Assembly (NCBI GenBank): GCA_017610205.1 | Contig: JAFCCL010000001.1 | Coordinates: 172,327 to 236,326 of the forward strand | DNA from: Candidatus Iainarchaeum sp. | GTDB taxonomy: Archaea; Iainarchaeota; Iainarchaeia; Iainarchaeales; GCA-2688035 | Length of the DNA: 64,000 nt | Direction: 5' to 3' | Part shown: one piece after another, positions 1 through 64,000 of the stretch | Position numbering within the stretch: the first letter of the stretch is position 1 | How the letters are laid out: every line of letters begins with the position of its first letter | Notes under the pieces: model-generated | The model's input: the letters and a program-made list of their open reading frames with translations, nothing else | Told to the model about the DNA's origin: nothing | The model's database searches: none | Translations under genes and position numbers: made by a program

Positions 1-468
1 GTCAAGGATTAAAAGTGTTGGATGATGAATAAGGGTTACGCACAATTGCACAAGCTGCCTTTGCCCCTTGCTTAATTTACTAACCTTTACATTTGCCTTT
101 TTAATTAAACCAACTCGATTGAGAAGTGCTAGTCCCTCCATATTTGCCTCTTTTACGGCTGAACCCTTAAGCGTTGCAAGATAGCAAAGGTTATCCATTA
201 CACTTAAATTGTCATAAAGGCCTCTTTCTTCAGGAAGATATCCAAGTATTTCCTTTGTTTTTTCACTAAACAATTTTCCAAAAATAGTTATTGTTCCCTT
301 ATCCGGTTTTATAAAATCCAAAAGCATCCTTATTATAGAACTTTTTCCAGCACCGTTTGGCCCAAGCAAGCCAAAAATTTTGCCTTCTGACACTTTGAAG
401 CTTACTCCATCCACTGCTTCAACTTGATTATACGATTTGAAAATATTATCAACAAAAATGCAATCCAT
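1..468 (-). CDS. ABC transporter ATP-binding protein (runs off window start)
   Basis: Manual translation from ATG 468: MDCIFVDNIFKSYNQVEAVDGVSFKV...GLLGPNGAGKSS (Walker A)...LSKGQRQ (signature)...LLILD (Walker B at the edge). Confidence 0.9.
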   Translation of the reverse strand, partial: MDCIFVDNIFKSYNQVEAVDGVSFKVSEGKIFGLLGPNGAGKSSIIRMLLDFIKPDKGTITIFGKLFSEKTKEILGYLPEERGLYDNLSVMDNLCYLATLKGSAVKEANMEGLALLNRVGLIKKANVKVSKLSKGQRQLVQLCVTLIHHPTLLILD

Positions 469-519
469 TTCAGGTAATTTAAAGAGTTAAACTTATTTAA
501 AAGCGCTTTGGTGACTGGC

Positions 520-1620
520 CTATTTTGCCTTAAGCTCATTTGCTGCCCTAATAAAAAAGCCAGCTGTCCAGGAAAAAGGCCTTTCGCTTTTCAAAAACAA
601 GCCGTTTACTGGTTTTCCTTTTTCGTTAAAAACCTCGTGGGCTATGCCGTTTTGATTTATTAAAAACGCAACATCCCTTAGTGCATGCTTTGCATCCTTT
701 TTCCACCCAACTTTCTGCAATGCAATTGCATTTAGGCAACCAAGCCAGGGCCAACTAAAACCATTATGATAATGGTATTCAAGCAACGGTAGCAAAGTTG
801 GAGGAATTCTCCACACAGGGTAAGTTGGGTAATTTGTTTTCAGAGGAATTTTGTTAAGCTGGTGCTGTTTTATTTTGTTTAAAATCATTTGACCCTGGGC
901 CTTGTCAGCTATTCCAAAATCTATTGCAAGCAAATTTCCGTCGCTTGAAAAAAAATCGTGCCTTCTAAAATCAATCCAGTCAATGTAGTAGTTTCCATCC
1001 CAAAACAATTGGTTTATTTTGTTCTTGGTTTTTTTTGCAAACCCTTCAAACTTTTTTTGCAGTTTTTCGTTTTTTTGCAGAGATGCAAGCCAGGAAAATT
1101 CCTTTAATGCCTTGTAAAAGCAGCAATTTGTGTAAAGGACGTTTCCAAATTTTAGCACGGTTTCAGCCCAGTTTGCAAAAACCCTTTCTTCAATTAAGGC
1201 ATTGTTGTCCCGGTCTTTGCTTAAAAGAAAATCAACTGCTTTTTTTGCCTTTGGAAACATTTTTGCAGCAAAGGCTTTGTCGTTTGTTTTCTTAACATAT
1301 TCTGAAAGTGAAATAACAAACAAAGCAGTTGAGTCAATTACAGACCCGACCAAAAGCCTGTACCTTGGCTTTAAATCAAGGCTTATTTGGTTGGGAATTA
1401 CTCCGTTCCTTTTCTGCAATGAGGCAAAGAGTTCAAGGTTTTGCTTTACCTGCTGTGTATCTCCTAATACAAGTGCTCCAACTGACGCAAAAAAACTGTG
1501 CCTTGCCCAATACTGGTTAAATCGCTTGCTTTTTCTTCCGGCAACAATTCCCCTGTTTGTATAACATCTCCTCAAATCATTTAAGGAAATCTCATAAGCA
1601 GACTTAACACCCGGATGCAT
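520..1620 (-). CDS. Amylo-alpha-1,6-glucosidase / glycogen-debranching-like (alpha/alpha)6 glycoside hydrolase
   Basis: YWARHSF, DSTALF, YHNGFSWPWLG and FSWTAG segments typical of this family. Confidence 0.7.
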   Translation of the reverse strand: MHPGVKSAYEISLNDLRRCYTNRGIVAGRKSKRFNQYWARHSFFASVGALVLGDTQQVKQNLELFASLQKRNGVIPNQISLDLKPRYRLLVGSVIDSTALFVISLSEYVKKTNDKAFAAKMFPKAKKAVDFLLSKDRDNNALIEERVFANWAETVLKFGNVLYTNCCFYKALKEFSWLASLQKNEKLQKKFEGFAKKTKNKINQLFWDGNYYIDWIDFRRHDFFSSDGNLLAIDFGIADKAQGQMILNKIKQHQLNKIPLKTNYPTYPVWRIPPTLLPLLEYHYHNGFSWPWLGCLNAIALQKVGWKKDAKHALRDVAFLINQNGIAHEVFNEKGKPVNGLFLKSERPFSWTAGFFIRAANELKAK

Positions 1621-1695
1621 TTACTCCTACCTTAAATAATAAGGCATTCCAGGAATATTAAGTTATTGGTTTTTTTGCTTCCTTAAACAGGAAAT

Positions 1696-2139
1696 TTACA
1701 GGTTTTGCGCTTCTACTATCAATTTTCTTAATTTCTCTGCCAGTTTCCGCATTTTTGGATGGCTTAAGGCATGCCCTTTAACAGACAAAATTTGCATCTC
1801 AACTTTTGCCAGATTTTGGTCCAGCCCATTTAAAGTGCCAGCTTCTTCCCTTGAAAAATTTTCCTGTTTGGTTCTTCCCTTGCACAATTTAATTCTTTTA
1901 TTTTTTAGGTCCTTTTTTCTTGACGGCAACATAACCAAAAGCTCTTTTTTAGCAGATGCCCTCAAAGCAGGGGTTCCAGAACGCATTGTTTCAAAAAGCC
2001 GAGGAATTCTTTCAGACGGTTCTACTCGTTGGTCTCTAACCTTTGAACCTATTTTAGGTGGACACGAAAACCTTCTGACACGCGTTGAACTAGGTCCCCT
2101 TCCTCTTGCCTGTCGGTTTGAGCCCTTGTATTTGGTCAT
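1696..2139 (-). CDS. Hypothetical basic protein
   Basis: 147-aa ORF fills the intergenic gap; K/R-rich N-terminus. Confidence 0.6.
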   Translation of the reverse strand: MTKYKGSNRQARGRGPSSTRVRRFSCPPKIGSKVRDQRVEPSERIPRLFETMRSGTPALRASAKKELLVMLPSRKKDLKNKRIKLCKGRTKQENFSREEAGTLNGLDQNLAKVEMQILSVKGHALSHPKMRKLAEKLRKLIVEAQNL

Positions 2140-2202
2140 AACTTGTAATAAATTAGAGCCTTTAAAGAATTTAAATATTATGCCTTTGACTCTGCAATTG
2201 AA

Positions 2203-2846
2203 TTAATTTTTCACACTATTGTTTTGGCTTTTTTCAAAGAATTCCAATAGTATTTGACCTGCCTCTTTAAGGTTTTTTCCAAAAGATATTACACCTTCTT
2301 CATGCCCTGGCATTACAAGTATTTTCTTCTTTTTAACATCTGTTTCCTTAAACAATCTGATTACTTCTTCTGCCATTTCAGGCGTGCCATATTTTGCATC
2401 TTTTTTGCAGTTGGCACTTTTTCCAGTAGCCTTTTCCAAAAATCAAGGTTGTGAACATGAATTACTCCATTAATACTTTTATCAGCTTGATAAATTACCG
2501 CATGAGTCATTGACTCTGAAGAAGCCTTAATTGGTCCTTTACATTCAACATAGTTTTTTTCAATATCGTAATCTGTTACAACCGTATAATGTTCAACACC
2601 TAATAAAGCAATCCCTCCTGTTGCCGTGCCAGAAATAATAAATTGGTTTTTTTTAGGACCTCTTACACTAATATTTCCAAAACCAATTCCATTTTCAAAA
2701 ACTCCTATCAGTCCACGCTGGAACATTTTGTCACGCCAAGAATTAATTTCAATTAAATCACTTTCAGAAACAGGTTCTGCTTTAATCCAGTCACAATTAA
2801 ACGTTACATAGCCTTCTTCAGTTATCAGATTCACTTTTTCATTCAT
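2203..2846 (-). pseudogene. Class II aldolase/adducin-family protein, frameshifted
   Basis: GNISVR, SSESMTH, IHVH in 2361-2846 continue as YGTPEMA...GHEEG in 2203-2439; the shift lies at the A6 run near 2401-2406 (may be a sequencing error). Confidence 0.75.
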
Positions 2847-2918
2847 TTCAATAAAAATTTATTGCGAAAATCTTAAAAGCTAAAACTTTTGCATAAATTT
2901 TTTCTTGAAAGTGGATTT

Positions 2919-3251
2919 TTATTCTCTAATTATTGAGCAGACTTTTTCAGCCACTTGCTTTGTTTTTGCTTCTTTCAGCGAACCAATTTTGTAGTCAATG
3001 ATTGAATTGTCTGAAGTAAAAATCTTGTTTGGCCTAATGTTGCTGTCTTGTTTTAATGTCCCTTTCTTGAATTCTTTTCCAAGAAGAGGGATAGAGTATC
3101 TGTCACTTGTGCCCTTGCTTGTAATCTGGCAAAGAATTAAATCTTCTCCCCGCAATTTTGTTAAAACCATCGCAGGCCTTCTCTTTGCTTTGCTCAAATC
3201 AGAGAAAGGAAAAGGAATTACTACAATGTCACCCTTTACAAATTTTTCTAT
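2919..3251 (-). CDS. mazF: PemK/MazF-family toxin; native start codon appears mutated ATG>ATA
   Basis: Frame reads (ATA)EKFVKGDIVVIPFPFSDLSKAKRRPAMVL...CQITS, a MazF/PemK pattern. Confidence 0.8.
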   Translation of the reverse strand: MEKFVKGDIVVIPFPFSDLSKAKRRPAMVLTKLRGEDLILCQITSKGTSDRYSIPLLGKEFKKGTLKQDSNIRPNKIFTSDNSIIDYKIGSLKEAKTKQVAEKVCSIIRE

Positions 3252-3481
3252 GCTTCTTCCTCTTCCTTTGAAAGCCAGTCTTTTGCCAACGATTTTTCGG
3301 AAGCAAGCATTGTAGAAAACTCTTCCTCAAGCAATTGGTCAACCTTGGTTAAAATTATTTTTCCACTCTTTTCAACTAACAGCAATTTGCTTCCCTGTTC
3401 AATAGCCATTTCTTCCCTTGTTTTCTTTGGCAAAACAACCTGTCCCTTCTTGCTTACAGTTATTATTTCCACTTGTGTCAT
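3248..3481 (-). CDS. AbrB/MazE-family antitoxin
   Basis: VSKKGQVVLPKKTRE AbrB motif; directly upstream of and overlapping mazF. Confidence 0.85.
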   Translation of the reverse strand: MTQVEIITVSKKGQVVLPKKTREEMAIEQGSKLLLVEKSGKIILTKVDQLLEEEFSTMLASEKSLAKDWLSKEEEEA

Positions 3482-3504
3482 ACTACTATTACCCCAACAA
3501 ACAA

Positions 3505-3536
3505 TTTATAAATGTAAGTCCAAACTTACTTGTAAG
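3505..3536 (-). promoter_or_regulatory. TATA box plus overlapping inverted repeats (likely TA autoregulatory operator)
   Basis: TTTATAAA at 3505-3512; GTAAGT-ccaa-ACTTAC (3514-3529) and CTTAC-tt-GTAAG (3525-3536) upstream of the antitoxin. Confidence 0.5.
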
Positions 3537-3608
3537 CCTCCTTCTTATTCTTAGAATATATTCTCTGAAATTTTTCTCCTTATATTTTATACAATTTTTG
3601 ACTTTTTT

Positions 3609-4907
3609 TTATACTCTCCCTTCAAGTAACTTATTAAGTTTTGGAAAAATTTCTTTTCTGAATTGCTGGTATGAAAGGCGACTATTTTTTAGTACCAATT
3701 TTCTTATCCTCTCTTGTATAATATCACTAGTTATTGTTGGAAGAACATCCTCTAGCCAATACTCTATTTCCTCCTTCATTTGGTTTTTAGCAAAATTTTT
3801 TCCAGCAGCAGCTCTTTGTTTTCTTGTACGTTGTTTGATTTTTGGTAGCTTACCGCCCCTTTCTTCAAATCGCTTCCTAGCTATGACCGCATCGGCTTTA
3901 GGAACATAGGTGTTTTGTCCAATTCTAGTTCTAGGCACTTGTCTTCTATACAAATAAGAAACTGTTACCCCAAGTTCTTTTGCTAATTGAGAAAATGGAA
4001 TAAGCTCACCTTTTTTTAGTAAGTCTGGAACTTTTTTTCTGAGTCTTGCTTCCTTAAGCATTAAATTTGCAAATTCTTGTGGGTAAATCCACTGGTGCTT
4101 GCGATTAACAATGTCTCTTGCAAGGCCTTTAATTGGCGGATTATAACTATACCACTTGCCTTCAATTCTATTTCTGCCTTGTTTTTTTGCTAATTCTTCG
4201 TTATGCCACATATAATCTATTTTTTTCCGAATCTGTATTGCTGTTATCTTCAAACCCTGTTTTTTGGCAAGACTCATTAAGTCCTTCGCAGTAAAGTAAC
4301 CTCTGGGTGTAATAAGTGTTGCGCTGGAATCAGCAATAATTCTATGCAATTTTTCCTCAGGGAACAGCCATCCTTTTGGTCTATTTGGGTTTCTTTCTTT
4401 ATCACGTATTTGTTCCAGTTTCCCTCGGTTAATTAAGTAACCTTTTTCCTTTGCTCTTTCAATGAGTTGGCTGGTACTTAAATAACCTGTTTCAGCTGAA
4501 CTCCTTGTTTTAACCACTGGGGCTGTTGGCTTTACCCTTTTTGCACTTTTAGCAGTTGCTTTCAGTCTCTCAATTCTTGCTTCCCTTTTTTCCAATGCTT
4601 TAAACGCAATTAAATCCCGGCCTTTAAGTGATAATTTTGCTTTGCCGCCTAACAGTTCCATTTTAGCTGCTTTAATTGCCCTTTTTTCACCAGCTACTAA
4701 TCTAAATAATGTATTTCTAGCAGTATTTTTTAAAGCAACTTGTTCTGGACCAGCTTCCGAAATAGTTTTCAAAAGCCTGGGCGCTCTTACAAAAAAGGAT
4801 TCTTCTTTATCACGAATATTTCTCTGAATATTATCACCCATGACAAACCAGCCCTTAGGCCTTAGGTCTATATCGTGTCTAGTACTCCTCCTTTTTTTTG
4901 TAGCCAT
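3609..4907 (-). CDS. Large basic hypothetical protein with HTH-like segments
   Basis: 432 aa; MATKKRRSTR start; LIPFSQLAKELGVTVSYLYRR resembles an HTH. Confidence 0.65.
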   Translation of the reverse strand: MATKKRRSTRHDIDLRPKGWFVMGDNIQRNIRDKEESFFVRAPRLLKTISEAGPEQVALKNTARNTLFRLVAGEKRAIKAAKMELLGGKAKLSLKGRDLIAFKALEKREARIERLKATAKSAKRVKPTAPVVKTRSSAETGYLSTSQLIERAKEKGYLINRGKLEQIRDKERNPNRPKGWLFPEEKLHRIIADSSATLITPRGYFTAKDLMSLAKKQGLKITAIQIRKKIDYMWHNEELAKKQGRNRIEGKWYSYNPPIKGLARDIVNRKHQWIYPQEFANLMLKEARLRKKVPDLLKKGELIPFSQLAKELGVTVSYLYRRQVPRTRIGQNTYVPKADAVIARKRFEERGGKLPKIKQRTRKQRAAAGKNFAKNQMKEEIEYWLEDVLPTITSDIIQERIRKLVLKNSRLSYQQFRKEIFPKLNKLLEGRV

Positions 4908-5088
4908 AATAAAAATAAGCTCTTTGGGGAATTTAATTGTTTTCTTTTTTTAAGTGTTAATAAAATTATTAGTTAAATTACATTTTTTTCCAAGAGTTTA
5001 TCCTAATTGTTGAATTAGTTTGGGGGTTGTTACACTTATGTTATTATTCCTGTCATTCCCACTCAATTGTTCCTGGTTGGTTTTCAAC

Positions 5089-6027
5089 TTAAATATACTC
5101 AATTGTTGCAGGGGGCTTTCCTGTTATCTCGTACAAGACACGCGTAACAGAGGGGATCTCAGCAACGATTCTTTCAGAAATCTTTTTCAAAACAGGCATT
5201 GGAACATCTGTTGCCGTTCCTTCCATTGCATCTTTGGAGTCAATAACCCTTACTGCAATTATGTTGCCAAAATTCCTGTTTCCTTCTTTGTCAATCCCTG
5301 TCCCCCTGTCCTCAAACAGGACGGCAAATGCCTGAAATGGCTTAAGTCTGGCATTTTTTATTTCTTCTTCTACAACAATGTGTGCTTTTCTTAAAATGTC
5401 TGCCTTTTCAGGGGTTACCTCTCCAATGCACCTTGCCATAAGGCCTGGTCCGGGAAACGGCATTCTTTCGCTTATTTCTTCCGGCAATCCCAGAGCCCTT
5501 CCAACTTCTCTTACGCCTGGCTTAAACAGCTCAGCGACAGGTTCAAGGATTGTAAGCTTGTACTTGCCTGGATCCAGTCCAACCTGTTCCAGTGGATTGT
5601 GGTGTGTTTTTACCCCTTTATTGGTTTCAAGGATGTCAGGCTTTATTGTTCCCTGAATCATAAACTTTGCATTGCTTTCCTTTACTGCGTCCCTCAAAGT
5701 CTTAAAAAAAGTGTCTCTAAATGCCTTTCTTTTTTCTTCAGGGTCAGTCAAACCCTTTAATGCATCAAAAAATTCTTTTCTAACATCCCTTATCTTTAAA
5801 TCAATTTCAACCTTTGCAAAAATTTCCTTAAGATCTGGGCCTTCATTTTCCCTCATTACACCTGTGTCCAAAAAAACACATTCAAGCCTGTTTCCAATAG
5901 CCTTGTAGCCAAGCATGGCACAAACACTTGAGTCAACCCCACCGCTTAATGCAACAATTGCCTTTTCTTCCCCGATTGCTTCCTTTAGCTTTTTTGTTTC
6001 TTCTTCAATAAATGTATTGGCATCCAT
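5089..6027 (-). CDS. guaAB: GMP synthase (glutamine-hydrolysing) subunit B
   Basis: ALSGGVDSSV PP-loop, DPEEKRK, QGTIKPD, PFPGPGL, KPPATIEY. Confidence 0.95.
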   Translation of the reverse strand: MDANTFIEEETKKLKEAIGEEKAIVALSGGVDSSVCAMLGYKAIGNRLECVFLDTGVMRENEGPDLKEIFAKVEIDLKIRDVRKEFFDALKGLTDPEEKRKAFRDTFFKTLRDAVKESNAKFMIQGTIKPDILETNKGVKTHHNPLEQVGLDPGKYKLTILEPVAELFKPGVREVGRALGLPEEISERMPFPGPGLMARCIGEVTPEKADILRKAHIVVEEEIKNARLKPFQAFAVLFEDRGTGIDKEGNRNFGNIIAVRVIDSKDAMEGTATDVPMPVLKKISERIVAEIPSVTRVLYEITGKPPATIEYI

Positions 6028-6265
6028 TTCAAACTACCCCCTAATGTAAATTTAAAAAAAAGAAAGAAATTCTTTTAAACTGCCCCAGTGCTATTTTATG
6101 TAGCAAATTTCGCGAAAGATATTTAATAAGAAAACAAGTATTTGAATACGTGTTGGGAGTTAAGGAGGCAAGCTAAACTGTTTAAACAGTTCCCTAGCTT
6201 GCTTTCCTTACACTTATTTTTTGGCAATTCAAAAGTATTTTAAACATCAAATGCAATATATTTTT

Positions 6266-6559
6266 ATGACTCCAGCAAAAGCTGTAAGGAATTTGGCAAA
6301 GCGTTACACCATTACTCACAAAAAAACGCAGGGTGACTTTAATGATGTACTCCAACGCGGTAGGTTGCAAAAACATAGGGTTGCAAAAGACGCGCAAGGC
6401 AAGGAATTTTTTCCTGACAGGCGCAGGATGAAACCATCAACTGCAGGTTCTCTTGGCAAAAGTAAGGAAATAACTGGTACAGCCAAGAAACTTTATGTTA
6501 ACCATGGTGTTGAAGCAAGGGGCCTTGGTGGCAGAGGTCGAAGAAGAAGCAAGCACTAA
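6266..6559 (+). CDS. Small basic hypothetical protein
   Basis: K/R-rich ORF ending GGRGRRRSKH; ATG 6266 follows an AT-rich promoter-like tract. Confidence 0.5.
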   Translation: MTPAKAVRNLAKRYTITHKKTQGDFNDVLQRGRLQKHRVAKDAQGKEFFPDRRRMKPSTAGSLGKSKEITGTAKKLYVNHGVEARGLGGRGRRRSKH

Positions 6560-6687
6560 AATAGTTAAAAAAACCGCTTGGAAATAGTTTAAATACATTC
6601 CATTCCAGCTAATCTTATAGAACATTTTTTTTCCTCGAAAAATAAAGCGGCAAAAAGCAAACGCTATCTTGTCGCAAAAAAAATTAT

Positions 6688-6771
6688 GCCAACGTGGCGG
6701 AGTGGTCAAACGCGCTCGCCTTGAGAGCGAGAGTCCGAGAGGGCACGCAGGTTCAAATCCTGTCGTTGGCG
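6688..6771 (+). tRNA. tRNA-Ser(TGA)
   Basis: GCCAACG/CGTTGGC acceptor stem, CTCGC-CTTGAGA-GCGAG anticodon arm, long variable arm, GGTTCAAATCC T-loop, no encoded CCA. Confidence 0.97.
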
Positions 6772-6839
6772 TCTTTCTCCAATTCAATCGCCCTTGCCCC
6801 CTGCATTTAAATGGGTTTCGGTTGAGGGAGATGAAAAGT

Positions 6840-8036
6840 ATGAGGGAATACATTCACCCCTACAAGAAAAACCTTGAAAGGGAAATTCAACGAATAAAGG
6901 AATCTGAGCTGCTTGGGGATAACAAGCAGTTGATTCTGAAATTCTATCAGCACAACATGGCTCAAGAGCACAGCCTTCCGAGAATGGAACGGCAAGCCTG
7001 TGTTCTAAGAAAGGTTGCCGAGTGGCAGAAAAAGGATTTCAGGCAGTTAACCAAAGAAGACTATGTGGCTTTCATTGCCTGGATGCGCGAAAAAGAATAC
7101 AAAGACGGAACCATCTGGACATACAAACAAATACTTATGGTCTTTCACAAATGGCTCAACAACGGAGTAAAGCCAGAGTGCATTGCATGGTTCAAGCTCA
7201 AAAAGCTGTTCAATAATACCTTGCCAGAGAACCTAATTACGCCGGAAGAAGCCAAAAGGCTGATTAAAGGAGCGGATAAAAAGCGTGACAAGGCATTGAT
7301 TGCCTCTCTTTGGGAAACAGGAGCGCGTATCGGTGAGCTTGGGTGCCTGAAAATAAGGGACGTTACCTTTGATGAATTTGGTGGAAGAGTTCTCCTAAAC
7401 GGCAAAACAGGTATGAGAAAAGTCAGAATTGTTCACAGCGCACCATACATTTTGGACTGGCTTAACGAACACCCTTTTAGCAAGGACGTTGATGCCCCAC
7501 TTTGGATTTGCTTTGGGCAAAAGACCTGTGAAAGGGTTTGCTACAACACAATAGTCAAAGTGCTTTTGATGGCAAAGGCAAGAGCAGGAATAAGCAAGCC
7601 TGTCAACCCACATCATTTCAGGCACAGCAGGGCAACATACATGGCTCAGCATCTAACAGAAGCCCAGATGAAAGAATACTTTGGATGGGGGCAGGATAGT
7701 AGAATGGCTGCACGATATGTTCACCTTTCAGGCAAGCAGGTTGACGACGCAGTTCTGAGAATGTGCGGCCTGAAGAAAAGAGAGGAAGAAAAGGATATCC
7801 TAAAGCGCGAACCTTGTCCCAGATGCAAATTCCTGAACGAAATTAACTCAGATTACTGCCAAAAATGCTGGATTCCTCTAAGTCCACAAGCTACAAATGA
7901 AATTCAGGAAACAGAAGACAAAAGCCAAGAAAGCGTAATCAGCCTAATGAAATTGCTTGAATTAGTTGGAAACAACCCGGGAAAAGTGCGGCAGGCACTC
8001 ACAATCCTGCAACAAGACACTACAAGGAGGTTTTAG
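6840..8036 (+). CDS. int: Tyrosine recombinase/integrase with C-terminal zinc ribbon
   Basis: ETGARIGE, GKTG, HHFRH, FGW, ARYVH catalytic motifs; CPRC...CQKC; start may be 6831 or 6840. Confidence 0.95.
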   Translation: MREYIHPYKKNLEREIQRIKESELLGDNKQLILKFYQHNMAQEHSLPRMERQACVLRKVAEWQKKDFRQLTKEDYVAFIAWMREKEYKDGTIWTYKQILMVFHKWLNNGVKPECIAWFKLKKLFNNTLPENLITPEEAKRLIKGADKKRDKALIASLWETGARIGELGCLKIRDVTFDEFGGRVLLNGKTGMRKVRIVHSAPYILDWLNEHPFSKDVDAPLWICFGQKTCERVCYNTIVKVLLMAKARAGISKPVNPHHFRHSRATYMAQHLTEAQMKEYFGWGQDSRMAARYVHLSGKQVDDAVLRMCGLKKREEEKDILKREPCPRCKFLNEINSDYCQKCWIPLSPQATNEIQETEDKSQESVISLMKLLELVGNNPGKVRQALTILQQDTTRRF

Positions 8037-8037
8037 A

Positions 8038-8163
8038 ATGGGAATGGGAACATTTTTACAGCAAAATAAGACAAAAAACCAATTGGTAGAAACAAACAGA
8101 TTATTGAAAGAGCAAAACCAATTGCTAAAAGAAATCAAGGAATTACTGGAAAGAAGACAATAG
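8038..8163 (+). CDS. Small coiled-coil protein (41 aa)
   Basis: AGGAGG RBS, ATG right after the integrase stop; NRLLKEQNQLLKEIKELL heptads. Confidence 0.5.
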   Translation: MGMGTFLQQNKTKNQLVETNRLLKEQNQLLKEIKELLERRQ

Positions 8164-8235
8164 AATTTTAATAGGGTTTTTGAGTATTCAACTAGTAGGC
8201 ACACTGTGGCGAATATGGTTAGAGGTAATGAGGCA

Positions 8236-8946
8236 ATGGAAAGCAAGCAAAAACCCGACAAAGCAGAACATAATGATGGTCTTTGTATAGACTGGTCTAA
8301 ATGCAAGTATAAGTCTGTGAGGAGTTGCTCACTTTCGTTTTATGCAAGAAATTTAGAGATTAAACTAAGCGAAAATCATTTTTTGTCTTTTAGCGAAGAA
8401 CTAAAAAAATTTTATCAGAGTTATTTAGAAGAAATGAAAAAGTCAATCAAGCAGTGTTGTAAAAATGACAAGCCGCCTTCACCCGGTGACCGAAAGAAAA
8501 ATACTCAAATATTTACCAAGGCCCTGATAGGTCTAATATCGGATGTTATTGACGTTCCAAAAGACGAGATAATATCAGAAAAGCGCGTAACATTTATGGA
8601 TAAGAGAAAACTAGAGAAACCAATAGACCTCTACATACCTAAAATAAATACTTTTATTGAAATAAAATATGTCTTAGACTTCAATCATGTTGGTTCGGCT
8701 CTATTTGAAGCAATTCTCTGCAAAAAGTTGAAAAATATAAGGTTCCTAGTAGTCGGATGGTATGATTCCGCGCAAGAAAGAAAAGATTGCTTTGCTTATA
8801 ACGAAATACTAGATAACGAAAAACTACCGGAGCTAAAGAACTACATAGACGGAATATTTGCACTAAACCCGAAATATGGAACAAAGCAAGCTGAAAAGTT
8901 TGTATCCAAACTAAAGGAGTATGCCAAGGGCCAAGCAGTTGTCTAA
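8236..8946 (+). CDS. Putative PD-(D/E)xK restriction-endonuclease-like protein
   Basis: KPIDLYIPKINTFIEIKY motif. Confidence 0.55.
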   Translation: MESKQKPDKAEHNDGLCIDWSKCKYKSVRSCSLSFYARNLEIKLSENHFLSFSEELKKFYQSYLEEMKKSIKQCCKNDKPPSPGDRKKNTQIFTKALIGLISDVIDVPKDEIISEKRVTFMDKRKLEKPIDLYIPKINTFIEIKYVLDFNHVGSALFEAILCKKLKNIRFLVVGWYDSAQERKDCFAYNEILDNEKLPELKNYIDGIFALNPKYGTKQAEKFVSKLKEYAKGQAVV

Positions 8947-8948
8947 TC

Positions 8949-9203
8949 TTATAACTGAATTTTGTTCAACCTGACGATTGCTTCAATCAACCCTTGCTCC
9001 AGCTTATTCAATTTACCTTCAAGGTTTTCAATTCGCTCACTCAAATTGTAAAAGCTTCTCTGCGGTGAATTAGTGCTAAACCCTATCTTTGTCAAGTCCC
9101 TCATCCTTCCTTCCCTCCAAAATTTTTTCCAACTGCTGTAGCGCAAAAACAAAGGCTTTCCCGTGCACCTGTTCAAAGTGCCGCAAGTTTCGATAACGCA
9201 CAA
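8949..9203 (-). CDS. Small hypothetical protein (element backbone)
   Basis: Short ORF with coiled-coil C-terminus; start uncertain (9104 or 9203). Confidence 0.4.
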   Translation of the reverse strand: MCVIETCGTLNRCTGKPLFLRYSSWKKFWREGRMRDLTKIGFSTNSPQRSFYNLSERIENLEGKLNKLEQGLIEAIVRLNKIQL

Positions 9204-9376
9204 CTAACAGCACCCCCTTCTCCTTTCTTGCCCTTTTCTTTCAATTCCTTCCACTGCTTATATTTTTCAAGCAGATAACACAGTGGGGCAGCGTTGTCCT
9301 TTTTGAACTCCTCAAGCTTTGGAGCACACCCTACCTGCAAAATTGTCTGGATTCCATCCACAATCAACCACCTCAA
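9173..9376 (-). CDS. Small hypothetical protein (element backbone, possibly 5'-truncated)
   Basis: Overlaps the next small ORF on the same strand; internal GGGGGTG RBS-like sequence. Confidence 0.35.
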   Translation of the reverse strand: MRWLIVDGIQTILQVGCAPKLEEFKKDNAAPLCYLLEKYKQWKELKEKGKKGEGGAVSCALSKLAAL

Positions 9377-9476
9377 ACAGAAACCTGTTCCCAGCGTTTA
9401 AATAGGTTTTGTGAAAAAATTAAGCAGAAAGCATTGCAAGCTTTATTTAAAAATAGTTTCAAATAGGCTTATTCTT

Positions 9477-10859
9477 ATGGCTAAGGAAGAAAGAAACTGG
9501 CATCCAAATTTCAAAAAATACATGGAAAAAATAATACAACATCCTAACTACACAGGAATGCCCGAAATTCACAAAAAAGATGGTTCTATCCTATGGATTA
9601 CTGCAGGCAAAGGCAGAATAGGCAAAGAACGCACTAAATGGTGGGACAAAAAAAGAGAAGAGCTAGGAATAGATAAAAAAATCAAATGGATATCAGAAAC
9701 AGCAAAAAAAAATCATCCAACCGGGAGAAAACCTTGCCAAATCTGTGGCGAGGAAATGGAATTGGCTTATGTTTATCCATACGTAGGCGTTCTCGCAAAA
9801 ATTAATGCAATTCCAAAAATAAATGGTTTTTTTGATGTATATTATTCCATTAATGATATAATCAAAGAAGGTGCAAAGCTTGGAGGAGAAGAATTCTTCA
9901 AGGAACTGAGGAAAATATTTAAAATTCCTGCAAAAGTTAAGGATTCTGTTGAAGCATTTCAATCTTATATAACCGAAAATTGTAAAACCAAGCTCAGTCC
10001 AGGTGCAATGAGCAACGCTCCAGACAGGCTTGATGGCTTTCACACTTACAATAAATGTTGCAGAGCAACGCATGACACTGGAAGACATAAGTCTAACCTG
10101 CAACGTTATGTCCAAGACAGAAGAGCATATGAAAACTGGGCCGAAGGAGATTGGAAAGCCGCTGAAAGGCTGATGGGAGAATTCCATAAACATGGTTTAA
10201 GCGCTGACCATATAGGGCCCATATCGCTTGGCTTCTGTCACCGAGCAAAGTTCCAGCCTATGAGTAGAGAAGCAAACTCTGCTAAAAACAATCGCATGTC
10301 ATTGAACGATGTTCAAATCCTTCTTGCAGACGAAGCAAAAGGCCAAAAGGTTGTTTCATGGCACTCCAAATTCGTTTGGGATGCATTGAAAAGTAGAGTG
10401 AAAACAGATGCGCAAGCCAAACTTGTGAGCAGGCTAATGAGAAAAAATCTTCATCACGTGCTCAGCATTTTTGCAAAAATAAATGCCGAGGACGGGAAAG
10501 AATTCCTAATTAGGAACTTTCTACACCCAGAACATTCCTATTATGATGTAAAGTTCACTGGATTTAATCCAGAAACAGGCGGGTTTGAAAAGATGAAAAA
10601 AATCGAGGGCGATAAGAAGCAATACAAAAATAATGTTCAACGGTACATTCGCATATCGTTTGAATCACTGGGCCATTATATTGACAAAGACAATCGTGTC
10701 GTTAGCAGCTGGAACAATCTTAAAGTGGATGAGGTGCTTTCAAAAGCAGTGGCTTCATTGAAAGCAGGGAATGAAGATACTTGCAAGGAAAACCTTTCAA
10801 ATACACTGAAACTATTAGCGGAAGATGCAGTGAAAGAATTTGAATCAGAACAAGTATGA
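9477..10859 (+). CDS. Type IIS restriction endonuclease, Alw26I/Eco31I/Esp3I family
   Basis: WHPNF..Y...I..HPNY.GMP N-terminus, CQIC, SPGAMSNAPDRLDGFHTYN.CCR, HNH-like ADHIGPISLGF and NSAKNNR; converges on two MTases. Confidence 0.85.
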   Translation: MAKEERNWHPNFKKYMEKIIQHPNYTGMPEIHKKDGSILWITAGKGRIGKERTKWWDKKREELGIDKKIKWISETAKKNHPTGRKPCQICGEEMELAYVYPYVGVLAKINAIPKINGFFDVYYSINDIIKEGAKLGGEEFFKELRKIFKIPAKVKDSVEAFQSYITENCKTKLSPGAMSNAPDRLDGFHTYNKCCRATHDTGRHKSNLQRYVQDRRAYENWAEGDWKAAERLMGEFHKHGLSADHIGPISLGFCHRAKFQPMSREANSAKNNRMSLNDVQILLADEAKGQKVVSWHSKFVWDALKSRVKTDAQAKLVSRLMRKNLHHVLSIFAKINAEDGKEFLIRNFLHPEHSYYDVKFTGFNPETGGFEKMKKIEGDKKQYKNNVQRYIRISFESLGHYIDKDNRVVSSWNNLKVDEVLSKAVASLKAGNEDTCKENLSNTLKLLAEDAVKEFESEQV

Positions 10860-12020
10860 GGGCAGCTTCTTTTTAATACACACTTCATAAAATTGAGCAA
10901 ACGTCTTTTTTCCCATCAGAAATTCTTGGTAAGGAGAATAAAGCTCGCCGTCAAACAAAACTTCCATTTCGCCACTGTTTGGCTTTAAAGCAGGCAAGCC
11001 GTAAATAGCATCCTTGACTGTTATAAATGAAGGCAAACCATCAGAGCCATCAGAAAATAGTGGCTTAGGTGAAGCCAACTTTGTTTCAGTTCTAAACCCA
11101 GTAATGAAAACTCTTCTCCTCCTCTGAGGAACACCATATTCTTCAGCCTTAAGTTTCCAAGGCTCATTAACATGATAACCAATGCCCTCAAAAGCCTCAA
11201 CTATTTCTTTAAGAGCTGCTCCTTTTCTCATAGAAAGTATGCCTGGAACATTTTCCATCACAAAAGCTTCAGGTTTTATTTTTTTGACTAAGTCAACAAA
11301 GTGAACAAAAAGGTCATTGCGTGCATCCTTTGGATTCCTCCAACCAGCATGAGAAAATCCTTGGCAGGGTGGACCTCCAACCACTACACCAATTTTGTAT
11401 TTTTTTGCTAGACTGGAAAGTCTTTCTTTATTTTTATTTTCGCGAATATCGCCTAGTATACAGAAAGCAGGATCTATTTCAGGATTGTTTTTGAGGAATG
11501 TTTCAAAAAAGCGTTTTTCTATTTCAATGGCTCCAACAACATCAAAGCCCGCTAGTTTAAATCCTTCAGAAAAACCACCTGCACCGGAAAAAAGGTCGAT
11601 TGTTTTGTCGCTATTAACATGCTTCTTGACTTCTGTTGCAACTGCTCTTGCTAAGAGTGGAGGAACAGCATTGCCTATTTGTTTAAACTGTGAAGTTTTT
11701 GCGCCATGAAAAATGAAATTGTCTTTGAATGATTGCAGTCTTGCACCTTCTCTTAGAGAAATAAGTCTGTTTTGGGAAGGGTGTATATGGCAACCGTTTC
11801 CAATTCTGTTAAAGTATGTTGAAATAGTGTAACTTGGTTTGTCATATCGTAAACGACCATAATAAGTGGTTCTGCCACCGCTTTCTCTTATTTGCTTTAA
11901 ACGTTGTGAAGGAATGTGCGGAGGGATGCTTGCCCAATTTCCCCCCGGCGGGATGTGGTTAACCATCTGCATTTCTAATTGGCTAAAGCCGGGCGTTATA
12001 TGGTTATGTAGTTTTCTCAT
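10845..12020 (-). CDS. DNA cytosine-5 methyltransferase, circularly permuted (M2.Eco31I-like)
   Basis: Motifs IX/X (REGARLQSF, QIGNAVPP) precede motif I (DLFSGAGG), IV (GPPCQGFS), VI (ENVPG) and VIII (QRRRR). Confidence 0.9.
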   Translation of the reverse strand: MRKLHNHITPGFSQLEMQMVNHIPPGGNWASIPPHIPSQRLKQIRESGGRTTYYGRLRYDKPSYTISTYFNRIGNGCHIHPSQNRLISLREGARLQSFKDNFIFHGAKTSQFKQIGNAVPPLLARAVATEVKKHVNSDKTIDLFSGAGGFSEGFKLAGFDVVGAIEIEKRFFETFLKNNPEIDPAFCILGDIRENKNKERLSSLAKKYKIGVVVGGPPCQGFSHAGWRNPKDARNDLFVHFVDLVKKIKPEAFVMENVPGILSMRKGAALKEIVEAFEGIGYHVNEPWKLKAEEYGVPQRRRRVFITGFRTETKLASPKPLFSDGSDGLPSFITVKDAIYGLPALKPNSGEMEVLFDGELYSPYQEFLMGKKTFAQFYEVCIKKKLPSYLF

Positions 12021-13971
12021 TGTAAAACAGCCTAATATAGTTAATTTCTCTAGAATTTAAACCATACTGTTTGAAAATCTCTTCCTCAAGTTTTTCATTA
12101 TTTTTTGCATCTAAAAGCCCTTTTTGCGGGAGGATGATGGGCAATTCTCCTAGTTCGTAGTTACTTATATGATTGTTGTAGTTTGATATTTTGAATCGCC
12201 AGTTCAATAATTTTGAGTTCAACAGCTTTACGAGAACCTCGTTAGAGATTCTTTTATCTTCACTCAAAAGGTAATTGCAAGAATTTGCAACAATAGTACT
12301 TTCTGGCACCATTCTAAAATTTAGTTTTTTAACTAAATCCACGTTAGCAATTTGCTGGCCGGCAATTCTCTCCTTTTGGATGTCCTCTATTTTGTTTGAA
12401 CTGACTTTAGTTAGAAAGTTTTTTTGAACGAAAGCTTTTTTCGCAGTGCTTTTTATATCTTTTCCTCTAACCAAAGACAGGAGCGTTTCTCTCTCCGTTA
12501 TATACTTTTTGTCCTGAGTTAGGTCTAATTCGCCTCGTTTGTTTCTGATTAGCGTAAATTCTTTTAGTTTTTTGAAAGAGTTGAGCTTTTTTAGAACAGA
12601 CCATCCAACTGAATCTAACAACGGTATTTCTAATTTTGAGAAATTTTCTTTTATGTCGTTTATGTCAATCAGAACCTTTTCATCGTTTTTATTATGAAGT
12701 ATTGATTCCATTTTACTTGTTTTCTCACCCTTTTTTACTTGAATTATCACTAATGATTGATTAACATTTTGAAAAAGCTGATTCTGTTCTTTGAAAAAAT
12801 GCACTTTACTCAAATTACATTCAAGCAAAAGAGCTTTTCTTAAATCATAGGCACTGGAATCCCCTAGTAAAGTTGAAGGTATTATGGCTCCAATTGAACC
12901 TTGACTATTTGTTATCTTCAAGGCAATTTCTAAAAACAAACGATAATAGTTCAACATTCCTTTAGCTGAAAGAGGATATAGCTTTGAATTGTGAATAAAA
13001 TTCTTTTCCTCTTCTACTCTATCCTTTTCCTGTTGATAAATTTCATTCAAGATTTTGGGCGAAATTTCTTTTGTTGATGCCGTGAAAAAATCACTTCTGT
13101 TTATTTTCAAAACTTTGTAAGGAGGATTCATAACAACCGCGTCAAATCCGCCTTGATTTTCAAAAACGTTTTTGAACGCGCTAAAGAAAGAGAATCGCTT
13201 TTTAGGGGATTTGCTTAAACCATAAATAGCGTTCCCAACAACTATCTGCTTCTGCAACTTCTTTATAGCCTCTAATCTTTGTTCTTTGGGAAATTCGTTT
13301 GCAAGTCTTAGGATTGTTATATCAACGGAAATAGAATCAATATCAGTACCATACAAGTTATTCAAAGCTTTGTCTTTATCTTTTGCTAAAGCCAGACAGG
13401 AAAGGAGGAAACGGCCAGTACCACAACCTAAGTCAATCACTTTGTTGTTCTCCACATCCTCCACAGTTTCACTACAAATAAGATTAGAAATTTCTTTTGG
13501 AGTAAAAAATAGACCTTTTCCTTTTAGTCCTGTTTTCTTTTTCTTAATCTTTCCATTCTCAAAAAACTTTGAGTTAAACCATTGCTGTTGTTCAACCAGC
13601 GTATCCAAAACATTAGAAAAGTGGTTTTTAGTTTTTTTCTCAAGTTTATCTACAAGGAGTGAAGTAGAAGAAGAATCAAAGGTATTGAAGAGCCCTTCCT
13701 TTTTAACAAAATTCTCAAACTCAGAATATGTTTTAAATTCCATATTCCAGCTATTAAACCACCGATAAATCAAAAATTTTACAATAGTTTCATGCACCCT
13801 TCTATGCGATTCCTTAAATTTTGCTAGAATAGGCTCTTGTAAAAGCTCTTCCTGTTCCAGAGATTCTAATAACTGCAAATCCTCAACCACCGTATTATAG
13901 ATGGAAATACCGCTTTTAAATCTATCAAGAGAGAGGGTTTCCGGTGAAATATTAAAAAGTGCGGCAGTCAT
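12004..13971 (-). CDS. DNA adenine-N6 methyltransferase, Alw26I/Eco31I/Esp3I family
   Basis: FFTP, DLGCGTG (motif I), MNPPY (motif IV), RGELDLT, C-terminal NNHISNYEL. Confidence 0.9.
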   Translation of the reverse strand: MTAALFNISPETLSLDRFKSGISIYNTVVEDLQLLESLEQEELLQEPILAKFKESHRRVHETIVKFLIYRWFNSWNMEFKTYSEFENFVKKEGLFNTFDSSSTSLLVDKLEKKTKNHFSNVLDTLVEQQQWFNSKFFENGKIKKKKTGLKGKGLFFTPKEISNLICSETVEDVENNKVIDLGCGTGRFLLSCLALAKDKDKALNNLYGTDIDSISVDITILRLANEFPKEQRLEAIKKLQKQIVVGNAIYGLSKSPKKRFSFFSAFKNVFENQGGFDAVVMNPPYKVLKINRSDFFTASTKEISPKILNEIYQQEKDRVEEEKNFIHNSKLYPLSAKGMLNYYRLFLEIALKITNSQGSIGAIIPSTLLGDSSAYDLRKALLLECNLSKVHFFKEQNQLFQNVNQSLVIIQVKKGEKTSKMESILHNKNDEKVLIDINDIKENFSKLEIPLLDSVGWSVLKKLNSFKKLKEFTLIRNKRGELDLTQDKKYITERETLLSLVRGKDIKSTAKKAFVQKNFLTKVSSNKIEDIQKERIAGQQIANVDLVKKLNFRMVPESTIVANSCNYLLSEDKRISNEVLVKLLNSKLLNWRFKISNYNNHISNYELGELPIILPQKGLLDAKNNEKLEEEIFKQYGLNSREINYIRLFYNEKTT

Positions 13972-14177
13972 CTGACCACCGCTAAAATCTTTGTTTTTTC
14001 CCTGTTTACTTCTTCTTCGAGAAGTTGATTGAGTTTGGCTGCAAGCTCTGCCTTGCATTCAACTAAGTCGTCTGACTCGTCAAGCTCAACAGAAGCTCCG
14101 AGGCAGATACCTTTAGTTTCGTAGTTCCCAAGATTCACTTTCTGGGAAAGGTTCATGGAAAGGCTTCTCACATTCAT
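13968..14177 (-). CDS. Small hypothetical protein (element backbone)
   Basis: KVNLGNYET motif; ATGA overlap with the MTase start. Confidence 0.6.
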   Translation of the reverse strand: MNVRSLSMNLSQKVNLGNYETKGICLGASVELDESDDLVECKAELAAKLNQLLEEEVNREKTKILAVVR

Positions 14178-14202
14178 CTTTTCATCCCCTTCAAAATCTG
14201 GT

Positions 14203-14237
14203 CAAAGGTAAAACCCTGACTAAAAGGGTTACCTTTG
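14203..14237. repeat. Inverted repeat/hairpin (oriT/ori candidate)
   Basis: CAAAGGTAAAACCCT-gactaaa-AGGGTTACCTTTG, 13-bp stem with a 2-nt bulge. Confidence 0.5.
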
Positions 14238-14418
14238 TTGGACACCTGTGTATCCGAATGACTAATTCTTGAAAACCTCATTTGCAAATCACCTCCAGCG
14301 TTTAAACGAAGTTTTTTCTGAAAGCGTCTTGCGGGTTTTGAACGTATTAAAACCCTAAAGGCAACAGCCGTCCCTCTAACAAGAGGGTTAGGGTTTAAAC
14401 GGGCAAAAACCGAGCTGT

Positions 14419-15440
14419 AAGAAAAAACTGAGTAAGCTGGAGGTGTGGGAAAATGAAGGGGAAAAATTTCGGAATTAAGGGGAATTGTCATGCCCTTAAA
14501 AACATTTATTTCAATAAATACCCTGTAGAATGAAACTAGCTTTAGCATTCGGTAAAAAAACCAAAAAAATAATTATCATGCTAGCAATTCTAATGCTAGG
14601 AATACTCATTGGCACATCAATACCAACAACCCAAGAAATAGCACCAACAACAGCCCAGGAAACAGCATCAACAACTACTGTGCTACCAAATTACTACAAT
14701 GAATACCAACAAACATTAAACCTATACAATCAAGCATTGCAACAAAACCAGCAATTAACAAACCGATTAACAACTGCAAAAGAACCGCCCTACATTATAA
14801 TGGAAGGAAGAACAGTTACAACAGCCTTCAAAAAAACAGACGGAACAACAATCCTCTGGGAATGGCCCGCAGACACATACCAATCATGGGTAATACAAGG
14901 ATATCTAACTCGAAAATCAGGAATGCAATATGTAACACTAGCAATGGAAAACGGAAAAAGACCTACAATGGTAGACTACACAAAATTCGTCGACGCAGAC
15001 ACATTCGGCAAAGTAATTCCTCCAATCTATGATGCCAGCCTAAGCGATGAAGAATTCATCAAAGAAGCATGGAACCTAGTAACACAACTAACAACATATT
15101 CGGCTGACATTCAAGAAACTCCGAGATATCCAATAGAAACAATAACGGAAGGCGGAGGCGACTGCGAAGATATGGCAATATTAATGGCAAGCCTGCTAAA
15201 AGCAGCAGACAAAAATTGGAAAGTACAATTAGTATACATGGATGCAGACAACCCAGAAAACCCTACCACTATAAACCATGCATTAGTATATGTTGACACA
15301 GGAATATACTCAACCTTTATAGACACAACACAAAACATCCAAATGAACCCATACCTCTACGACACAGTTTCCGGATTCTATTTCGATGCCTAACCAAACA
15401 AGTAACAACCCCGAAGAAAAAACCGAGTAAACTGGAGGTG
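14419..15440 (+). repeat. 27-bp direct repeats (25/27 identical) flanking the 14530-15393 gene
   Basis: AAGAAAAAACTGAGTAAGCTGGAGGTG at 14419-14445 and AAGAAAAAACCGAGTAAACTGGAGGTG at 15414-15440. Confidence 0.85.
14530..15393 (+). CDS. Membrane-anchored transglutaminase-like cysteine protease
   Basis: N-terminal TM helix; GGGDCED...NHALVYV...FIDTT Cys-His-Asp pattern. Confidence 0.75.
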   Translation: MKLALAFGKKTKKIIIMLAILMLGILIGTSIPTTQEIAPTTAQETASTTTVLPNYYNEYQQTLNLYNQALQQNQQLTNRLTTAKEPPYIIMEGRTVTTAFKKTDGTTILWEWPADTYQSWVIQGYLTRKSGMQYVTLAMENGKRPTMVDYTKFVDADTFGKVIPPIYDASLSDEEFIKEAWNLVTQLTTYSADIQETPRYPIETITEGGGDCEDMAILMASLLKAADKNWKVQLVYMDADNPENPTTINHALVYVDTGIYSTFIDTTQNIQMNPYLYDTVSGFYFDA

Positions 15441-15485
15441 AGAAAAAGGGATTATTAAAAAACGTTATAGAAGAATAATGTTTCT

Positions 15486-16547
15486 ATGGATGCGCTTGAA
15501 CTATCAGATAGGATCAATACAATATTTAGTAAAGAACTACGAAATATGCAAGTTGCTTTTCCTCAAAACAAATTTTTGGGCTCAAGAAAATATCTTTGCA
15601 GTCTACAGATTGCTGGGAGTCAAGGGAACATTACAGAAGTGTTTTGTGGTTCGAAGTTGGGCCCACTAAACGATTACTATGATAAAACAGAACTATGCTT
15701 TGAAAATTTGCAATTACTTCTAAGACTATATAATCTAATAAAAGAAAATGGTTTCTTGGAAAGGGAATTTACATCCATTTTAACCGCAAGATTAAATGAA
15801 GGCATTCCTCAGATAGCCTATCTTTCCTTCGAAACATTAATAAAAATGGGAAAACTGGATGATGCTCTATTACTTTTGACAGGTCTAAGAGATGAATCAG
15901 CTATGCATTGTTGTCTGCTAGACTTAAACGCACTTTTGAGATTTGAAACAAACCAATTTTTGCCCACTGATCTTAAAAAAATTGAAAATTCGCTACAAAA
16001 CATAAAACATCTTAGCGGCGTTTGTAGAATAATAATAAGCGGGATTTACGAACAAATAAATGAAATAAAACACCGTGCACTAAAAAAAGAATTAAGTGAA
16101 ACTAATAGTTTTGAAATAGAACGAAACAAAGAAGAAGTAAAACAAAAATTGAAAGAGCAAAAATTTGATACTCAACTAATCAAAGCAATAGACAGAGCAG
16201 GTCAGAAGTACAACACAGCGAAAACAGAGGAGGAATTCTGTGAATGTCTTGACATAACAAGAAAAGTTTTAGACAACCTAACAAAAGAAATGGCAAAAAG
16301 AATCATTAAAACAGACAAACCAATAAAAGGAAAATTAACCAACGCGGCAGATGTAAGAGATTACCTAAGAGATCAAAAGCTAATAACAGAAAAACAACAT
16401 GGTCTAGTGAGGGGGGTTTACGGGTTCATTAGTGACGAAGGCACACATAAATTAATTAGCACAGGAGATCAAGCAAGACTAGGAAAAAATATGCTCATAG
16501 AAGTATCACTCCTTCTACTAAAAAACAGTGAAAAATACAAGCTATAA
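15486..16547 (+). CDS. Hypothetical helical protein, possible abortive-infection (Abi_C/HEPN-like) C-terminus
   Basis: C-terminal CLDITRKVLD...YGFISDEGTH...ARLGKNMLIE pattern; family call is tentative. Confidence 0.5.
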   Translation: MDALELSDRINTIFSKELRNMQVAFPQNKFLGSRKYLCSLQIAGSQGNITEVFCGSKLGPLNDYYDKTELCFENLQLLLRLYNLIKENGFLEREFTSILTARLNEGIPQIAYLSFETLIKMGKLDDALLLLTGLRDESAMHCCLLDLNALLRFETNQFLPTDLKKIENSLQNIKHLSGVCRIIISGIYEQINEIKHRALKKELSETNSFEIERNKEEVKQKLKEQKFDTQLIKAIDRAGQKYNTAKTEEEFCECLDITRKVLDNLTKEMAKRIIKTDKPIKGKLTNAADVRDYLRDQKLITEKQHGLVRGVYGFISDEGTHKLISTGDQARLGKNMLIEVSLLLLKNSEKYKL

Positions 16548-16750
16548 CTAAAAATTGAAATTAAAAAACAGAAAAATTACATACTTTGTTCCTTCAACTA
16601 GCCCTCAAACCAAGCTCCGTTCACCCAATCCAAGCCGTCTACAGCCTCCGCGAGCTAATTTTTTAGGTCAATTGGGCTTGGTTTTGAAAATTTGGATTTG
16701 CTACAAGCTTTAAAATATGACAAAAAAGCAAAACTAAAACCTAAATAGGT

Positions 16751-17446
16751 TTATTTAGAGTTCCATAATTTAGGCTCATCGAGCAATATTTCAAAATGTT
16801 TTTTTAGAGCTAATCCACGTGCTATCCATGCAAGTTGGAGTGCATAGGTTAACTCTTTAAATAAAGCCATTATAAATTTTTCTTTTTCTTTCCCATGGTA
16901 TTCTTCTAAAATTTCTGTTTTTTTATCATCTTTAAACAGTACAAGATGGTCTTTTCCTAACCAGTATAATTGGTGAGCTATCTTGTTGCGTTCATCTCTA
17001 GAATTTTTATTTAATATGTCAGTTAACCCATCTCTCTTAAGAACAGAAAAGGCATCTGAATAAAATTTTAGGATAAGATATGATTTTTTAGTATCGTCCT
17101 GTAATTCTTGGCGAAAAGTGATAATATTTAAGCTAAGTTGAGTATAATCTCTAGCAACATCTAATGGGGCAATGGCAGTTAAAGTTTTTTTTCCATAGAC
17201 TTTTTTAAAAAAGAGGCTCGAGAGGCCATTTGCAACGTTTCTTATTTTTCTTTCGTCAAAACCCATTTTTTTTAACAGCAAGATTTGTTTTTCAGATTTC
17301 TTTTCCAGTTCATCTAGCTGCTTTTGGATTTGCTGTCTAGGAAGTAGACTATTAAATTTGCCAGGGGGGCTATTTGTATTTCCTACTAAAAATCTCTTAA
17401 CTTCTTTGTCAAGTTTTAATATTTCTTCAAAATTTGCTATTTTCAT
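16751..17446 (-). CDS. HEPN-like protein
   Basis: RNKIAH (RxxxxH) motif in a helical protein. Confidence 0.55.
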   Translation of the reverse strand: MKIANFEEILKLDKEVKRFLVGNTNSPPGKFNSLLPRQQIQKQLDELEKKSEKQILLLKKMGFDERKIRNVANGLSSLFFKKVYGKKTLTAIAPLDVARDYTQLSLNIITFRQELQDDTKKSYLILKFYSDAFSVLKRDGLTDILNKNSRDERNKIAHQLYWLGKDHLVLFKDDKKTEILEEYHGKEKEKFIMALFKELTYALQLAWIARGLALKKHFEILLDEPKLWNSK

Positions 17447-17621
17447 ATTGTACTAATTTTTAAACGCCAAAGTTGTTTTTAAACAAAGGTCTTTTTGTGC
17501 AGAATGAGGATTTTATTTGATTTTTTTTATTAGCCCCTTTTCCGCATAATACTTTCACTAAACCCTTTTATACTGCTTCGGCAGAGTAGTTTGCTTTAAG
17601 TCATTAAAGAGGTGATTTGAA

Positions 17622-17921
17622 TTGAACAAAAAATTAACAATACTGTTCCTGGCCCTGCTATTAGTTCTGCCAATCGCTTTCGCTGAAGGCGATGTAACAG
17701 CCATAACAGAGCCATTGACCAGAATCTATGACTTGCTGAAAGGAGTTGTTTCAGTCGTGGCAGTCATAGCCATAACAATTGCCGGTGCCAGATTTATGTT
17801 CTCAGGCGACAACATCCAGCAAAGAGAAGCAAGCAAAACAATGGTAGGCTACTGCATAATGGGCTTGGTAGTCGTATGGGTTGCACCATTAATGGTCAGT
17901 TACTTAACAGCCCCAATATAA
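17622..17921 (+). CDS. VirB2/TrbC-like pilin
   Basis: Signal peptide (AFA), two hydrophobic helices around GARFMFSGDNIQQREASK; GAGGTGA RBS. Confidence 0.8.
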   Translation: MNKKLTILFLALLLVLPIAFAEGDVTAITEPLTRIYDLLKGVVSVVAVIAITIAGARFMFSGDNIQQREASKTMVGYCIMGLVVVWVAPLMVSYLTAPI

Positions 17922-17937
17922 AAGGAGGAATGTACAA

Positions 17938-18927
17938 TTGAACAGAAAAATTTACGAAGTGTGCGTTCCCTTCCTTTTTCTGATGTTTCTCGGCAGAGCC
18001 TTTGCATTAAATGAACCAATGCCGCCGCCAATAGTAAATATTGACTTGGGAATAATATCAGAAGCAATAAACCAAATGTTCACAGGACTAACCCAGTCAC
18101 TAACAGAACTGCCCGCCGCCGTAGTAAACCAATTCCTTGCCTCACTACAAAGCCTTACCGCAAACTTTCTTACAACCCTACTGTTAATAGCAAAAGAGTT
18201 TATAACAACAAACCCAGACATCGCACCAATGTTTCCACTATGGCAAACAATAGTTTACATAATTTCACTATTCTACCTAATACTCTTTCTCATAGTAGGC
18301 TTCTTTTTCTTATTCAGCTCAATTGACGCAGAAAAAAGAACAAGCGCAAAAAAATGGTTCAAAAGCACAATCATAATGATTGCCGCAGTCGGCGCATCCT
18401 TCCAACTATACGAAATATTTCTAGCAATAGGAGCAGGAGTAGCTACATATTTATGGGCATCAGAATTCGAAGTACTATTCCAAGCAAGCGAACTCACAGC
18501 ACTAAACCTAATCCTGCTAACAGTTTACAGTGGAGCAGTCCTCGCCGCATTCATAACACTTTTCATCAGACACCTGTTCCTTGTAATGGGCGCAGCAATA
18601 TTTCCAATAGCCCTATTCTTCTACTTTATAGAACCGCTAAAACCCTGGGGGAAAATGCTGCTCGAAATTCTCTTCGCCGCAGTCCTCATGCAAATAATTG
18701 ATGTAATAATCTTCATCGGCTCACAAATTGTCTGGGAACAATTCATAGGTCTGCCAGACATTGCAGGCTGGGCGCCAACAATGGCCTTTGGCTTAGTCGC
18801 AATCATAAACACAATAATAATTGCATTCGCAGTAATAAAAGCATCAAAAACAGTAACCCAACAACTACCAGAAGTAGTCGCCGTAGCAAAAATGGCAGGC
18901 ACAGCCGCAATAGGAGCAATAGCATGA
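17938..18927 (+). CDS. VirB6/TrbL-like polytopic membrane protein
   Basis: Multiple TM helices, FIRHLFLVMGAAIFPIAL motif; directly after the pilin. Confidence 0.7.
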   Translation: MNRKIYEVCVPFLFLMFLGRAFALNEPMPPPIVNIDLGIISEAINQMFTGLTQSLTELPAAVVNQFLASLQSLTANFLTTLLLIAKEFITTNPDIAPMFPLWQTIVYIISLFYLILFLIVGFFFLFSSIDAEKRTSAKKWFKSTIIMIAAVGASFQLYEIFLAIGAGVATYLWASEFEVLFQASELTALNLILLTVYSGAVLAAFITLFIRHLFLVMGAAIFPIALFFYFIEPLKPWGKMLLEILFAAVLMQIIDVIIFIGSQIVWEQFIGLPDIAGWAPTMAFGLVAIINTIIIAFAVIKASKTVTQQLPEVVAVAKMAGTAAIGAIA

Positions 18928-18952
18928 ATAAAGAGGTGAAAGAAAAATGAGT

Positions 18953-19195
18953 TTATGGTTTTTTTCTTCTGTCTTCGCCGCTTCTCCGTTCCGAAAATTC
19001 TCCAGGGTAGTTTTCTGCAGGTTTTGGTTTTTTAAGTTTCTTAAAAACCTTTTGTCGCAACATGCCTGGCAAGGTAAACCACTCCACGCGTTCTTTTGCA
19101 TGAGGAGGAGTACTGTGCCTTCTTTCTTGTCCTGTTCTTCTCTCTTTTCCACTTCTCCTTTCCGGACCGGTATATTTAGGTTTTGGTCTTGGCAT
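18953..19195 (-). CDS. Arg-rich micro-protein with ERR/DRR repeats
   Basis: YTGPERRSGKERRTGQERR...SERRSGEDRR; GGTGA RBS upstream. Confidence 0.65.
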   Translation of the reverse strand: MPRPKPKYTGPERRSGKERRTGQERRHSTPPHAKERVEWFTLPGMLRQKVFKKLKKPKPAENYPGEFSERRSGEDRRKKP

Positions 19196-19254
19196 CCAAT
19201 TTCACCTATAAACTCTACACATTCAAAGAATTTAAACCTTTGCAGGTGTGACTA

Positions 19255-20193
19255 ATGCCTTACGAAATACCCCAAAACCTAAAATACAAAGAAAAAATTG
19301 CCTTCAACCTCACATTCGAACAAATGGCCTGGCTTGGAGTGTTCGGAACAATAGCCGCAATAATTTACCTAAAAACAGGCCTGCCTTTTCCGATAAAAGA
19401 AGGAATTGCACTATTGATTGCATCAATTGGATGCGGGTTTGCATTCCTAAACTTTACAGAACACCTAAAAACATTCAGAACCTACAAAAAAAGCATTAAC
19501 AAAGCAGGCTATTTTGACCCAAAAATGCGCCAGCTCGTCGACGTCAAAAAAATAGAAAAGGACGTAATCTTCTTGAAAGACGGTTCAATGAGAGCCTTGC
19601 TGCAAATTACGCCATTGAACTTTTCAATGCTTTCAAAAAACGAACAGCAGGCAATAATAAAAGCCTACAAAGACTTTCTCAACAGCATGGACTTCACAGT
19701 ACAAATAGTTGCAAGAACAGTAAACCTCTCACTCGAAAGCTACCTCAGAACACTTCACGAAAAAGCAGTTCAATCAAAAAACGAAAAATTAGTCGAACAA
19801 TTCGAATCATTCAGAGAATTCCTAAACCAATTCATAGAACAAAACGCAGTCAAAGACCGGCTGTTCTATTTGGTAATTCCAAACAGCCAAGAAAACGGAA
19901 TTTTCCTATTTAAAAGCCAGCAAAAAACAGAACAATCCCTAAAAGAATTAGACATCAGAGTAAAGTTATGCCAGCAAAAACTCAAAAAATGCAACCTCCT
20001 CACAAAACACCTGAACTCGGAAGAGCTCACCTCACTTATGGCTAGCTTCTTTCACGGATTCATAGAAGCCCAAAACGAATACTTCTTCCCAACAACAATG
20101 CTAAAAAAATTCGAAAAACAAAACCCAATTAGAAAATGGATTGACCTAAACGGTTCAGAACAAACAATCCAAAACGCAGGAGTGACAGCATGA
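19255..20193 (+). CDS. PrgI/VirB3-like membrane protein with TraC/VirB4-N-like soluble domain
   Basis: YEIPQNLKYKEKIAFNLTFEQM plus two TMs; PLNFSMLSKNEQQAII..YKDFLNSMDFTVQI. Confidence 0.75.
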   Translation: MPYEIPQNLKYKEKIAFNLTFEQMAWLGVFGTIAAIIYLKTGLPFPIKEGIALLIASIGCGFAFLNFTEHLKTFRTYKKSINKAGYFDPKMRQLVDVKKIEKDVIFLKDGSMRALLQITPLNFSMLSKNEQQAIIKAYKDFLNSMDFTVQIVARTVNLSLESYLRTLHEKAVQSKNEKLVEQFESFREFLNQFIEQNAVKDRLFYLVIPNSQENGIFLFKSQQKTEQSLKELDIRVKLCQQKLKKCNLLTKHLNSEELTSLMASFFHGFIEAQNEYFFPTTMLKKFEKQNPIRKWIDLNGSEQTIQNAGVTA

Positions 20194-20372
20194 ACGAAAC
20201 ACTTGATAGCAAATGGAAAAAAGCAATAATACAAATAGCAACAGAACTTCGCAAGGCTAATCAAATAAGTGCGGTAATCGGAAATGGGCTATTAGGAAAA
20301 GAGATTGGTCAAATAAAAGAAAAAAAGAAAAGATTCAGCGAAATAGAAAAAATAAGAAAAGGCGTTAGCTAA
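20190..20372 (+). CDS. Small hypothetical protein
   Basis: ATGA overlap with the upstream gene; GGAGTGA RBS. Confidence 0.5.
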   Translation: MNETLDSKWKKAIIQIATELRKANQISAVIGNGLLGKEIGQIKEKKKRFSEIEKIRKGVS

Positions 20373-20385
20373 TTATTGTTTTTAA

Positions 20386-21696
20386 ATGGTTTCTTGCTCA
20401 TTTAAGAATATGGAGTTAGATGAAGATGAAACAATTACTCTGAAAGATGCTGTTTCTCGAGAAGGAGCTTTTCTTAGAGATAAATTAGCGGAACATTTTA
20501 GTGATGACAACCTTTTAGAAGTACATGCAATAGAACATCCTGTTTGTTTTGATGGTCAAAAAAGAAGAATTGATCTTATTCTAAAAACTAGGAAAAGAGG
20601 TATATGCCCGTTTGAAATTTTTTTTGTAATCGAAGTGAAGAAGCTAAACCGCAAACATTCTGCAATAATAAGCTTTGGCGATCAAGAGAAAAGAGATTTT
20701 TTCTATGCAAGTGTTTTAGGCGCTGACCCGGAAGTAAAAATTATTCGAGAAAAGCAAAGAAACGTAATTGAAACAACCAATAAAATAGACTTTTTTAGTG
20801 ATTTTTGTGCCTTTGACAAAAAAATTTTAGAAAAAGTAAAGAAACAGAAACCAAAAGCAATACTTTCTAATGTAAGACTAAATCGTAAAGACGAAACCAA
20901 TCAAGCTTTGCAACAAGCATATCAAGGAACCTGTGGATTTCTAAAAGAATTAGAAACCAAATATGGCGTTGGTTTTAAGCGACTTTCAGGTGGAAAATTA
21001 GAAATTGACAGAAACCGGTATATTATCCCTGTTGTAATAACTACTGCTGAGTTTACTCTTGCATTATTGGATTTGAATAAATATTCTCTAGAAACAGGCG
21101 AATTCAAAAACGAAAGCCTAAAGTTAAAACCAAGTAGTTGGCACGCTATAAAATATTCAGAAGCCCGATTAACAGCTATTGAAGACCCATTTGTTGAACA
21201 AGAAATATTTGTTGTGAATACAAGCAATCTTGACAAGTTCTTTAAAGAAATAGTCGCCTCTGTATTGCGCCACCATTTCAAATTTACTCAATTAACTCAA
21301 AGGAATAAAAAAATAGGGCCCTTAATTAAAAACCATAATGACAAAATAAAATCTATAAAATATGTCGATATCCTGCATTTAGTTACCAAAAAGAACCTGT
21401 GGGGCAGATTTAGAGATTGGTTTAAATCGGATTTGATAAATGATGAAAATCCATTCGGTTTGGAACGACTTAAAACCGATTTAGACGATAGAATAAATTC
21501 AGATCCAGATCTTTTCAAGCTTACAGTATACTTAGTTTCTATTTACTACAATGACAAATGGGTGTCTGGTTCACCGCAGTCCTTAGAACTTTGGCTAGGA
21601 GCGAACTACTATCGGCATATTATAGAATTTTTCGATTTTTTGAAGCTTTCCGATATACAAGAGCTTGTCTTTGAAAAGAAAAATTATTCTGTATAA
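20386..21696 (+). CDS. PD-(D/E)xK nuclease-like protein
   Basis: RRIDLILK...FVIEVKK and downstream ALQQ helix. Confidence 0.55.
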   Translation: MVSCSFKNMELDEDETITLKDAVSREGAFLRDKLAEHFSDDNLLEVHAIEHPVCFDGQKRRIDLILKTRKRGICPFEIFFVIEVKKLNRKHSAIISFGDQEKRDFFYASVLGADPEVKIIREKQRNVIETTNKIDFFSDFCAFDKKILEKVKKQKPKAILSNVRLNRKDETNQALQQAYQGTCGFLKELETKYGVGFKRLSGGKLEIDRNRYIIPVVITTAEFTLALLDLNKYSLETGEFKNESLKLKPSSWHAIKYSEARLTAIEDPFVEQEIFVVNTSNLDKFFKEIVASVLRHHFKFTQLTQRNKKIGPLIKNHNDKIKSIKYVDILHLVTKKNLWGRFRDWFKSDLINDENPFGLERLKTDLDDRINSDPDLFKLTVYLVSIYYNDKWVSGSPQSLELWLGANYYRHIIEFFDFLKLSDIQELVFEKKNYSV

Positions 21697-21744
21697 CCTT
21701 TTCACTCCTCCTTTTTATACTCCTTGAGTTGAGTAATAAGGCTT

Positions 21745-23973
21745 ATGTCAAAGCAGACTCAAAGTATCTTGGAGCCTTTACTAAAGCCTTCTTTTGTCAA
21801 GAATTCGCCGGACTGCATTCAGATAAACGAAAACTATAATCGCATTATAATGGCTGTCGGCTACCCGCGACAAATAGAAGAAGGCTGGCTTGACCGAATA
21901 ATTTCTTCGGAGGGAAGCTTTGATTTAAGCATGTTTATTGAACCTGCCTCAATTGAATTCATTTTAGGGGAATTAAACAAAGAGCTTGTGAAACAGAAAA
22001 GCGACATCATGGCAGCTGAACTAAAAGGAATTGTAAACCCCATCCTGCGCGTTCAGTATGAAGACACCTACACAACACTGCAAAGACTACAGACCGGTGA
22101 AGAAAAGTTATTCAACTTTTCTTTTTATGTAAATGCAAGAAGCTATGACAAAAACGAACTGAACTTGTTGAGCAAAAAGATTGAATCAGAACTCAATAGC
22201 ATAATGATTATTCCAAAAACACCCTATCTCAAAATGCAACAAGGCATCCAGTCAATTGTGCCAGTCTGCAAGGACAGACTTCGCGCTCAAAGAAACATTC
22301 CAAGCAACGCACTCTCAGCCTGCTTTCCGTTCACCTCGCGCTTTTTGAACCTTGACGAAGACGGAGTAATGTTTGGTGTAAACCAATCAAACAACATTCC
22401 AATAATCCTAAACCAATACAAGTTCACAAATTACAACGGTATTGTTTTAGGAAGCAGTGGTGGAGGAAAAAGCTTCTTTGTCAAGCTTTACATTATCCGC
22501 AATCTTTTGAAAGGAATGCAGACATACATAGTGGACCCGCAAGGGGAATACTCAGAACTGACACAAAAATATGATGGTCAGATTGTAAGCATTTCAAGAA
22601 AAAGCAAAACCATAATCAACCCATTGGACTTAATGGACCGTGATTTTGGCGACAAAATGCTTTCTTTAATGGACTTGTTCAAAATAATGTTCGGCGAACT
22701 AACAGAAGTGCAAAAAAATGTTCTGGACAAAGCACTAATCAAAACATATGAGCAAAAACACATTTTACCAAACCAGCCTGAAACATGGAACGCAAAACCA
22801 CCAATCCTGGAAGACTTGTACAATGTTTTGGAAAAAGAATCAAAGAGCACAAACAAAATTGAAAAAATGACATATGATGCTTTACTCAACAGGCTGAGAA
22901 TTTATGCAAAAGGAAGCTTCTCATTCCTAAACAAGCACACCTACCTTAACCTTGAAAAAAAGCTTATCTCATTTAACATAAAAGAAATGCCTACCCAAGT
23001 CAAGCCCCTAATGATGTTTCTTATACTTGACTTTATTTACGAAAAAATCCAAAAAGACCACGAAAGAAAACTTATTGTTGTGGATGAAGCATGGCAGCTG
23101 CTCAGATACGGAGAACACGCAGAATACCTGTTTAAAATATGCAAAACAGCAAGAAAATTTGGTGCGGGACTAGCAATAATTACCCAAGAAGTCAACGACT
23201 TACTAAATTCACAGGCTGGAAAGACCATTTTAGCTAATACTGCCTGGAAACTGTTAACAAGACAAGAACCAGCAGTAATAAACGAGCTAATAGAAAAATT
23301 CAACTTAAACAAAGAAGAAAAAAACTTTCTGCTGACAGTTGATGCCGGCGAAGGCCTGCTGTTTGCAATGAATGACAGAATTCCAATCAAAGTTGTGGCA
23401 TCTGAAAAAGAATACGACATTATCACAACAAACCCAGAAGACCTGAAGAAAAGGCAAGTGTTAAGAGAAAAAATTTCACTAGAAGAAGACTTCAACGAAG
23501 AAGTCTACGGACTAAAAAAAAGCTATTATCAAGTTAACGAGTTAAACGAAAAGCAAATTGCGTTCCTAAAAGCAAACGGCTATAAAGAATCAAGACAGCT
23601 TGGTTTAGAACCAGGAGGCGCACACAAATACCTAATAGGCATGCAACCAGAAAATGAAGGAACAGACCACGCATTTCTTGTGCAACTACTTTACGAGGAA
23701 ATCAGCAAAAAAACAGACAAAGTAATGCGCTACGCCGTTCAAAAACCAGACCTTGTTTTTGTAGCAAACGAAAAAAGATACGCAATCGAAGTAGAAACAG
23801 GAAAAAACCTCTCAGACAAAAACAAAATGAAAGAAAAATCAAAAAAACTAAAAGAATTTGAACAAGGACTATTCGTAGTAACCGACTGGAAACTAAAAAC
23901 AAAATACAAACAATACGGAAAAACACTCGGAAGATTCGAAGTAAAAAAAGAATTAGAAAAATTGTTTCGCTGA
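21745..23973 (+). CDS. virB4: VirB4-like conjugative ATPase with C-terminal PD-(D/E)xK-like domain
   Basis: GSSGGGKS Walker A, VDPQGEY, VVDEAW Walker B, ARKFG, ITQ; C-terminal DHAFLV...KPDLVF...AIEVETG. Confidence 0.9.
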   Translation: MSKQTQSILEPLLKPSFVKNSPDCIQINENYNRIIMAVGYPRQIEEGWLDRIISSEGSFDLSMFIEPASIEFILGELNKELVKQKSDIMAAELKGIVNPILRVQYEDTYTTLQRLQTGEEKLFNFSFYVNARSYDKNELNLLSKKIESELNSIMIIPKTPYLKMQQGIQSIVPVCKDRLRAQRNIPSNALSACFPFTSRFLNLDEDGVMFGVNQSNNIPIILNQYKFTNYNGIVLGSSGGGKSFFVKLYIIRNLLKGMQTYIVDPQGEYSELTQKYDGQIVSISRKSKTIINPLDLMDRDFGDKMLSLMDLFKIMFGELTEVQKNVLDKALIKTYEQKHILPNQPETWNAKPPILEDLYNVLEKESKSTNKIEKMTYDALLNRLRIYAKGSFSFLNKHTYLNLEKKLISFNIKEMPTQVKPLMMFLILDFIYEKIQKDHERKLIVVDEAWQLLRYGEHAEYLFKICKTARKFGAGLAIITQEVNDLLNSQAGKTILANTAWKLLTRQEPAVINELIEKFNLNKEEKNFLLTVDAGEGLLFAMNDRIPIKVVASEKEYDIITTNPEDLKKRQVLREKISLEEDFNEEVYGLKKSYYQVNELNEKQIAFLKANGYKESRQLGLEPGGAHKYLIGMQPENEGTDHAFLVQLLYEEISKKTDKVMRYAVQKPDLVFVANEKRYAIEVETGKNLSDKNKMKEKSKKLKEFEQGLFVVTDWKLKTKYKQYGKTLGRFEVKKELEKLFR

Positions 23974-24053
23974 TTGCAACGAGCAAGCAATAATCCCGCA
24001 CTTTTTTCTTTTTTTATTAAGTTTTTAATTGTTTTCTGAGTTAATATTTTTAT

Positions 24054-24956
24054 ATGAAAAGAATTGGTTTTTGTTTATTTCTAATTGTAGTAATCTTGTT
24101 TAGTGGCTGTATAAAACAAACCTCTGAACAAAATGATAATTCTAATCAAAATTTTCTTGAAGAGCTTGAAACATGTAAAAACCAAAAATTGAAACTGGGC
24201 GTAGATTTAAAAGAATGTCAAAATTCTCTTTCTGAAGCAAATTTTTCTTTGTCAAATTATAAATTATCTCATTTGGATTCTTTTACTCCTCCATATACTT
24301 ATATTGAAGGAAGGACAATCCATACTGTTTTCAAGCTAAGTAATGGACAATTATCTCATTGGACTACTCCTGCAAATAGTTATGACTATTTTGTAACAAC
24401 AGAATATTTTATGAACGAATTCGATTTAGCAACACTTCGTTGGCTCAAGGTTTCCCGAGCAACTGACTATTATGATAACTATGCTGGAAAATATGTAAAA
24501 TTATCTCCTGCGGGGCAGATTAAGGAAACGATAAATGCTGTTGACTACCGGCCATTTGTTGAAACTAAAACAATAAAATCAATAGCTGATGAATTATATA
24601 ACATGAGTTCAACGGATGAAGAATTTGTTAAAGAAGTTTTTAATATGTTAAAACAAATTACAACATATACTGAAGACGTTGACGGAGAAGCACATTTTCC
24701 TATAACAACACTTCTTTCTGCAGGTGGCGACTGTGAGGACACTGCAATTTTGACAGCAAGTCTACTAAAAGCACCACGTCCCGATTGGCGAGTAGACCTT
24801 GTTTATATGGATGCAAACAATCCAGAAAACCCAGCAGAATTTAATCATGTAGCAGTTTATGTAGACACTGGAGAGTATGCAACTTTTATTGAAACAACTT
24901 CCACAAGCGAAATGAGTCCTTATACAAAAGTTGTTGGATGGTACTTTACTGTATAA
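24054..24956 (+). CDS. Lipoprotein, transglutaminase-like cysteine protease (paralog of 14530-15393)
   Basis: LFSGC lipobox; GGDCEDTAIL, VYMDANNPENP, NHVAVYVDTG shared with the paralog. Confidence 0.8.
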   Translation: MKRIGFCLFLIVVILFSGCIKQTSEQNDNSNQNFLEELETCKNQKLKLGVDLKECQNSLSEANFSLSNYKLSHLDSFTPPYTYIEGRTIHTVFKLSNGQLSHWTTPANSYDYFVTTEYFMNEFDLATLRWLKVSRATDYYDNYAGKYVKLSPAGQIKETINAVDYRPFVETKTIKSIADELYNMSSTDEEFVKEVFNMLKQITTYTEDVDGEAHFPITTLLSAGGDCEDTAILTASLLKAPRPDWRVDLVYMDANNPENPAEFNHVAVYVDTGEYATFIETTSTSEMSPYTKVVGWYFTV

Positions 24957-24970
24957 AAAAGTGATTTGCT

Positions 24971-25150
24971 TTGAACAGAAAAGGACAAAGTAATGTTATT
25001 GGAATACCAATTGGAATGATTTTAATTGGGATAATATCGTTGCTTATAGGACAAGGCTTGGCACCAATGCCTTATAGCGAGTTATTTGATATTGTTGGTG
25101 TAATTTCAATGATAATTGGATTACTAGCCTTCATTCCAACTCTTCGCTGA
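24971..25150 (+). CDS. Small membrane protein with class III (type IV pilin-like) signal, 59 aa
   Basis: Manual translation MNRKGQSNVIGIPIGMILIGIISLLIGQGLAPMPYSELFDIVGVISMIIGLLAFIPTLR. Confidence 0.6.
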   Translation: MNRKGQSNVIGIPIGMILIGIISLLIGQGLAPMPYSELFDIVGVISMIIGLLAFIPTLR

Positions 25151-25419
25151 TTGCCTGAACCTTGCAAACCTTTTTATTTGCCAGCAAACGCCTTTTATTT
25201 TATGTATTGGATTGCTATACAACGCCGGCTTTTACAGGAAGCAGAAGAAATAATGGAAGGAGAAGCAAGCTGAAAATTCCTTTACCGAAAGAATAAAATA
25301 GAAATTTGAAAAAAATGGTGTTGCAAGCTCCAATCTAGGAAATAAGACATTTTCACTGATTTTAAGAGAGTGTTACAAATAGTGTAGGATTTTATAGGTT
25401 TTGTAGTGAATATCAATTA

Positions 25420-26334
25420 ATGAAACAACTCACAAAATACAATATGTTTGCCATTGGATTTATGTTACTGTTGCTTATCCTGGCTAGCGGATGTGTTAAG
25501 GTCGAAAAGCCGACTGGACAGCTTCAAAATTATTCTAATTCACAAAGCAGTGACAATCAGCCACCTACTGAAATAAATTTAGAAATCGGTGAAACAGCCA
25601 AAACAAGTAAGATCGAGGTAACAGTTATAAGTGCTGAAATTGGATCGGAGTTAAATTATAATTCCGAATATTTTGGACCAAGTCAAAAAACCGCCCCCGC
25701 AGGCAAAAAGTTCTTATTGGTCAAAGCTAGGATAAAGAATGTTAACTCCGACAGTATATATGTTGGATCATGGGAATTTAGTGCAACAGACGGCGAAGGA
25801 AATGCCTATGATACTGAAATTAATCCATCACAGGACAGTATGCCATCCAGTCGCAAATTATATAAAAACCAAAAGATAGAAGGAACAATTCTATTTGAGT
25901 TGAATGCCAATGCAAAAGATGTAAAAGTACTGTTTGATTTTGGAAATATGTTTACAGGGACCAGTTTGGCTTCATGGGAGTTTCCAAAAGAAGGCAAACC
26001 AGAAATTCGCATAGACCTAGATTCTGAAAACTCAATTTTTGAAAATTCTGAAAAAATAGAAATTGGTTATTATGTGGATGGTGTAACTCACGACAGCCAA
26101 TATGATATACATATTTATGAAAAACTCCTCAACGAAGATGCTGAGAATATGTGGCCTGACAGCTACGACATTGGACAAAAAGCAGGCGAAAAAACAGGCT
26201 CATTTAATTACAGTCTTAATTTCACGCCAACACCCGACAATTATCCCTTGGGAAAATATACGCTGGAAATAACCGTAATTGATAACATCAGTGACAAAAC
26301 TGCGAAAGAAGAGATTGAAATTGAAATAACTTAA
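25420..26334 (+). CDS. Lipoprotein with DUF4352-like Ig-fold domain
   Basis: LASGC lipobox; IGETA, KKFLLVKARIKN, FSATDGEGNAY, EGTILFE. Confidence 0.7.
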   Translation: MKQLTKYNMFAIGFMLLLLILASGCVKVEKPTGQLQNYSNSQSSDNQPPTEINLEIGETAKTSKIEVTVISAEIGSELNYNSEYFGPSQKTAPAGKKFLLVKARIKNVNSDSIYVGSWEFSATDGEGNAYDTEINPSQDSMPSSRKLYKNQKIEGTILFELNANAKDVKVLFDFGNMFTGTSLASWEFPKEGKPEIRIDLDSENSIFENSEKIEIGYYVDGVTHDSQYDIHIYEKLLNEDAENMWPDSYDIGQKAGEKTGSFNYSLNFTPTPDNYPLGKYTLEITVIDNISDKTAKEEIEIEIT

Positions 26335-26498
26335 GCAATTCCTATTTTGCAAAACGATAACTCATTACAACTGTCAATTGCCTTAATCAGCACAACGCTT
26401 TTAAACCCTTGAAGCCACTTGCTTGTTATGGATTTGGATGAATGGCAGGCTAAGCAAATTGCTATAGTGTTGAAAGATTATAAGGAAGCAAGTTAATG

Positions 26499-27177
26499 TT
26501 ATGGCAAGCTTTCGCAGGCTATTCCATCATTGTCGCCATCTAGCCAATGAACATCGTTTGCTGTTCCACCACAGGCCACAAATACTGCTTGTGCTTCTGC
26601 TCGTGTCCTAAAATCACTGCAATTGTAAGCGTTGTATGAGCAAATATAAGTTGGGCTATTGGTTTTTGGTGTTTCTTCGGCTTCCCAGATTCCAATATTT
26701 AGAACTTTGGCTTCTGTTTCCATTTCTTCTAAATCATTACACAATTTTGTATCAGGAGGAAAGCGGTACACTCTACCAAAACCATTTTTTTACGAGTTCA
26801 CCATTCACAAACAAGTCTTCAAGATAAACATATCTCAAAAGCCTGCCATACATATCAATTTCGCTTACGTCTTTTTCAAGCAGAACGCTTTTGCCTAAAA
26901 CCAAACTGGTAAGATAGTCTTTTGCTTCTTGGTAGCCTGCTTCGCCCTGCTCAGGAGTATCAATGCATATCAGCCTTACCCTTTCATCCGTATTTAGCAC
27001 TATTGTGTCGCCATCAATTATTCGAGAAACTATGAGTTCCAGTGGAATTACTGGGTTTTCTTTCTCAACAGGTTTTTCTTCTACAGGACGCTCTTCAGTT
27101 GTTTTCTCTTCACCTTCTGAAACCCCTTGTTCTTCTTCATTTGACGGTTGCTCTCCAGGCACAATAAAAGTTTTCAA
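26499..27177 (-). pseudogene. Thermonuclease (SNase) with Excalibur-like Ca-binding C-terminus, frameshifted
   Basis: IIDGDT, VRLICIDTPE, DMYGRLLRYV, then YNCSDF...[14 protein letters not shown]; one extra A in the A7 run at 26785-26791 splits [11 protein letters not shown]. Confidence 0.8.
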
Positions 27178-27267
27178 AAAACAAATAGGATGGGCAAAAA
27201 ACCTGTTTGAATAACTATTTTATTGAAATGAAAAAGAAAAAGTTAAGCCAATACTGCAAAAACAGCA

Positions 27268-27828
27268 TTAGCTTCTTTCCAAAACAAAAGCACAGCATTT
27301 GCCCTTACCTTCACATACTCTACAAGCATCCTTAATGCTTGTACCTTCCCAACCCCCCTCACCATTTTCAAGCTTGTATTCTTCAATGCCATTATTAAGC
27401 TCTTCCAAGTTAACATCGCAGACAACTGCAATCCTTGTGACCTGGTTGCTTGAACCATGGTATACAAGCCTTTGATTATCACTAGCATCTTCGCATCCAA
27501 TACATTCAAAACCATTTACAAAATCTTCCGCAAACTGACCAGTACTCATACAAATCTGGTCCTGACTTATTGACAGCCTCTCCACTAGAGTGCTTGCTGT
27601 AAGCACATCACCTGGCCTGAAAACAACCTCTGACGAGTATTTTAATGCACCAGACGAATCATCAAGGTCTATAAGCAAAGACCTTATTTTACTCAAGGGG
27701 GTGCCCCAATCATCTGTTTGAATTGGTAGATTCAAGATTCCAAAAATTACTATTACAAGAAGTACTACTGCAACAATCACTACAATAAGCAACTTAAAAG
27801 CTTTGTGCACTTGCTCTTTGTTATTCAA
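27268..27828 (-). CDS. Pilin-like Cys-rich surface protein (degenerate class III signal)
   Basis: MNNKEQVHKAFKLLIVVIVAVVLL N-terminus; several Cys. Confidence 0.6.
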   Translation of the reverse strand: MNNKEQVHKAFKLLIVVIVAVVLLVIVIFGILNLPIQTDDWGTPLSKIRSLLIDLDDSSGALKYSSEVVFRPGDVLTASTLVERLSISQDQICMSTGQFAEDFVNGFECIGCEDASDNQRLVYHGSSNQVTRIAVVCDVNLEELNNGIEEYKLENGEGGWEGTSIKDACRVCEGKGKCCAFVLERS

Positions 27829-27957
27829 AAAAAACCACCTAACTAAAAAAAAAGACTTCCTTGTATTTAAAGGTTATTTTACTGGGTTACCCACCGATTG
27901 CTTATAAGACAACAAAAGAATTCTAAATAACAACCCCAAACAGAAAGTAAACCTTTT

Positions 27958-27988
27958 GGTTGAACTTTTTTCAACCGCTAGTATATAA
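27958..27988 (+). promoter_or_regulatory. Palindromic operator plus TATA box upstream of the TrmB-like regulator
   Basis: GGTTGAA-ctttt-TTCAACC (27958-27976) followed by TATATAA (27982-27988). Confidence 0.55.
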
Positions 27989-28030
27989 GTCTGCAACTAA
28001 GAGTTATTTTAGGGGTATAGGTGAATTGGG

Positions 28031-28543
28031 ATGGAGCAGCAAGCTCTTGAACTGAAAAAGATATTTAATGGAGTAATTGACAGCTTTGGATTAAACCACG
28101 CACGCGTATACTATACTCTGCTGTCAAGTGAAGTTAAAACCGCAAAACAATTGATTGAAACAACAAACGTAAACCAGGCAACCACTTACGCAGTACTACG
28201 TGAACTGCTTAAATGGGAGCTAATCAAGCACAGCAACACAAACCCGACAAGCTATTTTATTGACAACCCAATGAAAACCTTTGAACAACAAGTCAAAAGA
28301 AAAGAAAAAATAATCAACACCAAACGAAAACAACTAGAAAACCTAATAGCATCAGACACAGACGAAACAGAAAAATACATAATCAAAATAGGAAAAGGGC
28401 AACAAACAAAACTCGTGAACGTGCTTACAAAAAAAGAAATCAAATACAAAGGAGAACTAATAAAAATAAAAGAATCGCTGGACAAAATGCTGAAAGAGGC
28501 GCCGGAAAAAGAAAAGAGGTACGCTTTCGCTTACTACAAATAA
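28031..28543 (+). CDS. TrmB-family HTH transcriptional regulator
   Basis: FGLNHARVYYTLL...TAKQL...TYAVLRELLKWELI...PTSYF. Confidence 0.8.
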   Translation: MEQQALELKKIFNGVIDSFGLNHARVYYTLLSSEVKTAKQLIETTNVNQATTYAVLRELLKWELIKHSNTNPTSYFIDNPMKTFEQQVKRKEKIINTKRKQLENLIASDTDETEKYIIKIGKGQQTKLVNVLTKKEIKYKGELIKIKESLDKMLKEAPEKEKRYAFAYYK

Positions 28544-28587
28544 AATCAACTAAATGCTTATATTGATTACCTAATTATAATCTTGGG

Positions 28588-29685
28588 ATGGATATAGAAA
28601 AGCTAAAAACACTTGCCCTTAAACTTCAGGGCGAATTATTAACTTCGAGTAGAAAATATTTGTCAGATGAAAAAATATCACATACCAAATTGATAGACCT
28701 TCACGAAAATGCGCAAAAAATACTGCCGGACCATAAAACCCTTTTTGAAAGACATATAGAAACTTTAAAAGATCCAATTCTGTATATAACAACAAAAGAA
28801 GCAGCCGATTTATGTAAAGATATTTTTGAATATGCTATTTTAGAAGACGATAAAAAGGAAAAAAGTGAAACACTCGCTAAAGACCCACTTACTGATTTAT
28901 TTGAAAAGAATAAATTAGCGGAGTTAGATTTTTCTAAATATAAAGAACTTTCAATTGCCTTTCTTGATTTAGATAATTTCAAAAAAATAAACGACAAATA
29001 CAAACATAATAAAGGCGATCTTGCACTAATACAAGTTGCCTCTGCACTAAAGGAAATTGTAGGAAAAAATCATTGGGTTTTAAGAAACCACGGCAGTCGA
29101 GGAGATGAGTTTATAGTTGTTTTTTTAGATTTAGAGAAAGAAAAAGCATTTAGATTAATTGAAGAATGCAGAAAAAAAATAGAACACAATAAAGTTGAAA
29201 ATTTCAACATAACAGTTAGCATCGGTATTGCATCATATCCTAATGATGGAAAAACTCTAAATGAGATTATAGAAAAAGCCGATGAAGCAATGTATCTTTC
29301 TAAAGAAAACGGAAGAAATTGCACGACTCTCTATGATGAAAGCATGGTAAATGAAATAGAAACTATTAATTTTAGACTTGAGGAAATTGCTAATATAAAA
29401 AATGGGGCTAAAGTCATTGTAAAAAGTTGGAAGTGTCATCAGGCTCCTAATATAACTAATTTAGAAGCAATCGAACTAAGAGACTTAGATGAAGATATCC
29501 TGTATACTAGTAGAAATAAAGGCGGAATGGCGACTATTATAACCATTGAAAAAGAAATTCGTGGCGTTGTTAGAGGGGTTAAAAGGCCACCAGGGCAAAC
29601 GTTATTTGAATTAGTGGTTCAAAAAAAGCAACTAGAAGGAATTTCATCAGATCCAAAGGATTTTTTGAGTCCTTTAGTTAGATAA
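28588..29685 (+). CDS. GGDEF-domain (diguanylate cyclase-like) protein
   Basis: DPLT, FLDLDNFKKIND, GD, RGDEF, TVSIGIA, ADEAMYLSKENGRN. Confidence 0.85.
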   Translation: MDIEKLKTLALKLQGELLTSSRKYLSDEKISHTKLIDLHENAQKILPDHKTLFERHIETLKDPILYITTKEAADLCKDIFEYAILEDDKKEKSETLAKDPLTDLFEKNKLAELDFSKYKELSIAFLDLDNFKKINDKYKHNKGDLALIQVASALKEIVGKNHWVLRNHGSRGDEFIVVFLDLEKEKAFRLIEECRKKIEHNKVENFNITVSIGIASYPNDGKTLNEIIEKADEAMYLSKENGRNCTTLYDESMVNEIETINFRLEEIANIKNGAKVIVKSWKCHQAPNITNLEAIELRDLDEDILYTSRNKGGMATIITIEKEIRGVVRGVKRPPGQTLFELVVQKKQLEGISSDPKDFLSPLVR

Positions 29686-29815
29686 CTAATAGTAATCCAT
29701 ATCTCATTAAGACCACCTTGCCGAAAAGTTAATTAACTTCCTTGCACTATACTGTTTCTGCATAATAAATTCAGCCGGCCAAGGCAGTGGTGGGCGTTTG
29801 ATTTTGGGGAAGAAG

Positions 29816-29828
29816 CCTGTCGTTGGCG
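29816..29828 (+). repeat. attR (duplicated tRNA-Ser 3' end)
   Basis: CCTGTCGTTGGCG identical to 6759-6771. Confidence 0.9.
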
Positions 29829-29856
29829 AAAAAAATAATTATTTAAACGAGATATT

Positions 29857-30288
29857 CTATTGTTTCGGTGGCTGAAAGGTTTCCAAGTATTTTTTGACTT
29901 CTGACTGACAGTTCTGTAAAAAAGAATCTATGTTTTGGGTTGGGTTGATAAAAGAAGTAATAGATAAAATTAGTGGGTTTTCTGCTTGAATTCTTTCAGA
30001 TTTTTGTTTCGCAGTATCGAAAGCATAAAGACAGGTTTCTTTAACGACTTCGGTTGGAGCATATTTTTCAATACAAGCCCTGTACTCATGCTGGCATAAG
30101 CTGGTGGCAATATCTTCTTCCCTGTGGAGAGGAGCGTAAAGAGAAATCATTTGATAGGATAAGACCTTACCCCGATTGTCGACAGTTTTCCTTGCATCCT
30201 GCTGGATACTCAATCCGTGTAAATAAAGTGCTGAAAGTAAGGCAACAACAAGTAGGGCAGATACAAAAACAATTCTTTTTGAAAGCAT
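29857..30288 (-). CDS. Membrane-anchored hypothetical protein
   Basis: N-terminal hydrophobic helix, four Cys. Confidence 0.6.
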   Translation of the reverse strand: MLSKRIVFVSALLVVALLSALYLHGLSIQQDARKTVDNRGKVLSYQMISLYAPLHREEDIATSLCQHEYRACIEKYAPTEVVKETCLYAFDTAKQKSERIQAENPLILSITSFINPTQNIDSFLQNCQSEVKKYLETFQPPKQ

Positions 30289-30461
30289 TTAGTTTCTTAG
30301 GCACTTTCCCCTATTTTATTCTTTTGCTTTGATTTAAATTGTTTTGCCTGCAAAAGTAACTAAAGCTTAAAGCGTTTACATAACAACAGTTAGCGTGTCG
30401 TTGGTGTGATATCATAAGATATCTTTAAATATCTTTTGCTTTTTATTCTATTTGTGGTTGC

Positions 30462-30695
30462 TTGAGGAAAGAACAGTACAAAATAGTGTTGACGCGGCAT
30501 GCCTTTATTAGAGCAATGCAGCGTAAGGTAAGCCCTGACTTAATTGAGGATACCCTGCAAACTGGAAAAATGAAAAAACATGGTAAAGGCAGAGTAAAGT
30601 TTGAGAAGCGTTTCAAGCAATTCGCAGTAATATGTGTTGATGAAATAACTGGAAATGTGATTAAGATTGTTACAATTGAAAAAAAGAGGTGGTAA
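30462..30695 (+). CDS. DUF4258/RelE-like toxin
   Basis: LTRHAFIRAMQRKVS...IKIVTI. Confidence 0.7.
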   Translation: MRKEQYKIVLTRHAFIRAMQRKVSPDLIEDTLQTGKMKKHGKGRVKFEKRFKQFAVICVDEITGNVIKIVTIEKKRW

Positions 30696-30697
30696 TT

Positions 30698-30994
30698 ATG
30701 AACTGTACAAAATGTGTTGGAAAAATGGTTGAAAGAAAAGGCAGCACGCCTGAAGGGATTGAATACGCATACTTCAAATGCAGAAAATGCGGTGAAGAAA
30801 TAGTTGATATGAAGCAATTGCATTCAGTTGCCCAAAAATACAGGGAAATGAAGAAATACACTGCCAAAATCAGCAAGTGGGGCGAAAGCTTTGCAGTAAG
30901 AATACCAAAAGAACTAGTCAAACAATACAAACTAAAGCAAAACGAAGACGTAACACTTGTTCCGGAAAAGAAAGGAATAAAGATAGTGGCCTAA
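30698..30994 (+). CDS. Zinc-ribbon plus AbrB/MazE antitoxin
   Basis: CTKC...CRKCGE and KWGESFAVRIPKEL. Confidence 0.8.
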   Translation: MNCTKCVGKMVERKGSTPEGIEYAYFKCRKCGEEIVDMKQLHSVAQKYREMKKYTAKISKWGESFAVRIPKELVKQYKLKQNEDVTLVPEKKGIKIVA

Positions 30995-31001
30995 AGTCAA
31001 A

Positions 31002-31181
31002 TCATTTCTTTTCCACCACTACTTTTCCTTTGTCAAGCTTCCACGCCAGTTTTTGTTTTTTGCCGTCTGTGTTTAACTCAAGCACGTTTAGGGCAATGTC
31101 TCTTGGAATAGCTGTTCTGAAATAGGCTTTGTTTTGGCTCCAGTGTGGAGTTACTGTGCTCTGGGTTTCAAGCTTTGGCAT
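31002..31181 (-). CDS. Small AbrB-like protein (59 aa)
   Basis: Manual translation MPKLETQSTVTPHWSQNKAYFRTAIPRDIALNVLELNTDGKKQKLAWKLDKGKVVVEKK; TAATG coupling to the upstream gene. Confidence 0.6.
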   Translation of the reverse strand: MPKLETQSTVTPHWSQNKAYFRTAIPRDIALNVLELNTDGKKQKLAWKLDKGKVVVEKK

Positions 31182-31864
31182 TAGCTTCTCCCTTTTTGAA
31201 TTGGTTTTTGGGGAATAAAAATACTACGGCCTGATAGCATATTTTGCAACCCATAAGTGGAAAATAAATCTGAAGCATCCAAGATTATCTTGAACCCAGC
31301 TTGTGTTAAATCTTCTCTTCTAATATCACCAACCCTGTCTGTTGAAACAATTAAGTATCCGCCTGATTTAAGTGAAGCAAGAATGCCTTCCAAAGCAATT
31401 TTGTTGTTTGCCCGATAGTTTCCCAAACTCCAATTAGAAACTATTGCATCAAAATTTCTTCCATTAAATAATCTTCCAACATCTTCAAATTCGCCCTGTT
31501 TGCCTTCAATAGGAGCCCTTTCGTTCACTTCAAACCTATCCATTACAGTCATTTTTGCTCCTAAGCTATGAAGCACTGTAGTAAAGTCGGCGGTTGGTGA
31601 ATCAACTTCAAGAATCCTTTTTCCTTTGAAAGAACCAAACATTTTTCTCATAGAACAAAATAATGGAGCATAACCCGCGCAATTGTTTACCTTCAACCTA
31701 TCTAATCTTTCACTAGCAGTACCCAAACGCCGTACAGTTAAACCAAACTTTGACACAAGCTTTTTTCTACCCTTAATAGTAAGACCAATTCTTCTCTCAG
31801 GCCCACAAACTTGTGCAAGCTCTCTATTCTGAATTGTCTTTTTTTTCTTTTTTGCTCTTTGCAC
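31181..31864 (-). CDS. Class I SAM-methyltransferase-like protein with basic N-terminus
   Basis: GKRILEVDS (degenerate motif I), FDAIVS, LKSGGYLIV. Confidence 0.6.
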   Translation of the reverse strand: MQRAKKKKKTIQNRELAQVCGPERRIGLTIKGRKKLVSKFGLTVRRLGTASERLDRLKVNNCAGYAPLFCSMRKMFGSFKGKRILEVDSPTADFTTVLHSLGAKMTVMDRFEVNERAPIEGKQGEFEDVGRLFNGRNFDAIVSNWSLGNYRANNKIALEGILASLKSGGYLIVSTDRVGDIRREDLTQAGFKIILDASDLFSTYGLQNMLSGRSIFIPQKPIQKGRS

Positions 31865-32027
31865 CTAAGTTACCAACTAAATGCCATAACAAAACTTTTG
31901 TTAACAATTATTTTTAAATCTATTTTTTAAATAGAACAAAGGCATTATTTGATTAGGTTTAGCGTTGAACTCACTGGCTATTAGCGTGTCGTTGGCAATT
32001 CAATAGAATTAAATAGAAGAAAACAAT

Positions 32028-32309
32028 ATGTTATTTATGAATGTAAAATCAAGGAATCTAGGAATAAAATATAGGGTTAAAAGGAATCCTGGGCGTAGAA
32101 CAAAAACAGTCTCTATTCTAAGCGGTCCGAATAAAGGTAGGCAAATTATTGAAAGAAGGGGTCTAAAAGCAGGCTCGGCAGGACACTTGGGTAAACCCTC
32201 TGGCGTAACAGGATTAGGTGGACAAATACACGAAAATTTTGGTGTAACACATCGCGGAACAACAAAAGCAGCGCTAAGAAGAATCAGGGGATTAAAAGAA
32301 AATAAGTAA
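32028..32309 (+). CDS. Small basic hypothetical protein
   Basis: K/R/G-rich ORF filling the cassette between att-core repeats. Confidence 0.5.
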   Translation: MLFMNVKSRNLGIKYRVKRNPGRRTKTVSILSGPNKGRQIIERRGLKAGSAGHLGKPSGVTGLGGQIHENFGVTHRGTTKAALRRIRGLKENK

Positions 32310-32377
32310 AAAAACGCGATAAAAACAATTTTAGAAAAGAATAGTGTCGTTGGAAACGCCCTATTCGGTTAAAATTC

Positions 32378-32701
32378 TTATTTTTTTTGTTTTGACTCAA
32401 GTTTTTGAATAAGACCATCAATTGCTCCTTCAATGAAAGAATCCCTGTCTCTTTGAAGTTTTCTCAATCCCCTTGAAACAATTTCAGAGTCTTTTCGATT
32501 TAAAGCAGGAGCGTAAGAATGCAATTCTAAAGTTGCTTTTCTGCGTTGCTGCAGTGTTCCATTTTTTAATACAGCTATTCGGCTTTGGACTACTTGCAAT
32601 AGCTTGCCCCCTGAAATTTTTTTCAGAGGTGCTTGTTGAGACACTTTATTTTTTTCGGATTTTAGATACCTTCTAAAAACCGAGGTAATGTTTTTAATCA
32701 C
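32378..32701 (-). CDS. Small basic hypothetical protein
   Basis: 107-aa K/R-rich helical ORF. Confidence 0.5.
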   Translation of the reverse strand: MIKNITSVFRRYLKSEKNKVSQQAPLKKISGGKLLQVVQSRIAVLKNGTLQQRRKATLELHSYAPALNRKDSEIVSRGLRKLQRDRDSFIEGAIDGLIQKLESKQKK

Positions 32702-32811
32702 AATAATAACGGTGTCTTTTCATCTATTTTAGTTTTTCGGTAAAGCTTTTTTCCTTTTTTATAGTTTCGGTTATTTAATTTTATATAGTTCTAATTAGAA
32801 GTGATTTCAAA

Positions 32812-33396
32812 ATGCCAAAGAAGCAAGAGCCTGTCAAAGAAGAGCAAATGCCTGATTCCCTTGAGGAAATTGTCGATGACATCCACGAGACAAGCAAGGA
32901 TATTGACGAAATTCAGGAAGACGTTGACGAAATTCAAAGCGATGTCAAGGAAATCAAAAAAAGCCAAAAGTCTTTGCTTAAAAGAATGTCTTCAAGGCTT
33001 GTACCAGACGAATTTGCATGGGACGACCTTGCACAGCAAATTGTTGGAGCAATGATTCTTTCAACACCACTTGCAGTAACACAGGAAGTTTGGGTTCTTT
33101 CACAACAGCTTGACATTTTAAGGCTTTTTGCAATTATTATTATAACACTTGTATTTGACATTTTGCTGATTTACCACACAAAATACCAGCTTGTAAAAGA
33201 ACAAAAAATCCTTTCATTTATTCCACTAAGACTGGCTTCTCTGCTGATTGTTTCCTATACAAGCGCAGCCTTAATGCTGTTGATTTTTGGAGTAATAGGA
33301 TACGAAATAACAAGCCCTTTTGGCATACTAAAACTAGTAATCCTCGTAGGATTGTTTGCAAACATTGGAGCAGGAACAGCAGACCTGTTAAAATAA
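32812..33396 (+). CDS. DUF2391-like integral membrane protein
   Basis: DLAQQIVGA..LSTPLAVTQEVW...GAGTADLL. Confidence 0.7.
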   Translation: MPKKQEPVKEEQMPDSLEEIVDDIHETSKDIDEIQEDVDEIQSDVKEIKKSQKSLLKRMSSRLVPDEFAWDDLAQQIVGAMILSTPLAVTQEVWVLSQQLDILRLFAIIIITLVFDILLIYHTKYQLVKEQKILSFIPLRLASLLIVSYTSAALMLLIFGVIGYEITSPFGILKLVILVGLFANIGAGTADLLK

Positions 33397-33439
33397 ACCA
33401 TTCTTTAAAAGGCTTTTCAGCCACTTTCTTTTTACCCCT

Positions 33440-33523
33440 GCAGGGGTGGCTGAGCGGTCTAAAGCGCACGCTTGGAAAGCGTGTTTCTTCACAGAAGCGC
33501 GAGTTCGAATCTCGTCCCCTGCG
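33440..33523 (+). tRNA. tRNA-Ser(GGA)
   Basis: GCAGGGG/CCCCTGC stem, CACGC-TTGGAAA-GCGTG anticodon arm, long variable arm, TTCGAAT loop. Confidence 0.97.
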
Positions 33524-33574
33524 ATATTTATTTTAATCGATTGGTTTAAATTAGTTAATAGACTATATGTTAAT

Positions 33575-33712
33575 ATGGAAACTGTTACTATTATGAAAAA
33601 AGAATATGATTTGCTTAAGAAAAAGGCAAATCTTGCTGATGATGTCCTGCTACAATTGAAGGCAAGTCTTAAAGACATTCAAGCTGGCAGAATCAAACCG
33701 TTTGACCACTAG
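33575..33712 (+). CDS. Small antitoxin-like protein (45 aa)
   Basis: METVTIMKKEYDLLKKKA...SLKDIQAGRIK. Confidence 0.65.
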   Translation: METVTIMKKEYDLLKKKANLADDVLLQLKASLKDIQAGRIKPFDH

Positions 33713-34014
33713 ATTTGTTCAACGAATTTCATATACTTTTTCTTATTCTGCAAAATATGGTTTATTATCTCTTGTTGTTCTTTTTTTAATCCAAAAGCCA
33801 CCAAAAGGACAAGACCGGTTTTTTTGTAAACAAGATAGTATAATCGCTTTCCGCCAAATTTTTTTTCCCGAAACCAGTTGAATTTCAATGGTTTTCCAAC
33901 TAAGAAACTTTCCTTTAACTGCTGAGCCACTTTCTTAATCCATTCTTGTTCACTCTTTTCAAGCGTCTCAAACAAGCGGGAAAATTCTTCGGTCTCCAAA
34001 ACCTGGTTTGGCAT
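33709..34014 (-). CDS. RelE/ParE-like toxin
   Basis: ETEEFSRLF...GKPLKFNWFREKKFGGKRLYYLV...LLVAFG.KKEQQ. Confidence 0.7.
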   Translation of the reverse strand: MPNQVLETEEFSRLFETLEKSEQEWIKKVAQQLKESFLVGKPLKFNWFREKKFGGKRLYYLVYKKTGLVLLVAFGLKKEQQEIINHILQNKKKYMKFVEQI

Positions 34015-34148
34015 ATTATTATTGAATTCAAAGTTTATTTAAGACAAACGCGATAAAGTTTCAAAATCTCGTCCCCTGCGTATTAACCTTATGACGGCAC
34101 ACCAACGGAAAGCCTTTAAACGTTTTTCGATTGAGGAGGTGCTGTCAT

Positions 34149-34345
34149 ATAAAAACATACATTCACGATTACGACAGAAGTCTTGAACGAGAAATACTCA
34201 ACCTCAAGCCTTCTCAAGTATCGGAACACAACAAGAAGCTCATTATTGAGTTCTAAGACTATAACTATACAAGAAAAATTTCCAAGCCAAGAATGGTTAG
34301 GCAAATAAGCATACTAAAAATGACTGGCAGTTCATGCAAAAGGAA
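34149..34345 (+). pseudogene. Integrase N-terminal remnant (homolog of 6840-8036)
   Basis: IKTYIHDYDRSLEREILNLKPSQVSEHNKKLIIEF*DYN...PRMVRQISIL aligns with MREYIHPYKKNLEREIQRIKESELLGDNKQLILKFYQHN...PRMERQACVL; internal TAA at 34254. Confidence 0.85.
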
Positions 34346-34458
34346 TTAAAAGAGGTATTTGTAAAATTATGTTAAAAGTTGTTTGAAAAGCAGGCGCTCA
34401 TTCCATAAACAGTATTGGGTGTTTTTTTTGGAAAGTTTATAAAAAAACGTGTTCAAAG

Positions 34459-35589
34459 ATGAACTTTGATATTGACGCAAAATTCTTGAAGCATTTTCGA
34501 AATCTTCGCCAAGTGTTTTTATATATCACAGATGAATGCAATCTTAGGTGTGTTCAGTGTATTTATAAGCCCAGCATTACATACCAACTTGGGCGCAAAG
34601 AGATTGGTTTAGAAACTGCACTTGCTCTTATATCTGATTTCAGAGAACTTGAAGCTTCTAAATTATCAATCTTGGGCGGGAAACCAACATTGTACGGGTC
34701 TTCCCAGAATTGGAAACCATTGTTGCGAGTAATTGTCAAAGCCAAAGAGTTAGGGTATGAATATGTTCGACTTGATACTAATGGCGCCACAGAAAAATTC
34801 TCTTCGCTTCTGCTCAAAAAGGACTTCAAAAAATTGGATGAAATATCATTCAGTATTGATGGCCCCACTGCTGAGATAAATGATCCAATCAGGGGGAAAG
34901 GAACATTCGATGAATGTGTATCAAATGTCAAAAAAGCAGTGCGACTGGGCTATAATGTTAACATTACTTGTTGCATCCATAGGAATCTTGTAACGAGGGG
35001 CGCATCCGGTGACTTATTAGTTGAGTGCATGATTCGATTTGCCACTTCTCTAGGCGCAAAGCGGATAAATTTTCATGTCCTTTTTGACAGAGGCACGCCA
35101 GAAGATACATGGACAACGCCTGAAGTACATATATCGCCTCAAGAATGGATGGGTATATACTCCGAGATTAACAAAAATATTGAAGCCGGCAAATATCAAA
35201 TCCCTGTTAGGATTCCCCAGTCTTTTATAGCTTGGGAAGAATTTGAAAGAAACCCGGATTATTATGGATTCTGTCCTGCCAAATTGGGTGAAAGGGTTCT
35301 GGTTCATCCTAATGGCATAATCAGAATCTGCTCTTCGTTGCTATCCACTCCATATGGTGTTGCAAGATATTCCAATGATAAAATTGTCTGGGACGACGGT
35401 TTAACTAATGAGCTTCAGGACCACCAACTTAATAAACCAACCCCTTGCACAAACCAGAGTAAAAAATATTCTGATGAAAAATTTGTTCCATTATGTTTCT
35501 CGTTTAAATCCAAGCAAGATGAATTCATTTGGAGGCAAAAACCGGGCTGGGAAAAAATAAGGACCTTTAAAGAGGGAAAAAATGAATAA
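34459..35589 (+). CDS. Radical SAM protein
   Basis: CNLRCVQC; GGKPT (variant of GGEP); DTNG; SIDG; C-terminal Cys. Confidence 0.85.
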   Translation: MNFDIDAKFLKHFRNLRQVFLYITDECNLRCVQCIYKPSITYQLGRKEIGLETALALISDFRELEASKLSILGGKPTLYGSSQNWKPLLRVIVKAKELGYEYVRLDTNGATEKFSSLLLKKDFKKLDEISFSIDGPTAEINDPIRGKGTFDECVSNVKKAVRLGYNVNITCCIHRNLVTRGASGDLLVECMIRFATSLGAKRINFHVLFDRGTPEDTWTTPEVHISPQEWMGIYSEINKNIEAGKYQIPVRIPQSFIAWEEFERNPDYYGFCPAKLGERVLVHPNGIIRICSSLLSTPYGVARYSNDKIVWDDGLTNELQDHQLNKPTPCTNQSKKYSDEKFVPLCFSFKSKQDEFIWRQKPGWEKIRTFKEGKNE

Positions 35590-36358
35590 AAATTTTAGCA
35601 TATTAACATGGAATATTGGAGGACCGTCACTTGAACGGGCTAAAAAACAGTTCCAATGGCTTGAAAAACAGCCTTTTGATGTCTTCGTTCTCACTGAATG
35701 CAAAAACAGTAACGGCTGCCTATTTTTAGAAACGTCCTTTAAAAACAAAAACATGTTTCCCAAAAATAACGCCAACAATGTTATTTTTCCAAAACCCTCA
35801 GGGAATGGATATGGCGTCCTTATTGCTAGCAAACATAAAATAGCGCCCAGTCCCTTTGCAGACCGCGTTAATTTTTTACGCCCTCGAGTAAACTCAGCAA
35901 TTATATCTTACGGCAATGAAAAGATTGAAATCCTTGGAGTATACACACCATCCCGCGGTTCTGAAAAAAATGAGAGACGCCAAAAAAAGAAACGTTTCAT
36001 AGGAAGCTTTCTCCAGGCCTTGGAAAAGGCGCCTGTTCATTCTCCCAGAATTTTAATAGGGGACTACAATGTCTTAGAACCGAATCACATTCCCAAGTAT
36101 CCTGGGTTTGAAAAATGGGAATATGACTTTTATTGCATTCTAAAAAACTATCAGTTACAGGATGCCTTCCGCCATCTGCATCCGACAACAAGGGCGTACA
36201 GTTGGTTTGGTTTAACAGGCCGACCCTACAGGTATGACCATTGTTTTGTGTCCACAGACATTCTTCCCTTAGTTGACAAATGCTATTATTTTCACGAACC
36301 CAGGGGACTAAAACTCAGCGACCATTCTGCCCTTGTCACTACTATAAAAATAGGGTAA
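35582..36358 (+). CDS. Endonuclease/exonuclease/phosphatase (ExoIII-like) protein
   Basis: TWNI, LTE, GDYN, YDH, SDH motifs. Confidence 0.9.
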   Translation: MNKNFSILTWNIGGPSLERAKKQFQWLEKQPFDVFVLTECKNSNGCLFLETSFKNKNMFPKNNANNVIFPKPSGNGYGVLIASKHKIAPSPFADRVNFLRPRVNSAIISYGNEKIEILGVYTPSRGSEKNERRQKKKRFIGSFLQALEKAPVHSPRILIGDYNVLEPNHIPKYPGFEKWEYDFYCILKNYQLQDAFRHLHPTTRAYSWFGLTGRPYRYDHCFVSTDILPLVDKCYYFHEPRGLKLSDHSALVTTIKIG

Positions 36359-36370
36359 TGCAATTAATAA

Positions 36371-36859
36371 ATGTGTAATATTATGACAAAAGAAAGAGTA
36401 AAAATAATTCCTGCAGTTTACCTCGTGCTAATAAAAAACAAAAAGATTCTTTTAGCCCAAAGGCAAAACACAGGATTTTGCGACTGTTGCTACAGTTTCC
36501 CAGCTGGTCATCTAGAGGAAGACGAAACATTACTAGAAGCAATAATAAGAGAAGCAAAAGAAGAAATCAACCTTGAACTGAACCAACAAGACCTAACACT
36601 GGCTCACACAATGCATAGAAAAGAAACAAATGAAAACAGAGCCAGCTTTTTCTTCACAGCAAAAAAATGGAAAAACACGCCAAAAATAATGGAACCGAAC
36701 AAATGCAATGACTTAAATTGGTTTGATATAAACACCCCTCCAAAAAACACAATTCCCTACATAAAACAGGCAATACAAAACATACTACAAAACAAAAACT
36801 ATAGTGAATATCCACAAAAAAAACAAGTAGCCAAAAAAAATGTTCAAGACCAATGTTGA
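36371..36859 (+). CDS. NUDIX hydrolase
   Basis: PAGHLEEDETLLEAIIREAKEE Nudix box; EPNKC. Confidence 0.9.
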   Translation: MCNIMTKERVKIIPAVYLVLIKNKKILLAQRQNTGFCDCCYSFPAGHLEEDETLLEAIIREAKEEINLELNQQDLTLAHTMHRKETNENRASFFFTAKKWKNTPKIMEPNKCNDLNWFDINTPPKNTIPYIKQAIQNILQNKNYSEYPQKKQVAKKNVQDQC

Positions 36860-37033
36860 TAAAAAAAAACTCGTAAAAAATTGCTCTTTCTTATAAACAA
36901 AGGCTATGATGAATCAATTCTACCGCACCCCTAATATTGCTACTCAATAACTACCTATAGTCATTTTTCTTCTAGACAATCAATTTAAAAGATATTTTGA
37001 AAATAAAATATATCGTTAGTGCGTTTCACTTCT

Positions 37034-37647
37034 GGGTAGTGTAACAAAGTTGGTTAACTTTATATTTTGAAAGTGAGTTTAACCACCTAAGAAAGGAGGT
37101 GAGTTAAACTCATGTATTCTGTAGAGCAAGAAGCATATATTTCTTTCCTCCAGCAAAAAGAACAAGATTTGCTGGAGAAACAGTGCGGTTGCAAATACTC
37201 CGAGGTCAAAGCTGCCTGCAAACGGGTTAAGACAGCAGTAAAGTATATTTGTACTCGGTTTGGTAAAATCAAGTACAGATTCACATACATCAAAGATGAA
37301 GTCGGGCGATTGTTTTCTCCACTGCTTGAATATCTTGGGATTGAAAAGTATCAACACATGTCTCAAGACTTAAAGAACCGGTTGAAAGATAAAGCCAGCA
37401 AAATGACCTACGCTGACGCAGCAGAAGATATTGGCAACTCTTTCGGTTTCCTGATAACCAGACAAGGGCTTTGGAGAATAAACCAGGAAACACAAAAGAC
37501 CGGTTTCAGCAAACCGGACAAAAGCCATTCTATATTGTTGGCTGACGGGACAAAAGTTCGTTCCAACAAAGGAGGACATCACGAACCCAGAGTGGCACTC
37601 GCACCAGCCGGGCGTGACGGCTTGACAAAAGAGATTTAAACTATTCC
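37034..37647 (+). mobile_element. Internally deleted IS remnant (UPF0236 / ISLre2-ISH6-like transposase, ORF 37112-37639)
   Basis: TRFGKIKYR..Y.KD...PLLEYLG.....MS...TYADAA and LADGT motifs; truncated; weak terminal inverted similarity (boundaries approximate). Confidence 0.6.
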
Positions 37648-37662
37648 GGCTTTGATATTCTA

Positions 37663-38363
37663 ATGTTGGAAGAATTAAAGGAACGGGTTTGCAGCGGAAA
37701 CAAGGACTTGGAAAGGTATGGTCTGGTTATTTTCACCAGGGGTAATTTGAGTGAAATTGATTTTGAAAAAAAGGTTGTTGGAATAAAACCAAGCAGGTCT
37801 CCTTCGAAGCCCTAACTCCTGAAGACATTGTTTTGCTTGATTTGGATGGAAATCTTGTAGAAGGCGACAAGAGACCAAGCTCTGATACCCCAACACACTT
37901 AGAGATTTATCGCAATTATCCAAAAATAAAGTCAATTGTTCACACCCACTCAATCTTTGCAACAGCATTTGCCCAGGCATTGAAGGAAATTGAGTGCTTT
38001 GGAACAACACCTGCTGATCATTTTTTTGGAAAGGTTCCGGTTACAAGAAAACTCTTAAAGGAAGAAATTGTCAAAGACTACGAAGCAAACACAGGCAAGG
38101 TAATTCTTGAAACACTTGAAGAAAAAATGATTAATCCACTGCAAGTGCCGGCCTGCCTTGTTGCAAACCATGGTCCGTTTGTGTTCGGAAACTCTCCTGA
38201 GAATGCAATTCAAAACGCAGTTGTTTTAGAACAGGTTGCAAAAACGAATATTGAAACATTGAAGATTAATCCTGAAACAAAAGCAATTGACAGGTCCTTG
38301 CTGGACAAGCACTTTTTGCGAAAGCATGGAAAAAACGCTTACTATGGCCAGCGCTTACCATAA
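37663..38363 (+). pseudogene. araD: L-ribulose-5-phosphate 4-epimerase, frameshifted
   Basis: MLEELKERV...GIKPS, frameshift near 37795, then PSSDTPTH, VHTHS, NHGPF, KHFLRKHGKNAYYGQ; TTHAD changed to TTPAD. Confidence 0.85.
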
Positions 38364-38390
38364 AAAACCTTTCCCAATTAAACTAGTTGA

Positions 38391-39200
38391 ATGATTCTAG
38401 GAATTGACTTTGGAGCAACAACGACAGACGTTGTTCTATTCAATGGAAAAAGGATTTTGAGAAAGGAAAGTTCTGCAAAGCAACTTGGTTCAGAAAAGAA
38501 ACTGAATTCATTTCTCAAAAAAAAAGACTTTGCCTCAAAAAAAATAAGTGCAGTTGCAGTAACAGGTGGCAAGAACTCTTTCTTTAAGGGAAAAGTTCTT
38601 GGAAATAAGCCAACGCACGTTGAAGAGATTGAGGCAATTGGTTTTGGCGGCTGTTTTCTCGCAGGCTTAAAGCATTGCCTTGTTGTTTCAATGGGAACAG
38701 GAACCTGCATTGTTTCTTTTGACAGGGGAAAAGCAAGGCATGTTGCAGGCACTGCCCTTGGAGGTGGAACAATTGTTGGCCTTTCAAAAAGGCTTTTTGG
38801 AGAAGGAAACCCTGAAAAGCTTGGAAAGATGGCGTTGAATGGCTCTCTTAAGAAAATTGATTTGAGTGTTGAGGAAATTGTTGGAAAAGGCATTGGAATA
38901 ATTCCGGCAAAGGCTGCTGCAAGCAATTTTGCAAAGAATGGAAAGGCAAGCAAGGCAGACCTTGCCCTGGCTGTCCAAAACACTGTTGCTGAAAGCAATG
39001 CAATTATTGCTGCCTTGTCAGCAAAATACTCCTGCAGGAAAAAGATTGTTTTTGTAGGAAAGACTGCTGCATTCCCTGCAGTAAAAGCAACTGTTAGGCG
39101 TGTTTTGGGATATTATGGTTTTAAGCCAATTTTTTCAGGCCTTGGAGAGCACGCTACTGCAATAGGTGCAGCATACTGTCTTTGGAAAAAAAGTGCCTGA
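38391..39200 (+). CDS. Type II pantothenate kinase-like (ASKHA) protein
   Basis: GIDFGATTTD, AVTGG, VEEIEAIGFG, VSMGTG, GTALGGGT, AASNF, AIGA. Confidence 0.75.
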   Translation: MILGIDFGATTTDVVLFNGKRILRKESSAKQLGSEKKLNSFLKKKDFASKKISAVAVTGGKNSFFKGKVLGNKPTHVEEIEAIGFGGCFLAGLKHCLVVSMGTGTCIVSFDRGKARHVAGTALGGGTIVGLSKRLFGEGNPEKLGKMALNGSLKKIDLSVEEIVGKGIGIIPAKAAASNFAKNGKASKADLALAVQNTVAESNAIIAALSAKYSCRKKIVFVGKTAAFPAVKATVRRVLGYYGFKPIFSGLGEHATAIGAAYCLWKKSA

Positions 39201-39205
39201 ATTTT

Positions 39206-40435
39206 TTACTTTTGTTTTTTGAGCAGGAAAACATGGTCGTTTTTTCTGGCTTTTTCCAAAACCTTTAATCCAACTGTTTTTCCCTTTAGTGCTTTTTTTA
39301 TCTGTTGGTGATTTATCTCCATTGATTCAACAACCTGTTTTGAAAAAGTTGTTTTGCCCTCTATAAGAATAGTGTCGCCCAAAGAAATGGTTTTGAAAAG
39401 CCTTACTTCTGCAACCATTGCATTTGAATAAAATTTTTTAACCTTTCCAATAGGAATGCGCTTTTGCTTTTGGCTGCTCCCCTGCTTTTTTGCCAAATCG
39501 CTTTTACCTGGTTTTGAAAAGAAAAAGCCGTTTGAAAATCCCCTGTTAAAAACGTTTTCAAGCTGCTTGTTCCAGGAAGTAATTTTTGTTTTTGTAAAAG
39601 TTTTGTTTGCAATTGAATCAATTGCTTCCCTATAACATTTTGTTGTTACTGCAATATAGTGCGCTGGCTTGTTTCGTCCCTCAATTTTAATTGAATCAAG
39701 ACCTGTGTTAATTACTTTGTCCAAGAAGCCAATTGTTTTAAGGTCTTTTGGTGAAAGAATCAGGTTTCCCTGCAGAAGAATGTCCTTTTTTTTGTAATCT
39801 GGTGCAGCTCCGTCCAAAAAGAAAGCGCGTCTGCAGGGCTGAAGACACTTTCCTCTGTTTGCACTTGTTCCAAAAAGTTCGTGGCTGAGAAAACATCTTC
39901 CTGAAACAGAAATGCACATTGCCCCGTGAACAAAACACTCTATTTCAATATTTTTTACTGATTTTTTTATTTCTGCAATTTGCTTTAAGTTAAGTTCTCT
40001 TGCAAGAATAACTCTTTTGATTCCAAGCTTTTTAAATTCCTTCAAAGCAAGAGTGTTTGCAGTGCTTGCCTGAGTACTTAGAAACGGAATTAAACCGTGC
40101 TTTTTTACAAGTGAAAGCACTCCAAGGTCTGAAAGAATTACTGCATCAACCTTTTCCTGCTTTGCCTTTTTCAAAATGCTTTCAACTTTTTTTAGTTCCT
40201 TGTCAAAAACAATTGTGTTCAAAGCAAGATATCCTTTCACATTGTTTTTGTGCAAAAAAGCCATTAGCTTTTTTAGTTCACTTGGTTTGAAATTTGTTCC
40301 AAGGTCACGCATGCTAAAGCCTTTTACTCCAAAATAAACAGCGTTTGCGCCATTTTTTACGGCAGCAATTGCAGATGCAAAATTTCCTGTTCCAACCAAA
40401 AGCTCTGGTTTTTTTCCAGCAGGATGTTTTTTCAT
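39206..40435 (-). CDS. U32 peptidase family (TrhP/RlhA-like RNA hydroxylation) protein
   Basis: STQA, ILARELN, FVHGAMCISVSGRCFLS, NRGKCLQPCR, KIEGR. Confidence 0.9.
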   Translation of the reverse strand: MKKHPAGKKPELLVGTGNFASAIAAVKNGANAVYFGVKGFSMRDLGTNFKPSELKKLMAFLHKNNVKGYLALNTIVFDKELKKVESILKKAKQEKVDAVILSDLGVLSLVKKHGLIPFLSTQASTANTLALKEFKKLGIKRVILARELNLKQIAEIKKSVKNIEIECFVHGAMCISVSGRCFLSHELFGTSANRGKCLQPCRRAFFLDGAAPDYKKKDILLQGNLILSPKDLKTIGFLDKVINTGLDSIKIEGRNKPAHYIAVTTKCYREAIDSIANKTFTKTKITSWNKQLENVFNRGFSNGFFFSKPGKSDLAKKQGSSQKQKRIPIGKVKKFYSNAMVAEVRLFKTISLGDTILIEGKTTFSKQVVESMEINHQQIKKALKGKTVGLKVLEKARKNDHVFLLKKQK

Positions 40436-40586
40436 AATTAAATTAAACAGGAAAACAATTAATTAACTGACATTTAAAAAAAAATTCTTTTTGCTTTGAA
40501 AAAAAGCTTTTTATATTAAAAAAAAAGTCTAAAGTAAACAGATTTTTTATTAAATTTTTGGAGGCGAAAAAATAGCACTTAAACCA

Positions 40587-40811
40587 ATGGCATTTGCTAT
40601 GGCAGGCGGAATAATCTGGGGAATTGCAGTGTTTTTAATGGCAATAATTTCAGGTGACACAGGATACAGTATTGGTTTTGTTCATGCAATTGGAACAATA
40701 TACATTGGCGTACAACCAGGTATAGTTGGCGCAATACTTGGACTTGTTTACGGCTTTATTGGCGCTTTCATCGGTTGTTTTATCTTTGCATGGCTTTATA
40801 AACGTACTTGA
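40587..40811 (+). CDS. Small membrane protein
   Basis: Gly-rich TM helices ending FAWLY; start uncertain. Confidence 0.6.
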   Translation: MAFAMAGGIIWGIAVFLMAIISGDTGYSIGFVHAIGTIYIGVQPGIVGAILGLVYGFIGAFIGCFIFAWLYKRT

Positions 40812-40922
40812 AATCAAATGTATAGCACGAACTGCAAAATAAAAAATGCAACGCAGGCAAGTTAACAAGGGCAAAAAAACGCCCTTGCTTTTTTTGTTTA
40901 ATTTCAACAAAAAAAAAAAGAA

Positions 40923-41468
40923 TTATTTAATTTGCAGTGTTTTTCCAACGCTTTCAAGCTCTTCCTGAATAGTCTTGATTTCATTTTCAATTTTCTTTGT
41001 TTGCTTTTCAAGAGATTGCTTTGAAATAAGTTCCTTTAATTCAAGCAGTTGAATCTGCAAAACCATGATTTCTTTTTCAGCCTTTTTGTCAATATAATAA
41101 TCTTTAGCAACATGCATTCTGTCCCTTTCACTTGACCTGTTTTGAGACATTAAAATAACTGGGGCCTGAATTGCTGCAAGGCAGCTTAATGTAAGATTTA
41201 GTAAAATAAAAGGGTAAGGGTCCCATTTTTGAACAAAAAATAATTCAATGTTTAGTGCAATCCATACTCCCAAAAAAGTGAAAAAGATAATTATAAATCC
41301 CCAGCTTCCCATTGTACCAGTAAGCTTGTCCGCTGCCCATTGCCCAAAAGTAAGCCTGCACCTTGACCAAGGAGGCCTGTGATTCTTTGGCTTTTTTGCA
41401 GAATTGTTCTTTCCAACATTTCCAAAATCATTCTTTCCAGCATTTCTAACAGTATTTTTTCCAGACAT
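40923..41468 (-). CDS. DUF1003 membrane protein
   Basis: GSWGFI...DPYPFILLNL.LSCLAAIQAPVILMSQNR. Confidence 0.9.
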   Translation of the reverse strand: MSGKNTVRNAGKNDFGNVGKNNSAKKPKNHRPPWSRCRLTFGQWAADKLTGTMGSWGFIIIFFTFLGVWIALNIELFFVQKWDPYPFILLNLTLSCLAAIQAPVILMSQNRSSERDRMHVAKDYYIDKKAEKEIMVLQIQLLELKELISKQSLEKQTKKIENEIKTIQEELESVGKTLQIK

Positions 41469-41555
41469 TCAATGAAAATAGGTCTTTTTTCTATTTAATT
41501 CTTTTGGCTTGCAAAAGTCAAAGGCATTATAAACTTTGCTTGTCAAAATTTGTAA

Positions 41556-42092
41556 ATGATGAAAAACTTTTTTGAAATTTTAGGCATTGTGCTTGCAGTT
41601 GCACTTTTAAGCGGATGTGTACAACCTGAAGAAGGCGATAGCATAGACGATGAAAACGGAGGCAATAACATGGTTGAAAAAGTTGAAACAGGAAATAGCA
41701 TTTCGGTTGAATACAGAGGAACACTGGAAGACGGAACACAATTTGATGCAAGCGAAGGAAGAGGACCATTGGTGTTTACAGCAGGAGCAGGCCAGATGAT
41801 TAAGGGGTTTGATGCAGCAGTAATTGGAATGGGTTTGAATGAAGAAAAAACTATTACTTTGCAGCCATCTGAAGCATATGGTGAAAGTGACCCTAGCAAA
41901 ATTGTGGAAATTCCAAAAGCAAACATTGGTGATGCAAACAGCCTTGAAGTTGGAATGTCTGTTACAAGCAGTCAAGGAGTTAATGGCATTGTTAAAGAAA
42001 TAAAAGAAAATGCAGTAATAATTGACTTCAACCACGCACTTGCAGGAAAAAAACTTACTTTTTGGATAAAGGTTGTTGCAATCAAAAAATAA
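41556..42092 (+). CDS. FKBP-type peptidyl-prolyl isomerase (SlyD-like) lipoprotein
   Basis: LSGC lipobox; YRGTLEDGTQFD, GQMIKGFD, EAYG, DFNHALAGK. Confidence 0.9.
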   Translation: MMKNFFEILGIVLAVALLSGCVQPEEGDSIDDENGGNNMVEKVETGNSISVEYRGTLEDGTQFDASEGRGPLVFTAGAGQMIKGFDAAVIGMGLNEEKTITLQPSEAYGESDPSKIVEIPKANIGDANSLEVGMSVTSSQGVNGIVKEIKENAVIIDFNHALAGKKLTFWIKVVAIKK

Positions 42093-42138
42093 AAAAAAGC
42101 AAGCATTTAAATCCTTTTTTTAGGCTTTTTTCTTTAAC

Positions 42139-42222
42139 GCGGGAGTCCGATAGCGGTCAATTCGGCAAGGTTGAGGGCCTTGTGGCTTAGTGCCTTCGGG
42201 AGTTCAAATCTTCCCTCCCGCA
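42139..42222 (+). tRNA. tRNA-Leu(GAG)
   Basis: GCGGGAG/CTCCCGC stem, CAAGG-TTGAGGG-CCTTG anticodon arm, variable arm, TTCAAAT loop. Confidence 0.95.
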
Positions 42223-42281
42223 ATATTTTTCGTTTTTAGCAAAATTTAATAAACTATTTTGTGTTTAGATAATGTGATTAG

Positions 42282-42797
42282 ATGGGCTTTTTTTCAAATG
42301 TGTGGAATTTGCTTGTAAGGAAAAAGACCTTGCTTTATTTAAGAAAACATGTGCTTGCAGACCGTTCAGTTGTGCTTTCACACCCTGAAAAAATAAAGCT
42401 TGCTTTTGGAGTAAAAATAAACAGTTACACTGTATTAAAACCAGGGGAAGGGTGGATAAAGGTTGGAAAAAATGTTGTTATAGGAGAGCATTGTGTTTTT
42501 TATGGAAACAACGGAATTGAAATAGAAGAGCGCTGCATTATTGCTCCACAGGCCTCAATAATGGCTGGGGGCCACAAGTTGGTAAAAAATGGAAAACTTT
42601 ACTTTGAACACCCTAAAAAGGATAGGGGAATAAGTCTTGGAAAAAATGTTTGGATTGGAGCAAATGCAACTGTTTTATCAGGAGTGACAATTGGAGACAA
42701 CAGCGTGGTTGCAGCAGGAAGCGTTGTCACAAAAGATGTTCCGGTAAACACTGTTGTTGCAGGCTGTCCTGCAAAAGAAATTGAAAAACAGCACTAA
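42282..42797 (+). CDS. Hexapeptide-repeat acyltransferase
   Basis: VWIGANATVLSGVTIGDNSVVAAGSVVTKDVP. Confidence 0.9.
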   Translation: MGFFSNVWNLLVRKKTLLYLRKHVLADRSVVLSHPEKIKLAFGVKINSYTVLKPGEGWIKVGKNVVIGEHCVFYGNNGIEIEERCIIAPQASIMAGGHKLVKNGKLYFEHPKKDRGISLGKNVWIGANATVLSGVTIGDNSVVAAGSVVTKDVPVNTVVAGCPAKEIEKQH

Positions 42798-43022
42798 TCG
42801 TAACTGCTAATGGTTTTTCAATTTCTTGCAAAAGCTGAAATGCTGAATTTGTGGTTTAACTTACGAAAGAACACAAAATAGGAAAAACAAAACAGCACAG
42901 GATAAAAAATAGGACACGATTAAATCAGCTATTAAACGCATTACACGCCAATTTTCAGGGGGTGTTAGCAGTTACCCACTAATCCAAATCCTTTTATTCC
43001 AGTTAGGACTTCTTTTTTGCAA

Positions 43023-44156
43023 ATGGACCTGATTTGGACCTCAATAATGTTTTGCTTTGGAATAGGATTGCTTGTAAAAGGAAGCGACTGGCTTGTTGAC
43101 TCAGCAGCAAGAATTGCAAAACAGTTTGGATTAAGCAATTTTATCGTTGGACTTACTATTGTAGCAATTGGAACATCTCTTCCAGAGCTTGCAACAGCAG
43201 TTACAGCATCACTTTTGGGTGACAACGATCTTATTTTGGGAACCATTATTGGAAGCAATGTTGCAAACCTTGCTCTTGTTCTTGGAATTGCAGCACTTCT
43301 TGTCCCAATAGGCATTAAAAAAGACCTTTACAACAGAGACGGAACAATGCTTTTTATTGTAACAATTTTATTCTATCTCTTTTGCTTAAACGGAATTCTC
43401 ACAAGCTGGGAAGGTGGATTTTTTCTGTTTATTTTTATTTCATACGTCCTTTACTTTATTGCAACCAAAAGGCGCTTCAAAAAAGAATTTCAGTTCAAAA
43501 ATTATCTTGAAGAGTATTCAGATGTAAAAAGAAAAGAAAAATTTGACAAGGTTCCTGAAATAACTAAAAGCGTAAAAAAAGCGTTTCACAAACACTTGTT
43601 TGAAAAAATGATTTCGCTCGAAAACAATTTTTCAGAAATTGCAAAAAAAACACGCAACTCAATTAAAAGAAACTGGAAAAAGGCAGTAGGAAAAAAAGCG
43701 GCCTTTTTTTACTTATTCAAACAGCTTGGAATAATTTTAATTGGCGCAGCCTGTATTTTCTTTGGTGCAAATTTGGTTATTACAAGCGCATTAAATCTTC
43801 CAATAAGCCAACTTGCCATTGGTTCAGTGTTTGTAGCAATTGGAACTTCCCTGCCGGAATTGGCAATAACTGTATCAAGTCTTAGAAAAGGCCTGCCACA
43901 AATAATGGTTGGCAATCTTATTGGAAGCAATATTGCAAACATTCTTTTGGTTGGAGGAATTGCTGCAGTACTAAACCCATTAAATGTTTCAATTGGCGCA
44001 ATACAGCTTAGTTTTATTTTGCTCATTCTGATTACCTGGATGTTCCTTGTTTTCCTAAGAAATGACTCAAAAATAACACCCATTGAAGCTCTTACACTGT
44101 TACTGCTTTACTTTTTGTTTATAATCACTTCTTTAGGGTTAAGATTTGGTGTTTGA
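43023..44156 (+). CDS. Ca2+/Na+ antiporter (CaCA family)
   Basis: Two alpha repeats GTSLPEL...GSN. Confidence 0.92.
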   Translation: MDLIWTSIMFCFGIGLLVKGSDWLVDSAARIAKQFGLSNFIVGLTIVAIGTSLPELATAVTASLLGDNDLILGTIIGSNVANLALVLGIAALLVPIGIKKDLYNRDGTMLFIVTILFYLFCLNGILTSWEGGFFLFIFISYVLYFIATKRRFKKEFQFKNYLEEYSDVKRKEKFDKVPEITKSVKKAFHKHLFEKMISLENNFSEIAKKTRNSIKRNWKKAVGKKAAFFYLFKQLGIILIGAACIFFGANLVITSALNLPISQLAIGSVFVAIGTSLPELAITVSSLRKGLPQIMVGNLIGSNIANILLVGGIAAVLNPLNVSIGAIQLSFILLILITWMFLVFLRNDSKITPIEALTLLLLYFLFIITSLGLRFGV

Positions 44157-44212
44157 AAAAATCTTTTGGGTTTTTTAAATGATTTTGACAAAAATTAAAA
44201 CAGGGTAGTTGA

Positions 44213-44692
44213 ATGAAAATACTTATTGCATATTACAGCAAAACCGGTTCGACAGAAAAGGTTGCAGAAATGATAAAACAAGAATTTGAAGAAAAAGGAC
44301 ACAAAATAGAAATTACAAAAATTGCCCCTATTAATAAACTTAAAGCATACCAGTACAAAAAAAACGGAAAAGACCTTAAATTGAAAAAGTCAGTAGCAAA
44401 CGTTAAAAAATTCGATTTAATACTGGTTGGAACACCAGTGTGGAATTTTTGCCCCACCCCAATGGTATTAGCTTATCTTAGAAATTTAATTAATGCAAAG
44501 AACAAAAAGTTTGCATTGTTTGCAACCTGCACAGCTTTGCCAGGAACAACAATTCAAAGAATGAGCAGCATTCTTTTAACAAAAGGCGGCAAAGTAATAG
44601 CAAGCAATACCATCAGAAGTATCTTTCCACTGGATAGAAAAAAACTCGAAACAGCAAAAGAGTTTGCCAAGCAACTTTCAGCAAAGAGTTAG
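44213..44692 (+). CDS. Flavodoxin-family protein
   Basis: YYSKTGSTEKVA, GTPVW. Confidence 0.85.
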   Translation: MKILIAYYSKTGSTEKVAEMIKQEFEEKGHKIEITKIAPINKLKAYQYKKNGKDLKLKKSVANVKKFDLILVGTPVWNFCPTPMVLAYLRNLINAKNKKFALFATCTALPGTTIQRMSSILLTKGGKVIASNTIRSIFPLDRKKLETAKEFAKQLSAKS

Positions 44693-44708
44693 CTTTTTAG
44701 CAAAAGAA

Positions 44709-45488
44709 TTACTTCCCTTTTTTTGAAACCTGTTCTGCAAGTTCGTTTGCGATTTCAATCTGTCTCTCTGCATCAGTTTTAGACTTCTTTTTCTTTACCT
44801 TTTTCTTTTTATTTTCAAGACTTGAAAGTCTTTTCTTTAAATTACCCATTATTTTTGAAATGCTTGCCTCGTCATACAATCCTTTGATTTCTGCTTCAAT
44901 ATCTATAAGTTTCTGCTGCTTCTTTTGCACAAGCGACTGATAAGTTTTTACATCAATTTTTCTTCTAAGATACCTTTTTTCGGCAAGATCCATTTCCTTA
45001 ATAAGCGACCTTTTTTCGGCAAACTTCTGCTGCAAAATATGCCTTTTTTTGGTTTGCACAGCCAAAAGCCTTTTGTCAATCTTTTCCTTTTTTTCCTTGT
45101 TGTAAAGACGGTCAATTAAGGCTTCAACTTCAATCAGCCTTTTTTGCTTTTCCTTAAAAATTTTGTTAAAATCCTTTTCACTAAGTTTTCTTCGCATATA
45201 CTGCTTTTCAGCAATTTTAATTGCTGAAAGAAGCCGCTTCTTTTCAGAAAAAAGCTTTTTCAAAGAAGGACGCCTGTAATGAAACTTTGCCCAAACCAAA
45301 ATAACCACAATTATTGCAGCAAGAGCAATTGTTGCATAAAGCAAACCCTGAAAAATAAGCAGTAAAATTCTCCAAAAAACAGCTGCAAGAAAAAGAATTA
45401 CCACAATTGCAGCCAAAATCAAAGGATTTTCTTTTACAAAATCTTTTAACAATTCAACAATTTTTAAAAATTTAGCAGTTGTGTCCAT
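44709..45488 (-). CDS. Membrane-anchored coiled-coil protein with internal duplication
   Basis: Two TMs; repeated AEKxYxRRKI/L...Q.xLI.xEA.I. Confidence 0.7.
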   Translation of the reverse strand: MDTTAKFLKIVELLKDFVKENPLILAAIVVILFLAAVFWRILLLIFQGLLYATIALAAIIVVILVWAKFHYRRPSLKKLFSEKKRLLSAIKIAEKQYMRRKLSEKDFNKIFKEKQKRLIEVEALIDRLYNKEKKEKIDKRLLAVQTKKRHILQQKFAEKRSLIKEMDLAEKRYLRRKIDVKTYQSLVQKKQQKLIDIEAEIKGLYDEASISKIMGNLKKRLSSLENKKKKVKKKKSKTDAERQIEIANELAEQVSKKGK

Positions 45489-45531
45489 TCAATAAAAAAA
45501 GGCTTTATCCAAATAAAAAGCTTTGTGCAGG

Positions 45532-45714
45532 TTATTTTTTCCAAATGCTGCTAAAAAGATAGATAAGACCGCCTCCAAAAATAAGCACTGCCAAAAGAAC
45601 ATCAACCTGAACACGCCTTGTAAGAGCATCATAAATGTACATAAATGACGCAACCACAATAGCCAACGCAATTATTGTTTCAAAAGTCCTTGTTTCCTTA
45701 ACACTATCTTCCAT
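45532..45714 (-). CDS. Small two-TM membrane protein
   Basis: 60-aa hydrophobic ORF upstream of 44709-45488. Confidence 0.55.
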   Translation of the reverse strand: MEDSVKETRTFETIIALAIVVASFMYIYDALTRRVQVDVLLAVLIFGGGLIYLFSSIWKK

Positions 45715-45874
45715 AGTACTAATTTACCCTACAAGAATATTTAAATATTACTTTTAAGAGTTAATTAGTTAATTAGCAATTTTTGCCACAATTTCCACAA
45801 CTTTTTGCAATAGGCCTTTAAACAAAAAAAAATACAATTAAATTAAAGTGATTGCCTTAAAGAAATGTGATTAA

Positions 45875-46379
45875 ATGCTGCAACAAAAAATCATTGTAAG
45901 AAAAAACAAAACAGGCTACACTGTTTACACTGGGCACTATAGAATAAGAGTAATTATCTCTACTAGCCAAAAAAATCTTAATCATATTAATGCAATGGTC
46001 TATAAAGGCAAAGAATATCAGGGCTATTTCGAGGCAAGTGGAAGAGGAAACAGACTTGAAATATACGCAATTTATCCTGCTTGGAGGCGTGATACCAGAA
46101 AAACCGAGACAATCAGGGCGTTTGGAATGCTTGTTCCAAGTAGCGAAATTGCATTAAAAAAAGCAGGATTTGAAAGCCTTTTTGTTGAAACAAACCCATC
46201 AGTTGCAAAACTTTTTAAAAAAAATGGGTTACTCTGTCAAAGATCTTGACGGTGGAGAAATAAAAGCAGAAAAAAGCATTCTGAAAAAGAGACCTGTCTT
46301 TCCATATACTAAAATGCCTGTTACAAAAAAAATCTTAAAAAGCTCGCCTAGAAGGCTAAGAAAGCCTCCAAGGCCCTAA
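45875..46379 (+). pseudogene. Basic GNAT-like orphan split by a homopolymer frameshift
   Basis: Removing one A from the A8 run near 46216-46223 joins ...TNPSVAKLFKK to MGYSVK (GNAT-like N...LFxKxGY). Confidence 0.5.
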
Positions 46380-46418
46380 CCCAAATCCTTAATAACAATT
46401 CAGACCTAATTTTCTTAG

Positions 46419-46491
46419 GGGCCCGTAGCCTAGTGGATAGGGCATCTGCCTTCTAAGCAGAGGGTCGCCGGTTCGAATCCGGCCGGGCCCG
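46419..46491 (+). tRNA. tRNA-Arg(TCT)
   Basis: GGGCCCG/CGGGCCC stem, TCTGC-CTTCTAA-GCAGA anticodon arm, GGTTCGAATCC. Confidence 0.97.
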
Positions 46492-46558
46492 ATTTTAAAT
46501 AACCAAATAATTTGAATTAAAATGTAATAAACCGGATTAATGAAATGGATTGAATGCA

Positions 46559-46804
46559 ATGATTAGAAAAGCAAAAATGTCAGATGTTAAAAAAATAAAA
46601 AAGCTTCTTGAAATTTATGCAAAAAAAGAAATTTTGCTCAACAGAAGCCTGTTTAGTATCTACGAGTCATTGCGTGACTTTTTTGTTTTTGAAAAAAACG
46701 GAAAAGTTGTAGGCTGTTGTGCAATGCATTTCTGGAAAGATTGCCTTGATTGCCTGGATTTTCCAAATTGCTCCGAAATCGCAATGCAAAAGAAGATAAA
46801 ATAG
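46559..46804 (+). pseudogene. Short ArgA-like GNAT N-acetyltransferase with internal deletion
   Basis: MIRKAKMSDV...LLNRS...YESLRDFFV...VGCCAMH joined directly to the C-terminal WKDCLDCLDFPNCSEIAM; acetyl-CoA-binding core missing. Confidence 0.7.
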
Positions 46805-46813
46805 TTTTACATT

Positions 46814-46873
46814 AATACTTGGTTAATTGAAATAATATTTGGTTGATTAAAATAATACTTAGTTGGTTAAAAT
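46814..46873 (+). repeat. Three imperfect 20-bp tandem repeats upstream of argS
   Basis: AATACTTGGTTAATTGAAAT / AATATTTGGTTGATTAAAAT / AATACTTAGTTGGTTAAAAT. Confidence 0.7.
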
Positions 46874-48596
46874 GGCAGAATTTAAAGAATTAATTGCAGA
46901 AGTATTGGAACAGGCTCTTGACAGCAAACTAAAGAAAGACGAAATAATTGAACTTTTAGAAGTTCCTCCAATACCCAAAATGGGCGATTATGCATTTCCC
47001 TGCTTTAAGCTTGCAGAAATTCTGGGGAAAAAACCGGCAAAAATTTCATTTGAACTAGCAGAAAAAATCTTTTTACCAGATGGCATTGAAGGAATGAATC
47101 CAAACGGACCATACCTGAATTTTTTTGCAGCAAAAGACATTGTTGCCAGAGACACAATCAACAAGGTAATAAAAAATGGCAACGAATTTGGAAGACACGA
47201 TTTTGGCAAAGGCCAAAAAATCATGGTAGAATACAGTGCACCAAACTCAAACAAGCCACTGCATTTAGGGCATTTGAGAAACAACTGCATTGGAATGGCA
47301 ATTTCAAACATTTTTGAATCAGCAGGAATGAAAGTTATAAAAGCAAGCCTTGTCAACGACAGAGGAATTCACATCTGCAAAAGCATGCTTGCATACAAGC
47401 TCTTTGGAAACAACGCAACACCTGAAAGCGCAAAGGAAAAACCAGACCACTTTGTAGGAGACTATTATGTAATGTACAATCAAATGGTCAAAGAAACCCC
47501 TGATTTGGAAAAACAAGCTTACGACATGCTGCAAAAATGGGAAAAGGGAGACAAGGAAACAAAAAACCTGTGGAAAAAAATGACTTCCTGGGCAGTTAAA
47601 GGATTTAAGGAAACTTATACAGAATTTGGAAGCATATTTGACGAATGGTTTTTTGAATCACAATACTACAACAAAGCAAAACAAATCCTAAAACTTGGAG
47701 AAGAAAAGGGACTGTTCAAAAAAAACAGCGACGGAGCCCTTGTTGCAGAACTTGAAAACCAGGGACTTTCAAACAAAACAGTTTTGAGGTCGGACGGAAC
47801 CTCAATTTATATCACAAACGATTTGGCTTTAACAAAACACAAATTTGAGCACTTTAAACTTAACGAAAGCGTTTGGGTTGTGGGAAACGAACAAGACCTT
47901 TACTTCAGACAACTTTTTAAAATATTTCAACTCCTTGGATTTAAATGGGCAAAAAATTGCATGCATTTAAGCCACGGAATGGTAAACCTGCCTTCAGGAA
48001 AACTTAAAAGCAGGGAAGGCAAAGTTGTTGACGCAGACGACATAATTAAGGAATTGGAAGACCTTGCAACAGAAGAAATAAAAAAAAGAAACAAAAAGAT
48101 TAATGAAAAAGAACTTGCAGCAAGAAGCAGGGCAATTGGCCTGGCTGCAATAAAATTCCACATGCTAAAGGTCGCAGTACACAAAGACATAATGTTTGAC
48201 CCAAAGAAAAGCATTTCATTCGAAGGAGAAACAGGCCCATATATTCAATACACTTATGCCAGGGCAAAAAGCATTCTTGCAAAAGCAGGCAAAATGAAAA
48301 TAAAAAAATCCGGATTTGAAAGATTAATTGGACCGGAAGAGCAAAAACTTTTGAAACTGCTTGCAAACTACCCCGACGCAGTAAAAAAAAGCTTTAAACA
48401 ACTAAGCCCGCACATCATCTGCCAATCAATGATTGAAATTGCTGAAGCATTCAACACATTTTACCAAAAGCACAAAGTACTAAAAGCAGGAAGCGAAGAA
48501 ATCAAAATCGAAAGAATTTCCCTAGTACAAGCAACAGCCCAAGTGCTAAAAAACGGTTTGGAATTGCTTGACATTGAAGCAATTGAAAAGATGTGA
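46872..48596 (+). CDS. argS: Arginyl-tRNA synthetase
   Basis: GDYAFPCF, GPYLNF, PNSNKPLHLGHLRN, KLKSREG, GETGPYIQYTYAR. Confidence 0.97.
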   Translation: MAEFKELIAEVLEQALDSKLKKDEIIELLEVPPIPKMGDYAFPCFKLAEILGKKPAKISFELAEKIFLPDGIEGMNPNGPYLNFFAAKDIVARDTINKVIKNGNEFGRHDFGKGQKIMVEYSAPNSNKPLHLGHLRNNCIGMAISNIFESAGMKVIKASLVNDRGIHICKSMLAYKLFGNNATPESAKEKPDHFVGDYYVMYNQMVKETPDLEKQAYDMLQKWEKGDKETKNLWKKMTSWAVKGFKETYTEFGSIFDEWFFESQYYNKAKQILKLGEEKGLFKKNSDGALVAELENQGLSNKTVLRSDGTSIYITNDLALTKHKFEHFKLNESVWVVGNEQDLYFRQLFKIFQLLGFKWAKNCMHLSHGMVNLPSGKLKSREGKVVDADDIIKELEDLATEEIKKRNKKINEKELAARSRAIGLAAIKFHMLKVAVHKDIMFDPKKSISFEGETGPYIQYTYARAKSILAKAGKMKIKKSGFERLIGPEEQKLLKLLANYPDAVKKSFKQLSPHIICQSMIEIAEAFNTFYQKHKVLKAGSEEIKIERISLVQATAQVLKNGLELLDIEAIEKM

Positions 48597-48845
48597 CTAA
48601 GGCAACTTCATACCGCGCTTTGCAGCAATCTTTTTCATATTGACATAATCCGCCTGCGTAAGTCTTGTATCATATACAGAATCAGAAACCTTTTTCTGAA
48701 TGCGCCTCAAGATATCCTTTTCTCCAAGGGTAAAAGTTGCCTCAGGCGATTCCCTCAGCAAATCAAGGCCTTTGGAAATTTTAAGCTTTAGCCTTTGACC
48801 ACTCGGCTTTCTCCTAACAACCCTTTTAATCGGCTTTCTGACCAT
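48597..48845 (-). CDS. Small basic hypothetical protein
   Basis: MVRKPIKRVVRRKPSG... Confidence 0.55.
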   Translation of the reverse strand: MVRKPIKRVVRRKPSGQRLKLKISKGLDLLRESPEATFTLGEKDILRRIQKKVSDSVYDTRLTQADYVNMKKIAAKRGMKLP

Positions 48846-48974
48846 AATATAAAAACGCACTCCGGCAATTTAATTCTTTCTATTCGCGGATTCGAGCATT
48901 ATTCCATAAAAATAGCCGGCTTTAAATCTATTATCTTTTTGTTTTAAATGGGGTACTAAACTTTGTTTCTTAAA

Positions 48975-49784
48975 TTAAACCCAACAGTTTTTGTCCCTTA
49001 TCTTTGAAGTTCTTCTTACAACACAGCCTCCGCCACATTTTTCAAAAAAAAGGCAAGAAGTACATTGTTTGCATATTTTTGTAATTATTTTAAATTCAGC
49101 CCATATTTCAAAAAAATCGTCTTGGAAAGAAAATTTTGTTTTGCTGTATCTGCAAACAGACAAGTTTGCATTGGAATCAATACAAAAAGAAAGTTTTCCT
49201 GCAGGGCATATTCCAGAAAAATTTTCGTTTATAAGAGCCATCAAAGGCAAATCACTTAAAAGGGTTATCTGCCTTTTTTTTGCTTCGCAAGCAAGTTTTT
49301 TTAGCATAAAGGCATAAGTTGATTTTTGTATTTTTTTTGTTGGATTTGAAAAAACATTGACTATTTTTATACTATTTTCTTCCATTATTTTAAGAGCGGT
49401 TGGAAAAGAAACAAACAAATTAAGATCAACAAGGGCTATCGGCATTTTAATATCTTTAAAAAAAAGGGCTATTTTTTTTATATTTTTAAGCATTTTTTTA
49501 TTAAAAATAAGTCTTAACGCTGAAATTTTACAGGTTTTGAGTTGTAAAAGCATTTTTGGATTAAAACCTGTTACTGTTATTGCAATACTTTTATTTAGCA
49601 AAAGTTTAACAAGTTCTTTTGCAACTAAAATTTTTTTTGAGGAAAGACGGCCAAGAAAGATATTAATGCCAAAGGCTGTGCTTTCATGCACTATTTTGGC
49701 AATTTTTTTGCAACAAACTTTTTTAGAGCTACTTAAATCAATTTCACAAATTACAGGTTTTTTTAGCTGATCTTCATAAAACAT
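48975..49784 (-). CDS. SPASM-domain protein with degenerate radical SAM core
   Basis: No CxxxCxxC; C-terminal CPAGK...VC...CKQCTSC....CGGGC...NC. Confidence 0.75.
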   Translation of the reverse strand: MFYEDQLKKPVICEIDLSSSKKVCCKKIAKIVHESTAFGINIFLGRLSSKKILVAKELVKLLLNKSIAITVTGFNPKMLLQLKTCKISALRLIFNKKMLKNIKKIALFFKDIKMPIALVDLNLFVSFPTALKIMEENSIKIVNVFSNPTKKIQKSTYAFMLKKLACEAKKRQITLLSDLPLMALINENFSGICPAGKLSFCIDSNANLSVCRYSKTKFSFQDDFFEIWAEFKIITKICKQCTSCLFFEKCGGGCVVRRTSKIRDKNCWV

Positions 49785-50725
49785 AGTGGGTCCCGTTCCA
49801 AAAAATTTTTATATTTTGCAAAAGCATGAGCTCTACAGCCTCTGCAAATGTTAAGAATTTTACATTTTTTGCAGGTGGTATTTAGTTTTGATTTGTCACG
49901 CAAAGTCTTAAACAGATCTGAATTATTCCAAGCAGTTACCAAGTTTTGTTCCATAAGATTTGAGTCTGAAATTCTTAGTTTTGCACAAGGAAAAAATTTT
50001 CCATGTACATCAATAAGTGCACCAAATTTTCCTGCAATACACCCAAAATTGTTTAATGTGGCAATTTCTGGTTCAAAATCCTCAGCACCTATAAGATTAA
50101 ATAGGGGGTCTTCACAAGAGATTAACTCATTTGAAAGTGCTTTGTTATAAATTCTTTGAAGAATTTGCTTAAACTCTTTTGAAGTAAAAAGATTTTTTTG
50201 GAGTGATTTGGTGTTATTTGGAGGAATCATTCTTTGAAATCCGATTGGAATTTGGTACTGTTGTGAAAATTCTATTAATTTATTAATCTGATTTTTGTTG
50301 TTATTGCCTAAAGTACAAAGGACAGAAACTTTCTGTTTATTTTCTTTCAAAAAAAGAACGCTTTCTATAATCTTTTTTGTCAATGCTCCAGTTGTACTGT
50401 CTAAACTAACTTGAACAAAATTAAATCTTTTAATCTGCTTTAGATTTTCTTTAGCTGTAAGACCGTTTGTAAGAAGACCAGTATTAAAGTGGTGGTTCGA
50501 AACACTTTTTGAAATTTCTTGAAATTTACTATGTAATGTTGGTTCCCCTCCAGTAATAATTAAATATTTTGTTCCAATTTTGTCTGCTTCATGCAAAATT
50601 TTATTTATAAAAGAAACCGGCATTTCATCGTTGCTTTTATTTTTTCCAAGATAGCAGTACTCACAATTTAAATTACATTTTTCTGTAACTTCCAATTCCA
50701 ATATATTTAAATTAAACAAGTACAA
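49763..50725 (-). CDS. Radical SAM/SPASM maturase
   Basis: CNLNCEYC, TGGEP, TNG, VSLD; GCIAG...PC...CKKC....CRGCRA...DPLC. Confidence 0.92.
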   Translation of the reverse strand: MYLFNLNILELEVTEKCNLNCEYCYLGKNKSNDEMPVSFINKILHEADKIGTKYLIITGGEPTLHSKFQEISKSVSNHHFNTGLLTNGLTAKENLKQIKRFNFVQVSLDSTTGALTKKIIESVLFLKENKQKVSVLCTLGNNNKNQINKLIEFSQQYQIPIGFQRMIPPNNTKSLQKNLFTSKEFKQILQRIYNKALSNELISCEDPLFNLIGAEDFEPEIATLNNFGCIAGKFGALIDVHGKFFPCAKLRISDSNLMEQNLVTAWNNSDLFKTLRDKSKLNTTCKKCKILNICRGCRAHAFAKYKNFLERDPLCFMKIS

Positions 50726-51011
50726 TCAGCCCATTGTTGTATACCTGCAAAAGAAACTTGTTAACCGCCAGTGAAATCTCTTTTTTTGAAAAGTTAGAAT
50801 ATTTTTTGCATAAAATACCAATTATTTCTTTTACCGATTTTTTGCCATCACAGTGCCTCCAAACTATAGCTTCCTTTTCTGAAATAAAAAACATTTTTGG
50901 TTCGGTGGTTTTACTGCCTTTGCCAATCATCAAAAAAATACCGTCTTTTTCTTCTCTGCAAAATACAGTCTTCTTTTTTTGCGGCTGACTTTTTTCATTC
51001 AATAATACCAT
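50712..51011 (-). CDS. PqqD-like RiPP recognition element (RRE)
   Basis: AIVWRHCDGKKSVKEII..LCKKY...VNKFL..V...GLI. Confidence 0.85.
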   Translation of the reverse strand: MVLLNEKSQPQKKKTVFCREEKDGIFLMIGKGSKTTEPKMFFISEKEAIVWRHCDGKKSVKEIIGILCKKYSNFSKKEISLAVNKFLLQVYNNGLIVLV

Positions 51012-51294
51012 GTTTTTTCAACTCTAATAAAAAATTATTTGTTTCCGAAATAACTTTTTCTTTTGGAATATTTTCATCTTCAATTTCATTAAAAAGATTG
51101 TTTGCAAGTTCATTCACTGTGTGTTTTCCATCGCACAAAAAAAATACTTTTGATTCAAAATTTCCCAGTTTAAAGAAAGAATGGTATTTTATTTCTTTTT
51201 TGGCATAACGTGGAAATATTACCGTGTTTCCAAGTTTTGTTTTTCTGAATTTTACTAATTTGCATTTTATCGGTTTCCATGTATTAGTAAACAT
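50995..51294 (-). CDS. PqqD-like RiPP recognition element (RRE)
   Basis: KVFFLCDGKHTVNELA...ETNNFLLELKKHGII; likely ATG 51294. Confidence 0.85.
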   Translation of the reverse strand: MFTNTWKPIKCKLVKFRKTKLGNTVIFPRYAKKEIKYHSFFKLGNFESKVFFLCDGKHTVNELANNLFNEIEDENIPKEKVISETNNFLLELKKHGIIE

Positions 51295-51334
51295 AATAAA
51301 TATTGCTATACAAAAATATATTAAGGTTTTACTA
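51295..51334. promoter_or_regulatory. 40-bp divergent promoter region shared by the RRE operon and leuS
   Basis: AT-rich gap with TATA-like AATATATTAA between ATG 51294 (-) and GTG 51335 (+). Confidence 0.5.
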
Positions 51335-54205
51335 GTGCAGCTTAATTTTGACAAGATTACGCAAAAATGGCAAAATGAATGGACAAAAAAAGGGCTTGGA
51401 AACGCAGAATCCATAAAAGGCAAAAAAAAATTCTACTTAATTTTTGCTTATCCAGGAGTGTCGGGCTTTTTGCATGTTGGCCATATGCGCGGTTATACAT
51501 ATGCAGATATAATAACCAGATTTAAAAGAATGCAAGGATACAATGTTCTTTTTCCCGCAGGATTTCATGCAAGCGGATTGCCGGCGATTGCTTATTCTGT
51601 AAAAATAAAGAAAAAAGACCCTGCTACAATCAATCAACTTAAAGAGTATGGTTTGAATGATAAACAAATACAAGAACTTGAAGATCCAAAAAACACTGTT
51701 GAATTTTTTAAGCGAATTTATGTTGAAGACTTTTGGAAAAAATTCGGATTCCTTATTGATTATAGAAGATTAATCAGCACTATCCAACCAGAGTATAACA
51801 AATTTATGGAATGGCAGTTTTCAAAACTTAAAGAGGCTAATTTACTTGTACAAAAACCACACTTTGCCCCCTGTTGCCCAAATTGTGGCCCTGTTGCAAT
51901 AGACACTGCAGAAACAGATATAGCCCAGGGTGGAACAGCTGAAACAATAAATTATACAATTATAAAATTTAAGCTCGGAAAAAGAATTTTGCCTGCAGCA
52001 ACATTAAGACCAGAAACCGTTTACGGGGTAATAAACATGTGGCTTAATCCAGAAACAGAACTCGTTGTTGTCAAATATAATAATGAAGAATGGATTCTTT
52101 GTAAAGAAGCTGCTGAAAAGCTAAAATTCCAAAAGCATAACTTTGAAATCACTTCTGAAAAAATACCTGCCAAAAGCCTTATTGGAAAAAAATGCATTAA
52201 TCCAGTAAACAACCAAGAAGTATTGATTCTTCCAGCAGGATTTGTTGAATGCGGAATAGGCACAGGGGTTGTAATGAGTGTTCCAAGCCATGCACCATAT
52301 GATTGGATTGCCTTAAATGACTTACAGCAAAATCCTCAAAAAATTGAAGAGTATAAAATTTCAAAAGATAAACTTTTGAAACTAAAGCCAGTATCACTTA
52401 TTAAAACACCTGATTTTGGAGAACACCCAGCTATAGAATTATGCAAAAGTTTAGGCTTAAAAAGCCAAAATGAGACTGAAAAGCTTGAAGAAGCTACCCA
52501 GATAGTGTACCGAAAAGAATTTCATTCTGGAAAGCTAAATTCACTTTATGGAAAAAATGAGGGTGTAAAAGTATCTGATGCAAAAGATATTCTAATAAAA
52601 GAATTTGAACAAAAAAATGTCGCTGAAGAAATGTACGGTTTTTCAGAAAAAGTAGTGTGCAGATGTGGAACCGAAGTCATTGTCAAACTTATTCCAAATC
52701 AATGGTTTATAAAATATTCTGATAACGAACTTACTTCAAAAAGTAAAGAACAAGCAAAAAAAATGTCAATATGGCCAGATCAATACAAAAAAGAGCTTCC
52801 AGGAATTCTCGACTGGTTTAATGATAGAGCCTGTGTAAGACAGGGGAGCTGGCTTGGAACAAAATTTCCTTTTGACAGACAATGGGTAATTGAGCCAATA
52901 TCTGATTCTACGCTTTATCCTTTAATTTATATTTTAAGCAAATATATAACTGAAGGTAAAATAAATTCAGAAAATTTATGTAATGAATTCTTTGACTATA
53001 TTTTTTTAAGCGAAGGAACGTTAGATGCTGTTGCAAAAAAAACAGGGCTTGATAAAAAATTAATACGCCAAGTAAAAAACGATTTTGAATATTGGTATCC
53101 TCTTGATTTGAACTTAGGCGGTAAGGAACACAAAACAGTACATTTTCCTGTTTTCTTAATGAATCACGTAGCGGTTCTAAAAACAAAAGATTTACCTAAA
53201 GGAATTTTTGTAAATTGGTGGGTAGTTGGCGAAAATGGAAAAATCTCTAAATCAAAAGGAGGGGCTGTTTCATTGCATAATCTAGCAAAAGTATTTTCGG
53301 TTGATGCCTTAAGACTTTACTACTGCCACATTGGAAGTGCACACATTGACATACAATTTGATGAAAAGATTGCACAAAAATATAAAAGTATCCTGCAAAA
53401 AGATTATTTATTAATTGAAAAAGTTGTAAAAAGCAAAAAATCCGTCAAAAGAAAAATAATAGACGACTGGCTTGTTGAAACACTTAACCAAAAAATGCAA
53501 AAGGCAATAAATTCTATAGATGGATTAAATTTGAAGAAATTTTCACAAGAAATTTATTACAGCATACCTGAAGACCTTAACTGGTATCTGAAAAGAGATG
53601 GTTTAAACAAAAAACTTTTGCTTTCTTTTTTAGAACAATGGACAAAGCTTATGATGCCAATAACACCACATTTAGCCGAAGAAATTTGGCATACCTTATT
53701 AAAAAAGAAAACACTTGTTTCTACAGAGCAATGGAAAAAAATCAACAAAAAAACTAAACAAGAAGTCATACAAACAGAAATTTTAATTAAAACAATTTTG
53801 AGTGATCTTGAAAATATTAAACAACTTGCAAAGATTAACAAGCCTAAAAAAATAACGTTTTTTGTTGCACCAGCCTGGAAAAATGAGGCCATAAAAACAG
53901 TGGTAGCTGCCTGCAAGGATCAACCAGACTTTAAAAAAGCAATGGCTGGCTGGATGAAAAATCCAAAACTAAAAAAACATGCTGACAAATCACCAAAAAT
54001 GGTTAAAAAAATCATTTCGGATTTTTGGAAAATGAAACAATTTAAGCCAATAGCAGAATTTGAAATTCTAAATAAAGAGAAAAAATTCTTTGAAAAATTA
54101 TATAATACACAGATAGAAGTAACCACTGCTTCAAAAACAAAAAAAGAATTGCAAACTAAAGCTTCTTCGGCCATGCCTATGAAACCAGCAATTTATATCG
54201 AATGA
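51335..54205 (+). CDS. leuS: Leucyl-tRNA synthetase, archaeal type
   Basis: FAYPGVSGFLHVGH, ATLRPET and GTGVVMSVPSHAPYD (CP1 editing), SDSTLY, GKEH, KISKS, C-terminal PMKPAIYIE; start probably GTG 51335. Confidence 0.96.
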   Translation: MQLNFDKITQKWQNEWTKKGLGNAESIKGKKKFYLIFAYPGVSGFLHVGHMRGYTYADIITRFKRMQGYNVLFPAGFHASGLPAIAYSVKIKKKDPATINQLKEYGLNDKQIQELEDPKNTVEFFKRIYVEDFWKKFGFLIDYRRLISTIQPEYNKFMEWQFSKLKEANLLVQKPHFAPCCPNCGPVAIDTAETDIAQGGTAETINYTIIKFKLGKRILPAATLRPETVYGVINMWLNPETELVVVKYNNEEWILCKEAAEKLKFQKHNFEITSEKIPAKSLIGKKCINPVNNQEVLILPAGFVECGIGTGVVMSVPSHAPYDWIALNDLQQNPQKIEEYKISKDKLLKLKPVSLIKTPDFGEHPAIELCKSLGLKSQNETEKLEEATQIVYRKEFHSGKLNSLYGKNEGVKVSDAKDILIKEFEQKNVAEEMYGFSEKVVCRCGTEVIVKLIPNQWFIKYSDNELTSKSKEQAKKMSIWPDQYKKELPGILDWFNDRACVRQGSWLGTKFPFDRQWVIEPISDSTLYPLIYILSKYITEGKINSENLCNEFFDYIFLSEGTLDAVAKKTGLDKKLIRQVKNDFEYWYPLDLNLGGKEHKTVHFPVFLMNHVAVLKTKDLPKGIFVNWWVVGENGKISKSKGGAVSLHNLAKVFSVDALRLYYCHIGSAHIDIQFDEKIAQKYKSILQKDYLLIEKVVKSKKSVKRKIIDDWLVETLNQKMQKAINSIDGLNLKKFSQEIYYSIPEDLNWYLKRDGLNKKLLLSFLEQWTKLMMPITPHLAEEIWHTLLKKKTLVSTEQWKKINKKTKQEVIQTEILIKTILSDLENIKQLAKINKPKKITFFVAPAWKNEAIKTVVAACKDQPDFKKAMAGWMKNPKLKKHADKSPKMVKKIISDFWKMKQFKPIAEFEILNKEKKFFEKLYNTQIEVTTASKTKKELQTKASSAMPMKPAIYIE

Positions 54206-55233
54206 ATTATAAAATTCCAAAACGCAATCTATTAAAAAAAATTAAAGGAATCATACTAATGGAACCAATATTTGAATTTCCTACAGAGTGTCATTTTATA
54301 CCATGCAATAAAACAACAACAAAAATTGAGCAATTTCCAAACTTGAGCAGTTACCGGCAAATGACATTAAAAGAAATAGACCTATTTTTAAAAAAACTCA
54401 AGGGCCAAGGAATAGGAAAACTTTTTCTTACAGGCCCAGAACCCATGCAACGAAATGACTTAGAAAAAATTATTGACCTGGCTTATAAAAAAGAGATTAA
54501 AGTGGATTTAAGAACAACCGGATTAGAGCTTACAACAAAAAGACTTGAAAATATCAAAGGCAAAGTAAATGCAGTAATATTTGATTTATTTGGCGGTAAA
54601 AAAAACACAAACAAATATTTTGGAAGCGGTTCACATGAAAAAATACTTGCAAATATGAACGCTTGCAGTAGCTTGGGATTAAATACTATTGTTTGTTTAA
54701 ATATTTCAAACGAAAATGTTGGCCAAATAGAAAAAATAATTAAAAAAATCCCCAAAAGAATTCGGGGCATTGTATTTTCTTATTTTGTCGCTTATAAAAA
54801 AGATGTTGTTGAATTGCAGTTGAGCCAAAAAAAATTCTTGAAAGAATTTAAAAAAATAAAAAAAGTTGCTGAAAACAAAGGATTCAAAGTTATATCAAGT
54901 TGCAAAATAGTGTTTGACAAAAATTGTCCAAAAAATGTTTACAGACTTTGCTCTGCTGGAAAATTTAAACTATCTGTTCTACCTAATGGCGATGTTGTAC
55001 CTTGTGAGCTCCTTAAATTAAGTCCTAAACTGATTGCAGGGAATGTACTTAACGAAAGTATTGAAAATATTTGGAAAAACAAAACTTTAAAAATGTTTAG
55101 GGCAATTTCACAAGAAAGCCTTTCAGGAAAATGCAGTAACTGCAAATTATTTAATTTTTGTCCAAGCTGTCGTGCGATTCCATACAATCTTAAAAATCAA
55201 CTTTATGGAAGCATTGAATTTTGCAAACTTTAA
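54202..55233 (+). CDS. Radical SAM-like/SPASM protein lacking CxxxCxxC
   Basis: TGPEP, RTTG; CSAGK...PNGDVVPC...CSNC....CPSCRA...C; ATGA overlap with the leuS stop. Confidence 0.8.
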   Translation: MNYKIPKRNLLKKIKGIILMEPIFEFPTECHFIPCNKTTTKIEQFPNLSSYRQMTLKEIDLFLKKLKGQGIGKLFLTGPEPMQRNDLEKIIDLAYKKEIKVDLRTTGLELTTKRLENIKGKVNAVIFDLFGGKKNTNKYFGSGSHEKILANMNACSSLGLNTIVCLNISNENVGQIEKIIKKIPKRIRGIVFSYFVAYKKDVVELQLSQKKFLKEFKKIKKVAENKGFKVISSCKIVFDKNCPKNVYRLCSAGKFKLSVLPNGDVVPCELLKLSPKLIAGNVLNESIENIWKNKTLKMFRAISQESLSGKCSNCKLFNFCPSCRAIPYNLKNQLYGSIEFCKL

Positions 55234-56210
55234 GGCGTTGCCAAGCACAGTGGGTCTTGTGCTGAAAAAATACCAGTCCTTCCAAAAGCAGCTGCCCTGC
55301 AACCACCGTAGCATATACTGTAAAATTTGCAAGAAATACATTCTTTGCACTGTGTTTTTTTTCTAAAATCATTTGCTTTTTTGCTATTCCATGCTTTAAA
55401 AAGGCTATTATTGCAAATATTGCCTAAAACAACAGGGTAATAGGCACATGGTTTTATGTCACCAACAGAACTAATATAACCCTGTGTTTCAAAGCAAGGC
55501 ATTGTTTTTTTTTGCCAGGATGATTTTACTGCAAATTCAAAGCAAAAAGGCAAAAACTTTATTTCAATTTTATTTTCAAGTGCTTGTTTTTTCTTTAAAA
55601 GAAACAAATTAACTTCTTTTAACTGTTTTTTGCTTATTACTAAATTTTCTGTTGCACTACCAGTAGTAATAACTGGTCTTACACGAAAGGAGTCCACTTT
55701 AAGTTTGAGCAGTAAGTCAAAAATTTTTGGAACTTGCTTTATGTTTTGGTTTGTTAAAGTTGTTCTAACCCATATCTGAAAGCCAAGTTTTTTTGCTAAC
55801 TTTATAGATTTTATTGTTTTATCAAAAGCGCCCTTTTTTCCCCTAAAACAGTCATGCTCGTTAGCAGTTGCTGCATCAATGCTTGTGTGAATTATATAAA
55901 CGCCATTTTTTTGCAATTTTTGAGCAATTTTTTTATTAAAAATAGTCATGTTGGAGTAGAGTATGTTAATTATTTCAAAATCAGTTAAAGAAGAAGCTAA
56001 TTCATAAATAAACTTATCTCTTAACAATGGTTCTCCACCTGTAAGAATGGCTGTTTTGGTTTTCATTTTTTTCAAATCTTCCAAAACAGGTTGAAAATCA
56101 TTTAGGGTAATTTCTTTTTGTTTTGCTTTTCCAGCTTCTGTAAAACAATGGTGGCACTTTAGATTGCAAGCAGTAGTGGTTTGTATTCTGATTGACTTTA
56201 TATTATACAT
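55230..56210 (-). CDS. Radical SAM/SPASM maturase
   Basis: CNLKCHHC, TGGEP, SID; PC...PC...CISC....CYGGCRA...DPLC. Confidence 0.92.
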   Translation of the reverse strand: MYNIKSIRIQTTTACNLKCHHCFTEAGKAKQKEITLNDFQPVLEDLKKMKTKTAILTGGEPLLRDKFIYELASSLTDFEIINILYSNMTIFNKKIAQKLQKNGVYIIHTSIDAATANEHDCFRGKKGAFDKTIKSIKLAKKLGFQIWVRTTLTNQNIKQVPKIFDLLLKLKVDSFRVRPVITTGSATENLVISKKQLKEVNLFLLKKKQALENKIEIKFLPFCFEFAVKSSWQKKTMPCFETQGYISSVGDIKPCAYYPVVLGNICNNSLFKAWNSKKANDFRKKTQCKECISCKFYSICYGGCRAAAFGRTGIFSAQDPLCLATP

Positions 56211-57193
56211 TCTTTAGTACCCCCAAACTTTTTGCAGTAAGGGTCTTGTTCAAAGTAGGATCCTTTAACCAGATAACTCATCGCTCTACAACCGCCATTG
56301 CAAGTTTCTTTCAAAACACATTTTGCACAAGCTCCTTTTAGATTATCAGAATTTTTTATTTCTTTAAAAAAATCATTTTTCCAAATTTTTGTTAACGGTT
56401 CTTTTTTGATATTGCCAAGCACAAGAGGAAAAACAGGGCAAGGCCAAACATCTCCATTATAACAGACATGAAAACTATATCCAATAGGGCAACCTTTAGC
56501 AAGATTTTTACTGTTTGGTTTATTTGCAAGTTCCGGCATTTCTATATTAATACGCAGGTGTCTTGTTTTTTTTGAAGCAAGAAAACTTAAAAACTTTTCA
56601 AAATCATTTTTTTCTAAAAGAAAATTTTCCAAATTTTTAGCTCGCCCTAGTGGCATCATTGGAAAAAATATAACAAGATTAACTCCAAGAACATCAAGCA
56701 AGTCAACAAATTTATCCATTAAACCGATATTTTTCCTAGAAAGAGTAGTAAGCACAGCAACTGGCAGGCCCTGTTTTACACACTTTTTTATTCCTTTTAT
56801 TGCCAAATCAAATGAACCCTTGCCCCTAATAGAGTCATTATATTCTTTAGGACCTTCTAAAGACACTTTAATAGCATATATCCCAGCTTTTTTAAGTTCA
56901 ACTATTATTTTAGTATTAAGCAATAGACCATTTGTAGTAACGCCCCAAACAATATTTTGTGTTTTAACTTGATTGCCAATCTTAATTAATGTAGCTGGAA
57001 AAAGTAATGGTTCGCCTCCAGTTATTTCCAAAACTCTAACCTTATTTTCAATACAATAATTAAGAATTTTATCAATATACTTTTCCTGCATAACTTCGTT
57101 ATCAGATTTTGCACTTACAGCACAGTGACTACAGGAAAGATTACATGACTCAGTCAAACTAAACGAAAGAGAAATTGGAGCTGAAAAAATCAT
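56198..57193 (-). CDS. Radical SAM/SPASM maturase
   Basis: CNLSCSHC, TGGEP, TTNG, VSLEG; GCPIG...PC...CAKC....CNGGCRA...DPYC. Confidence 0.92.
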   Translation of the reverse strand: MIFSAPISLSFSLTESCNLSCSHCAVSAKSDNEVMQEKYIDKILNYCIENKVRVLEITGGEPLLFPATLIKIGNQVKTQNIVWGVTTNGLLLNTKIIVELKKAGIYAIKVSLEGPKEYNDSIRGKGSFDLAIKGIKKCVKQGLPVAVLTTLSRKNIGLMDKFVDLLDVLGVNLVIFFPMMPLGRAKNLENFLLEKNDFEKFLSFLASKKTRHLRINIEMPELANKPNSKNLAKGCPIGYSFHVCYNGDVWPCPVFPLVLGNIKKEPLTKIWKNDFFKEIKNSDNLKGACAKCVLKETCNGGCRAMSYLVKGSYFEQDPYCKKFGGTKECII

Positions 57194-57204
57194 TTTAATC
57201 AATT

Positions 57205-57282
57205 TTACAAACAGTGTGCTATATTAAGCATACATCCCGCAAACTTTATTTCTTTTAGTTCTAATTTAAAATTGCTTTTCAT
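57205..57282 (-). CDS. Putative RiPP precursor peptide MKSNFKLELKEIKFAGCMLNIAHCL (25 aa)
   Basis: GGAGG RBS at 57290-57294, ATG 57282, TAA 57205; 11 nt upstream of the first maturase ATG; absent from the ORF track because it is below the size cutoff. Confidence 0.75.
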   Translation of the reverse strand: MKSNFKLELKEIKFAGCMLNIAHCL

Positions 57283-57431
57283 AGAAAAACCTCCAATTTA
57301 TTGTAATAAAATATGTATATAATAGATTCTTTTAATTTAATAAACTTTCTGTTGTTTCACCAAATAATGAATCTGATTAGAAAAAGGGCTTTAAAAGATA
57401 GGGTAGAAGAGAAAAAAAAGAAAAAGGAAAA

Positions 57432-57448
57432 AGGGCTGAAAAAGCCCT
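57432..57448 (-). terminator. Hairpin followed by T-rich tract on the minus strand
   Basis: AGGGCT-gaaaa-AGCCCT with long A runs 5' on the plus strand. Confidence 0.5.
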
Positions 57449-57516
57449 CTTTTGATTTAATTATTGTTCTTAAACTGAGATTGTTACAACGCCACAACCA
57501 AAGGCAGACAAATTTT

Positions 57517-58122
57517 TTACTTATTAACTGCATTCCAAATAAGCTTTTTGAAGGGAATTCTTCCATAAACCAGCTCCCTTCCGCGAAAGTGCTTCAAAAC
57601 GTTTTCTTTTGGATAACCCATTTCAACCGCAAGCTTTGCGCTTAGGATATCTGCAAAAAGCTCTTCTGCCTGTTCGTAGGAAATTTTTTTTGCATCGGCA
57701 AACTTTCCCAAATTTTTCTTTGGAAAATGCGCATACTCATGTGCCAGAGTAAAAATTCCTTCAACTGTCAGCTTGCTTCCGTCAAACACATGCTCTGCAG
57801 GCATATTAATGTAATTGCTTTTTACAATAAAACGCTGCTTGCCCTTTTGAAAAATCTTAATTGCATTAACCTGCTCGCCTTTTACAACAGACGCAAAAAC
57901 CCTGCCGTGTTTGAAGAAAATCTTTTCCTTAAGTGTTTTCCTTGGATAAAAATAAATCGGCATGTTTACAACATTTTGCCTCATTCTTGCATAAAGGGCT
58001 TTTTCAACATTGGACTTTGCCTTTTTTTCAAGCTTGACAAGAGTATTAGAAGCAAGGTCCCTAAAATTTTCCAAAGCCCTTGTTCGCTCCTTGTCAAGAA
58101 TCTTTTTTCTAAAAAAACCCAT
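57517..58122 (-). CDS. Basic protein with HExxH zinc-metallopeptidase motif
   Basis: TLAHEYAH...EELFAD. Confidence 0.65.
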   Translation of the reverse strand: MGFFRKKILDKERTRALENFRDLASNTLVKLEKKAKSNVEKALYARMRQNVVNMPIYFYPRKTLKEKIFFKHGRVFASVVKGEQVNAIKIFQKGKQRFIVKSNYINMPAEHVFDGSKLTVEGIFTLAHEYAHFPKKNLGKFADAKKISYEQAEELFADILSAKLAVEMGYPKENVLKHFRGRELVYGRIPFKKLIWNAVNK

Positions 58123-58162
58123 ACAAGAGAAAAAGAAGTTTGATAATAAATAGTTATCGGCT

Positions 58163-59929
58163 TTATTCCAAAACAGCCTTTATTCTTCTCACACCAGCAC
58201 TGACACTTTCTTCCTTCTTTATTTTAAATTTTCCAATCTCACCAGTATTTTTTACATGCGGACCTGCACAAACCTCTTTTGAAACATCTCCAATAGTGTA
58301 AACTGAAACCTTTTCAGGAGCATACTTTGCGTCAAAAAATGCAAGAGCGCCCTTTTTTTTGGCTTGGTCAAGCGACATTTCTTTCCTTTGAACAGAAATC
58401 TTTGCATCAATTGCATTGTTTACAATCTTTTCAACTTCCTCAAGCTGTTCCTTTGAAACCTTTTCAGGGTTTGAAAAATCAAACCTTAATCTTTCAGGAG
58501 TAATGTTGCTTCCCTTTTGCTGCACATGTTCTCCAAGAACTTTTCGCAATGCAGCATGAAGCAAGTGGGTTGCAGTATGCATTCTTAATGCAATTTCAGA
58601 ATGGTCTGCAAGACCTGACTTAAACTTTCCGGTAGTTGACTTTCTTGAAAGCGCCTGGTGCTTTTCAAACTCTTTTTGAAACGCTTGCTTGTCAACTTCA
58701 AGGCCTTTTTCTTTTGCCATTTCAACAGTCATCTCCAAAGGAAAGCCATAGCTTTGATATAAAAGAAACGCGTCATTTGCGGAAATTTTGCCATGCTTTT
58801 TGAAAATCTTTTTAAACATTTTTACTCCCTGGCCCAAAACCTTTGCAAACTTTTCTTCCTCTGCCTCAATTTCTTTAAAAATTGCAACAGAATTTTTCTT
58901 AAGCTCAGGCCATTCATCACCATAAATTTCAACAACCTTTTTTGCAATCTCGCGGCAAAAGCTTCCTTCAATTCCCAAAAGCCTTCCATGCCTTACTGCT
59001 CGCCTAATCAGCCTTCGCAGAACATAACCTTGCTCTATATTACTTGGCACAATTCCTTTTCCCTCACTTAAAACAAATACAACAGCGCGAATGTGATCTG
59101 CAATAATGTGGGCACTTTTTTCATTAAATTCCCTTGCAAGCTGCTTTATCTTTTCCATTAGTGGCAAAAACATTTCTGTTTCGTAAACATTTCTCTTGCC
59201 CTGCAGCATTGCAACAGTTCTTTCAACACCCATTCCTGTGTCAACATTCATTTGCTTTAATTTTTCAAATTTGCCTTCAGCAGTTTTGTTATACTGCATA
59301 AAGACATCATTCCAAATTTCAAAAAACTTTCCACAATTGCAACCAGGTTTGCATTCCTTGCCACACGCTTTCTTGCCTGTGTCGTAAAATATTTCAGTGT
59401 CAGGACCACAAGGACCTGTCTTTCCAGCTGGGCCCCACCAATTGTCTTTTTTTTCAAAAAAGAAAATTTTCTCAGAAGAAATTCCCAAAGACAGCCAAAC
59501 ATTGGCTGATTCTTCATCCTTTGGAGCATCTTTGTCACCTGCAAAGCAGGTTACACTAATCTTTTCTTTATTCAATCCAAGCCATTTTTTGCTTGTTAAA
59601 AATTCATAACTCCATTCAATTGCCTTTTTTTTGAAGTAATCTCCAAGCGACCAGTTTCCCAGCATAAAAAAGAAAGTTAGGTGCGATTGGTCTCCTACTT
59701 CGTCAATATCCCCAGTTCTAATGCATTTTTGGTTGTTTGCAAGCCTTTTTCCTTCAGGATGCTGCTGTCCAAGCAAATATGGAACAAGAGGGTGCATTCC
59801 TGCAGCAGTAAACAAAACAGTTGGATCATGCTCTGGAATAAGCGACGCACTCGGAATAATTGCATGCCCATTTTCCTTAAAGAAATCTAAATAGGCCTTT
59901 GCAAGCCTTTTTGCAGTCCACATGGACAA
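58163..59929 (-). CDS. alaS: Alanyl-tRNA synthetase (short form, no C-Ala domain)
   Basis: DPTVLFTAAGMHPL, QKCIRTGD, GPCGPDTE, DTGMGVER, HTATHLL, CAGPHV, GVRRIKA. Confidence 0.97.
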   Translation of the reverse strand: MSMWTAKRLAKAYLDFFKENGHAIIPSASLIPEHDPTVLFTAAGMHPLVPYLLGQQHPEGKRLANNQKCIRTGDIDEVGDQSHLTFFFMLGNWSLGDYFKKKAIEWSYEFLTSKKWLGLNKEKISVTCFAGDKDAPKDEESANVWLSLGISSEKIFFFEKKDNWWGPAGKTGPCGPDTEIFYDTGKKACGKECKPGCNCGKFFEIWNDVFMQYNKTAEGKFEKLKQMNVDTGMGVERTVAMLQGKRNVYETEMFLPLMEKIKQLAREFNEKSAHIIADHIRAVVFVLSEGKGIVPSNIEQGYVLRRLIRRAVRHGRLLGIEGSFCREIAKKVVEIYGDEWPELKKNSVAIFKEIEAEEEKFAKVLGQGVKMFKKIFKKHGKISANDAFLLYQSYGFPLEMTVEMAKEKGLEVDKQAFQKEFEKHQALSRKSTTGKFKSGLADHSEIALRMHTATHLLHAALRKVLGEHVQQKGSNITPERLRFDFSNPEKVSKEQLEEVEKIVNNAIDAKISVQRKEMSLDQAKKKGALAFFDAKYAPEKVSVYTIGDVSKEVCAGPHVKNTGEIGKFKIKKEESVSAGVRRIKAVLE

Positions 59930-59962
59930 AAATGAGCTGGAAAAGGTTTAAAAGAAGGGTTT

Positions 59963-60814
59963 TCACCTGGCAAGAAAAATCTTTCCCTTTCTTATCCTGT
60001 CAACAAGGCCCTTAAGAGGGGTTTTTCCCTGATCAAACACTGAAACAAGCAGTCTGCCATCCTTTCCCTTACCCAAAACAAAGGCGTTCTTCATTATTGG
60101 GTCTGGTTCAATTTCAATCCCTGTTCCAAATCCGATTTTAGCTCCTTTTACCAAAAGACCATTTCTCTCATTCATAAGCTCTGCATCCATTCTTTCAAGT
60201 TCATTAAAAGAAATCTTATTCCTTTCCAAAAACCGGTAAATTTGTTCGTTTGTTAAAGCCTGGCCAAGTGGATGAGAAACCCTTTTATCCATTAAAGCAA
60301 TGTAAGCCTCCTCAAGGGTTGGAGCATTAACAAACTTTCTTACCTTTAAAAATTCTGAAACAAAGAACGTGCTAAGAGGCCTAATAATACATGTTTTGGT
60401 TGGCTGGTTTTTAAGCCAGTTAAATGCAAAAGTGTTTGCAAAAAATTGGGTAAAACCATCTGGTTCAGTTTTTCTGGAAACACTTCTCCTGTAAAGTTTT
60501 AAAACAAACGAAGGAACCCTGTGAGCCAAATCAGGCCTTTCCTGAATAAATTGAGCCTGCTCCGCTGAAAATAACCTAAACACTCTTGCGTGCTGTCCAA
60601 AACCAATCTCAACAGGGTGGACATTTTCAGAAAAGTGAACCCTGTCCTTTTTGTCAATCCTAACGCTTTTCAGCAACTGCCCTATCTTTTTACCGTGCCT
60701 CAAACCAAGATTTCGCCCGTTCTTGGTAATCAAAAGATTTGAACCAACCGGTCCTCTCTTGTGAATCATTACCCCAAAAGGAGTTTGCTGTCTCTTAACC
60801 TGCTTATTAAACAT
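59963..60814 (-). CDS. Protein-kinase-like fold orphan with basic N-terminus
   Basis: IGFGQHARVF (Gly loop), FVLKLY, DPIMKN (catalytic-loop-like), VFD. Confidence 0.55.
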   Translation of the reverse strand: MFNKQVKRQQTPFGVMIHKRGPVGSNLLITKNGRNLGLRHGKKIGQLLKSVRIDKKDRVHFSENVHPVEIGFGQHARVFRLFSAEQAQFIQERPDLAHRVPSFVLKLYRRSVSRKTEPDGFTQFFANTFAFNWLKNQPTKTCIIRPLSTFFVSEFLKVRKFVNAPTLEEAYIALMDKRVSHPLGQALTNEQIYRFLERNKISFNELERMDAELMNERNGLLVKGAKIGFGTGIEIEPDPIMKNAFVLGKGKDGRLLVSVFDQGKTPLKGLVDRIRKGKIFLAR

Positions 60815-60984
60815 GTTTAAAACTAAGGCGTTAAAAGTATAAATAGCAGATTGCTTGACTATTTCATTCCCACTGCAGCTTTGGATAACCTGCATTCATT
60901 ACACAAACATTTGTAAAGTCCCAAGGCAGGTAAAAAGTTGACTGCTAAGCCATTTCAGGAGTAGTCTTACTTGTGGCACCGCAG

Positions 60985-61725
60985 TTACTCATTGCAGGCA
61001 CAAAACCTCCTAAAATTAAATAACGAAATACTGCAATCCCCACTGGTTCCAGCATCCCTATAAGCACAGTAAAAATCAGTTGTGTTTCTGCCAGGCGCCA
61101 AAGACAGTGGCAAAGGCCAACATGGAAGCGAACTAGAGGCAAAATAATCACACAAGTCACAGGATTCATTGTCATTTTCCTGACAGGTTCCAACATTTCC
61201 TCCATGGACGCTGCAAACTTCAGTACAGTTTTCATCTACAGCTCCTTGATACCAACAATACCCATCCCACTCATATCCAGCGCAACTAGATTCCAGTTCA
61301 GGTTCTGATGCTGAACCACTTGCAGCAATTACAACATTTCTTGCAAGGTTTGCATGGTCGGTATATTCAAGGCTAACAGTTCCCAAGCCAGTTGACGAAC
61401 CAGTACAACTCAAAATCATTTCTGCTCCGGCATTTACAGTAAGAGGAAGACCACCCTCAAGAAAAGAACAAATAGAATAATCAGTTACAGCAACATTTGT
61501 TATTTTTATTGTTCCACCGGTAATATTCTGAAGTTTTATAATCGCATCTCCGCCTGAAGCAGAGCTTCCCTTCAACAAAATCCGTGTATTGCTACTTGAA
61601 AAAGAAACCTTGGAAGCAGGAGTTATTACAACAAAAACAAGAACAGCAATAATAGACGCATTTAAAATTAGAGCCCAACCATAAGTCATAAAATATTCTA
61701 ATGAGACTTCTTCTTTGTTAGTCAT
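60985..61725 (-). CDS. Type IV pilin-like surface protein with Cys-rich C-terminal domain
   Basis: MTNKEEVSLEYFMTYGWALIL N-terminus; GYCWY...CTEVC...RRFCAC. Confidence 0.75.
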   Translation of the reverse strand: MTNKEEVSLEYFMTYGWALILNASIIAVLVFVVITPASKVSFSSSNTRILLKGSSASGGDAIIKLQNITGGTIKITNVAVTDYSICSFLEGGLPLTVNAGAEMILSCTGSSTGLGTVSLEYTDHANLARNVVIAASGSASEPELESSCAGYEWDGYCWYQGAVDENCTEVCSVHGGNVGTCQENDNESCDLCDYFASSSLPCWPLPLSLAPGRNTTDFYCAYRDAGTSGDCSISLFNFRRFCACNE

Positions 61726-61894
61726 TTGAATAAAATAAGTCTTTAAAGTATTTAATTGTTTATTATAACAAAAAGTAAAAAAGTAGTGCAGTGGAAAACT
61801 TTCAGCAAAACTGAGCAAACCAAGAGGTTTGCGAAGCCTGTAAAGCTTTACTTTACATGTGTTTGCAAAAAAGCCCACTGCAATAAATAAAAAT

Positions 61895-62172
61895 TAGGGC
61901 AGTGGAGAGTAAGCCGCCTTTTGTTCACCCCGAAGGGTTGCCGGCATTTGTCTAAGCCGCTCTAAGGCGTTGCACCCGCTCTGTGTTCCGAAAAACCCAG
62001 AGATTAACCAGAGGCGCGTTTCATTCACCAAAAACTTTTTCTAAAAGCTTCAAATGATATCGTTTCTGTTCCCCTGGACTCCCTCTCGGAAGCTGTTTTG
62101 GAAATGGGAGGGCGGACTTTCCTCACTTCAAACCCTAAAAGGGGAAGCGTTAACCAGCCTTCCACTACCCTA
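61895..62172 (-). ncRNA. rnpB: RNase P RNA (archaeal)
   Basis: Minus strand GAGGAAAGTCCGCCC, ACAGAAAC, TGAAAC, AACAAAAGGCGGCTTA; terminal P1 pairing TAGGGTAGTGGA/TCCACTGCCCTA. Confidence 0.93.
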
Positions 62173-62275
62173 AAAATAATTATGTATAAAAGAGAATTTA
62201 AAGGTTGTGGTTTTGAGAAAAATCAATTTTTACTTTTTTTTGCAAGTATACAAATTTTATTTAAGAGATTGATTT

Positions 62276-62758
62276 TTAGGGTTTGAGCTCGAATCTTTTC
62301 TCAATTGTCTTTAAAATACGTGATGTTTCACTTTTAACATTAAGTGTTATAGAATGCAACACCCTTGGATTATGGGATAAATTGGAAATTAATCTGTTTG
62401 GAAAAGAGCGCAAAATTTTTGAGTCTTTTGGTGCAACTACTTTGAACTGTTTGCCGGAAACAAACATGCCAGAACGCGGAATTACAAAATCTGCATTTGC
62501 CGCTAACGCCCTTAGTTCAGTGGCACTTTTTCCCTCAGAGGAAAAAAAGGTTGAGACAACAGACGTAATGCCCCTTTTTTTTAAGGATGCTGAAAATGCC
62601 TTGCTCATGGCATTACTTAAACCACCAAAAGGACAAACAAAAACAACCCTGACAGGATTTTTTGCAGTTCTAACCTGCCTTGGCAGAGGTCTTAGCATTT
62701 TAACAAAAAGCGAAACTTTCTTTGTTTTATTTTTTAACCAAGGTCTTATTTTTCGCAT
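62276..62758 (-). CDS. Basic orphan with PTS-IIB/LMW-phosphatase-like fold
   Basis: VRVVFVCPFGGLS...ADFVI; MRKIRPWLKNK start. Confidence 0.5.
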   Translation of the reverse strand: MRKIRPWLKNKTKKVSLFVKMLRPLPRQVRTAKNPVRVVFVCPFGGLSNAMSKAFSASLKKRGITSVVSTFFSSEGKSATELRALAANADFVIPRSGMFVSGKQFKVVAPKDSKILRSFPNRLISNLSHNPRVLHSITLNVKSETSRILKTIEKRFELKP

Positions 62759-62864
62759 ATTTTAAATTAGGTTTTTAAGAGTTTAAAAATGTTATTAAAA
62801 AAAAAGATGGTTTGAGACCATACAATGGAAGTATTTCCGCAAGTAAGCTAATTACTCTTGCTTT

Positions 62865-64000
62865 TATTAAGAGCCCTCAGGTGTTTAGTACTGGTATGCT
62901 GAACAGGTCGCCGAAGCTCCTTGCTTACACAATCAGCCTATCAAACCGGTGTTCTACCGGCACCTTCGTCCCTACAACAAGCAGTCAAGCTGCCTGCTTT
63001 CAGGAATGGTTGTCTATTTTCAGGGGTTGCTTCGAGCTTAGATGCTTTCAGCTCTTATCAACTGCAGCGTGGCTACCCAGCAATGCCTTGTCAGACAACT
63101 GGCACACTAGAGGCTACGATGCCACGTTCCTCTCGTACTCATGGCATCTTTCCTTCAGACAACCGACAACTCCAACAGATAGGATCCAAACTGGCTCGCA
63201 CCGTTCTTAACCCAACTAACGTAAGGCTTTAATGAGTTAACACCTCCACCCTTGGCCGCTTATGCACGGCCAGGATGCCTTGAGACGACGGCGAGGTCGC
63301 AAACAGCGGGGTCGATGTGGACTCTCACCCGCTACCACTCAATTACCCCCAGGGTAAATTCACTGTTAGACCAGGGTTCCATTAACAAACACACTGGCGT
63401 TCGCTAGGCCCTTCTTTCAAACCCACGTTTCGTGCTGTGAGAAACATGGTTAAGCCTGCTTTTGCCCTTGCACTCTACTGCGAATTTCTAACTCGCATGA
63501 GCAGACCTTTGGGCGCCCCTGATATCTTTTCAGGGGCGTACCGCCCCAGTCCAACCGCCCATCAAATGCTGTCCCCTTGCAGGTTAGCGATATAGTTTTT
63601 AAAGGATGGTGTCCCATTGTTGCTCCACAATTCCTAGCGAAATCGCTTCGATGCTCCCATCTACTCTTCACTCCAAAAACCATACCACAACATCAGAATG
63701 CGGTAAATCTCCGTGGGGTCTTCTCTTCCCGTTGGAGTTATGCGGCATATTCACCGCAAAGCAAGTTCATCGGGCTCAAATTAGGGACAGCGGGAATCTC
63801 GTTACTTCGTTGGTGCAAGCCGGCAATAAACCGGCAAGGTATTACGCTACCGTGAGAGCCTCAGAGTTAGGCCCGCTCTTCACCAGCGCTTAGACCCCTT
63901 GAACAGGGCGTTCACGTACTGGCAGTGAGCAGAAGTCAGCAGCTATACGCATCCTTACGGACTAGCAGCCACCTGTGTTTTTGCTAAACAGTCGGACTCC
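62865..64000 (-). rRNA. rrl: 23S rRNA, 3' portion (runs off window end)
   Basis: Reverse complements of conserved 23S segments: AGTACGAGAGGAAC sarcin-ricin loop, CTGGGGCGG, GGTAGCGTAATACCTTGCCGG, GACTGTTTAGCAAAAACACAG; 3' end approximate. Confidence 0.97.

Follow-up and report, generated by a model that had tools for sequence, protein, structure and literature searches.

Small integrase-less units stacked between copies of a tRNA-Ser(TGA) end in a Candidatus Iainarchaeum genome

The tRNA-Ser(TGA) gene of Candidatus Iainarchaeum sp. is followed by a 23-kb ICE-like island and, behind it, by a row of very small units that lack an integrase and are separated by direct copies of the 3' end of the tRNA. 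In the window, i.e. the whole analyzed stretch of 64,000 nucleotides, these copies are probably the att cores of repeated site-specific integration at the tRNA end, with units behind the island that resemble cis-mobilizable elements (CIMEs). The serial site-specific events at a single tRNA that the original prediction had put forward thus agree with the present analysis, whereas membership of an integron-like class, also suggested there, had to be given up because attC hairpins are absent, the genes lie on both strands and they have their own promoters.

Core repeats and the elements between them

The 9-mer TGTCGTTGG occurs exactly at positions 6761, 29818, 30396, 31987 and 32345, always on the forward strand; the last four copies had been listed before. 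The chance expectation in the window is 0.22 copies, and five or more copies were obtained in none of 100 shuffles. A genome-wide count, which had been proposed as a check, gave nine copies in 1,369,834 bases (24 contigs), five of them at this locus and the remaining four dispersed on the opposite strand. Since the reversed control is more frequent (18 + 11 against 5 + 4 copies), the motif is not a common genomic word. Its source is the 3' end of tRNA-Ser(TGA), as originally proposed: the copy at 6761 lies inside this gene (6687..6773, forward strand), whose last 13 nt (6759-6771, CCTGTCGTTGGCG) form the attL core. The 13-mer is matched exactly at 6759 and 29816 and in 11 of 13 positions at 30394 (core copy 2, 30394..30406) and at 31985 (core copy 3, 31987..31995, compared over 31985-31997), and at 32345 the match to the tRNA end is limited to the 9-mer (core copy 4, 32345..32353). 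Similarity thus drops with distance from the tRNA (13, 11, 11 and 9 of 13), which is expected if the distal copies are older. Core copies 2 and 3 also have the 15-nt stretch TTAGCGTGTCGTTGG in common, as well as an upstream AGCGTT, for which a distance of 24-25 nt was measured instead of the about 20 bp given earlier. The core spacings of 578, 1591 and 358 bp reproduce the predicted units of about 0.58, 1.6 and 0.36 kb. Every copy is situated between ORFs accepted as genes, in line with the intergenic position claimed for them, upstream of some genes and downstream of others, with no fixed position relative to the flanking genes.

The element adjoining the tRNA (6772..29815) was delimited by its Pfam contents and by the exact 13-nt repeat as borders. 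It encodes an Alw26I-type restriction enzyme, two DNA methylases, TrmB and a GGDEF protein, next to the conjugation-type proteins TrbC/VirB2-type pilin, PrgI and a VirB4/TraG-type ATPase (Pfam); no relaxase family was matched in the Pfam scan of its ORFs. The tyrosine integrase gene (6840..8036, forward strand; PF00589, E 2.2e-18) starts about 66 nt behind the tRNA and is preceded by a conserved leader (6782-6835) consisting of a TATA element and TTTCGGTTGAGG, which scores 36 bits against the leader profile. At the far border, attR (29792..29828, forward strand) combines the P-arm motif GGGCGTTTGATTTT (29792-29805) with the core at 29816-29828. A PF00589 gene beside a tRNA and a 13-nt repeat of the tRNA end at the opposite border are what is expected of an element with a tRNA-integrating tyrosine integrase. 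The family of this integrase is present in 89 of 196 genomes of the order (E<=1e-30), and in 23 of the best 30 loci it has a same-strand tRNA gene upstream, with varied tRNA identities. The island integrase thus belongs to a family that targets tRNAs.

The first small unit, E2 (29829..30393, 0.58 kb), contains a 143-aa orphan ORF on the reverse strand (29857-30288), followed by a right arm of what we call the E2 type. The ORF gave no Pfam match and has weak matches in 4 of 196 genomes of the order, this genome counted; the earlier designation as a membrane protein goes back to an N-terminus that is hydrophobic by eye alone. Unit E3 starts with a toxin-antitoxin (TA) module (30408..30994, forward strand), recognized from Pfam and from relatives, in which the operator GATATCATAAGATATC with a TATA box (30408-30431) precedes a DUF4258 toxin (30462-30695; E 2.5e-4, below Pfam's cut-off) and an antitoxin composed of a zinc ribbon and an AbrB/MazE domain (30698-30994; E 1.6e-9), all on the forward strand. 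A search of the unit proteins against NCBIfam and PHROGs yielded meaningful but weak matches for the antitoxin alone. The TA pair had been predicted correctly; the separate AbrB gene that was placed beside it was not confirmed, the AbrB-type domain being part of the antitoxin. The right half of E3 (31002..31864, reverse strand) carries a 59-aa ORF (31002-31181), considered as a candidate for AbrB and rejected because it matched no Pfam family even at E 5, and an ORF (31181-31864) that overlaps it by 1 nt (TAATG). The latter, which only one other genome among the 196 shares with this one, was described as methyltransferase-like; this description is kept, with Pfam matches that all remain below the cut-offs. 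The E3-type right arm follows these ORFs and reaches 31986. Unit E4 (31996..32344, forward strand, 0.36 kb) holds the basic micro-protein that was foreseen, a 93-aa orphan ORF (32028-32309) that occurs in 2 of 196 genomes, this one counted.

The chromosome resumes with a DUF2391 membrane-protein gene (32812..33396, forward strand), which is conserved as the flank to the right of the att site. Between E4 and this gene, a possible fifth and oldest unit, E5 (32354 to about 32790, right boundary uncertain), had been overlooked. It has a 107-aa ORF on the reverse strand (32378-32701) that is missing from the loci of relatives, and its left end is similar to that of unit B on metagenome contig L088. 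It has no recognizable distal core; a decayed fifth core near 32757-32772 was considered, and an alignment with the flanks of relatives gave it no clear support.

As claimed originally, the units have no integrase: tblastn (E<=10) detected neither an integrase nor a fragment of one between 29827 and 33400, and a Pfam scan of all ORFs in the units revealed no transfer gene, excisionase or integrase. A leader profile built from 13 loci and searched behind the cores identified no remnant in E2 to E5, with nothing behind cores 1, 3 and 4 and a score of -1.1 bits at core 2, which is reached by 1.1% of random windows. The heptamer TTTCGGT, 37 nt after core 1, looked like a leader remnant by eye only and was discarded, as the profile gave it no support. 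No transposase or Cas1 family of Pfam was found in the region, no consistent attC-type hairpins or terminal inverted repeats were present at the unit ends, and antitoxin relatives were absent from viral contigs. The genes of the units lie in the strand order -, +, +, -, -, +, and the TA pair is preceded by a TATA box and an operator of its own, both of which are conserved in the order.

A second stack, also overlooked before, is located immediately downstream (33439..34346, forward strand). There, tRNA-Ser(GGA) (33439-33524, forward strand) is followed by a 0.54-kb unit with ORFs at 33575-33712 (+) and 33709-34014 (-), a 16-nt core copy (34065-34080), an integrase leader recognized with the profile (34102-34141) and a 66-aa integrase stump (34149-34346, tblastn). 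Genome G007 has the same layout, with tRNA-Thr, a 0.77-kb unit, a core and an intact integrase. The identity blocks of the repeats range from 9 to 16 nt.

Attachment arms, related loci and the TA module

The right ends of the units can be compared with the attR sites of the integrase family. At three such sites in this genome, those of the Ser-TGA island, Arg-GCG and Asp-GTC, GGGCRYTTGATTT is found 9-12 nt before the identity block, and at Ser-GCT a weaker version, TTGATTTC, occurs 3 nt before it. Units E2 and E3 carry GCGTTTAC and GCGTTGAAC, respectively, both 24-25 nt from the core, and the right arm of E4 and the arm at 34046-34058 have AAACGCGATAAA in common. Together with its core, the E2-type arm is also found in G004, G002 (L247), L166 and L088, of which L247 and L166 are identical in sequence, and the E3-type arm was found twice more, both times in L088. 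Four different cargoes accompany the E2-type arm and three the E3-type arm; E2 and unit C of L088 have both arms in common and contain unrelated ORFs. From these motifs, the right ends of the units are identified as putative att arms of the tRNA-targeting integrase family.

Comparison of the locus across relatives, which the original prediction had called for, placed the breakpoints between presence and absence exactly at the cores. The sister species G004 has, in this order, the tRNA, a core, the TA module alone, an 11-nt core and DUF2391; its toxin and antitoxin are 87% and 90% identical to those of the present genome at the amino acid level. The site is empty in G005 and G017, since DUF2391 follows the tRNA after 36 and 97 nt. 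Of the metagenome contigs, L087 has an island-type right arm and core joined straight to the chromosomal flank, and L088 carries a different stack of three units (4.8, 1.0 and 0.5 kb), the last core of which is degenerate (TGTTTTTGG). Scans with the DUF2391 protein gave true full-length relatives at 3 of 80 loci in metagenomes and 5 of 80 in the genome collection, the other loci matching only its low-complexity acidic N-terminus.

Across six genomes, the TA unit adjoins the ends of four different tRNAs, namely Ser-TGA, Leu-GAG, Ser-CGA and Cys-GCA, and for all four tRNA types the module starts at a constant 1-3 nt after the copy of the tRNA end. In G004 and G005 it is enclosed by 11-nt repeats that end at the last base of the tRNA, at two different tRNAs. 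The right ends of the TA copies are not conserved; they vary with the tRNA type and contain the arm motif of the integrase family. No similarity was detectable between the tRNA-Leu(GAG) flanks of the present genome and G005. Synonymous divergence of the TA genes between G000 and G005 is 0.51-0.58, compared with 1.43 for the chromosomal DUF2391, values that are noisy because the genes are short, and the TA unit looks recently transferred. An intact element that carries this TA was not found: only in G170 are TA and integrase located on one contig, with TA outside the element. Plain recombination by core homology does not explain the constant left junction.

Origin of the stack

In the mechanism that we consider most probable, the agents would be tyrosine integrases of the tRNA-targeting family. 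The short copy of the tRNA end on an incoming element (9-13 nt here) would recombine with a chromosomal copy of the core, so that the tRNA is kept intact and the older core, with all that lies behind it, is pushed downstream. The 23-kb island with its integrase would be the newest arrival, preceded by three, perhaps four units without integrase (E2, E3, E4 and possibly E5) that now have cores on both sides and a right arm of the family type. Such units would be unable to move alone; since each is bounded by cores, mobilization in trans is possible in principle, and the integrase of a neighbor could excise, re-insert or co-transfer them. The TA pair probably helps its unit, and hence the stack, to resist deletion. 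Because E2 to E5 contain no remnant of an integrase or leader, descent of the units from integrase-bearing elements is assumed. Strict stacking with the newest unit nearest to the tRNA does not account for every order of units, as E2-type units adjoin the flank in G004 and L088, unlike in this genome; integration at inner cores or deletion fusions would have to be added to the model.

Other explanations of the repeats and units can be envisaged. For a sequence of 9 nt that is always intergenic, clustering by chance or a regulatory role with no tie to recombination might be considered, but this is effectively refuted by the shuffles and by the relatives, which gain or lose units exactly at the motif; its identity with the tRNA 3' end and its inconsistent placement with respect to genes further reduce what was already a negligible probability. 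Target-site duplication by cut-and-paste or casposon-like transposition at tRNA 3' ends is hardly more credible. The exact 11-nt repeats around the TA units of G004 and G005 and the constant left boundary would suit such a process, yet the missing terminal inverted repeats, the absence of transposase and Cas1 families, the variable repeat length and right ends that change with the tRNA type while bearing the integrase-family arm motif all speak against it. A dedicated integron-like capture system, in which the tRNA core is the fixed site and the resident integrase shuffles cassettes of core and arm as its normal way of life, is unlikely as well, if somewhat less so. Such a system would accommodate conserved arms with variable cargo, units without integrase remnants, mini-units proximal to integrases and the signs of recent TA transfer, and the junction of E2 arm, core 2 and TA module resembles the attP of a circle derived from the G004 TA unit. 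It is difficult to reconcile with the lack of attC-like hairpins or inverted repeats and with the decay of some cores; the mixed strands and own promoters imply that the unit genes have no common promoter. Furthermore, the integrase is of the ordinary island kind and is carried by a mobile element, and its absence from the sites of relatives shows that it does not form a fixed platform in the chromosome.

A more serious competitor, to which we nevertheless assign a clearly lower probability than to serial integration, is that the small units are immobile erosion scars of former integrase-bearing islands, in which TA was kept because its loss kills the cell. The original prediction had mentioned merely eroded islands as the alternative in case breakpoints and repeats did not coincide; they do coincide, and some erosion is evident all the same from the degenerate distal cores, here and in L088, and from the integrase stump at the neighboring tRNA. 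The orphan cargo (4, 2 and 2 of 196 genomes) is typical of decaying mobile DNA, the E2-type arm on the TA unit of G004 is most simply understood as a deletion that fused adjacent units, and decay is the usual origin of tandems in the accounts that PMC5704250 and 10.1101/2020.12.28.424599 give of them. On the other hand, integrase and leader remnants are lacking from the units even though they are detectable where present, and two units (E2 and L088 unit C) share both arms around unrelated ORFs. In the Ser-GGA stack and in G007, moreover, mini-units separate the tRNA from an integrase-bearing element, for which erosion would need a younger element that decays faster than an older one. The TA divergence, noisy as it is, would also suggest that the small unit itself was transferred recently.

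Repeated integration at the tRNA end hence remains the preferred reading, and a more far-reaching version of it can be formulated, although we regard it as speculative and rather doubtful. Recombinase-less mini-cassettes, consisting of cargo or TA, a conserved arm (about 40-90 nt) and one copy of a tRNA end, may be captured, shuffled and spread by integrases borrowed from passing islands in archaea with small genomes, as a tRNA-anchored analogue of the integron of which the TA cassette, re-targeting tRNAs with a left boundary kept to within 1-3 nt, would be the most successful member. Such re-targeting would need an integrase able to accept mismatches in the crossover region, a tolerance known from Tn916 and CTnDOT.

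Relation to known systems and implications

Stacking behind a tRNA is a known way to build islands, and the present locus is an unusually miniature form of it. Among known systems, it comes nearest to tandem accretion with CIMEs, treated in a review (PMC5704250, citing Pavlovic 2004 and Bellanger 2011) that sets out a three-step pathway of integration, decay to a CIME and new integration, which fits the stack described here. The integrase-less units are CIME-like by definition: they have att sites on both sides (cores at 29816, 30394, 31985 and 32345, all oriented alike, with 9-13 of 13 positions matching) and stand in tandem with an element using the same core, the 23-kb island with its exact 13-nt attL/attR pair. 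Like the CIMEs described in that review, they are devoid of integration and transfer genes, have kept their att sites and occupy one target gene, at its 3' end, together with an integrase-bearing element of the conjugative type. Differences from the CIMEs covered there are the archaeal host, the far smaller size (0.36-1.6 kb, one to four genes), identity blocks of only 9-13 nt and the lack of a remnant showing ICE descent.

The tycheposon islands of Prochlorococcus, as presented in the bioRxiv preprint 10.1101/2020.12.28.424599, are similar in that elements with tyrosine recombinases accumulate at tRNA genes of a streamlined genome, in a row with only partial tRNA copies between them, newer elements pushing older ones inward and leaving fragmented integrases and stray partial tRNAs. 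Those islands are bacterial, have att sites of about 40 nt and, in the account given there, consist of units with integrases or visible remnants, whereas the small units here have neither. For archaea, PMC6563490 describes arrays of tyrosine-recombinase elements that arise by re-use of one integration site, likewise with tRNA genes as the main target and with direct repeats down to 8 bp; the elements it deals with are proviruses, casposons and ICE-sized elements, not integrase-less units of less than a kilobase.

A parallel can be drawn with chromosomal integrons, and it goes only part of the way. The stack shares with them small recombinase-less units at one site, a constant element combined with variable cargo, and TA inside, but it has neither attC hairpins nor a fixed platform, its genes are in mixed orientation with their own promoters, and its recombination site is a tRNA end. 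In chromosomal integrons, intI, attI and Pc form the fixed platform; the cassettes end in attC sites, which are imperfect inverted repeats able to fold, and most of them have no promoter, point the same way and are transcribed from one promoter next to the integrase gene.

For annotation, the locus provides the cue that nine repeated nucleotides from a tRNA end suffice to delimit foreign DNA. In this archaeon, whose genome measures about 1.4 Mb, one spot behind a tRNA accounts for much of the gene variation that the locus shows between strains, with units down to a single gene. If these units were still moved by borrowed integrases, they would offer a simple route for the exchange of single genes to organisms with little other mobile machinery, and TA pairs would, if their proposed role is true, be the 'glue' of such stacks.

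tRNA-end repeats and the 23-kb island

The sequence TGTCGTTGG occurs five times in the window, always on the forward strand (6761, 29818, 30396, 31987 and 32345), against a chance expectation of 0.22 copies, and none of 100 shuffled sequences contained five or more. The whole assembly (1,369,834 bases) holds nine copies, the four others being dispersed and on the opposite strand, and its reversed control is the commoner of the two here (18+11 against 5+4). These counts confirm the clustered repeats noticed originally and show a motif that is not common genome-wide; the 15-mer common to two copies was also found, as was the upstream AGCGTT, at 24–25 nt. The copy at 6761 is the 3' end of tRNA-Ser(TGA) (6687–6773) and takes in the final three T-stem bases together with six of the acceptor stem's seven. 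A longer 13-mer, CCTGTCGTTGGCG, is exact at 6759 and 29816 and matches at 11 of 13 positions at 30394 and 31985, while at 32345 the match to the tRNA end is a 9-mer only. The repeats, including those around the small units described below, are att cores, as had been proposed.

The window encodes archaeal LSU rRNA and archaeal RNase P RNA, which, with the tRNA introns of relatives described below, marks the host as an archaeon; its genome is small, at 1.37 Mb and 37% GC. Directly behind tRNA-Ser(TGA) lies a tyrosine integrase gene (6840–8036; PF00589, E 2.2e-18), followed by genes for an Alw26I-type restriction enzyme, two DNA methylases (one C5, one Eco57I-type), a TrbC/VirB2-type pilin, a PrgI-family protein, a VirB4/TraG-type ATPase, a nuclease, a TrmB regulator and a GGDEF protein; the restriction-modification and T4SS-type genes occupy 9411–14058 and 17622–23973. 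Despite the T4SS-type genes, a family search gave no relaxase match among the island proteins. This region of about 23 kb (6772–29815), bounded by the exact 13-nt repeat, is an ICE-like (conjugative-type integrated) island, with the 29816 copy as attR. The GGDEF-domain protein (28588–29685, E 1.3e-29) is encoded by the last gene of the island, adjoining attR; such cargo is unusual in an archaeal element.

In several relatives the same tRNA genes contain introns. In tRNA-Ser(TGA) an intron of about 68–110 nt is present in genomes G001, G004, G006 and G017 of the order, and, judging from a split match, in G018, whereas it is absent from the present genome (G000), G002, G003 and G005, so its presence varies inside one genus. 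Between the GMP synthase gene and this tRNA, a non-coding stretch of about 150 nt (6094–6244) is 93–94% identical in two same-genus genomes, in which the adjacent protein gene shows about 72% identity. It folds as a long hairpin (about 6157–6215, z −3.35). Rfam gives no match up to E 1, and the stretch may act as a terminator or encode a small RNA.

Small units at a variable site

Downstream of the island attR there are three, perhaps four, small units. E2 (29829–30393) has one 143-aa ORF without family match, and E4 (31996–32344) a basic 93-aa ORF. E3 (30407–31984) carries a DUF4258-type toxin gene and a zinc-ribbon plus AbrB/MazE antitoxin gene on the forward strand, and on the reverse strand a methyltransferase-like ORF and a 59-aa ORF that overlap by one base. 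The predicted toxin-antitoxin (TA) pair and methyltransferase-like gene are thus present, but the separate 59-aa ORF has no AbrB match and is not confirmed as an AbrB gene. The units lack an integrase, as predicted, since not even a fragment was detected in this stretch at E ≤ 10. Apart from the TA genes, the cargo genes are near-orphans among the 196 genomes of the order: including G000, the E2 ORF occurs in four (best match outside G000, E 1.8e-5), and the E4 ORF and the methyltransferase-like ORF in two each. Behind the last core follows a 107-aa ORF that is missing from relatives at the same place, and then the conserved chromosomal DUF2391 gene; possibly, 32354 to about 32790 is a fifth unit in which the distal core can no longer be made out.

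The order GMP synthase, tRNA-Ser(TGA), DUF2391 gene, tRNA-Ser(GGA), tRNA-Leu(GAG) is conserved among relatives, and in a test set beforehand, gain and loss of units coincided with the cores. The site is empty in G005 (same genus) and G017 (same family), where DUF2391 follows the tRNA after 36 and 97 nt. G004, of the same genus, has the TA pair alone (a 0.65-kb unit; 87% toxin and 90% antitoxin amino acid identity to G000), then an 11-nt copy, TGTCGTTGGCG, and DUF2391. The latter gene (G004:C59, 2727–3265) matches as two overlapping pieces, which may reflect a frameshift or an assembly error. On metagenome contig L087 the right arm of a G000-like island, with core, is fused straight to the chromosomal flank without small units, and a second metagenome contig, L088, carries a different stack of 4.8-, 1.0- and 0.5-kb units, none with an integrase of the island family, ending in a degenerate core, TGTTTTTGG.

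Attachment arms, the integrase family and the TA unit

Relatives of the island integrase are found in 89 of the 196 genomes (E ≤ 1e-30). Among the 30 best loci, 23 have a same-strand tRNA gene upstream, in most cases with no more than about 130 nt between its end and the start codon, and the tRNAs include Asn, Lys, Leu, Asp, Ser, Pro, Thr, Cys, Tyr and Met. The conserved spacer between tRNA and integrase contains a short motif, a TATA box and TTTCGGTTGAGG. Four G000 sites match a profile of this leader, built from 13 loci with the G000 locus excluded: those of the island integrase and of a contig 18 paralogue, one on contig 17, and that of an integrase stump at 34102–34141. Nothing matches behind the cores at 29816, 31985 and 32345. 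At the contig 17 site (G000:C17:113878–113920, E 2e-5) tblastn with the island integrase revealed no clear integrase; the site may represent a further stump or an integrase that has diverged.

Comparison of 70 nt on each side of 15 such sites distinguished four types of right (P) arm. The island type is shared with L087; the E2 type occurs in E2, G004, L088 unit C and the identical sequences L166 and L247 (the latter in G002), where, again behind tRNA-Ser(TGA), arm and core follow a gene whose Fic-like HPFxDGNGR motif was recognised by eye; the E3 type occurs in E3 and L088 units A and B; and the E4 arm has AAACGCGATAAA in common with the arm of a tRNA-Ser(GGA) unit. At three G000 attR sites of the integrase family (Ser-TGA island, Arg-GCG, Asp-GTC), GGGCRYTTGATTT precedes the identity block by 9–12 nt, and the Ser-GCT attR has only the weaker TTGATTTC, 3 nt before the block. 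At matching distance from the core, E2 has GCGTTTAC and E3 has GCGTTGAAC; therefore, the small units end in real att arms of the island-integrase family. E2 and L088 unit C are weakly alike over the first 25–50 nt or so and identical at 68 of 79 positions at the end; this right arm is partly a promoter-like word present elsewhere in these genomes too. Their ORFs are unrelated (BLASTP E 19), with an interior identity of about 40–50% in a gapped, AT-rich alignment.

The TA genes have widespread full-length relatives, and 28 of the 30 best loci from the order contain both. In G000, G004, G005 and G007, nucleotide similarity begins exactly at a GATATC-N4-GATATC operator, followed by TTTAAATA, and ends at the antitoxin stop codon, and a tRNA 3' end copy lies 1–3 nt upstream of the operator. 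The tRNA end is that of Ser-TGA in G000 and G004, of Leu-GAG in G005 (a 0.79-kb unit with a family-type arm, the 11-nt repeat recurring 194 nt past the stop), of Ser-CGA in G007 (a 14/16 copy 76 nt behind the tRNA), and of Cys-GCA in G170, after a 9-kb integrase-bearing element, and in G096, after a 2.2-kb unit. In a blind comparison, in which the G004 operator fell outside the scanned stretch, a tRNA end was matched at 10/11 or better by 4 of the 15 loci whose operator could be recognised, versus 1 of 300 random windows. Synonymous divergence between G000 and G005 is 0.51–0.58 for the TA genes versus 1.43 for DUF2391, and the TA genes differ by 0.72–0.91 from those of G007, a different genus; with genes of just 76–98 codons and distances near saturation, these values are suggestive, not firm, as indications of TA-unit movement between lineages that had already split. 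Integrases of Tn916 and CTnDOT tolerate mismatched crossover regions. Such tolerance, or the existence of TA-led elements with swapped att modules, could possibly explain why the left boundary stays constant from one tRNA end to another.

Tandem accretion of remnants or moving units

Similar arrangements exist at other tRNAs. Behind tRNA-Ser(GGA) (33439–33524), a 0.54-kb unit with two small ORFs ends in a 16-nt copy of the tRNA end (34065–34080), next to which come the integrase leader and a 66-aa stump that shares 38% identity with the island integrase. In G007 (G007:C84, 582–1500) a 0.77-kb integrase-less unit bounded by CTCCCGGGGCTA separates tRNA-Thr(CGT) from an intact integrase, 70% identical to that of the island. 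Further G000 tRNAs (contigs C18, C13, C17, C10 and C16) have downstream copies of their own 3' ends: Arg(GCG) at +4239, with an integrase paralogue beside it, Asp at +2056, Ser(GCT) at +2137 and +5309, Leu(TAG) at +85, and Ala(GGC) with copies spaced 95 nt.

At this locus one ICE-like island and three to four mini-units resembling cis-mobilizable elements (CIMEs) have accreted in tandem. As outlined in PMC5704250, an element integrates and decays, leaving a CIME with attL and attR retained, whereupon the next element integrates at either CIME att site, and composite excision and transfer of such tandems have been observed; this pathway fits the G000 locus. Related accounts describe tycheposons, which in a streamlined bacterium stand in a row with partial tRNAs between them, newer elements pushing older ones inward (preprint 10.1101/2020.12.28.424599), and archaeal tyrosine-recombinase elements forming arrays at one site, with att sites down to 8 bp (PMC6563490); integration-derived tRNA fragments in archaea are treated as pervasive in PMC9897764. 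The integron-like character originally proposed was rejected on attC sites, orientation and platform.

Whether the small units are erosion remnants or move as such, both readings fit the published CIME definition. Erosion agrees with the degeneration of the distal cores, where identity to the tRNA end drops from 13 through 11 and 11 to 9 of 13, with the integrase stump at the neighbouring tRNA and the orphan cargo genes, and the G004 TA unit with its E2-type arm is most simply explained by a deletion fusing two units. Movement of the units themselves is favoured by the lack of integrase or leader remnants in any of them, by identical arm types around differing cargo, by mini-units located between a tRNA and an integrase-bearing element, and by the low TA divergence. 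It is also in line with the finding of no intact integrase-bearing element carrying the TA pair, the two sharing a contig only in G170, with TA outside the element; the shortness of the contigs weakens this point.

Keyword searches of titles and abstracts in an open-access library found no description of sub-kilobase integrase-less units at tRNAs of small-genome archaea, which is not proof of absence. The G000 stack is new as an archaeal and unusually miniature example of an island-building process that is itself already known. Of more interest is the possibility that the mini-units, and the TA-led one above all, are actively moved by borrowed integrases.

What the first reader, a model, noticed from the sequence alone, without database searches (positions are those of the whole stretch)
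48975..57294. RiPP-like radical SAM/SPASM cluster built around a leucyl-tRNA synthetase in a DPANN-type archaeon
Seen: five rSAM/SPASM-type genes, two stand-alone PqqD-like RREs and a micro-ORF surround leuS on both sides. leuS shares a 40-bp divergent gap with the RRE operon and overlaps (ATGA) the downstream SPASM gene, so it is embedded rather than merely adjacent. Established: SPASM rSAMs with PqqD/RRE domains are hallmark RiPP maturases (PqqE/PqqD, MftC/MftB, sacti- and ranthipeptides). aaRS genes inside biosynthetic clusters are often self-resistance copies (IleRS in mupirocin, LeuRS AgnB2 in agrocin 84) or aminoacyl-tRNA suppliers. Inference: this may make a modified peptide that targets or uses LeuRS/Leu-tRNA. 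I know of no described archaeal RiPP cluster with this layout. No transporter or clear protease lies inside the cluster.
Basis: partly seen in the sequence, partly recalled or inferred. Interest (0 to 1): 0.92.

Follow-up and report, generated by a model that had tools for sequence, protein, structure and literature searches.

The report
Borrowed leuS inside peptide-modifying gene island
A small archaeon has replaced its own leucyl-tRNA synthetase gene with a foreign one that arrived embedded in a block of radical-SAM peptide-modifying genes; the pairing is unusual, but no functional link between the two has been shown.

Summary
Window 48,975-57,294 carries three intact and two degenerate rSAM/SPASM genes, two PqqD-like genes and a 25-aa Cys-containing micro-ORF with a perfect GGAGG ribosome-binding site. 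All of these surround an archaeal-type leuS.

The new result is evolutionary. All 6 congeners, and 19 of 22 family members, carry a bacterial-type leuS. In the congeners it lies at this same locus: argS - leuS - 201-aa gene - alaS. In this genome that gene and a 143-aa neighbour are gone. An ~8.6-kb low-GC block (about 48,870-57,510) sits in their place, carrying the archaeal-type leuS and all the rSAM/PqqD genes. This leuS is the only LeuRS gene found in the genome. It is therefore not a second "resistance" copy, and it is not vertically inherited either.

No leuS-rSAM/SPASM neighbourhood was found in 80 other archaeal leuS loci, nor next to the closest LeuRS relatives examined. The island's rSAM genes have no relative above 39% identity.

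Best reading: a RiPP-like island and its embedded leuS were acquired together and displaced the resident leuS in situ. The LeuRS now does housekeeping work. A self-resistance role, as in bacterial tiarin clusters, is not excluded but has no support here.

The parts
48861..57516 (.). Foreign low-GC island that replaces the 143-aa gene and bacterial-type leuS of the congeners
   Evidence: blastn synteny with 6 congener loci stops at about 48,596/48,778 and resumes at 57,512. GC steps at about 48,900 and about 57,600. This is one of only 7 tracts in the genome below 0.33 GC.
48975..49784 (-). Degenerate rSAM/SPASM paralogue (269 aa). It lacks CxxxCxxC and GGEP but keeps the SPASM cysteines.
   Evidence: GC 0.289, 0.5th percentile
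49763..50725 (-). Canonical rSAM/SPASM enzyme (320 aa)
   Evidence: Pfam Radical_SAM 66.1 bits, SPASM 24.9 bits. No NCBIfam equivalog cut-off is reached.
50712..51011 (-). Stand-alone PqqD/RRE-like protein (99 aa)
   Evidence: PF05402 29.1 bits against cut-off 23.4. Complex prediction with the 334-aa rSAM gave weak support.
50995..51294 (-). Second PqqD-like protein (99 aa from ATG 51294; the open frame runs on to 51423)
   Evidence: PF05402 17.6 bits, below cut-off. It is 26% identical to the first PqqD. ESM Atlas: 28 of 30 nearest named clusters are PqqD.
51335..54205 (+). Archaeal-type leucyl-tRNA synthetase; the only LeuRS gene found in the genome
   Evidence: TIGR00395 818.4 bits against cut-off 648.5, and NF008957 967.2 against 677. 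Only LeuRS. GC 0.323, 3.3rd percentile.
54202..55233 (+). Pseudo-rSAM/SPASM protein (343 aa, or 324 aa from ATG 54259), co-directional with leuS
   Evidence: Pfam Radical_SAM 53 bits, SPASM 48.4 bits. It has C-x4-C instead of CxxxCxxC. Nothing above 28% identity among 5.8 billion proteins.
55230..56210 (-). Canonical rSAM/SPASM enzyme (326 aa)
56198..57202 (-). Canonical rSAM/SPASM enzyme (334 aa; the public gene call starts at ATG 57193)
   Evidence: The nearest solved structures by sequence are SkfB and CteB.
57205..57294 (-). 25-aa micro-ORF (57205-57282) MKSNFKLELKEIKFAGCMLNIAHCL with its GGAGG site (57290-57294); candidate precursor peptide
   Evidence: No paralogue in the genome.
57428..57452 (-). 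Terminator-like hairpin (10-pair stem plus T run) between the native 201-aa gene and the micro-ORF operon
   Evidence: Terminator-like sites in the region as a whole are not above the shuffled expectation.
46863..48860 (.). Native left flank: argS (+, 46863-48596) and a fast-evolving 87-aa gene (-, 48597-48860)
   Evidence: argS is 85% aa identical to G004. The 87-aa gene is 55% identical and has GC 0.41.
57517..59929 (-). Native right flank: 201-aa HExxH protein (57517-58122) and alaS (58163-59929)
   Evidence: 87% and 86% aa identity to G004. Weak zincin-like Pfam hit, below cut-off.

Best explanation
An ~8.6-kb block of foreign DNA was acquired by this lineage after it split from its nearest congeners. 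The block carries an archaeal-type leuS in the middle of a RiPP-like gene set:
- Left operon: PqqD, PqqD, rSAM/SPASM, pseudo-rSAM/SPASM.
- Middle: leuS followed by a pseudo-rSAM/SPASM gene.
- Right operon: 25-aa precursor candidate, rSAM/SPASM, rSAM/SPASM.

The block displaced the resident bacterial-type leuS and a 143-aa neighbour at the conserved argS-leuS-201aa-alaS locus. This is xenologous gene displacement in situ.

The imported LeuRS now serves as the cell's only, ordinary LeuRS. Because it is essential, it also makes the island hard to lose.

The rSAM/SPASM enzymes, guided by the stand-alone PqqD proteins, most likely modify the 25-aa peptide. The likeliest chemistry is thioether cross-links from its two cysteines.

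Shown: the gene content, the sole-copy status, the replacement at a syntenic locus, and the common atypical composition.

Inferred: a single transfer event, the peptide substrate and its chemistry, and that the leuS-rSAM linkage reflects co-transfer rather than a shared biochemical pathway.
For: (1) Sole LeuRS. TIGR00395 matches one gene above cut-off in the genome. TIGR00396 (bacterial type) matches none above cut-off. The other class-I hits are ValRS, an IleRS-like gene and a MetRS-like gene. tblastn with the G004 bacterial LeuRS finds nothing above 28% identity.

(2) Relatives. The archaeal type was found in 0 of 22 other family genomes and 0 of 6 congeners. The bacterial type was found in 19 of 22 and 6 of 6. 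No genome of the 41 had both.

(3) Synteny. In all 6 congeners the bacterial leuS lies next to argS. In the 5 of 6 where alaS was found, it lies between argS and alaS. The window's flanks align to G004 at 81-83% nt identity up to 48,596/48,778 and again from 57,512.

(4) G000 is nested in the genus, sister to (G004, G002) with support 0.999 in an ArgRS+AlaRS tree.

(5) Composition. Every island gene, leuS included, has GC 0.256-0.323, the 0-3.4th percentile of 610 long ORFs. argS, the 201-aa gene and alaS lie at the 30th-52nd percentile. The low-GC tract is continuous, and only 2.1% of 1,311 3-kb windows fall below 0.33.

(6) The LeuRS looks ordinary. Both curated LeuRS models are passed. It has 2 private substitutions at 158 conserved columns, against 0-6 in 46 relatives. 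Its branch length is unremarkable.

(7) RiPP-likeness. The genes show the rSAM/SPASM features described above. PqqD genes occur only here in the genome. The nearest solved structures by sequence are SkfB (E 1.4e-16) and CteB (E 7.5e-14), then PqqE and anSME. The micro-ORF has GGAGG 7 nt before its ATG. GGAGG occurs 1,376 times in 2.74 million strand-bases, so about 0.6% is expected in a 12-nt window. At most 89 of 1,305 long ORFs have one. The rSAM gene 12 nt downstream has none.

(8) The right-operon rSAMs start directly at the Cys motif, with no fused RRE. The only PqqD genes are in the left operon. A complex prediction of the 334-aa rSAM with the 99-aa PqqD gave 'weak support': score 0.58, best of 3 controls 0.01, partner pLDDT at least 84, and runs agreeing in at least 88% of contacts. 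The mark was reached by 58 of 80 solved complexes and 2 of 110 mismatched pairs, but at 0.60 or under by only 7 of those 80 and by both passing mismatches. The pass may also reflect likeness to solved rSAMs with a fused RRE.
Against: - No donor was found. The closest LeuRS among 5.8 billion proteins is 60% identical, and the closest relative of the 334-aa rSAM is 39% identical. Linkage of leuS and the rSAM genes in a donor is therefore unobserved.
- No flanking repeats, tRNA gene or integrase mark the island's borders, so the mechanism of insertion is unknown.
- Low GC could be a general property of foreign DNA in this genome. There are 6 other low-GC tracts, so shared composition does not prove a single event.
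- The micro-ORF is short. An open frame of 25 codons is expected about 13% of the time at this base composition (my estimate, not a tool result). It has no homologue.
- No protease or transporter lies inside the island.
- No rSAM here reaches any NCBIfam equivalog cut-off; the best is AhbD/NirJ2-like at 166-176 bits against 500.
- The genome is 92% complete, so a second leuS on unassembled DNA cannot be strictly excluded.
- The assembly could not be checked with reads.
Confidence: 0.6

Rival explanations
1. Self-resistance. The island makes a modified peptide that inhibits LeuRS, and the embedded LeuRS is a resistant target. After transfer, the sensitive native LeuRS became redundant or harmful and was lost.
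For: - The aaRS sits physically inside the cluster, co-directional with a SPASM gene at a spacing of 53 nt or less.
- It was co-acquired with the cluster.
- There is a precedent. In passages of the tiarin preprint (10.64898/2025.12.02.691738), aaRS genes are enriched near tfx-like RiPP operons, and a cluster-encoded ArgRS variant confers immunity.
- The peptide ends in Leu.
- One private substitution (T233I) lies beside the Thr-rich TLRPET stretch. That this stretch belongs to the editing domain is recalled, not tested.
Against: - There is no second LeuRS.
- The LeuRS is not unusually diverged at conserved sites or in branch length.
- Two members of the same LeuRS clade, in G167 and G056, have no rSAM neighbours, and in each it is also the only LeuRS type found.
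- 0 of 80 archaeal leuS loci have an rSAM/SPASM gene of this kind nearby.
- LeuRS type is patchy across this order without any such cluster, so swaps happen for other reasons.
- A C-terminal Leu is expected by chance about 1 time in 10.
Confidence: 0.12
2. Separate events at a hotspot. The leuS swap and one or two rSAM insertions happened independently in the variable argS-leuS region, and the resulting adjacency means nothing.
For: - The stretch between argS and leuS varies among congeners: the 87-aa and 143-aa genes are present or absent.
- In another genus of the family (G021), two unrelated rSAM/SPASM genes (22-24% identity to the island's) and an Lrp-like regulator sit between argS and the bacterial leuS.
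- Foreign DNA in this genome may generally be low in GC.
Against: - The low-GC tract is continuous, with leuS in the same extreme percentile as both flanks.
- The PqqD genes lie on one side of leuS and the precursor candidate with RRE-less rSAMs on the other.
- There is weak support for contact between a left-side PqqD and a right-side rSAM.
- Three or more independent landings within 8.6 kb of a 1.37-Mb genome would be improbable.
Confidence: 0.12
3. Not a RiPP system. The rSAM/SPASM proteins modify a protein, cofactor or lipid, and the micro-ORF is not a substrate.
For: - The best NCBIfam scores are to the AhbD/NirJ2 heme-pathway rSAMs, far below cut-off.
- An archaeal SPASM enzyme can act on a full protein: CrpC acts on CrpA (abstract of PMC13692751).
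- Archaeal lipid-modifying rSAMs exist (search listing; weak PDB hit to GDGT/MAS synthase).
- There is no protease or exporter in the island.
Against: - There are two PqqD-family proteins. That this family binds peptides is recalled.
- The nearest solved structures are peptide maturases.
- A Shine-Dalgarno-led 25-aa Cys-bearing ORF lies directly upstream of an rSAM gene.
Confidence: 0.12
4. Assembly or binning chimera. The island belongs to another organism and was joined into this contig by mistake.
For: - The island's composition differs from the rest of the genome.
- No reads could be laid to check the junctions.
Against: - The island lies inside a 236-kb contig with native, syntenic flanks on both sides.
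- Without it the genome would have no LeuRS at all.
- Two false joins would have to remove exactly the leuS region.
Confidence: 0.03

Closest known systems
Sactipeptide/ranthipeptide-type RiPP clusters (rSAM/SPASM maturases such as SkfB, CteB and PapB, with an RRE)
   Same: The island has rSAM with CxxxCxxC plus a SPASM domain, PqqD-family partner proteins, and a short Cys-containing ORF directly upstream of a maturase gene. SkfB and CteB are the nearest solved structures by sequence.
   Different: No curated family cut-off is reached. There are three true and two catalytically degenerate paralogues. The RREs are free-standing and lie in a different operon from the precursor. There is no protease or exporter. 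The host is an archaeon with a small genome. An essential aaRS gene sits in the middle.
aaRS genes inside biosynthetic clusters as self-immunity: tiarin (tfx-like) RiPP clusters (preprint 10.64898/2025.12.02.691738, passages read); the mupirocin IleRS and agrocin 84 LeuRS AgnB2 are recalled, not checked here
   Same: An aaRS gene lies within a RiPP-like cluster and moved with it.
   Different: No housekeeping copy was found beside it here. The enzymes are rSAM/SPASM rather than the tfx set. There is no sign of target-site divergence, no conserved co-occurrence, and no known product. The preprint's Supplementary Data 2 lists the cluster-associated aaRSs and could not be opened, so I cannot say whether LeuRS is among them.
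Xenologous gene displacement in situ, and horizontal transfer of aaRS genes (concept recalled; papers using the term were seen only as a search listing)
   Same: An essential gene was replaced at the same chromosomal position by a distantly related functional equivalent: TIGR00395 type instead of TIGR00396 type.
   Different: The incoming gene brought about 5.8 kb of accessory rSAM/PqqD genes on both sides, and the direction is bacterial type to archaeal type within an archaeon.
CrpC/CrpA of Methanococcus voltae (PMC13692751, abstract read)
   Same: It is an archaeal SPASM rSAM that installs thioether (ranthionine) cross-links on a Cys-rich, cluster-encoded substrate.
   Different: CrpA is a protein, whereas the candidate here has 25 aa and two Cys. 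The sequences were not compared here.

Membership tests
rSAM/SPASM peptide maturase (sacti-/ranthipeptide-like RiPP system) | Radical SAM core with a CxxxCxxC cluster motif | tested here: met
   Met in 3 of 5 genes. Absent or degenerate in 48975-49784 and 54202-55233.
rSAM/SPASM peptide maturase (sacti-/ranthipeptide-like RiPP system) | C-terminal SPASM domain with auxiliary-cluster cysteines | tested here: met
   PF13186 is above cut-off in 4 of 5 genes. The fifth shows it by hhalign only.
rSAM/SPASM peptide maturase (sacti-/ranthipeptide-like RiPP system) | RRE/PqqD-family leader-binding domain, fused or separate | tested here: met
   One PqqD is above the Pfam cut-off and one is below it but supported. 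AF2 models were of low confidence, pLDDT 54-57.
rSAM/SPASM peptide maturase (sacti-/ranthipeptide-like RiPP system) | Adjacent precursor peptide carrying the modified residues | tested here: inconclusive
   A 25-aa ORF with 2 Cys and a GGAGG site is present. It has no homologues, and modification is untested.
rSAM/SPASM peptide maturase (sacti-/ranthipeptide-like RiPP system) | Score above the curated cut-off of a named maturase family | tested here: not met
   None of the 5 genes reaches any NCBIfam equivalog cut-off.
aaRS self-resistance gene of a biosynthetic cluster | aaRS gene located within the cluster | tested here: met
   leuS lies between the two halves of the island and shares their composition.
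aaRS self-resistance gene of a biosynthetic cluster | A separate housekeeping copy of the same aaRS elsewhere in the genome | tested here: not met
   Only one LeuRS gene was found in a genome that is 92% complete.
aaRS self-resistance gene of a biosynthetic cluster | Recurrent co-occurrence of that aaRS with homologous clusters | tested here: not met
   0 of 80 archaeal leuS loci, and 0 of the 4 order-level loci examined, have such neighbours. No homologous clusters were found.
aaRS self-resistance gene of a biosynthetic cluster | The cluster's product inhibits the sensitive aaRS but not the cluster copy | not testable with these tools
   This needs the product and aminoacylation assays.
Xenologous gene displacement in situ | Same chromosomal position as the gene it replaces in close relatives | tested here: met
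Xenologous gene displacement in situ | The incoming gene belongs to a different lineage of the family from the resident one | tested here: met
   The island gene is TIGR00395 type and the congeners' gene is TIGR00396 type. The two proteins are 28-29% identical.
Xenologous gene displacement in situ | The recipient is nested among lineages that keep the resident gene | tested here: met
   ArgRS+AlaRS tree, support 0.999.
Archaeal-type leucine-tRNA ligase | Score above the curated equivalog cut-off, with full-length match | tested here: met
   TIGR00395 818.4 bits against 648.5, covering model positions 2-938. The HVGH and KISKS motifs are invariant in the clade alignment.

The most novel reading that the evidence does not exclude
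The island is a mobile RiPP cluster whose product targets LeuRS, an archaeal rSAM-made counterpart of the bacterial tiarins. Its embedded LeuRS is the immunity determinant. On arrival it made the resident bacterial-type LeuRS dispensable or harmful and took over housekeeping. In the wider form of this reading, capturing an essential gene is how such an island makes itself impossible to lose.
Probability: 0.12. Interest if true: 0.85.

Novelty: new variant of a known kind. Interest (0 to 1): 0.6.

Why it matters
Three things would matter if this holds.

First, it is a clean, datable case of an essential translation gene being replaced in place by a distant equivalent. The replacement happened within one genus and brought accessory genes with it.

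Second, it shows a secondary-metabolite-like island carrying the host's only copy of an essential gene. That arrangement should lock the island into the genome.

Third, it gives a concrete, small test system: a 25-aa peptide, two PqqD proteins and three active rSAM/SPASM enzymes. It comes from a group of tiny archaea in which I found no described RiPP cluster of this layout. The searches were: no paper holding 'leucyl-tRNA synthetase' + 'radical SAM' + 'SPASM'; and 4 papers holding DPANN + RiPP + 'biosynthetic gene cluster' + 'radical SAM', whose titles and abstract openings in the listing do not mention such a cluster (full texts not read).

If the LeuRS proved to be an immunity gene, it would extend aaRS-targeting RiPPs to archaea and to rSAM chemistry.

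Tried and rejected
- Donor search with the LeuRS in metagenome contigs: 71 pattern matches, none a relative.
I built a 5-row alignment, judged it no better, and did not send it.
- Sequencing runs holding the island: none was listed, and no RNA holder was listed. No read check of the junctions or of expression was therefore possible, and read laying was not used.
- AlphaFold2 of both PqqD-like proteins without alignments gave pLDDT 54-57. That is too low for a fold search, so none was run.
- The search for border repeats found only AT-rich low-complexity pairs. No tRNA gene lies at the borders.
- The promoter/terminator scan was not above its shuffled controls. It models bacterial promoters and is not suited to an archaeon.
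- SSU rRNA (RF01959) was not found in the assembly. Archaeal identity was shown with L31e instead.
- I considered that the 87-aa gene came in with the island, because it is only 55% identical to its G004 counterpart. I rejected this: its GC is 0.41, and the gene is equally divergent between congeners (G004 against G006, 47%).
- I considered that the rSAM pair next to the bacterial leuS of G021 is the same system. I rejected this: the identity is only 22-24%, and by a rough estimate of my own about 0.6 such adjacencies are expected by chance among some 20 genomes.
The contigs of the five closest LeuRS relatives not held in the searched genomes (P0008-P0011, P0014) could therefore not be inspected.
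- Supplementary files of papers were not opened.

Full report
WHAT IS THERE. The region holds nine protein genes and one micro-ORF.

On the minus strand, reading from 51,294 down to 48,975, there are four genes with overlapping or abutting ends:
- two 99-aa PqqD-like genes;
- a 320-aa rSAM/SPASM gene;
- a 269-aa degenerate paralogue.

On the plus strand lie leuS (GTG 51335 to 54205) and a 343-aa SPASM protein. That protein's first ATG overlaps the leuS stop (ATGA); a second ATG lies at 54259.

On the minus strand from 57,282 down to 55,230 there are:
- a 25-aa ORF;
- a 334-aa rSAM/SPASM gene;
- a 326-aa rSAM/SPASM gene.

Pfam places Radical_SAM and SPASM above cut-off on four of the five enzymes and PqqD above cut-off on one small protein. 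NCBIfam gives many rSAM/SPASM families for them, but none near an equivalog cut-off.

Two of the five enzymes cannot be active radical SAM enzymes as they stand. The 343-aa protein has C-x4-C where CxxxCxxC should be. The 269-aa protein lacks the whole cluster loop and the GGEP motif. Both keep the SPASM cysteines.

The second PqqD-like protein is below the Pfam cut-off. It is nevertheless a paralogue of the first, and it sits among PqqD clusters in the ESM Atlas, with 28 of its 30 nearest named clusters being PqqD.

THE GENOME HAS ONE LeuRS, AND IT IS THE WRONG KIND FOR ITS GENUS. The window is part of a 236-kb contig in a 1.37-Mb genome that is 92% complete. The genome is archaeal: it has ribosomal protein L31e, a family that rang only in the four archaeal controls.

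The archaeal-type LeuRS model matches only this gene above cut-off. The bacterial-type model matches nothing above cut-off. A tblastn search with a congener's bacterial-type LeuRS finds no copy.

Among 40 relatives the picture is reversed:
- 0 of 22 other genomes of the family, and 0 of 6 of the genus, have the archaeal type.
- 19 of 22 and 6 of 6 have the bacterial type.
- The three family genomes with neither type are 61-78% complete.

Across the order both types occur, but never together in the 41 genomes compared. They also do not co-occur in four further archaeal-type genomes checked.

DISPLACEMENT IN PLACE. In all six congeners the bacterial leuS lies next to argS. In the five where alaS was found, it lies between argS and alaS. 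In the nearest congener, G004, the order is argS(+), 87-aa(-), 143-aa(-), leuS(-), 209-aa(-), alaS(-), with 4-nt spacing between the 209-aa gene and leuS.

The window aligns to that locus at 81-83% nucleotide identity through argS, weakly in the 87-aa gene, and again from 57,512 through the 201-aa gene and alaS. Nothing in between aligns. The one exception is a 67-nt, 75% match between the two kinds of leuS in G002.

The 143-aa gene has no counterpart anywhere in this genome.

A tree of ArgRS plus AlaRS puts this genome inside the genus, sister to G004 and G002 with support 0.999. The bacterial LeuRS identities among congeners (68-89%) track those of ArgRS and AlaRS. The bacterial gene was therefore ancestral to the genus, and the change is derived in this lineage.

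ONE FOREIGN BLOCK. GC drops from about 0.38-0.41 to about 0.30 at about 48,900 and rises again at about 57,600. Every island gene has GC 0.256-0.323, which is the 0-3.4th percentile of 610 long ORFs in the genome. GC3 is 0.19-0.24, except for one PqqD gene at 0.34. leuS (GC 0.323, GC3 0.240) is indistinguishable from the rSAM genes, while argS, the 201-aa gene and alaS are typical of the genome. Only 2.1% of 3-kb windows in the genome are below 0.33 GC, and the island is one continuous tract among seven such tracts.

No repeats, tRNA gene or recombinase mark the borders.

That the block landed exactly where the old leuS stood is hard to explain by random insertion. It suggests recombination with a donor that had a similar gene order. 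Consistent with that, a homologue of the 201-aa gene (51% identity) sits directly upstream of an archaeal-type leuS in another family of the order (G033). This last step is inference.

WHERE THE PARTS COME FROM. The LeuRS belongs to a small clade. Its best relatives among 5.8 billion proteins are 60, 58, 56, 56, 56, 52 and 51% identical, and after those the best identities are 49% or lower.

Two clade members lie in genomes of the same order but of other families (G167 at 56%, G056 at 52%). Their flanks hold no homologue of any island protein. In the families of these two genomes most sampled members did not match the archaeal type (1 of 4 and 1 of 9 matched), and the one member of each family examined carries the bacterial type.

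I then fetched 80 archaeal leuS loci (1.12 Mb) from species-representative genomes and scanned 5,924 ORFs with an rSAM/SPASM profile built here. Only one weak hit appeared (36.9 bits). It is a different kind of rSAM without a SPASM domain, in L054. The same profile found all five island genes, a sixth rSAM in the window, and the two in G021.

The island's enzymes are orphans:
- The 343-aa protein has nothing above 28% identity.
- The 334-aa enzyme has nothing above 39% among 1.84 billion representatives and nothing above 33% in 40 relatives.

The question 'do homologous clusters elsewhere include leuS' therefore cannot be answered, because no homologous cluster is known.

WHAT THE ISLAND PROBABLY DOES. 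The nearest solved structures to the 334-aa enzyme are, by sequence, the thioether-forming peptide maturases SkfB and CteB, followed by PqqE and anSME.

PqqD-family proteins occur nowhere else in the genome.

The 25-aa ORF (MKSNFKLELKEIKFAGCMLNIAHCL) stops 12 nt before the ATG of the 334-aa enzyme, or 2 nt before its upstream TTG. It has GGAGG 7 nt before its own ATG, whereas the enzyme gene behind it has no such site. In this genome GGAGG is rare, so about 0.6% would be expected in such a position. The ORF's two cysteines sit in the last nine residues, after an Ala-Gly.

I read this as a leader-core precursor whose cysteines are cross-linked by the rSAM/SPASM enzymes. The free PqqD proteins would hold the leader, and the two degenerate paralogues would act as non-catalytic partners. 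That is an inference from family knowledge, not a result.

The three active enzymes have no fused RRE, and the only PqqD genes lie on the other side of leuS, so the two flanks look like one system. A complex prediction of the 334-aa enzyme with the 99-aa PqqD gave weak support:
- score 0.58, with the best of 3 controls at 0.01;
- partner pLDDT at least 84, and runs agreeing in at least 88% of contacts;
- the mark was reached by 58 of 80 solved complexes and 2 of 110 mismatches, but at 0.60 or under by only 7 of those 80 and by both passing mismatches.
The pass may also echo solved enzymes with a fused RRE.

IS THE LeuRS PART OF THE CHEMISTRY? Nothing tested says so. It passes both curated LeuRS models. 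It keeps the HVGH and KISKS motifs. It has 2 private changes (I158M, T233I) at 158 highly conserved columns, where 46 relatives have 0-6. Its branch length is ordinary. It is the only LeuRS gene found, so it must charge tRNA-Leu for the whole cell.

The self-resistance idea now has a real precedent in RiPPs. In the tiarin preprint, aaRS genes are enriched next to tfx-like operons, and a cluster-encoded ArgRS protects the producer (passages read). But the defining pair, a sensitive housekeeping copy plus a resistant cluster copy, is absent here. The frequent switching of LeuRS type in this order also shows that such swaps happen without any cluster. I give self-resistance 0.12.

COMPARISON AND NOVELTY. 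As a gene set this is a new variant of the rSAM/SPASM-plus-RRE RiPP theme. It has an unusual 3+2 mix of active and degenerate paralogues and split operons, and its host is a small archaeon. As an evolutionary event it is xenologous displacement in situ, a known kind (the concept is recalled; papers using the term were seen only as a listing). It differs in that the essential gene arrived wrapped in accessory genes. I found no paper combining 'leucyl-tRNA synthetase', 'radical SAM' and 'SPASM'. Four papers combine DPANN, RiPP, 'biosynthetic gene cluster' and 'radical SAM'; the titles and abstract openings in the listing do not mention such a cluster, and I did not read their texts.

LIMITS.
- No donor is known, no reads could be laid, and no expression data were found.
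- The precursor has no homologue.
- The genome is a 92%-complete assembly.
- Supplementary tables of the tiarin preprint, which list cluster-associated aaRSs, could not be opened.

Noticed in passing
G021 locus L039:3585-12294: In another genus of the same family, two rSAM/SPASM genes (339 and 396 aa, only 22-24% identical to the island's) and a double Lrp/AsnC-like regulator (328 aa) lie between argS and a bacterial-type leuS with an insertion (1012 aa). This is a second, unrelated leuS-rSAM adjacency at the same locus.
   Followed up: partly
order-wide: LeuRS type is patchy across the order. In the 41 genomes compared, 8 have the archaeal type, 29 the bacterial type and none both. In the 196-genome scan, 46 matched this LeuRS at E <= 1e-150. 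This implies repeated replacement of leuS.
   Followed up: partly
window 57517-58122(-) and L043:6939-7640: A 201-aa protein with an HExxH motif (LAHEYAH; weak zincin-like Pfam hit, below cut-off) is linked to leuS both in congeners with the bacterial type and in G033 with the archaeal type. It is native, but it lies directly upstream of the micro-ORF operon and could serve as a peptidase.
   Followed up: partly
window 34387-35586(+): A sixth rSAM gene in the window (about 376-400 aa) matches the rSAM/SPASM profile (E 2.7e-32) and lies outside the island. NCBIfam gives weak hits only.
   Followed up: partly
window 9411-14058: A type IIS restriction-modification set of the Alw26I/Eco31I/Esp3I family is present: an endonuclease (403.6 bits, just under the cut-off of 443.85), a cytosine-5 methyltransferase and an adenine methyltransferase.
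   Followed up: no
window 21745-23973(+): A VirB4-like ATPase with weaker CedB-like hits (742 aa; 308 bits against cut-off 325 for the CD1110 family) lies about 25 kb from the island. It hints at a conjugative or DNA-import element nearby.
   Followed up: no
window leuS, residue 233 of the 956-aa protein: T233I is a private change at a >=96% conserved Thr right after the TLRPETVYGV stretch. That this stretch belongs to the editing domain is recalled. The count of such private changes is within the normal range.
   Followed up: partly
G000:C3:80001-94000 (outside the window): The largest low-GC tract of the genome (14 kb, minimum GC 0.298) lies near another SPASM gene at C3:77677-77871.
   Followed up: no
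window 58163-59929(-): alaS encodes only 588 aa. Whether it lacks the usual C-terminal part was not checked.
   Followed up: no

What the first reader, a model, noticed from the sequence alone, without database searches (positions are those of the whole stretch)
57205..57294. Unannotated 25-aa precursor-like peptide heading the maturase operon
Seen: GGAGG RBS, then MKSNFKLELKEIKFAG-CMLNIAHCL, ending 11 nt before the first rSAM ATG. The first 16 residues look like a charged/hydrophobic leader, and the 9-residue tail has two Cys (Cx6C), a His and a terminal Leu. Inference: this is the RRE-bound substrate, with Cys thioether or His crosslinks plausible. Three apparently active rSAMs for about nine residues would imply very dense modification, possibly a small cofactor-like product as with PQQ or mycofactocin. 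The terminal Leu next to an embedded LeuRS is suggestive but speculative.
Basis: partly seen in the sequence, partly recalled or inferred. Interest (0 to 1): 0.85.

Follow-up and report, generated by a model that had tools for sequence, protein, structure and literature searches.

The report
Conserved tiny radical-SAM precursor peptide
A 25-codon gene in front of two radical-SAM enzymes in a small archaeal genome is real and under selection, because a distant GC-rich organism carries the same peptide core before the same enzyme, so it marks an undescribed family of enzyme-modified peptides.

Summary
On the minus strand there is GGAGG (57294-57290), a 7-nt spacer, then ATG 57282 to TAA 57205, encoding MKSNFKLELKEIKFAGCMLNIAHCL. 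The stop lies 11 nt before the ATG of a radical SAM/SPASM gene.

The ORF is a selected gene, not chance. A degenerate DNA pattern for the core found a GC-rich metagenome contig (L042) encoding MRKFKLTLKKVRFAGCMLNIAHCM, followed by an rSAM1 homologue (31% identity). In codons 14-24 (FAGCMLNIAHC), all 10 nucleotide differences are synonymous third-position changes.

The only close rSAM1 orthologue (P0002, 63%) was called with an N-terminal extension. That extension is the out-of-frame reading of the same core (chance 1.3e-9).

No NCBIfam model and no paper string matches the peptide. The enzymes score far below every curated family cut-off.

The gene heads an 8.6-kb, low-GC island of nine genes:
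- the peptide;
- three intact and two degenerate rSAM/SPASM paralogues;
- two PqqD-like proteins;
- an archaeal-type LeuRS.

This island replaced the genus's native bacterial-type LeuRS in situ.

RRE binding and the chemistry remain untested. The terminal-Leu/LeuRS idea is weakened because the homologue ends in Met.

The parts
48926..57511 (.). Low-GC island of 8,586 nt that replaces the native LeuRS gene of the genus
   Evidence: blastn of the same-genus locus L037 against the window: homology runs 46749-48596 and 57512-59994 (83% each) and is absent between. GC is 30.8% in the island against 37.0% for the rest of the window.
57428..57452 (-). Terminator-like hairpin with a T-run, closing the upstream AlaRS/p201 unit just before the peptide's own AT-rich upstream region
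   Evidence: The 234-nt leader has no unusual fold (z = 0.29).
57290..57294 (-). GGAGG Shine-Dalgarno-like motif, 7 nt before the ATG
57205..57282 (-). 25-codon precursor-like peptide gene (MKSNFKLELKEIKFAGCMLNIAHCL) plus stop
   Evidence: Homologue in L042 with synonymous-only core divergence. Out-of-frame footprint in P0002.
56198..57193 (-). rSAM1: radical SAM/SPASM enzyme with CNLSCSHC and a full 7-Cys SPASM motif, no fused RRE. It is the conserved partner of the peptide.
   Evidence: Orthologue P0002 at 63%. L042_A at 31%, E 2.5e-71.
55230..56210 (-). rSAM2: radical SAM/SPASM paralogue with CNLKCHHC, overlapping the end of rSAM1
54202..55233 (+). rSAM3: degenerate radical SAM/SPASM protein. 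CxxxCxxC is lost and TGGEP has become TGPEP, but the SPASM cysteines are kept. It lies directly after LeuRS, and its best match among the paralogues is the second enzyme of L042.
   Evidence: No close homologue elsewhere (best 26-27%). The start is either 54202 or 54259 (one search lists a 324-aa form).
51335..54205 (+). Archaeal-type leucyl-tRNA synthetase, the only LeuRS found in the assembly, carried inside the island
   Evidence: TIGR00395 818.6 bits against a cut-off of 648.5. Single copy. Relatives carry a bacterial-type LeuRS at the same locus. The start codon is inferred from alignment with the family profile.
50995..51294 (-). PqqD-a: weak PqqD-like (RRE-type) protein. The start at 51294 is inferred.
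   Evidence: Pfam PqqD 17.6 bits, below the gathering score of 23.4. 33% identical to PqqD-b over 52 aa, E 5e-6.
50712..51011 (-). PqqD-b: PqqD-family (RRE-type) protein
   Evidence: Pfam PF05402 29.1 bits against a gathering score of 23.4.
49763..50725 (-). rSAM4: radical SAM/SPASM enzyme with CNLNCEYC
48975..49784 (-). SPASM5: degenerate paralogue that keeps the SPASM cysteines but has no CxxxCxxC
48900..48925 (.). 26-nt remnant of the 3' end of the displaced native (bacterial-type) LeuRS gene
   Evidence: 96% identity to the last 26 nt of the G004 LeuRS ORF.

Best explanation
The 25-codon ORF is a real, translated gene of an undescribed peptide family. The family has a short Lys-rich N-terminal part (xFKLxLKxxxFAG) and an invariant CMLNIAHC followed by Leu or Met.

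It is inherited together with a particular radical SAM/SPASM enzyme (the rSAM1 family) and is most likely that enzyme's substrate. The further paralogues of the island (rSAM2 and rSAM4, with the degenerate rSAM3 and SPASM5 as possible non-catalytic partners) would modify it further.

The chemistry is inferred only. The closest solved enzymes by sequence are thioether-forming peptide maturases, so the most likely first step is radical formation of a thioether or a related crosslink from Cys17 and/or Cys24 within the 9-residue tail.

Shown: the gene exists, is conserved with the enzyme, and is under purifying selection in the peptide frame. It is part of a horizontally acquired 8.6-kb island.

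Inferred: translation, substrate role, type of modification, and any role of the PqqD-like proteins.
For: Sequence anatomy: GGAGG, 7 nt, ATG, 25 codons, and a stop 11 nt before the rSAM1 ATG. A terminator-like hairpin upstream makes it the first gene of its unit.

Homologue from the pattern scan:
- A degenerate pattern for CMLNIAHC scanned over metagenome contigs gave 10 loci.
- 1 of the 10 (L042, GC about 60%) has the motif in a 24-codon ORF, MRKFKLTLKKVRFAGCMLNIAHCM.
- Only that locus encodes an rSAM1 homologue (tblastn on all 10). It is 31% identical to rSAM1 (E 2.5e-71) and 50% to P0003 and P0004.
- A second rSAM/SPASM gene follows, whose best match among the five window paralogues is rSAM3.

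Codon comparison:
- Of 25 aligned codons, 3 are identical, 15 differ synonymously only, and 7 are non-synonymous.
- Nucleotide differences by codon position are 6/2/21.
- Within FAGCMLNIAHC they are 0/0/10.

Footprint in P0002, the only close rSAM1 orthologue (63%):
- It was called with the extension MHAQYSPLLIGAY. The window's rSAM1 frame reads MYA*YSTLFV at the same place.
- Read in the overlapping frame, the extension allows C, M, L, N, I, A, H, C, L and then a stop. The chance of this for a random open frame is 1.3e-9.
- All 4 certain nucleotide differences fall at third positions of the peptide frame, and 9 of 9 determinable first positions are identical.

Enzyme context:
- Intact CxxxCxxC in rSAM1, rSAM2 and rSAM4, and seven invariant SPASM cysteines in all five paralogues.
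- Best solved relatives of rSAM1 are SkfB (1.6e-16), entry 5wgg (8.2e-14), PqqE (1.3e-9) and anaerobic sulfatase maturase (4.4e-8).
- Other genomes of the order have short ORF + PqqD + rSAM loci.
Against: - No direct evidence of translation or modification exists, and no sequencing run could be listed.
- Only three instances of the family are known. One of them (P0002) is inferred from a protein N-terminus in which the middle base of 9 of 10 codons is undetermined.
- rSAM1 and rSAM2 lack a fused RRE. The island's PqqD-like genes sit in another operon, and none is seen in the 2.2 kb of L042 that is held.
- No peptidase or exporter is encoded in the island. The neighbouring HEYAH protein p201 is present in relatives without the island.
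- A conserved Cys/His micropeptide could instead be a metal-binding subunit or a regulator.
- The top NCBIfam hits of the enzymes are heme-pathway rSAMs (AhbD, NirJ2), though far below their cut-offs.
Confidence: 0.75

Rival explanations
1. The peptide is the precursor of a small intracellular cofactor-like or signalling molecule, as PqqA is for PQQ or MftA for mycofactocin, rather than an exported peptide antibiotic. The invariant tail would be excised after radical crosslinking. This refines the best explanation rather than excluding it.
For: - FAGCMLNIAHC is identical between an AT-rich archaeon and a GC-rich organism whose enzymes are only 31% identical.
- There are several rSAM/SPASM paralogues and PqqD-like proteins for a 9-residue tail.
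- The island has no exporter, immunity gene or peptidase.
- Mycofactocin and PQQ maturase models are among the hits, though below their cut-offs.
Against: - Only two full peptide sequences are known, so invariance is weakly sampled.
- There is no E-x3-Y or C-terminal GVY-type motif.
- No PqqB/C-like or MftD/E-like tailoring or excision genes are in the island.
- TIGR02109 scores 90.3 against a cut-off of 381.35, and TIGR03962 scores 118.4 against 265.
- The last residue varies (Leu or Met).
Confidence: 0.2
2. The product targets leucyl-tRNA synthetase, and the island's archaeal-type LeuRS is the producer's resistant enzyme. This follows the logic reported for tiarins, where an aaRS in the cluster matches a residue of the core.
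For: - The LeuRS lies inside the island between cluster genes, directly upstream of rSAM3, and shares the island's low GC (32.4%).
- It replaced the genus's bacterial-type LeuRS in situ, leaving a 26-nt remnant.
- The core holds Leu19 and Leu25.
- The precedent of aaRS genes in RiPP clusters matching a core residue comes from the tiarin preprint, section 6.
Against: - The L042 homologue ends in Met, not Leu.
- No LeuRS lies in the 2.2 kb of L042 that is held.
- G000 has one LeuRS only, whereas tiarin producers always kept a housekeeping copy.
- An island that deletes an essential gene must carry a replacement whatever its function.
- No conserved Gln or tiarin-type enzymes were seen.
Confidence: 0.07
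3. The ORF encodes a conserved micropeptide that is not a substrate. It could be a Cys/His metal- or cluster-binding accessory subunit, or a regulatory leader peptide for the rSAM operon.
For: - Conservation shows selection on the peptide but not its role.
- C17, H23 and C24 could ligate a metal.
- No RRE is fused to the adjacent enzymes.
Against: - The position and size are those of precursor genes of rSAM/SPASM systems, and other loci of the order show short ORF + PqqD + rSAM.
- The leader RNA has no unusual structure that would suggest attenuation (z = 0.29).
- The spacer to the enzyme differs between loci: 11 nt here and about 100 nt in L042. That argues against a coupling mechanism.
Confidence: 0.08
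4. The ORF is a chance open frame in a 5' leader.
For: - In AT-rich DNA a 25-codon frame is not rare.
- 18 of the 235 GGAGG+ATG sites open frames of 20-30 aa.
Against: - Divergence of the core from L042 is synonymous only (0/0/10 by codon position).
- P0002 carries the footprint of the core (chance 1.3e-9).
- The ORF co-occurs with the same enzyme family in all three cases.
Confidence: 0.02

Closest known systems
Sactipeptide and ranthipeptide systems (SkfA/SkfB, SCIFF, the PapB type)
   Same: A short Cys-containing precursor sits directly upstream of a radical SAM/SPASM maturase with two auxiliary-cluster motifs. SkfB and PDB entry 5wgg are the best solved sequence relatives of rSAM1. That 5wgg is the thioether-forming CteB is recalled, not shown by a call. 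Like SCIFF (recalled), the peptide is strongly conserved and the cluster has no obvious exporter.
   Different: - rSAM1 has no fused N-terminal RRE.
- Scores are far below the curated cut-offs: PapB 105.1 against 340, SCIFF maturase 76 against 425, SkfB model listed only for rSAM2 at 90.8 against 300.
- The peptide matches no NCBIfam model.
- There are only two Cys, and five rSAM/SPASM paralogues in one island.
PQQ (PqqA/PqqD/PqqE) and mycofactocin (MftA/MftB/MftC)
   Same: A very short precursor with a highly conserved C-terminal tail, a discrete PqqD-family protein, and a radical SAM/SPASM enzyme. The island has no exporter.
   Different: - No Glu/Tyr or Val-Tyr motif is present.
- PqqE and MftC models score far below their cut-offs.
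- No PqqB/C or MftD/E/F homologues are in the island.
- The PqqD-like genes are not next to the peptide.
Tiarins (trifolitoxin-like aaRS inhibitors; bioRxiv 10.64898/2025.12.02.691738, abstract and section 6 read)
   Same: A ribosomal peptide cluster with an embedded aminoacyl-tRNA synthetase gene, and a matching amino acid in the core.
   Different: - The enzymology is different (radical SAM/SPASM here).
- No conserved Gln follows the specificity residue.
- There is no second housekeeping LeuRS.
- The homologous peptide ends in Met.
SynChlorMet cassette (ScmD PqqD-like, with ScmE and ScmF rSAM/SPASM)
   Same: Several rSAM/SPASM paralogues plus a discrete PqqD-like protein in one cassette. ScmD, ScmE and ScmF are among the hits.
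   Different: All scores are far below cut-off: ScmF 124.4 against 400, ScmD 17.7 against 100. The precursor is unrelated.

Membership tests
Precursor peptide of a radical SAM/SPASM peptide-maturation system (generic kind) | Short ORF, co-oriented and immediately upstream of the maturase gene, with its own ribosome-binding site | tested here: met
   GGAGG, 7 nt, ATG, and a stop 11 nt before the rSAM1 ATG.
Precursor peptide of a radical SAM/SPASM peptide-maturation system (generic kind) | The ORF is conserved next to orthologues of the maturase and is under purifying selection in its own frame | tested here: met
   L042: same core, differences 0/0/10 by codon position in FAGCMLNIAHC. P0002: out-of-frame footprint, chance 1.3e-9.
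Precursor peptide of a radical SAM/SPASM peptide-maturation system (generic kind) | An RRE (PqqD-like) domain, fused or discrete, that binds the leader | tested here: inconclusive
   PqqD-b passes the Pfam gathering score (29.1 against 23.4) and PqqD-a does not (17.6). Both lie in another operon of the island. None lies in the 2.2 kb held of L042. Binding was not tested.
Precursor peptide of a radical SAM/SPASM peptide-maturation system (generic kind) | Enzyme-dependent covalent modification of the peptide | not testable with these tools
   Needs co-expression and mass spectrometry.
Ranthipeptide/sactipeptide families with curated models (PapB, SCIFF, SkfB, StsB) | Maturase reaches the curated NCBIfam cut-off | tested here: not met
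   rSAM1 scores: PapB 105.1 against 340, StsB 88.5 against 625, SCIFF maturase 76 against 425.
Ranthipeptide/sactipeptide families with curated models (PapB, SCIFF, SkfB, StsB) | Seven-Cys SPASM motif for two auxiliary clusters, plus CxxxCxxC | tested here: met
   C235, C252, C289, C292, C298, C302 and C320 are invariant. CxxxCxxC is present in rSAM1, rSAM2 and rSAM4.
PQQ biosynthesis | PqqA with Glu-x3-Tyr, and PqqE reaching the TIGR02109 cut-off | tested here: not met
   The tail CMLNIAHCL has no Glu or Tyr. TIGR02109 scores 90.3 against 381.35.
Mycofactocin | MftA ending in Val-Tyr, and MftC reaching the TIGR03962 cut-off | tested here: not met
   The peptide ends in His-Cys-Leu. TIGR03962 scores 118.4 against 265. 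The Val-Tyr motif is recalled.
Tiarin-like aaRS-directed peptides | The cluster aaRS duplicates a housekeeping aaRS of the same specificity | tested here: not met
   One LeuRS only in G000, which is 92% complete. The feature is taken from section 6 of the preprint.
Heme-pathway rSAMs (AhbD/NirJ), the top NCBIfam hits | Reaches the equivalog cut-off | tested here: not met
   AhbD: 166.5 (rSAM1) and 176.5 (rSAM2) against 500. NirJ2: 149.3 and 174.3 against 500.

The most novel reading that the evidence does not exclude
The invariant CMLNIAHC tail is the precursor of a previously unknown small peptide-derived molecule (a cofactor, a signal or an enzyme inhibitor). It would be made by an rSAM1-type plus rSAM3-type enzyme pair and be shared by horizontal transfer between bacteria and a DPANN-like archaeon. 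In this genome the same island also brought the cell's only LeuRS, swapping a bacterial-type enzyme for an archaeal-type one. The product could therefore act on the LeuRS type that the producer's close relatives still use.
Probability: 0.15. Interest if true: 0.85.

Novelty: new variant of a known kind. Interest (0 to 1): 0.6.

Why it matters
Very few modified-peptide systems from archaea have been characterised, and to my knowledge (recalled, not searched here) none from the small-genome symbiotic lineages. This report gives a concrete substrate-enzyme pair that can be tested. The peptide is 24-25 residues, short enough to synthesise.

Its 11-residue stretch is identical in organisms whose enzymes have diverged to 31% identity. 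Constraint of that strength points to a conserved target or a cofactor-like role.

The island also shows a rare, cleanly delimited case of an essential aminoacyl-tRNA synthetase being replaced in place by a different evolutionary type, carried inside a biosynthetic cluster.

Finally, the case illustrates a practical trick. A gene caller's over-extended N-terminus can preserve the footprint of an uncalled upstream micro-ORF.

Tried and rejected
Searches that found nothing or did not complete:
- The search for related loci on genome contigs with rSAM1 and with P0004.
- The look-up of sequencing runs on 55200-58200. No run and no RNA holder was listed.
- tblastn of the peptide and of L042_A against plasmids: no match.
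- Pattern scan of viral contigs: 0 matches.
- Pattern search in 215 genomes of the phylum, allowing up to 1 mismatch: only G000 itself matched.
- rSAM1 orthologue search in 41 relatives and 196 genomes of the order: the best non-self hits are 31-35% identical, so there is no orthologue there.
- The search of protein representatives: the best non-self identity is 39% (P0058). I read the N-termini of 20 of the 149 listed non-self representatives for the out-of-frame signature and found none.
- rSAM3 homologue search: only 4 non-self hits at E <= 1e-10, best 26-27%. A LeuRS/rSAM3 linkage elsewhere could not be tested.
- Paper searches for the strings CMLNIAHC and FAGCMLN: 0 papers each. Searches for DPANN + radical SAM + RiPP and archaea + ranthipeptide + SPASM listed nothing on this system. 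For those I saw listings and abstracts only.

Ideas rejected:
- p201 (HEYAH motif) as a dedicated leader peptidase. It is conserved at 87% (G004) and 60% (G016) in relatives that lack the island.
- A second precursor near the PqqD operon or in the ArgRS-SPASM5 spacer. No ORF with a ribosome-binding site was seen.
- 9 of the 10 metagenome pattern hits. They have no rSAM1 homologue in the stretch held. In the six loci I inspected, they have no start codon or no neighbouring rSAM. My own rough estimate is that about 10 chance hits are expected for this pattern.
- G017 locus L002 as an orthologue. It is a lone rSAM next to a transposase-like ORF.

Not done:
- Complex prediction of the peptide with PqqD-a/b or rSAM1. 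The tool asks for chains of 30 residues or more and the peptide has 25, so I did not send it.
- Only 2,419 nt of the 81,832-nt L042 contig are held.
- Supplements of the tiarin preprint (its aaRS tables) were not seen.
Full report
**Observation.** The described feature is on the minus strand. GGAGG lies at 57294-57290, followed by 7 nt and ATG at 57282. There are 25 codons reading MKSNFKLELKEIKFAGCMLNIAHCL, then TAA at 57207-57205. Another 11 nt lead to the ATG (57193) of a 331-aa radical SAM/SPASM gene. An in-frame stop 18 nt upstream makes this ATG the first possible start. A terminator-like hairpin with a long T-run (57452-57428) separates the ORF from the upstream gene. The 234-nt upstream region has no unusual fold (z = 0.29).

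By itself this is suggestive only. In the 1.37-Mb genome (GC 37.7%), 235 of 1376 GGAGG sites have an ATG 4-10 nt downstream. Of those 235, 105 open frames of at least 100 aa and 18 open frames of 20-30 aa.

**Organism and neighbourhood.** The window carries an archaeal 23S rRNA fragment and archaeal RNase P RNA. The genome is small (24 contigs, 92% complete), so this is a small-genome archaeon. Calling it DPANN-like is my inference.

Downstream of the peptide, on the same strand, lie rSAM1 (57193-56198, CNLSCSHC) and rSAM2 (56210-55230, CNLKCHHC). Converging on them from the plus strand are a leucyl-tRNA synthetase (about 51335-54205) and rSAM3 (54202-55233). Further left, on the minus strand, are two PqqD-like genes (51294-50995 and 51011-50712), rSAM4 (50725-49763, CNLNCEYC) and SPASM5 (49784-48975).

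An alignment of the five paralogues shows that rSAM1, rSAM2 and rSAM4 keep CxxxCxxC and TGGEP. rSAM3 and SPASM5 have lost the SAM-cluster motif. All five keep the seven SPASM cysteines.

PqqD-b passes the Pfam gathering score (29.1 against 23.4), while PqqD-a does not (17.6). The two are 33% identical over 52 residues.

Every NCBIfam hit of the enzymes is far below its curated cut-off. The best are AhbD and NirJ2 at 150-177 bits against 500. Peptide-maturase models such as WgkB, MftC, PapB and PqqE score lower still. The peptide matches no NCBIfam or Pfam model, even at E <= 10 for NCBIfam.

**Is the ORF conserved?** Orthologues of rSAM1 are very rare.
- In 41 related genomes and in 196 genomes of the order, the best non-self matches are 31-35% identical.
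- Among 5.8 billion clustered proteins there is one close relative, P0002 (63%, on a 1,633-bp contig). Next come P0003 and P0004 at 35%.
- An exhaustive HMMER search of 1.84 billion representatives added nothing closer than 39%.
- The DNA of those contigs could not be fetched.

Two indirect routes gave the answer.

First route: the called N-terminus of P0002. P0002 was called with 13 extra N-terminal residues (MHAQYSPLLIGAY) before the methionine that aligns with the start of rSAM1. In the window, the rSAM1 frame upstream of its ATG reads MYA*YSTLFVKLIKM. The P0002 extension is therefore the out-of-frame reading of DNA homologous to the last ten codons of the peptide ORF.

I back-translated the extension and read it in the overlapping frame. 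The allowed residues at nine successive positions include C, M, L, N, I, A, H, C and L, followed by a possible stop. A transfer-matrix calculation gives 1.3e-9 for a random open frame to be compatible. Of the bases that can be determined, 9 of 9 first positions of the peptide frame are identical. All 4 certain differences are at third positions. They are synonymous in the peptide frame and non-synonymous in the rSAM frame. The caveat is that the middle base of 9 of the 10 codons cannot be determined from a protein sequence.

Second route: a pattern scan. A degenerate DNA pattern for CMLNIAHC scanned over the JGI metagenome collection gave 10 loci, roughly the number I expect by chance. Nine have no rSAM1 homologue in the stretch held. 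The inspected ones also lack a start codon or an rSAM neighbour.

The tenth, L042, comes from an 81.8-kb contig with about 60% GC. It carries the motif in a 24-codon ORF, MRKFKLTLKKVRFAGCMLNIAHCM. About 100 nt downstream lies a radical SAM/SPASM gene that is 31% identical to rSAM1 (E 2.5e-71) and 50% identical to P0003 and P0004. A second rSAM/SPASM gene follows, whose best match among the window's five paralogues is rSAM3.

A codon-by-codon comparison of the two peptide genes covers 25 aligned codons. Three are identical, 15 differ synonymously only, and 7 are non-synonymous. Nucleotide differences by codon position are 6, 2 and 21. Within FAGCMLNIAHC there are 10 differences, all at third positions and all synonymous.

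This is the signature of a protein-coding gene under strong purifying selection.

**What it most likely does.** The peptide travels with the rSAM1 family in all three cases. In the one case where a neighbour is visible, an rSAM3-type enzyme is there too. The best solved sequence relatives of rSAM1 are the thioether-forming maturase SkfB (1.6e-16), entry 5wgg (8.2e-14; that this is CteB is recalled), PqqE (1.3e-9) and anaerobic sulfatase maturase.

My best reading is therefore a substrate peptide whose Cys17 and/or Cys24 are crosslinked by radical chemistry, with further steps by the other paralogues. The substrate role and the chemistry are inference.

rSAM1 and rSAM2 have no fused RRE, and the PqqD-like proteins are encoded in the other operon. 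No PqqD gene lies in the 2.2 kb of L042 that is held.

The conserved positions of the N-terminal part (F5, K6, L7, L9, K10, F14, A15, G16) would fit a recognition sequence. The island encodes no exporter or peptidase. The neighbouring HEYAH protein p201 is conserved in relatives that lack the island, so it is not a dedicated protease.

The complete identity of an 11-residue stretch across such distant hosts gives some weight to a cofactor- or signal-like product. With only two full sequences, this is weakly sampled.

**The island and its LeuRS.** Three same-genus genomes and one same-family genome keep the order ArgRS(+), LeuRS(-), AlaRS(-), and two of the four (G004, G016) also have p201(-) between LeuRS and AlaRS. 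Their LeuRS is only about 28% identical to the window's.
- The G004 enzyme is bacterial-type (TIGR00396 994 bits).
- The window's enzyme is archaeal-type (TIGR00395 818.6 bits).
- It is the only LeuRS found in the assembly.
- Its closest relatives are 56-60% identical archaeal enzymes, one of them labelled Micrarchaeota.

DNA homology to G004 stops at 48596 on the left and resumes at 57512 on the right, which is exactly the start codon of the native LeuRS. A 26-nt, 96%-identical remnant of the native gene's last codons lies at 48900-48925.

The 8,586 nt in between have 30.8% GC, against 37.0% for the rest of the window. The whole nine-gene island, with the peptide as its first gene at the right edge, therefore replaced the native LeuRS in place and supplied its own.

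A recent preprint reports aaRS genes in peptide clusters that match a core residue and are proposed as immunity (tiarins; abstract and section 6 read).

Three points count against a functional link here. The L042 peptide ends in Met. There is no second LeuRS. Any island that deletes an essential gene must carry a substitute. I rate the link at about 7%.

**Comparison with known systems and novelty.** The system works like the radical SAM/SPASM peptide-maturation systems: sacti- and ranthipeptides, SCIFF, PQQ, mycofactocin and the SynChlorMet cassette. It fails the membership tests of each described family that I could apply, namely curated score cut-offs and precursor motifs.

No model in NCBIfam release 20 matches the peptide. 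No paper in the searchable library holds the strings CMLNIAHC or FAGCMLN.

I class it as a new variant of a known kind. It is an undescribed precursor family with an unusually short and invariant core, spread patchily across the two prokaryotic domains. Here it is embedded in an island with five rSAM/SPASM paralogues and an essential synthetase.

**Limits.**
- There is no expression or modification data.
- One of the three family members is inferred from a protein N-terminus.
- The L042 context is truncated.
- The peptide was too short for the search for homologous proteins, and below the chain length that complex prediction asks for, so that job was not sent.

Noticed in passing
window 48900-57516, compared with L037-L040: The genus's bacterial-type LeuRS has been replaced in place by an archaeal-type LeuRS carried on the 8.6-kb low-GC island. 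A 26-nt remnant of the old gene's 3' end is left at 48900-48925. The island's LeuRS is the only LeuRS found in the assembly.
   Followed up: yes
L023 (G129:C56), L027 (G192:C11), L028 (G076:C7): Other genomes of the same order have unrelated short ORFs (39, 37 and 58 aa; the first has GGAGG upstream). Each is followed by a PqqD-like gene or domain and a radical SAM/SPASM gene. Peptide-maturation clusters therefore seem common in this archaeal order.
   Followed up: partly
G000:C19:24403-27705 and relatives (G002:C77, G003:C16, G017:C3, G015:C2): G000 gives 14 matches to rSAM1. A pair of rSAM genes (open frames of about 468 and 333 aa) on contig C19 recurs side by side in several relatives and may be a second, conserved system.
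   Followed up: no
window 57517-58122 (minus): A 201-aa protein with an HEYAH motif and a weak zincin-like Pfam hit (PF18818, E 3e-4, below gathering). It is conserved between AlaRS and LeuRS in relatives (87% in G004, 60% in G016), so it belongs to the synthetase neighbourhood and not to the island.
   Followed up: partly
window 48681-48778: A 98-nt stretch in the ArgRS-SPASM5 spacer is 70% identical to the ArgRS-LeuRS spacer of G004. It has no Rfam match at gathering. It may be a small conserved non-coding element or a small gene.
   Followed up: no
L042:1-117 (minus-strand reading, after the second rSAM gene): The next ORF on the GC-rich contig begins with two CxxC pairs (zinc-ribbon-like) and is cut off by the end of the held stretch.
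   Followed up: no
window 58163-59929 (minus): The alanyl-tRNA synthetase is only 588 aa, with a class II core plus the second additional domain. Relatives have the same short length of 584-590 aa.
   Followed up: no
window 51295-51334: The inferred starts of PqqD-a (minus) and LeuRS (plus) are only about 40 nt apart, which leaves very little room for two divergent promoters.
   Followed up: no
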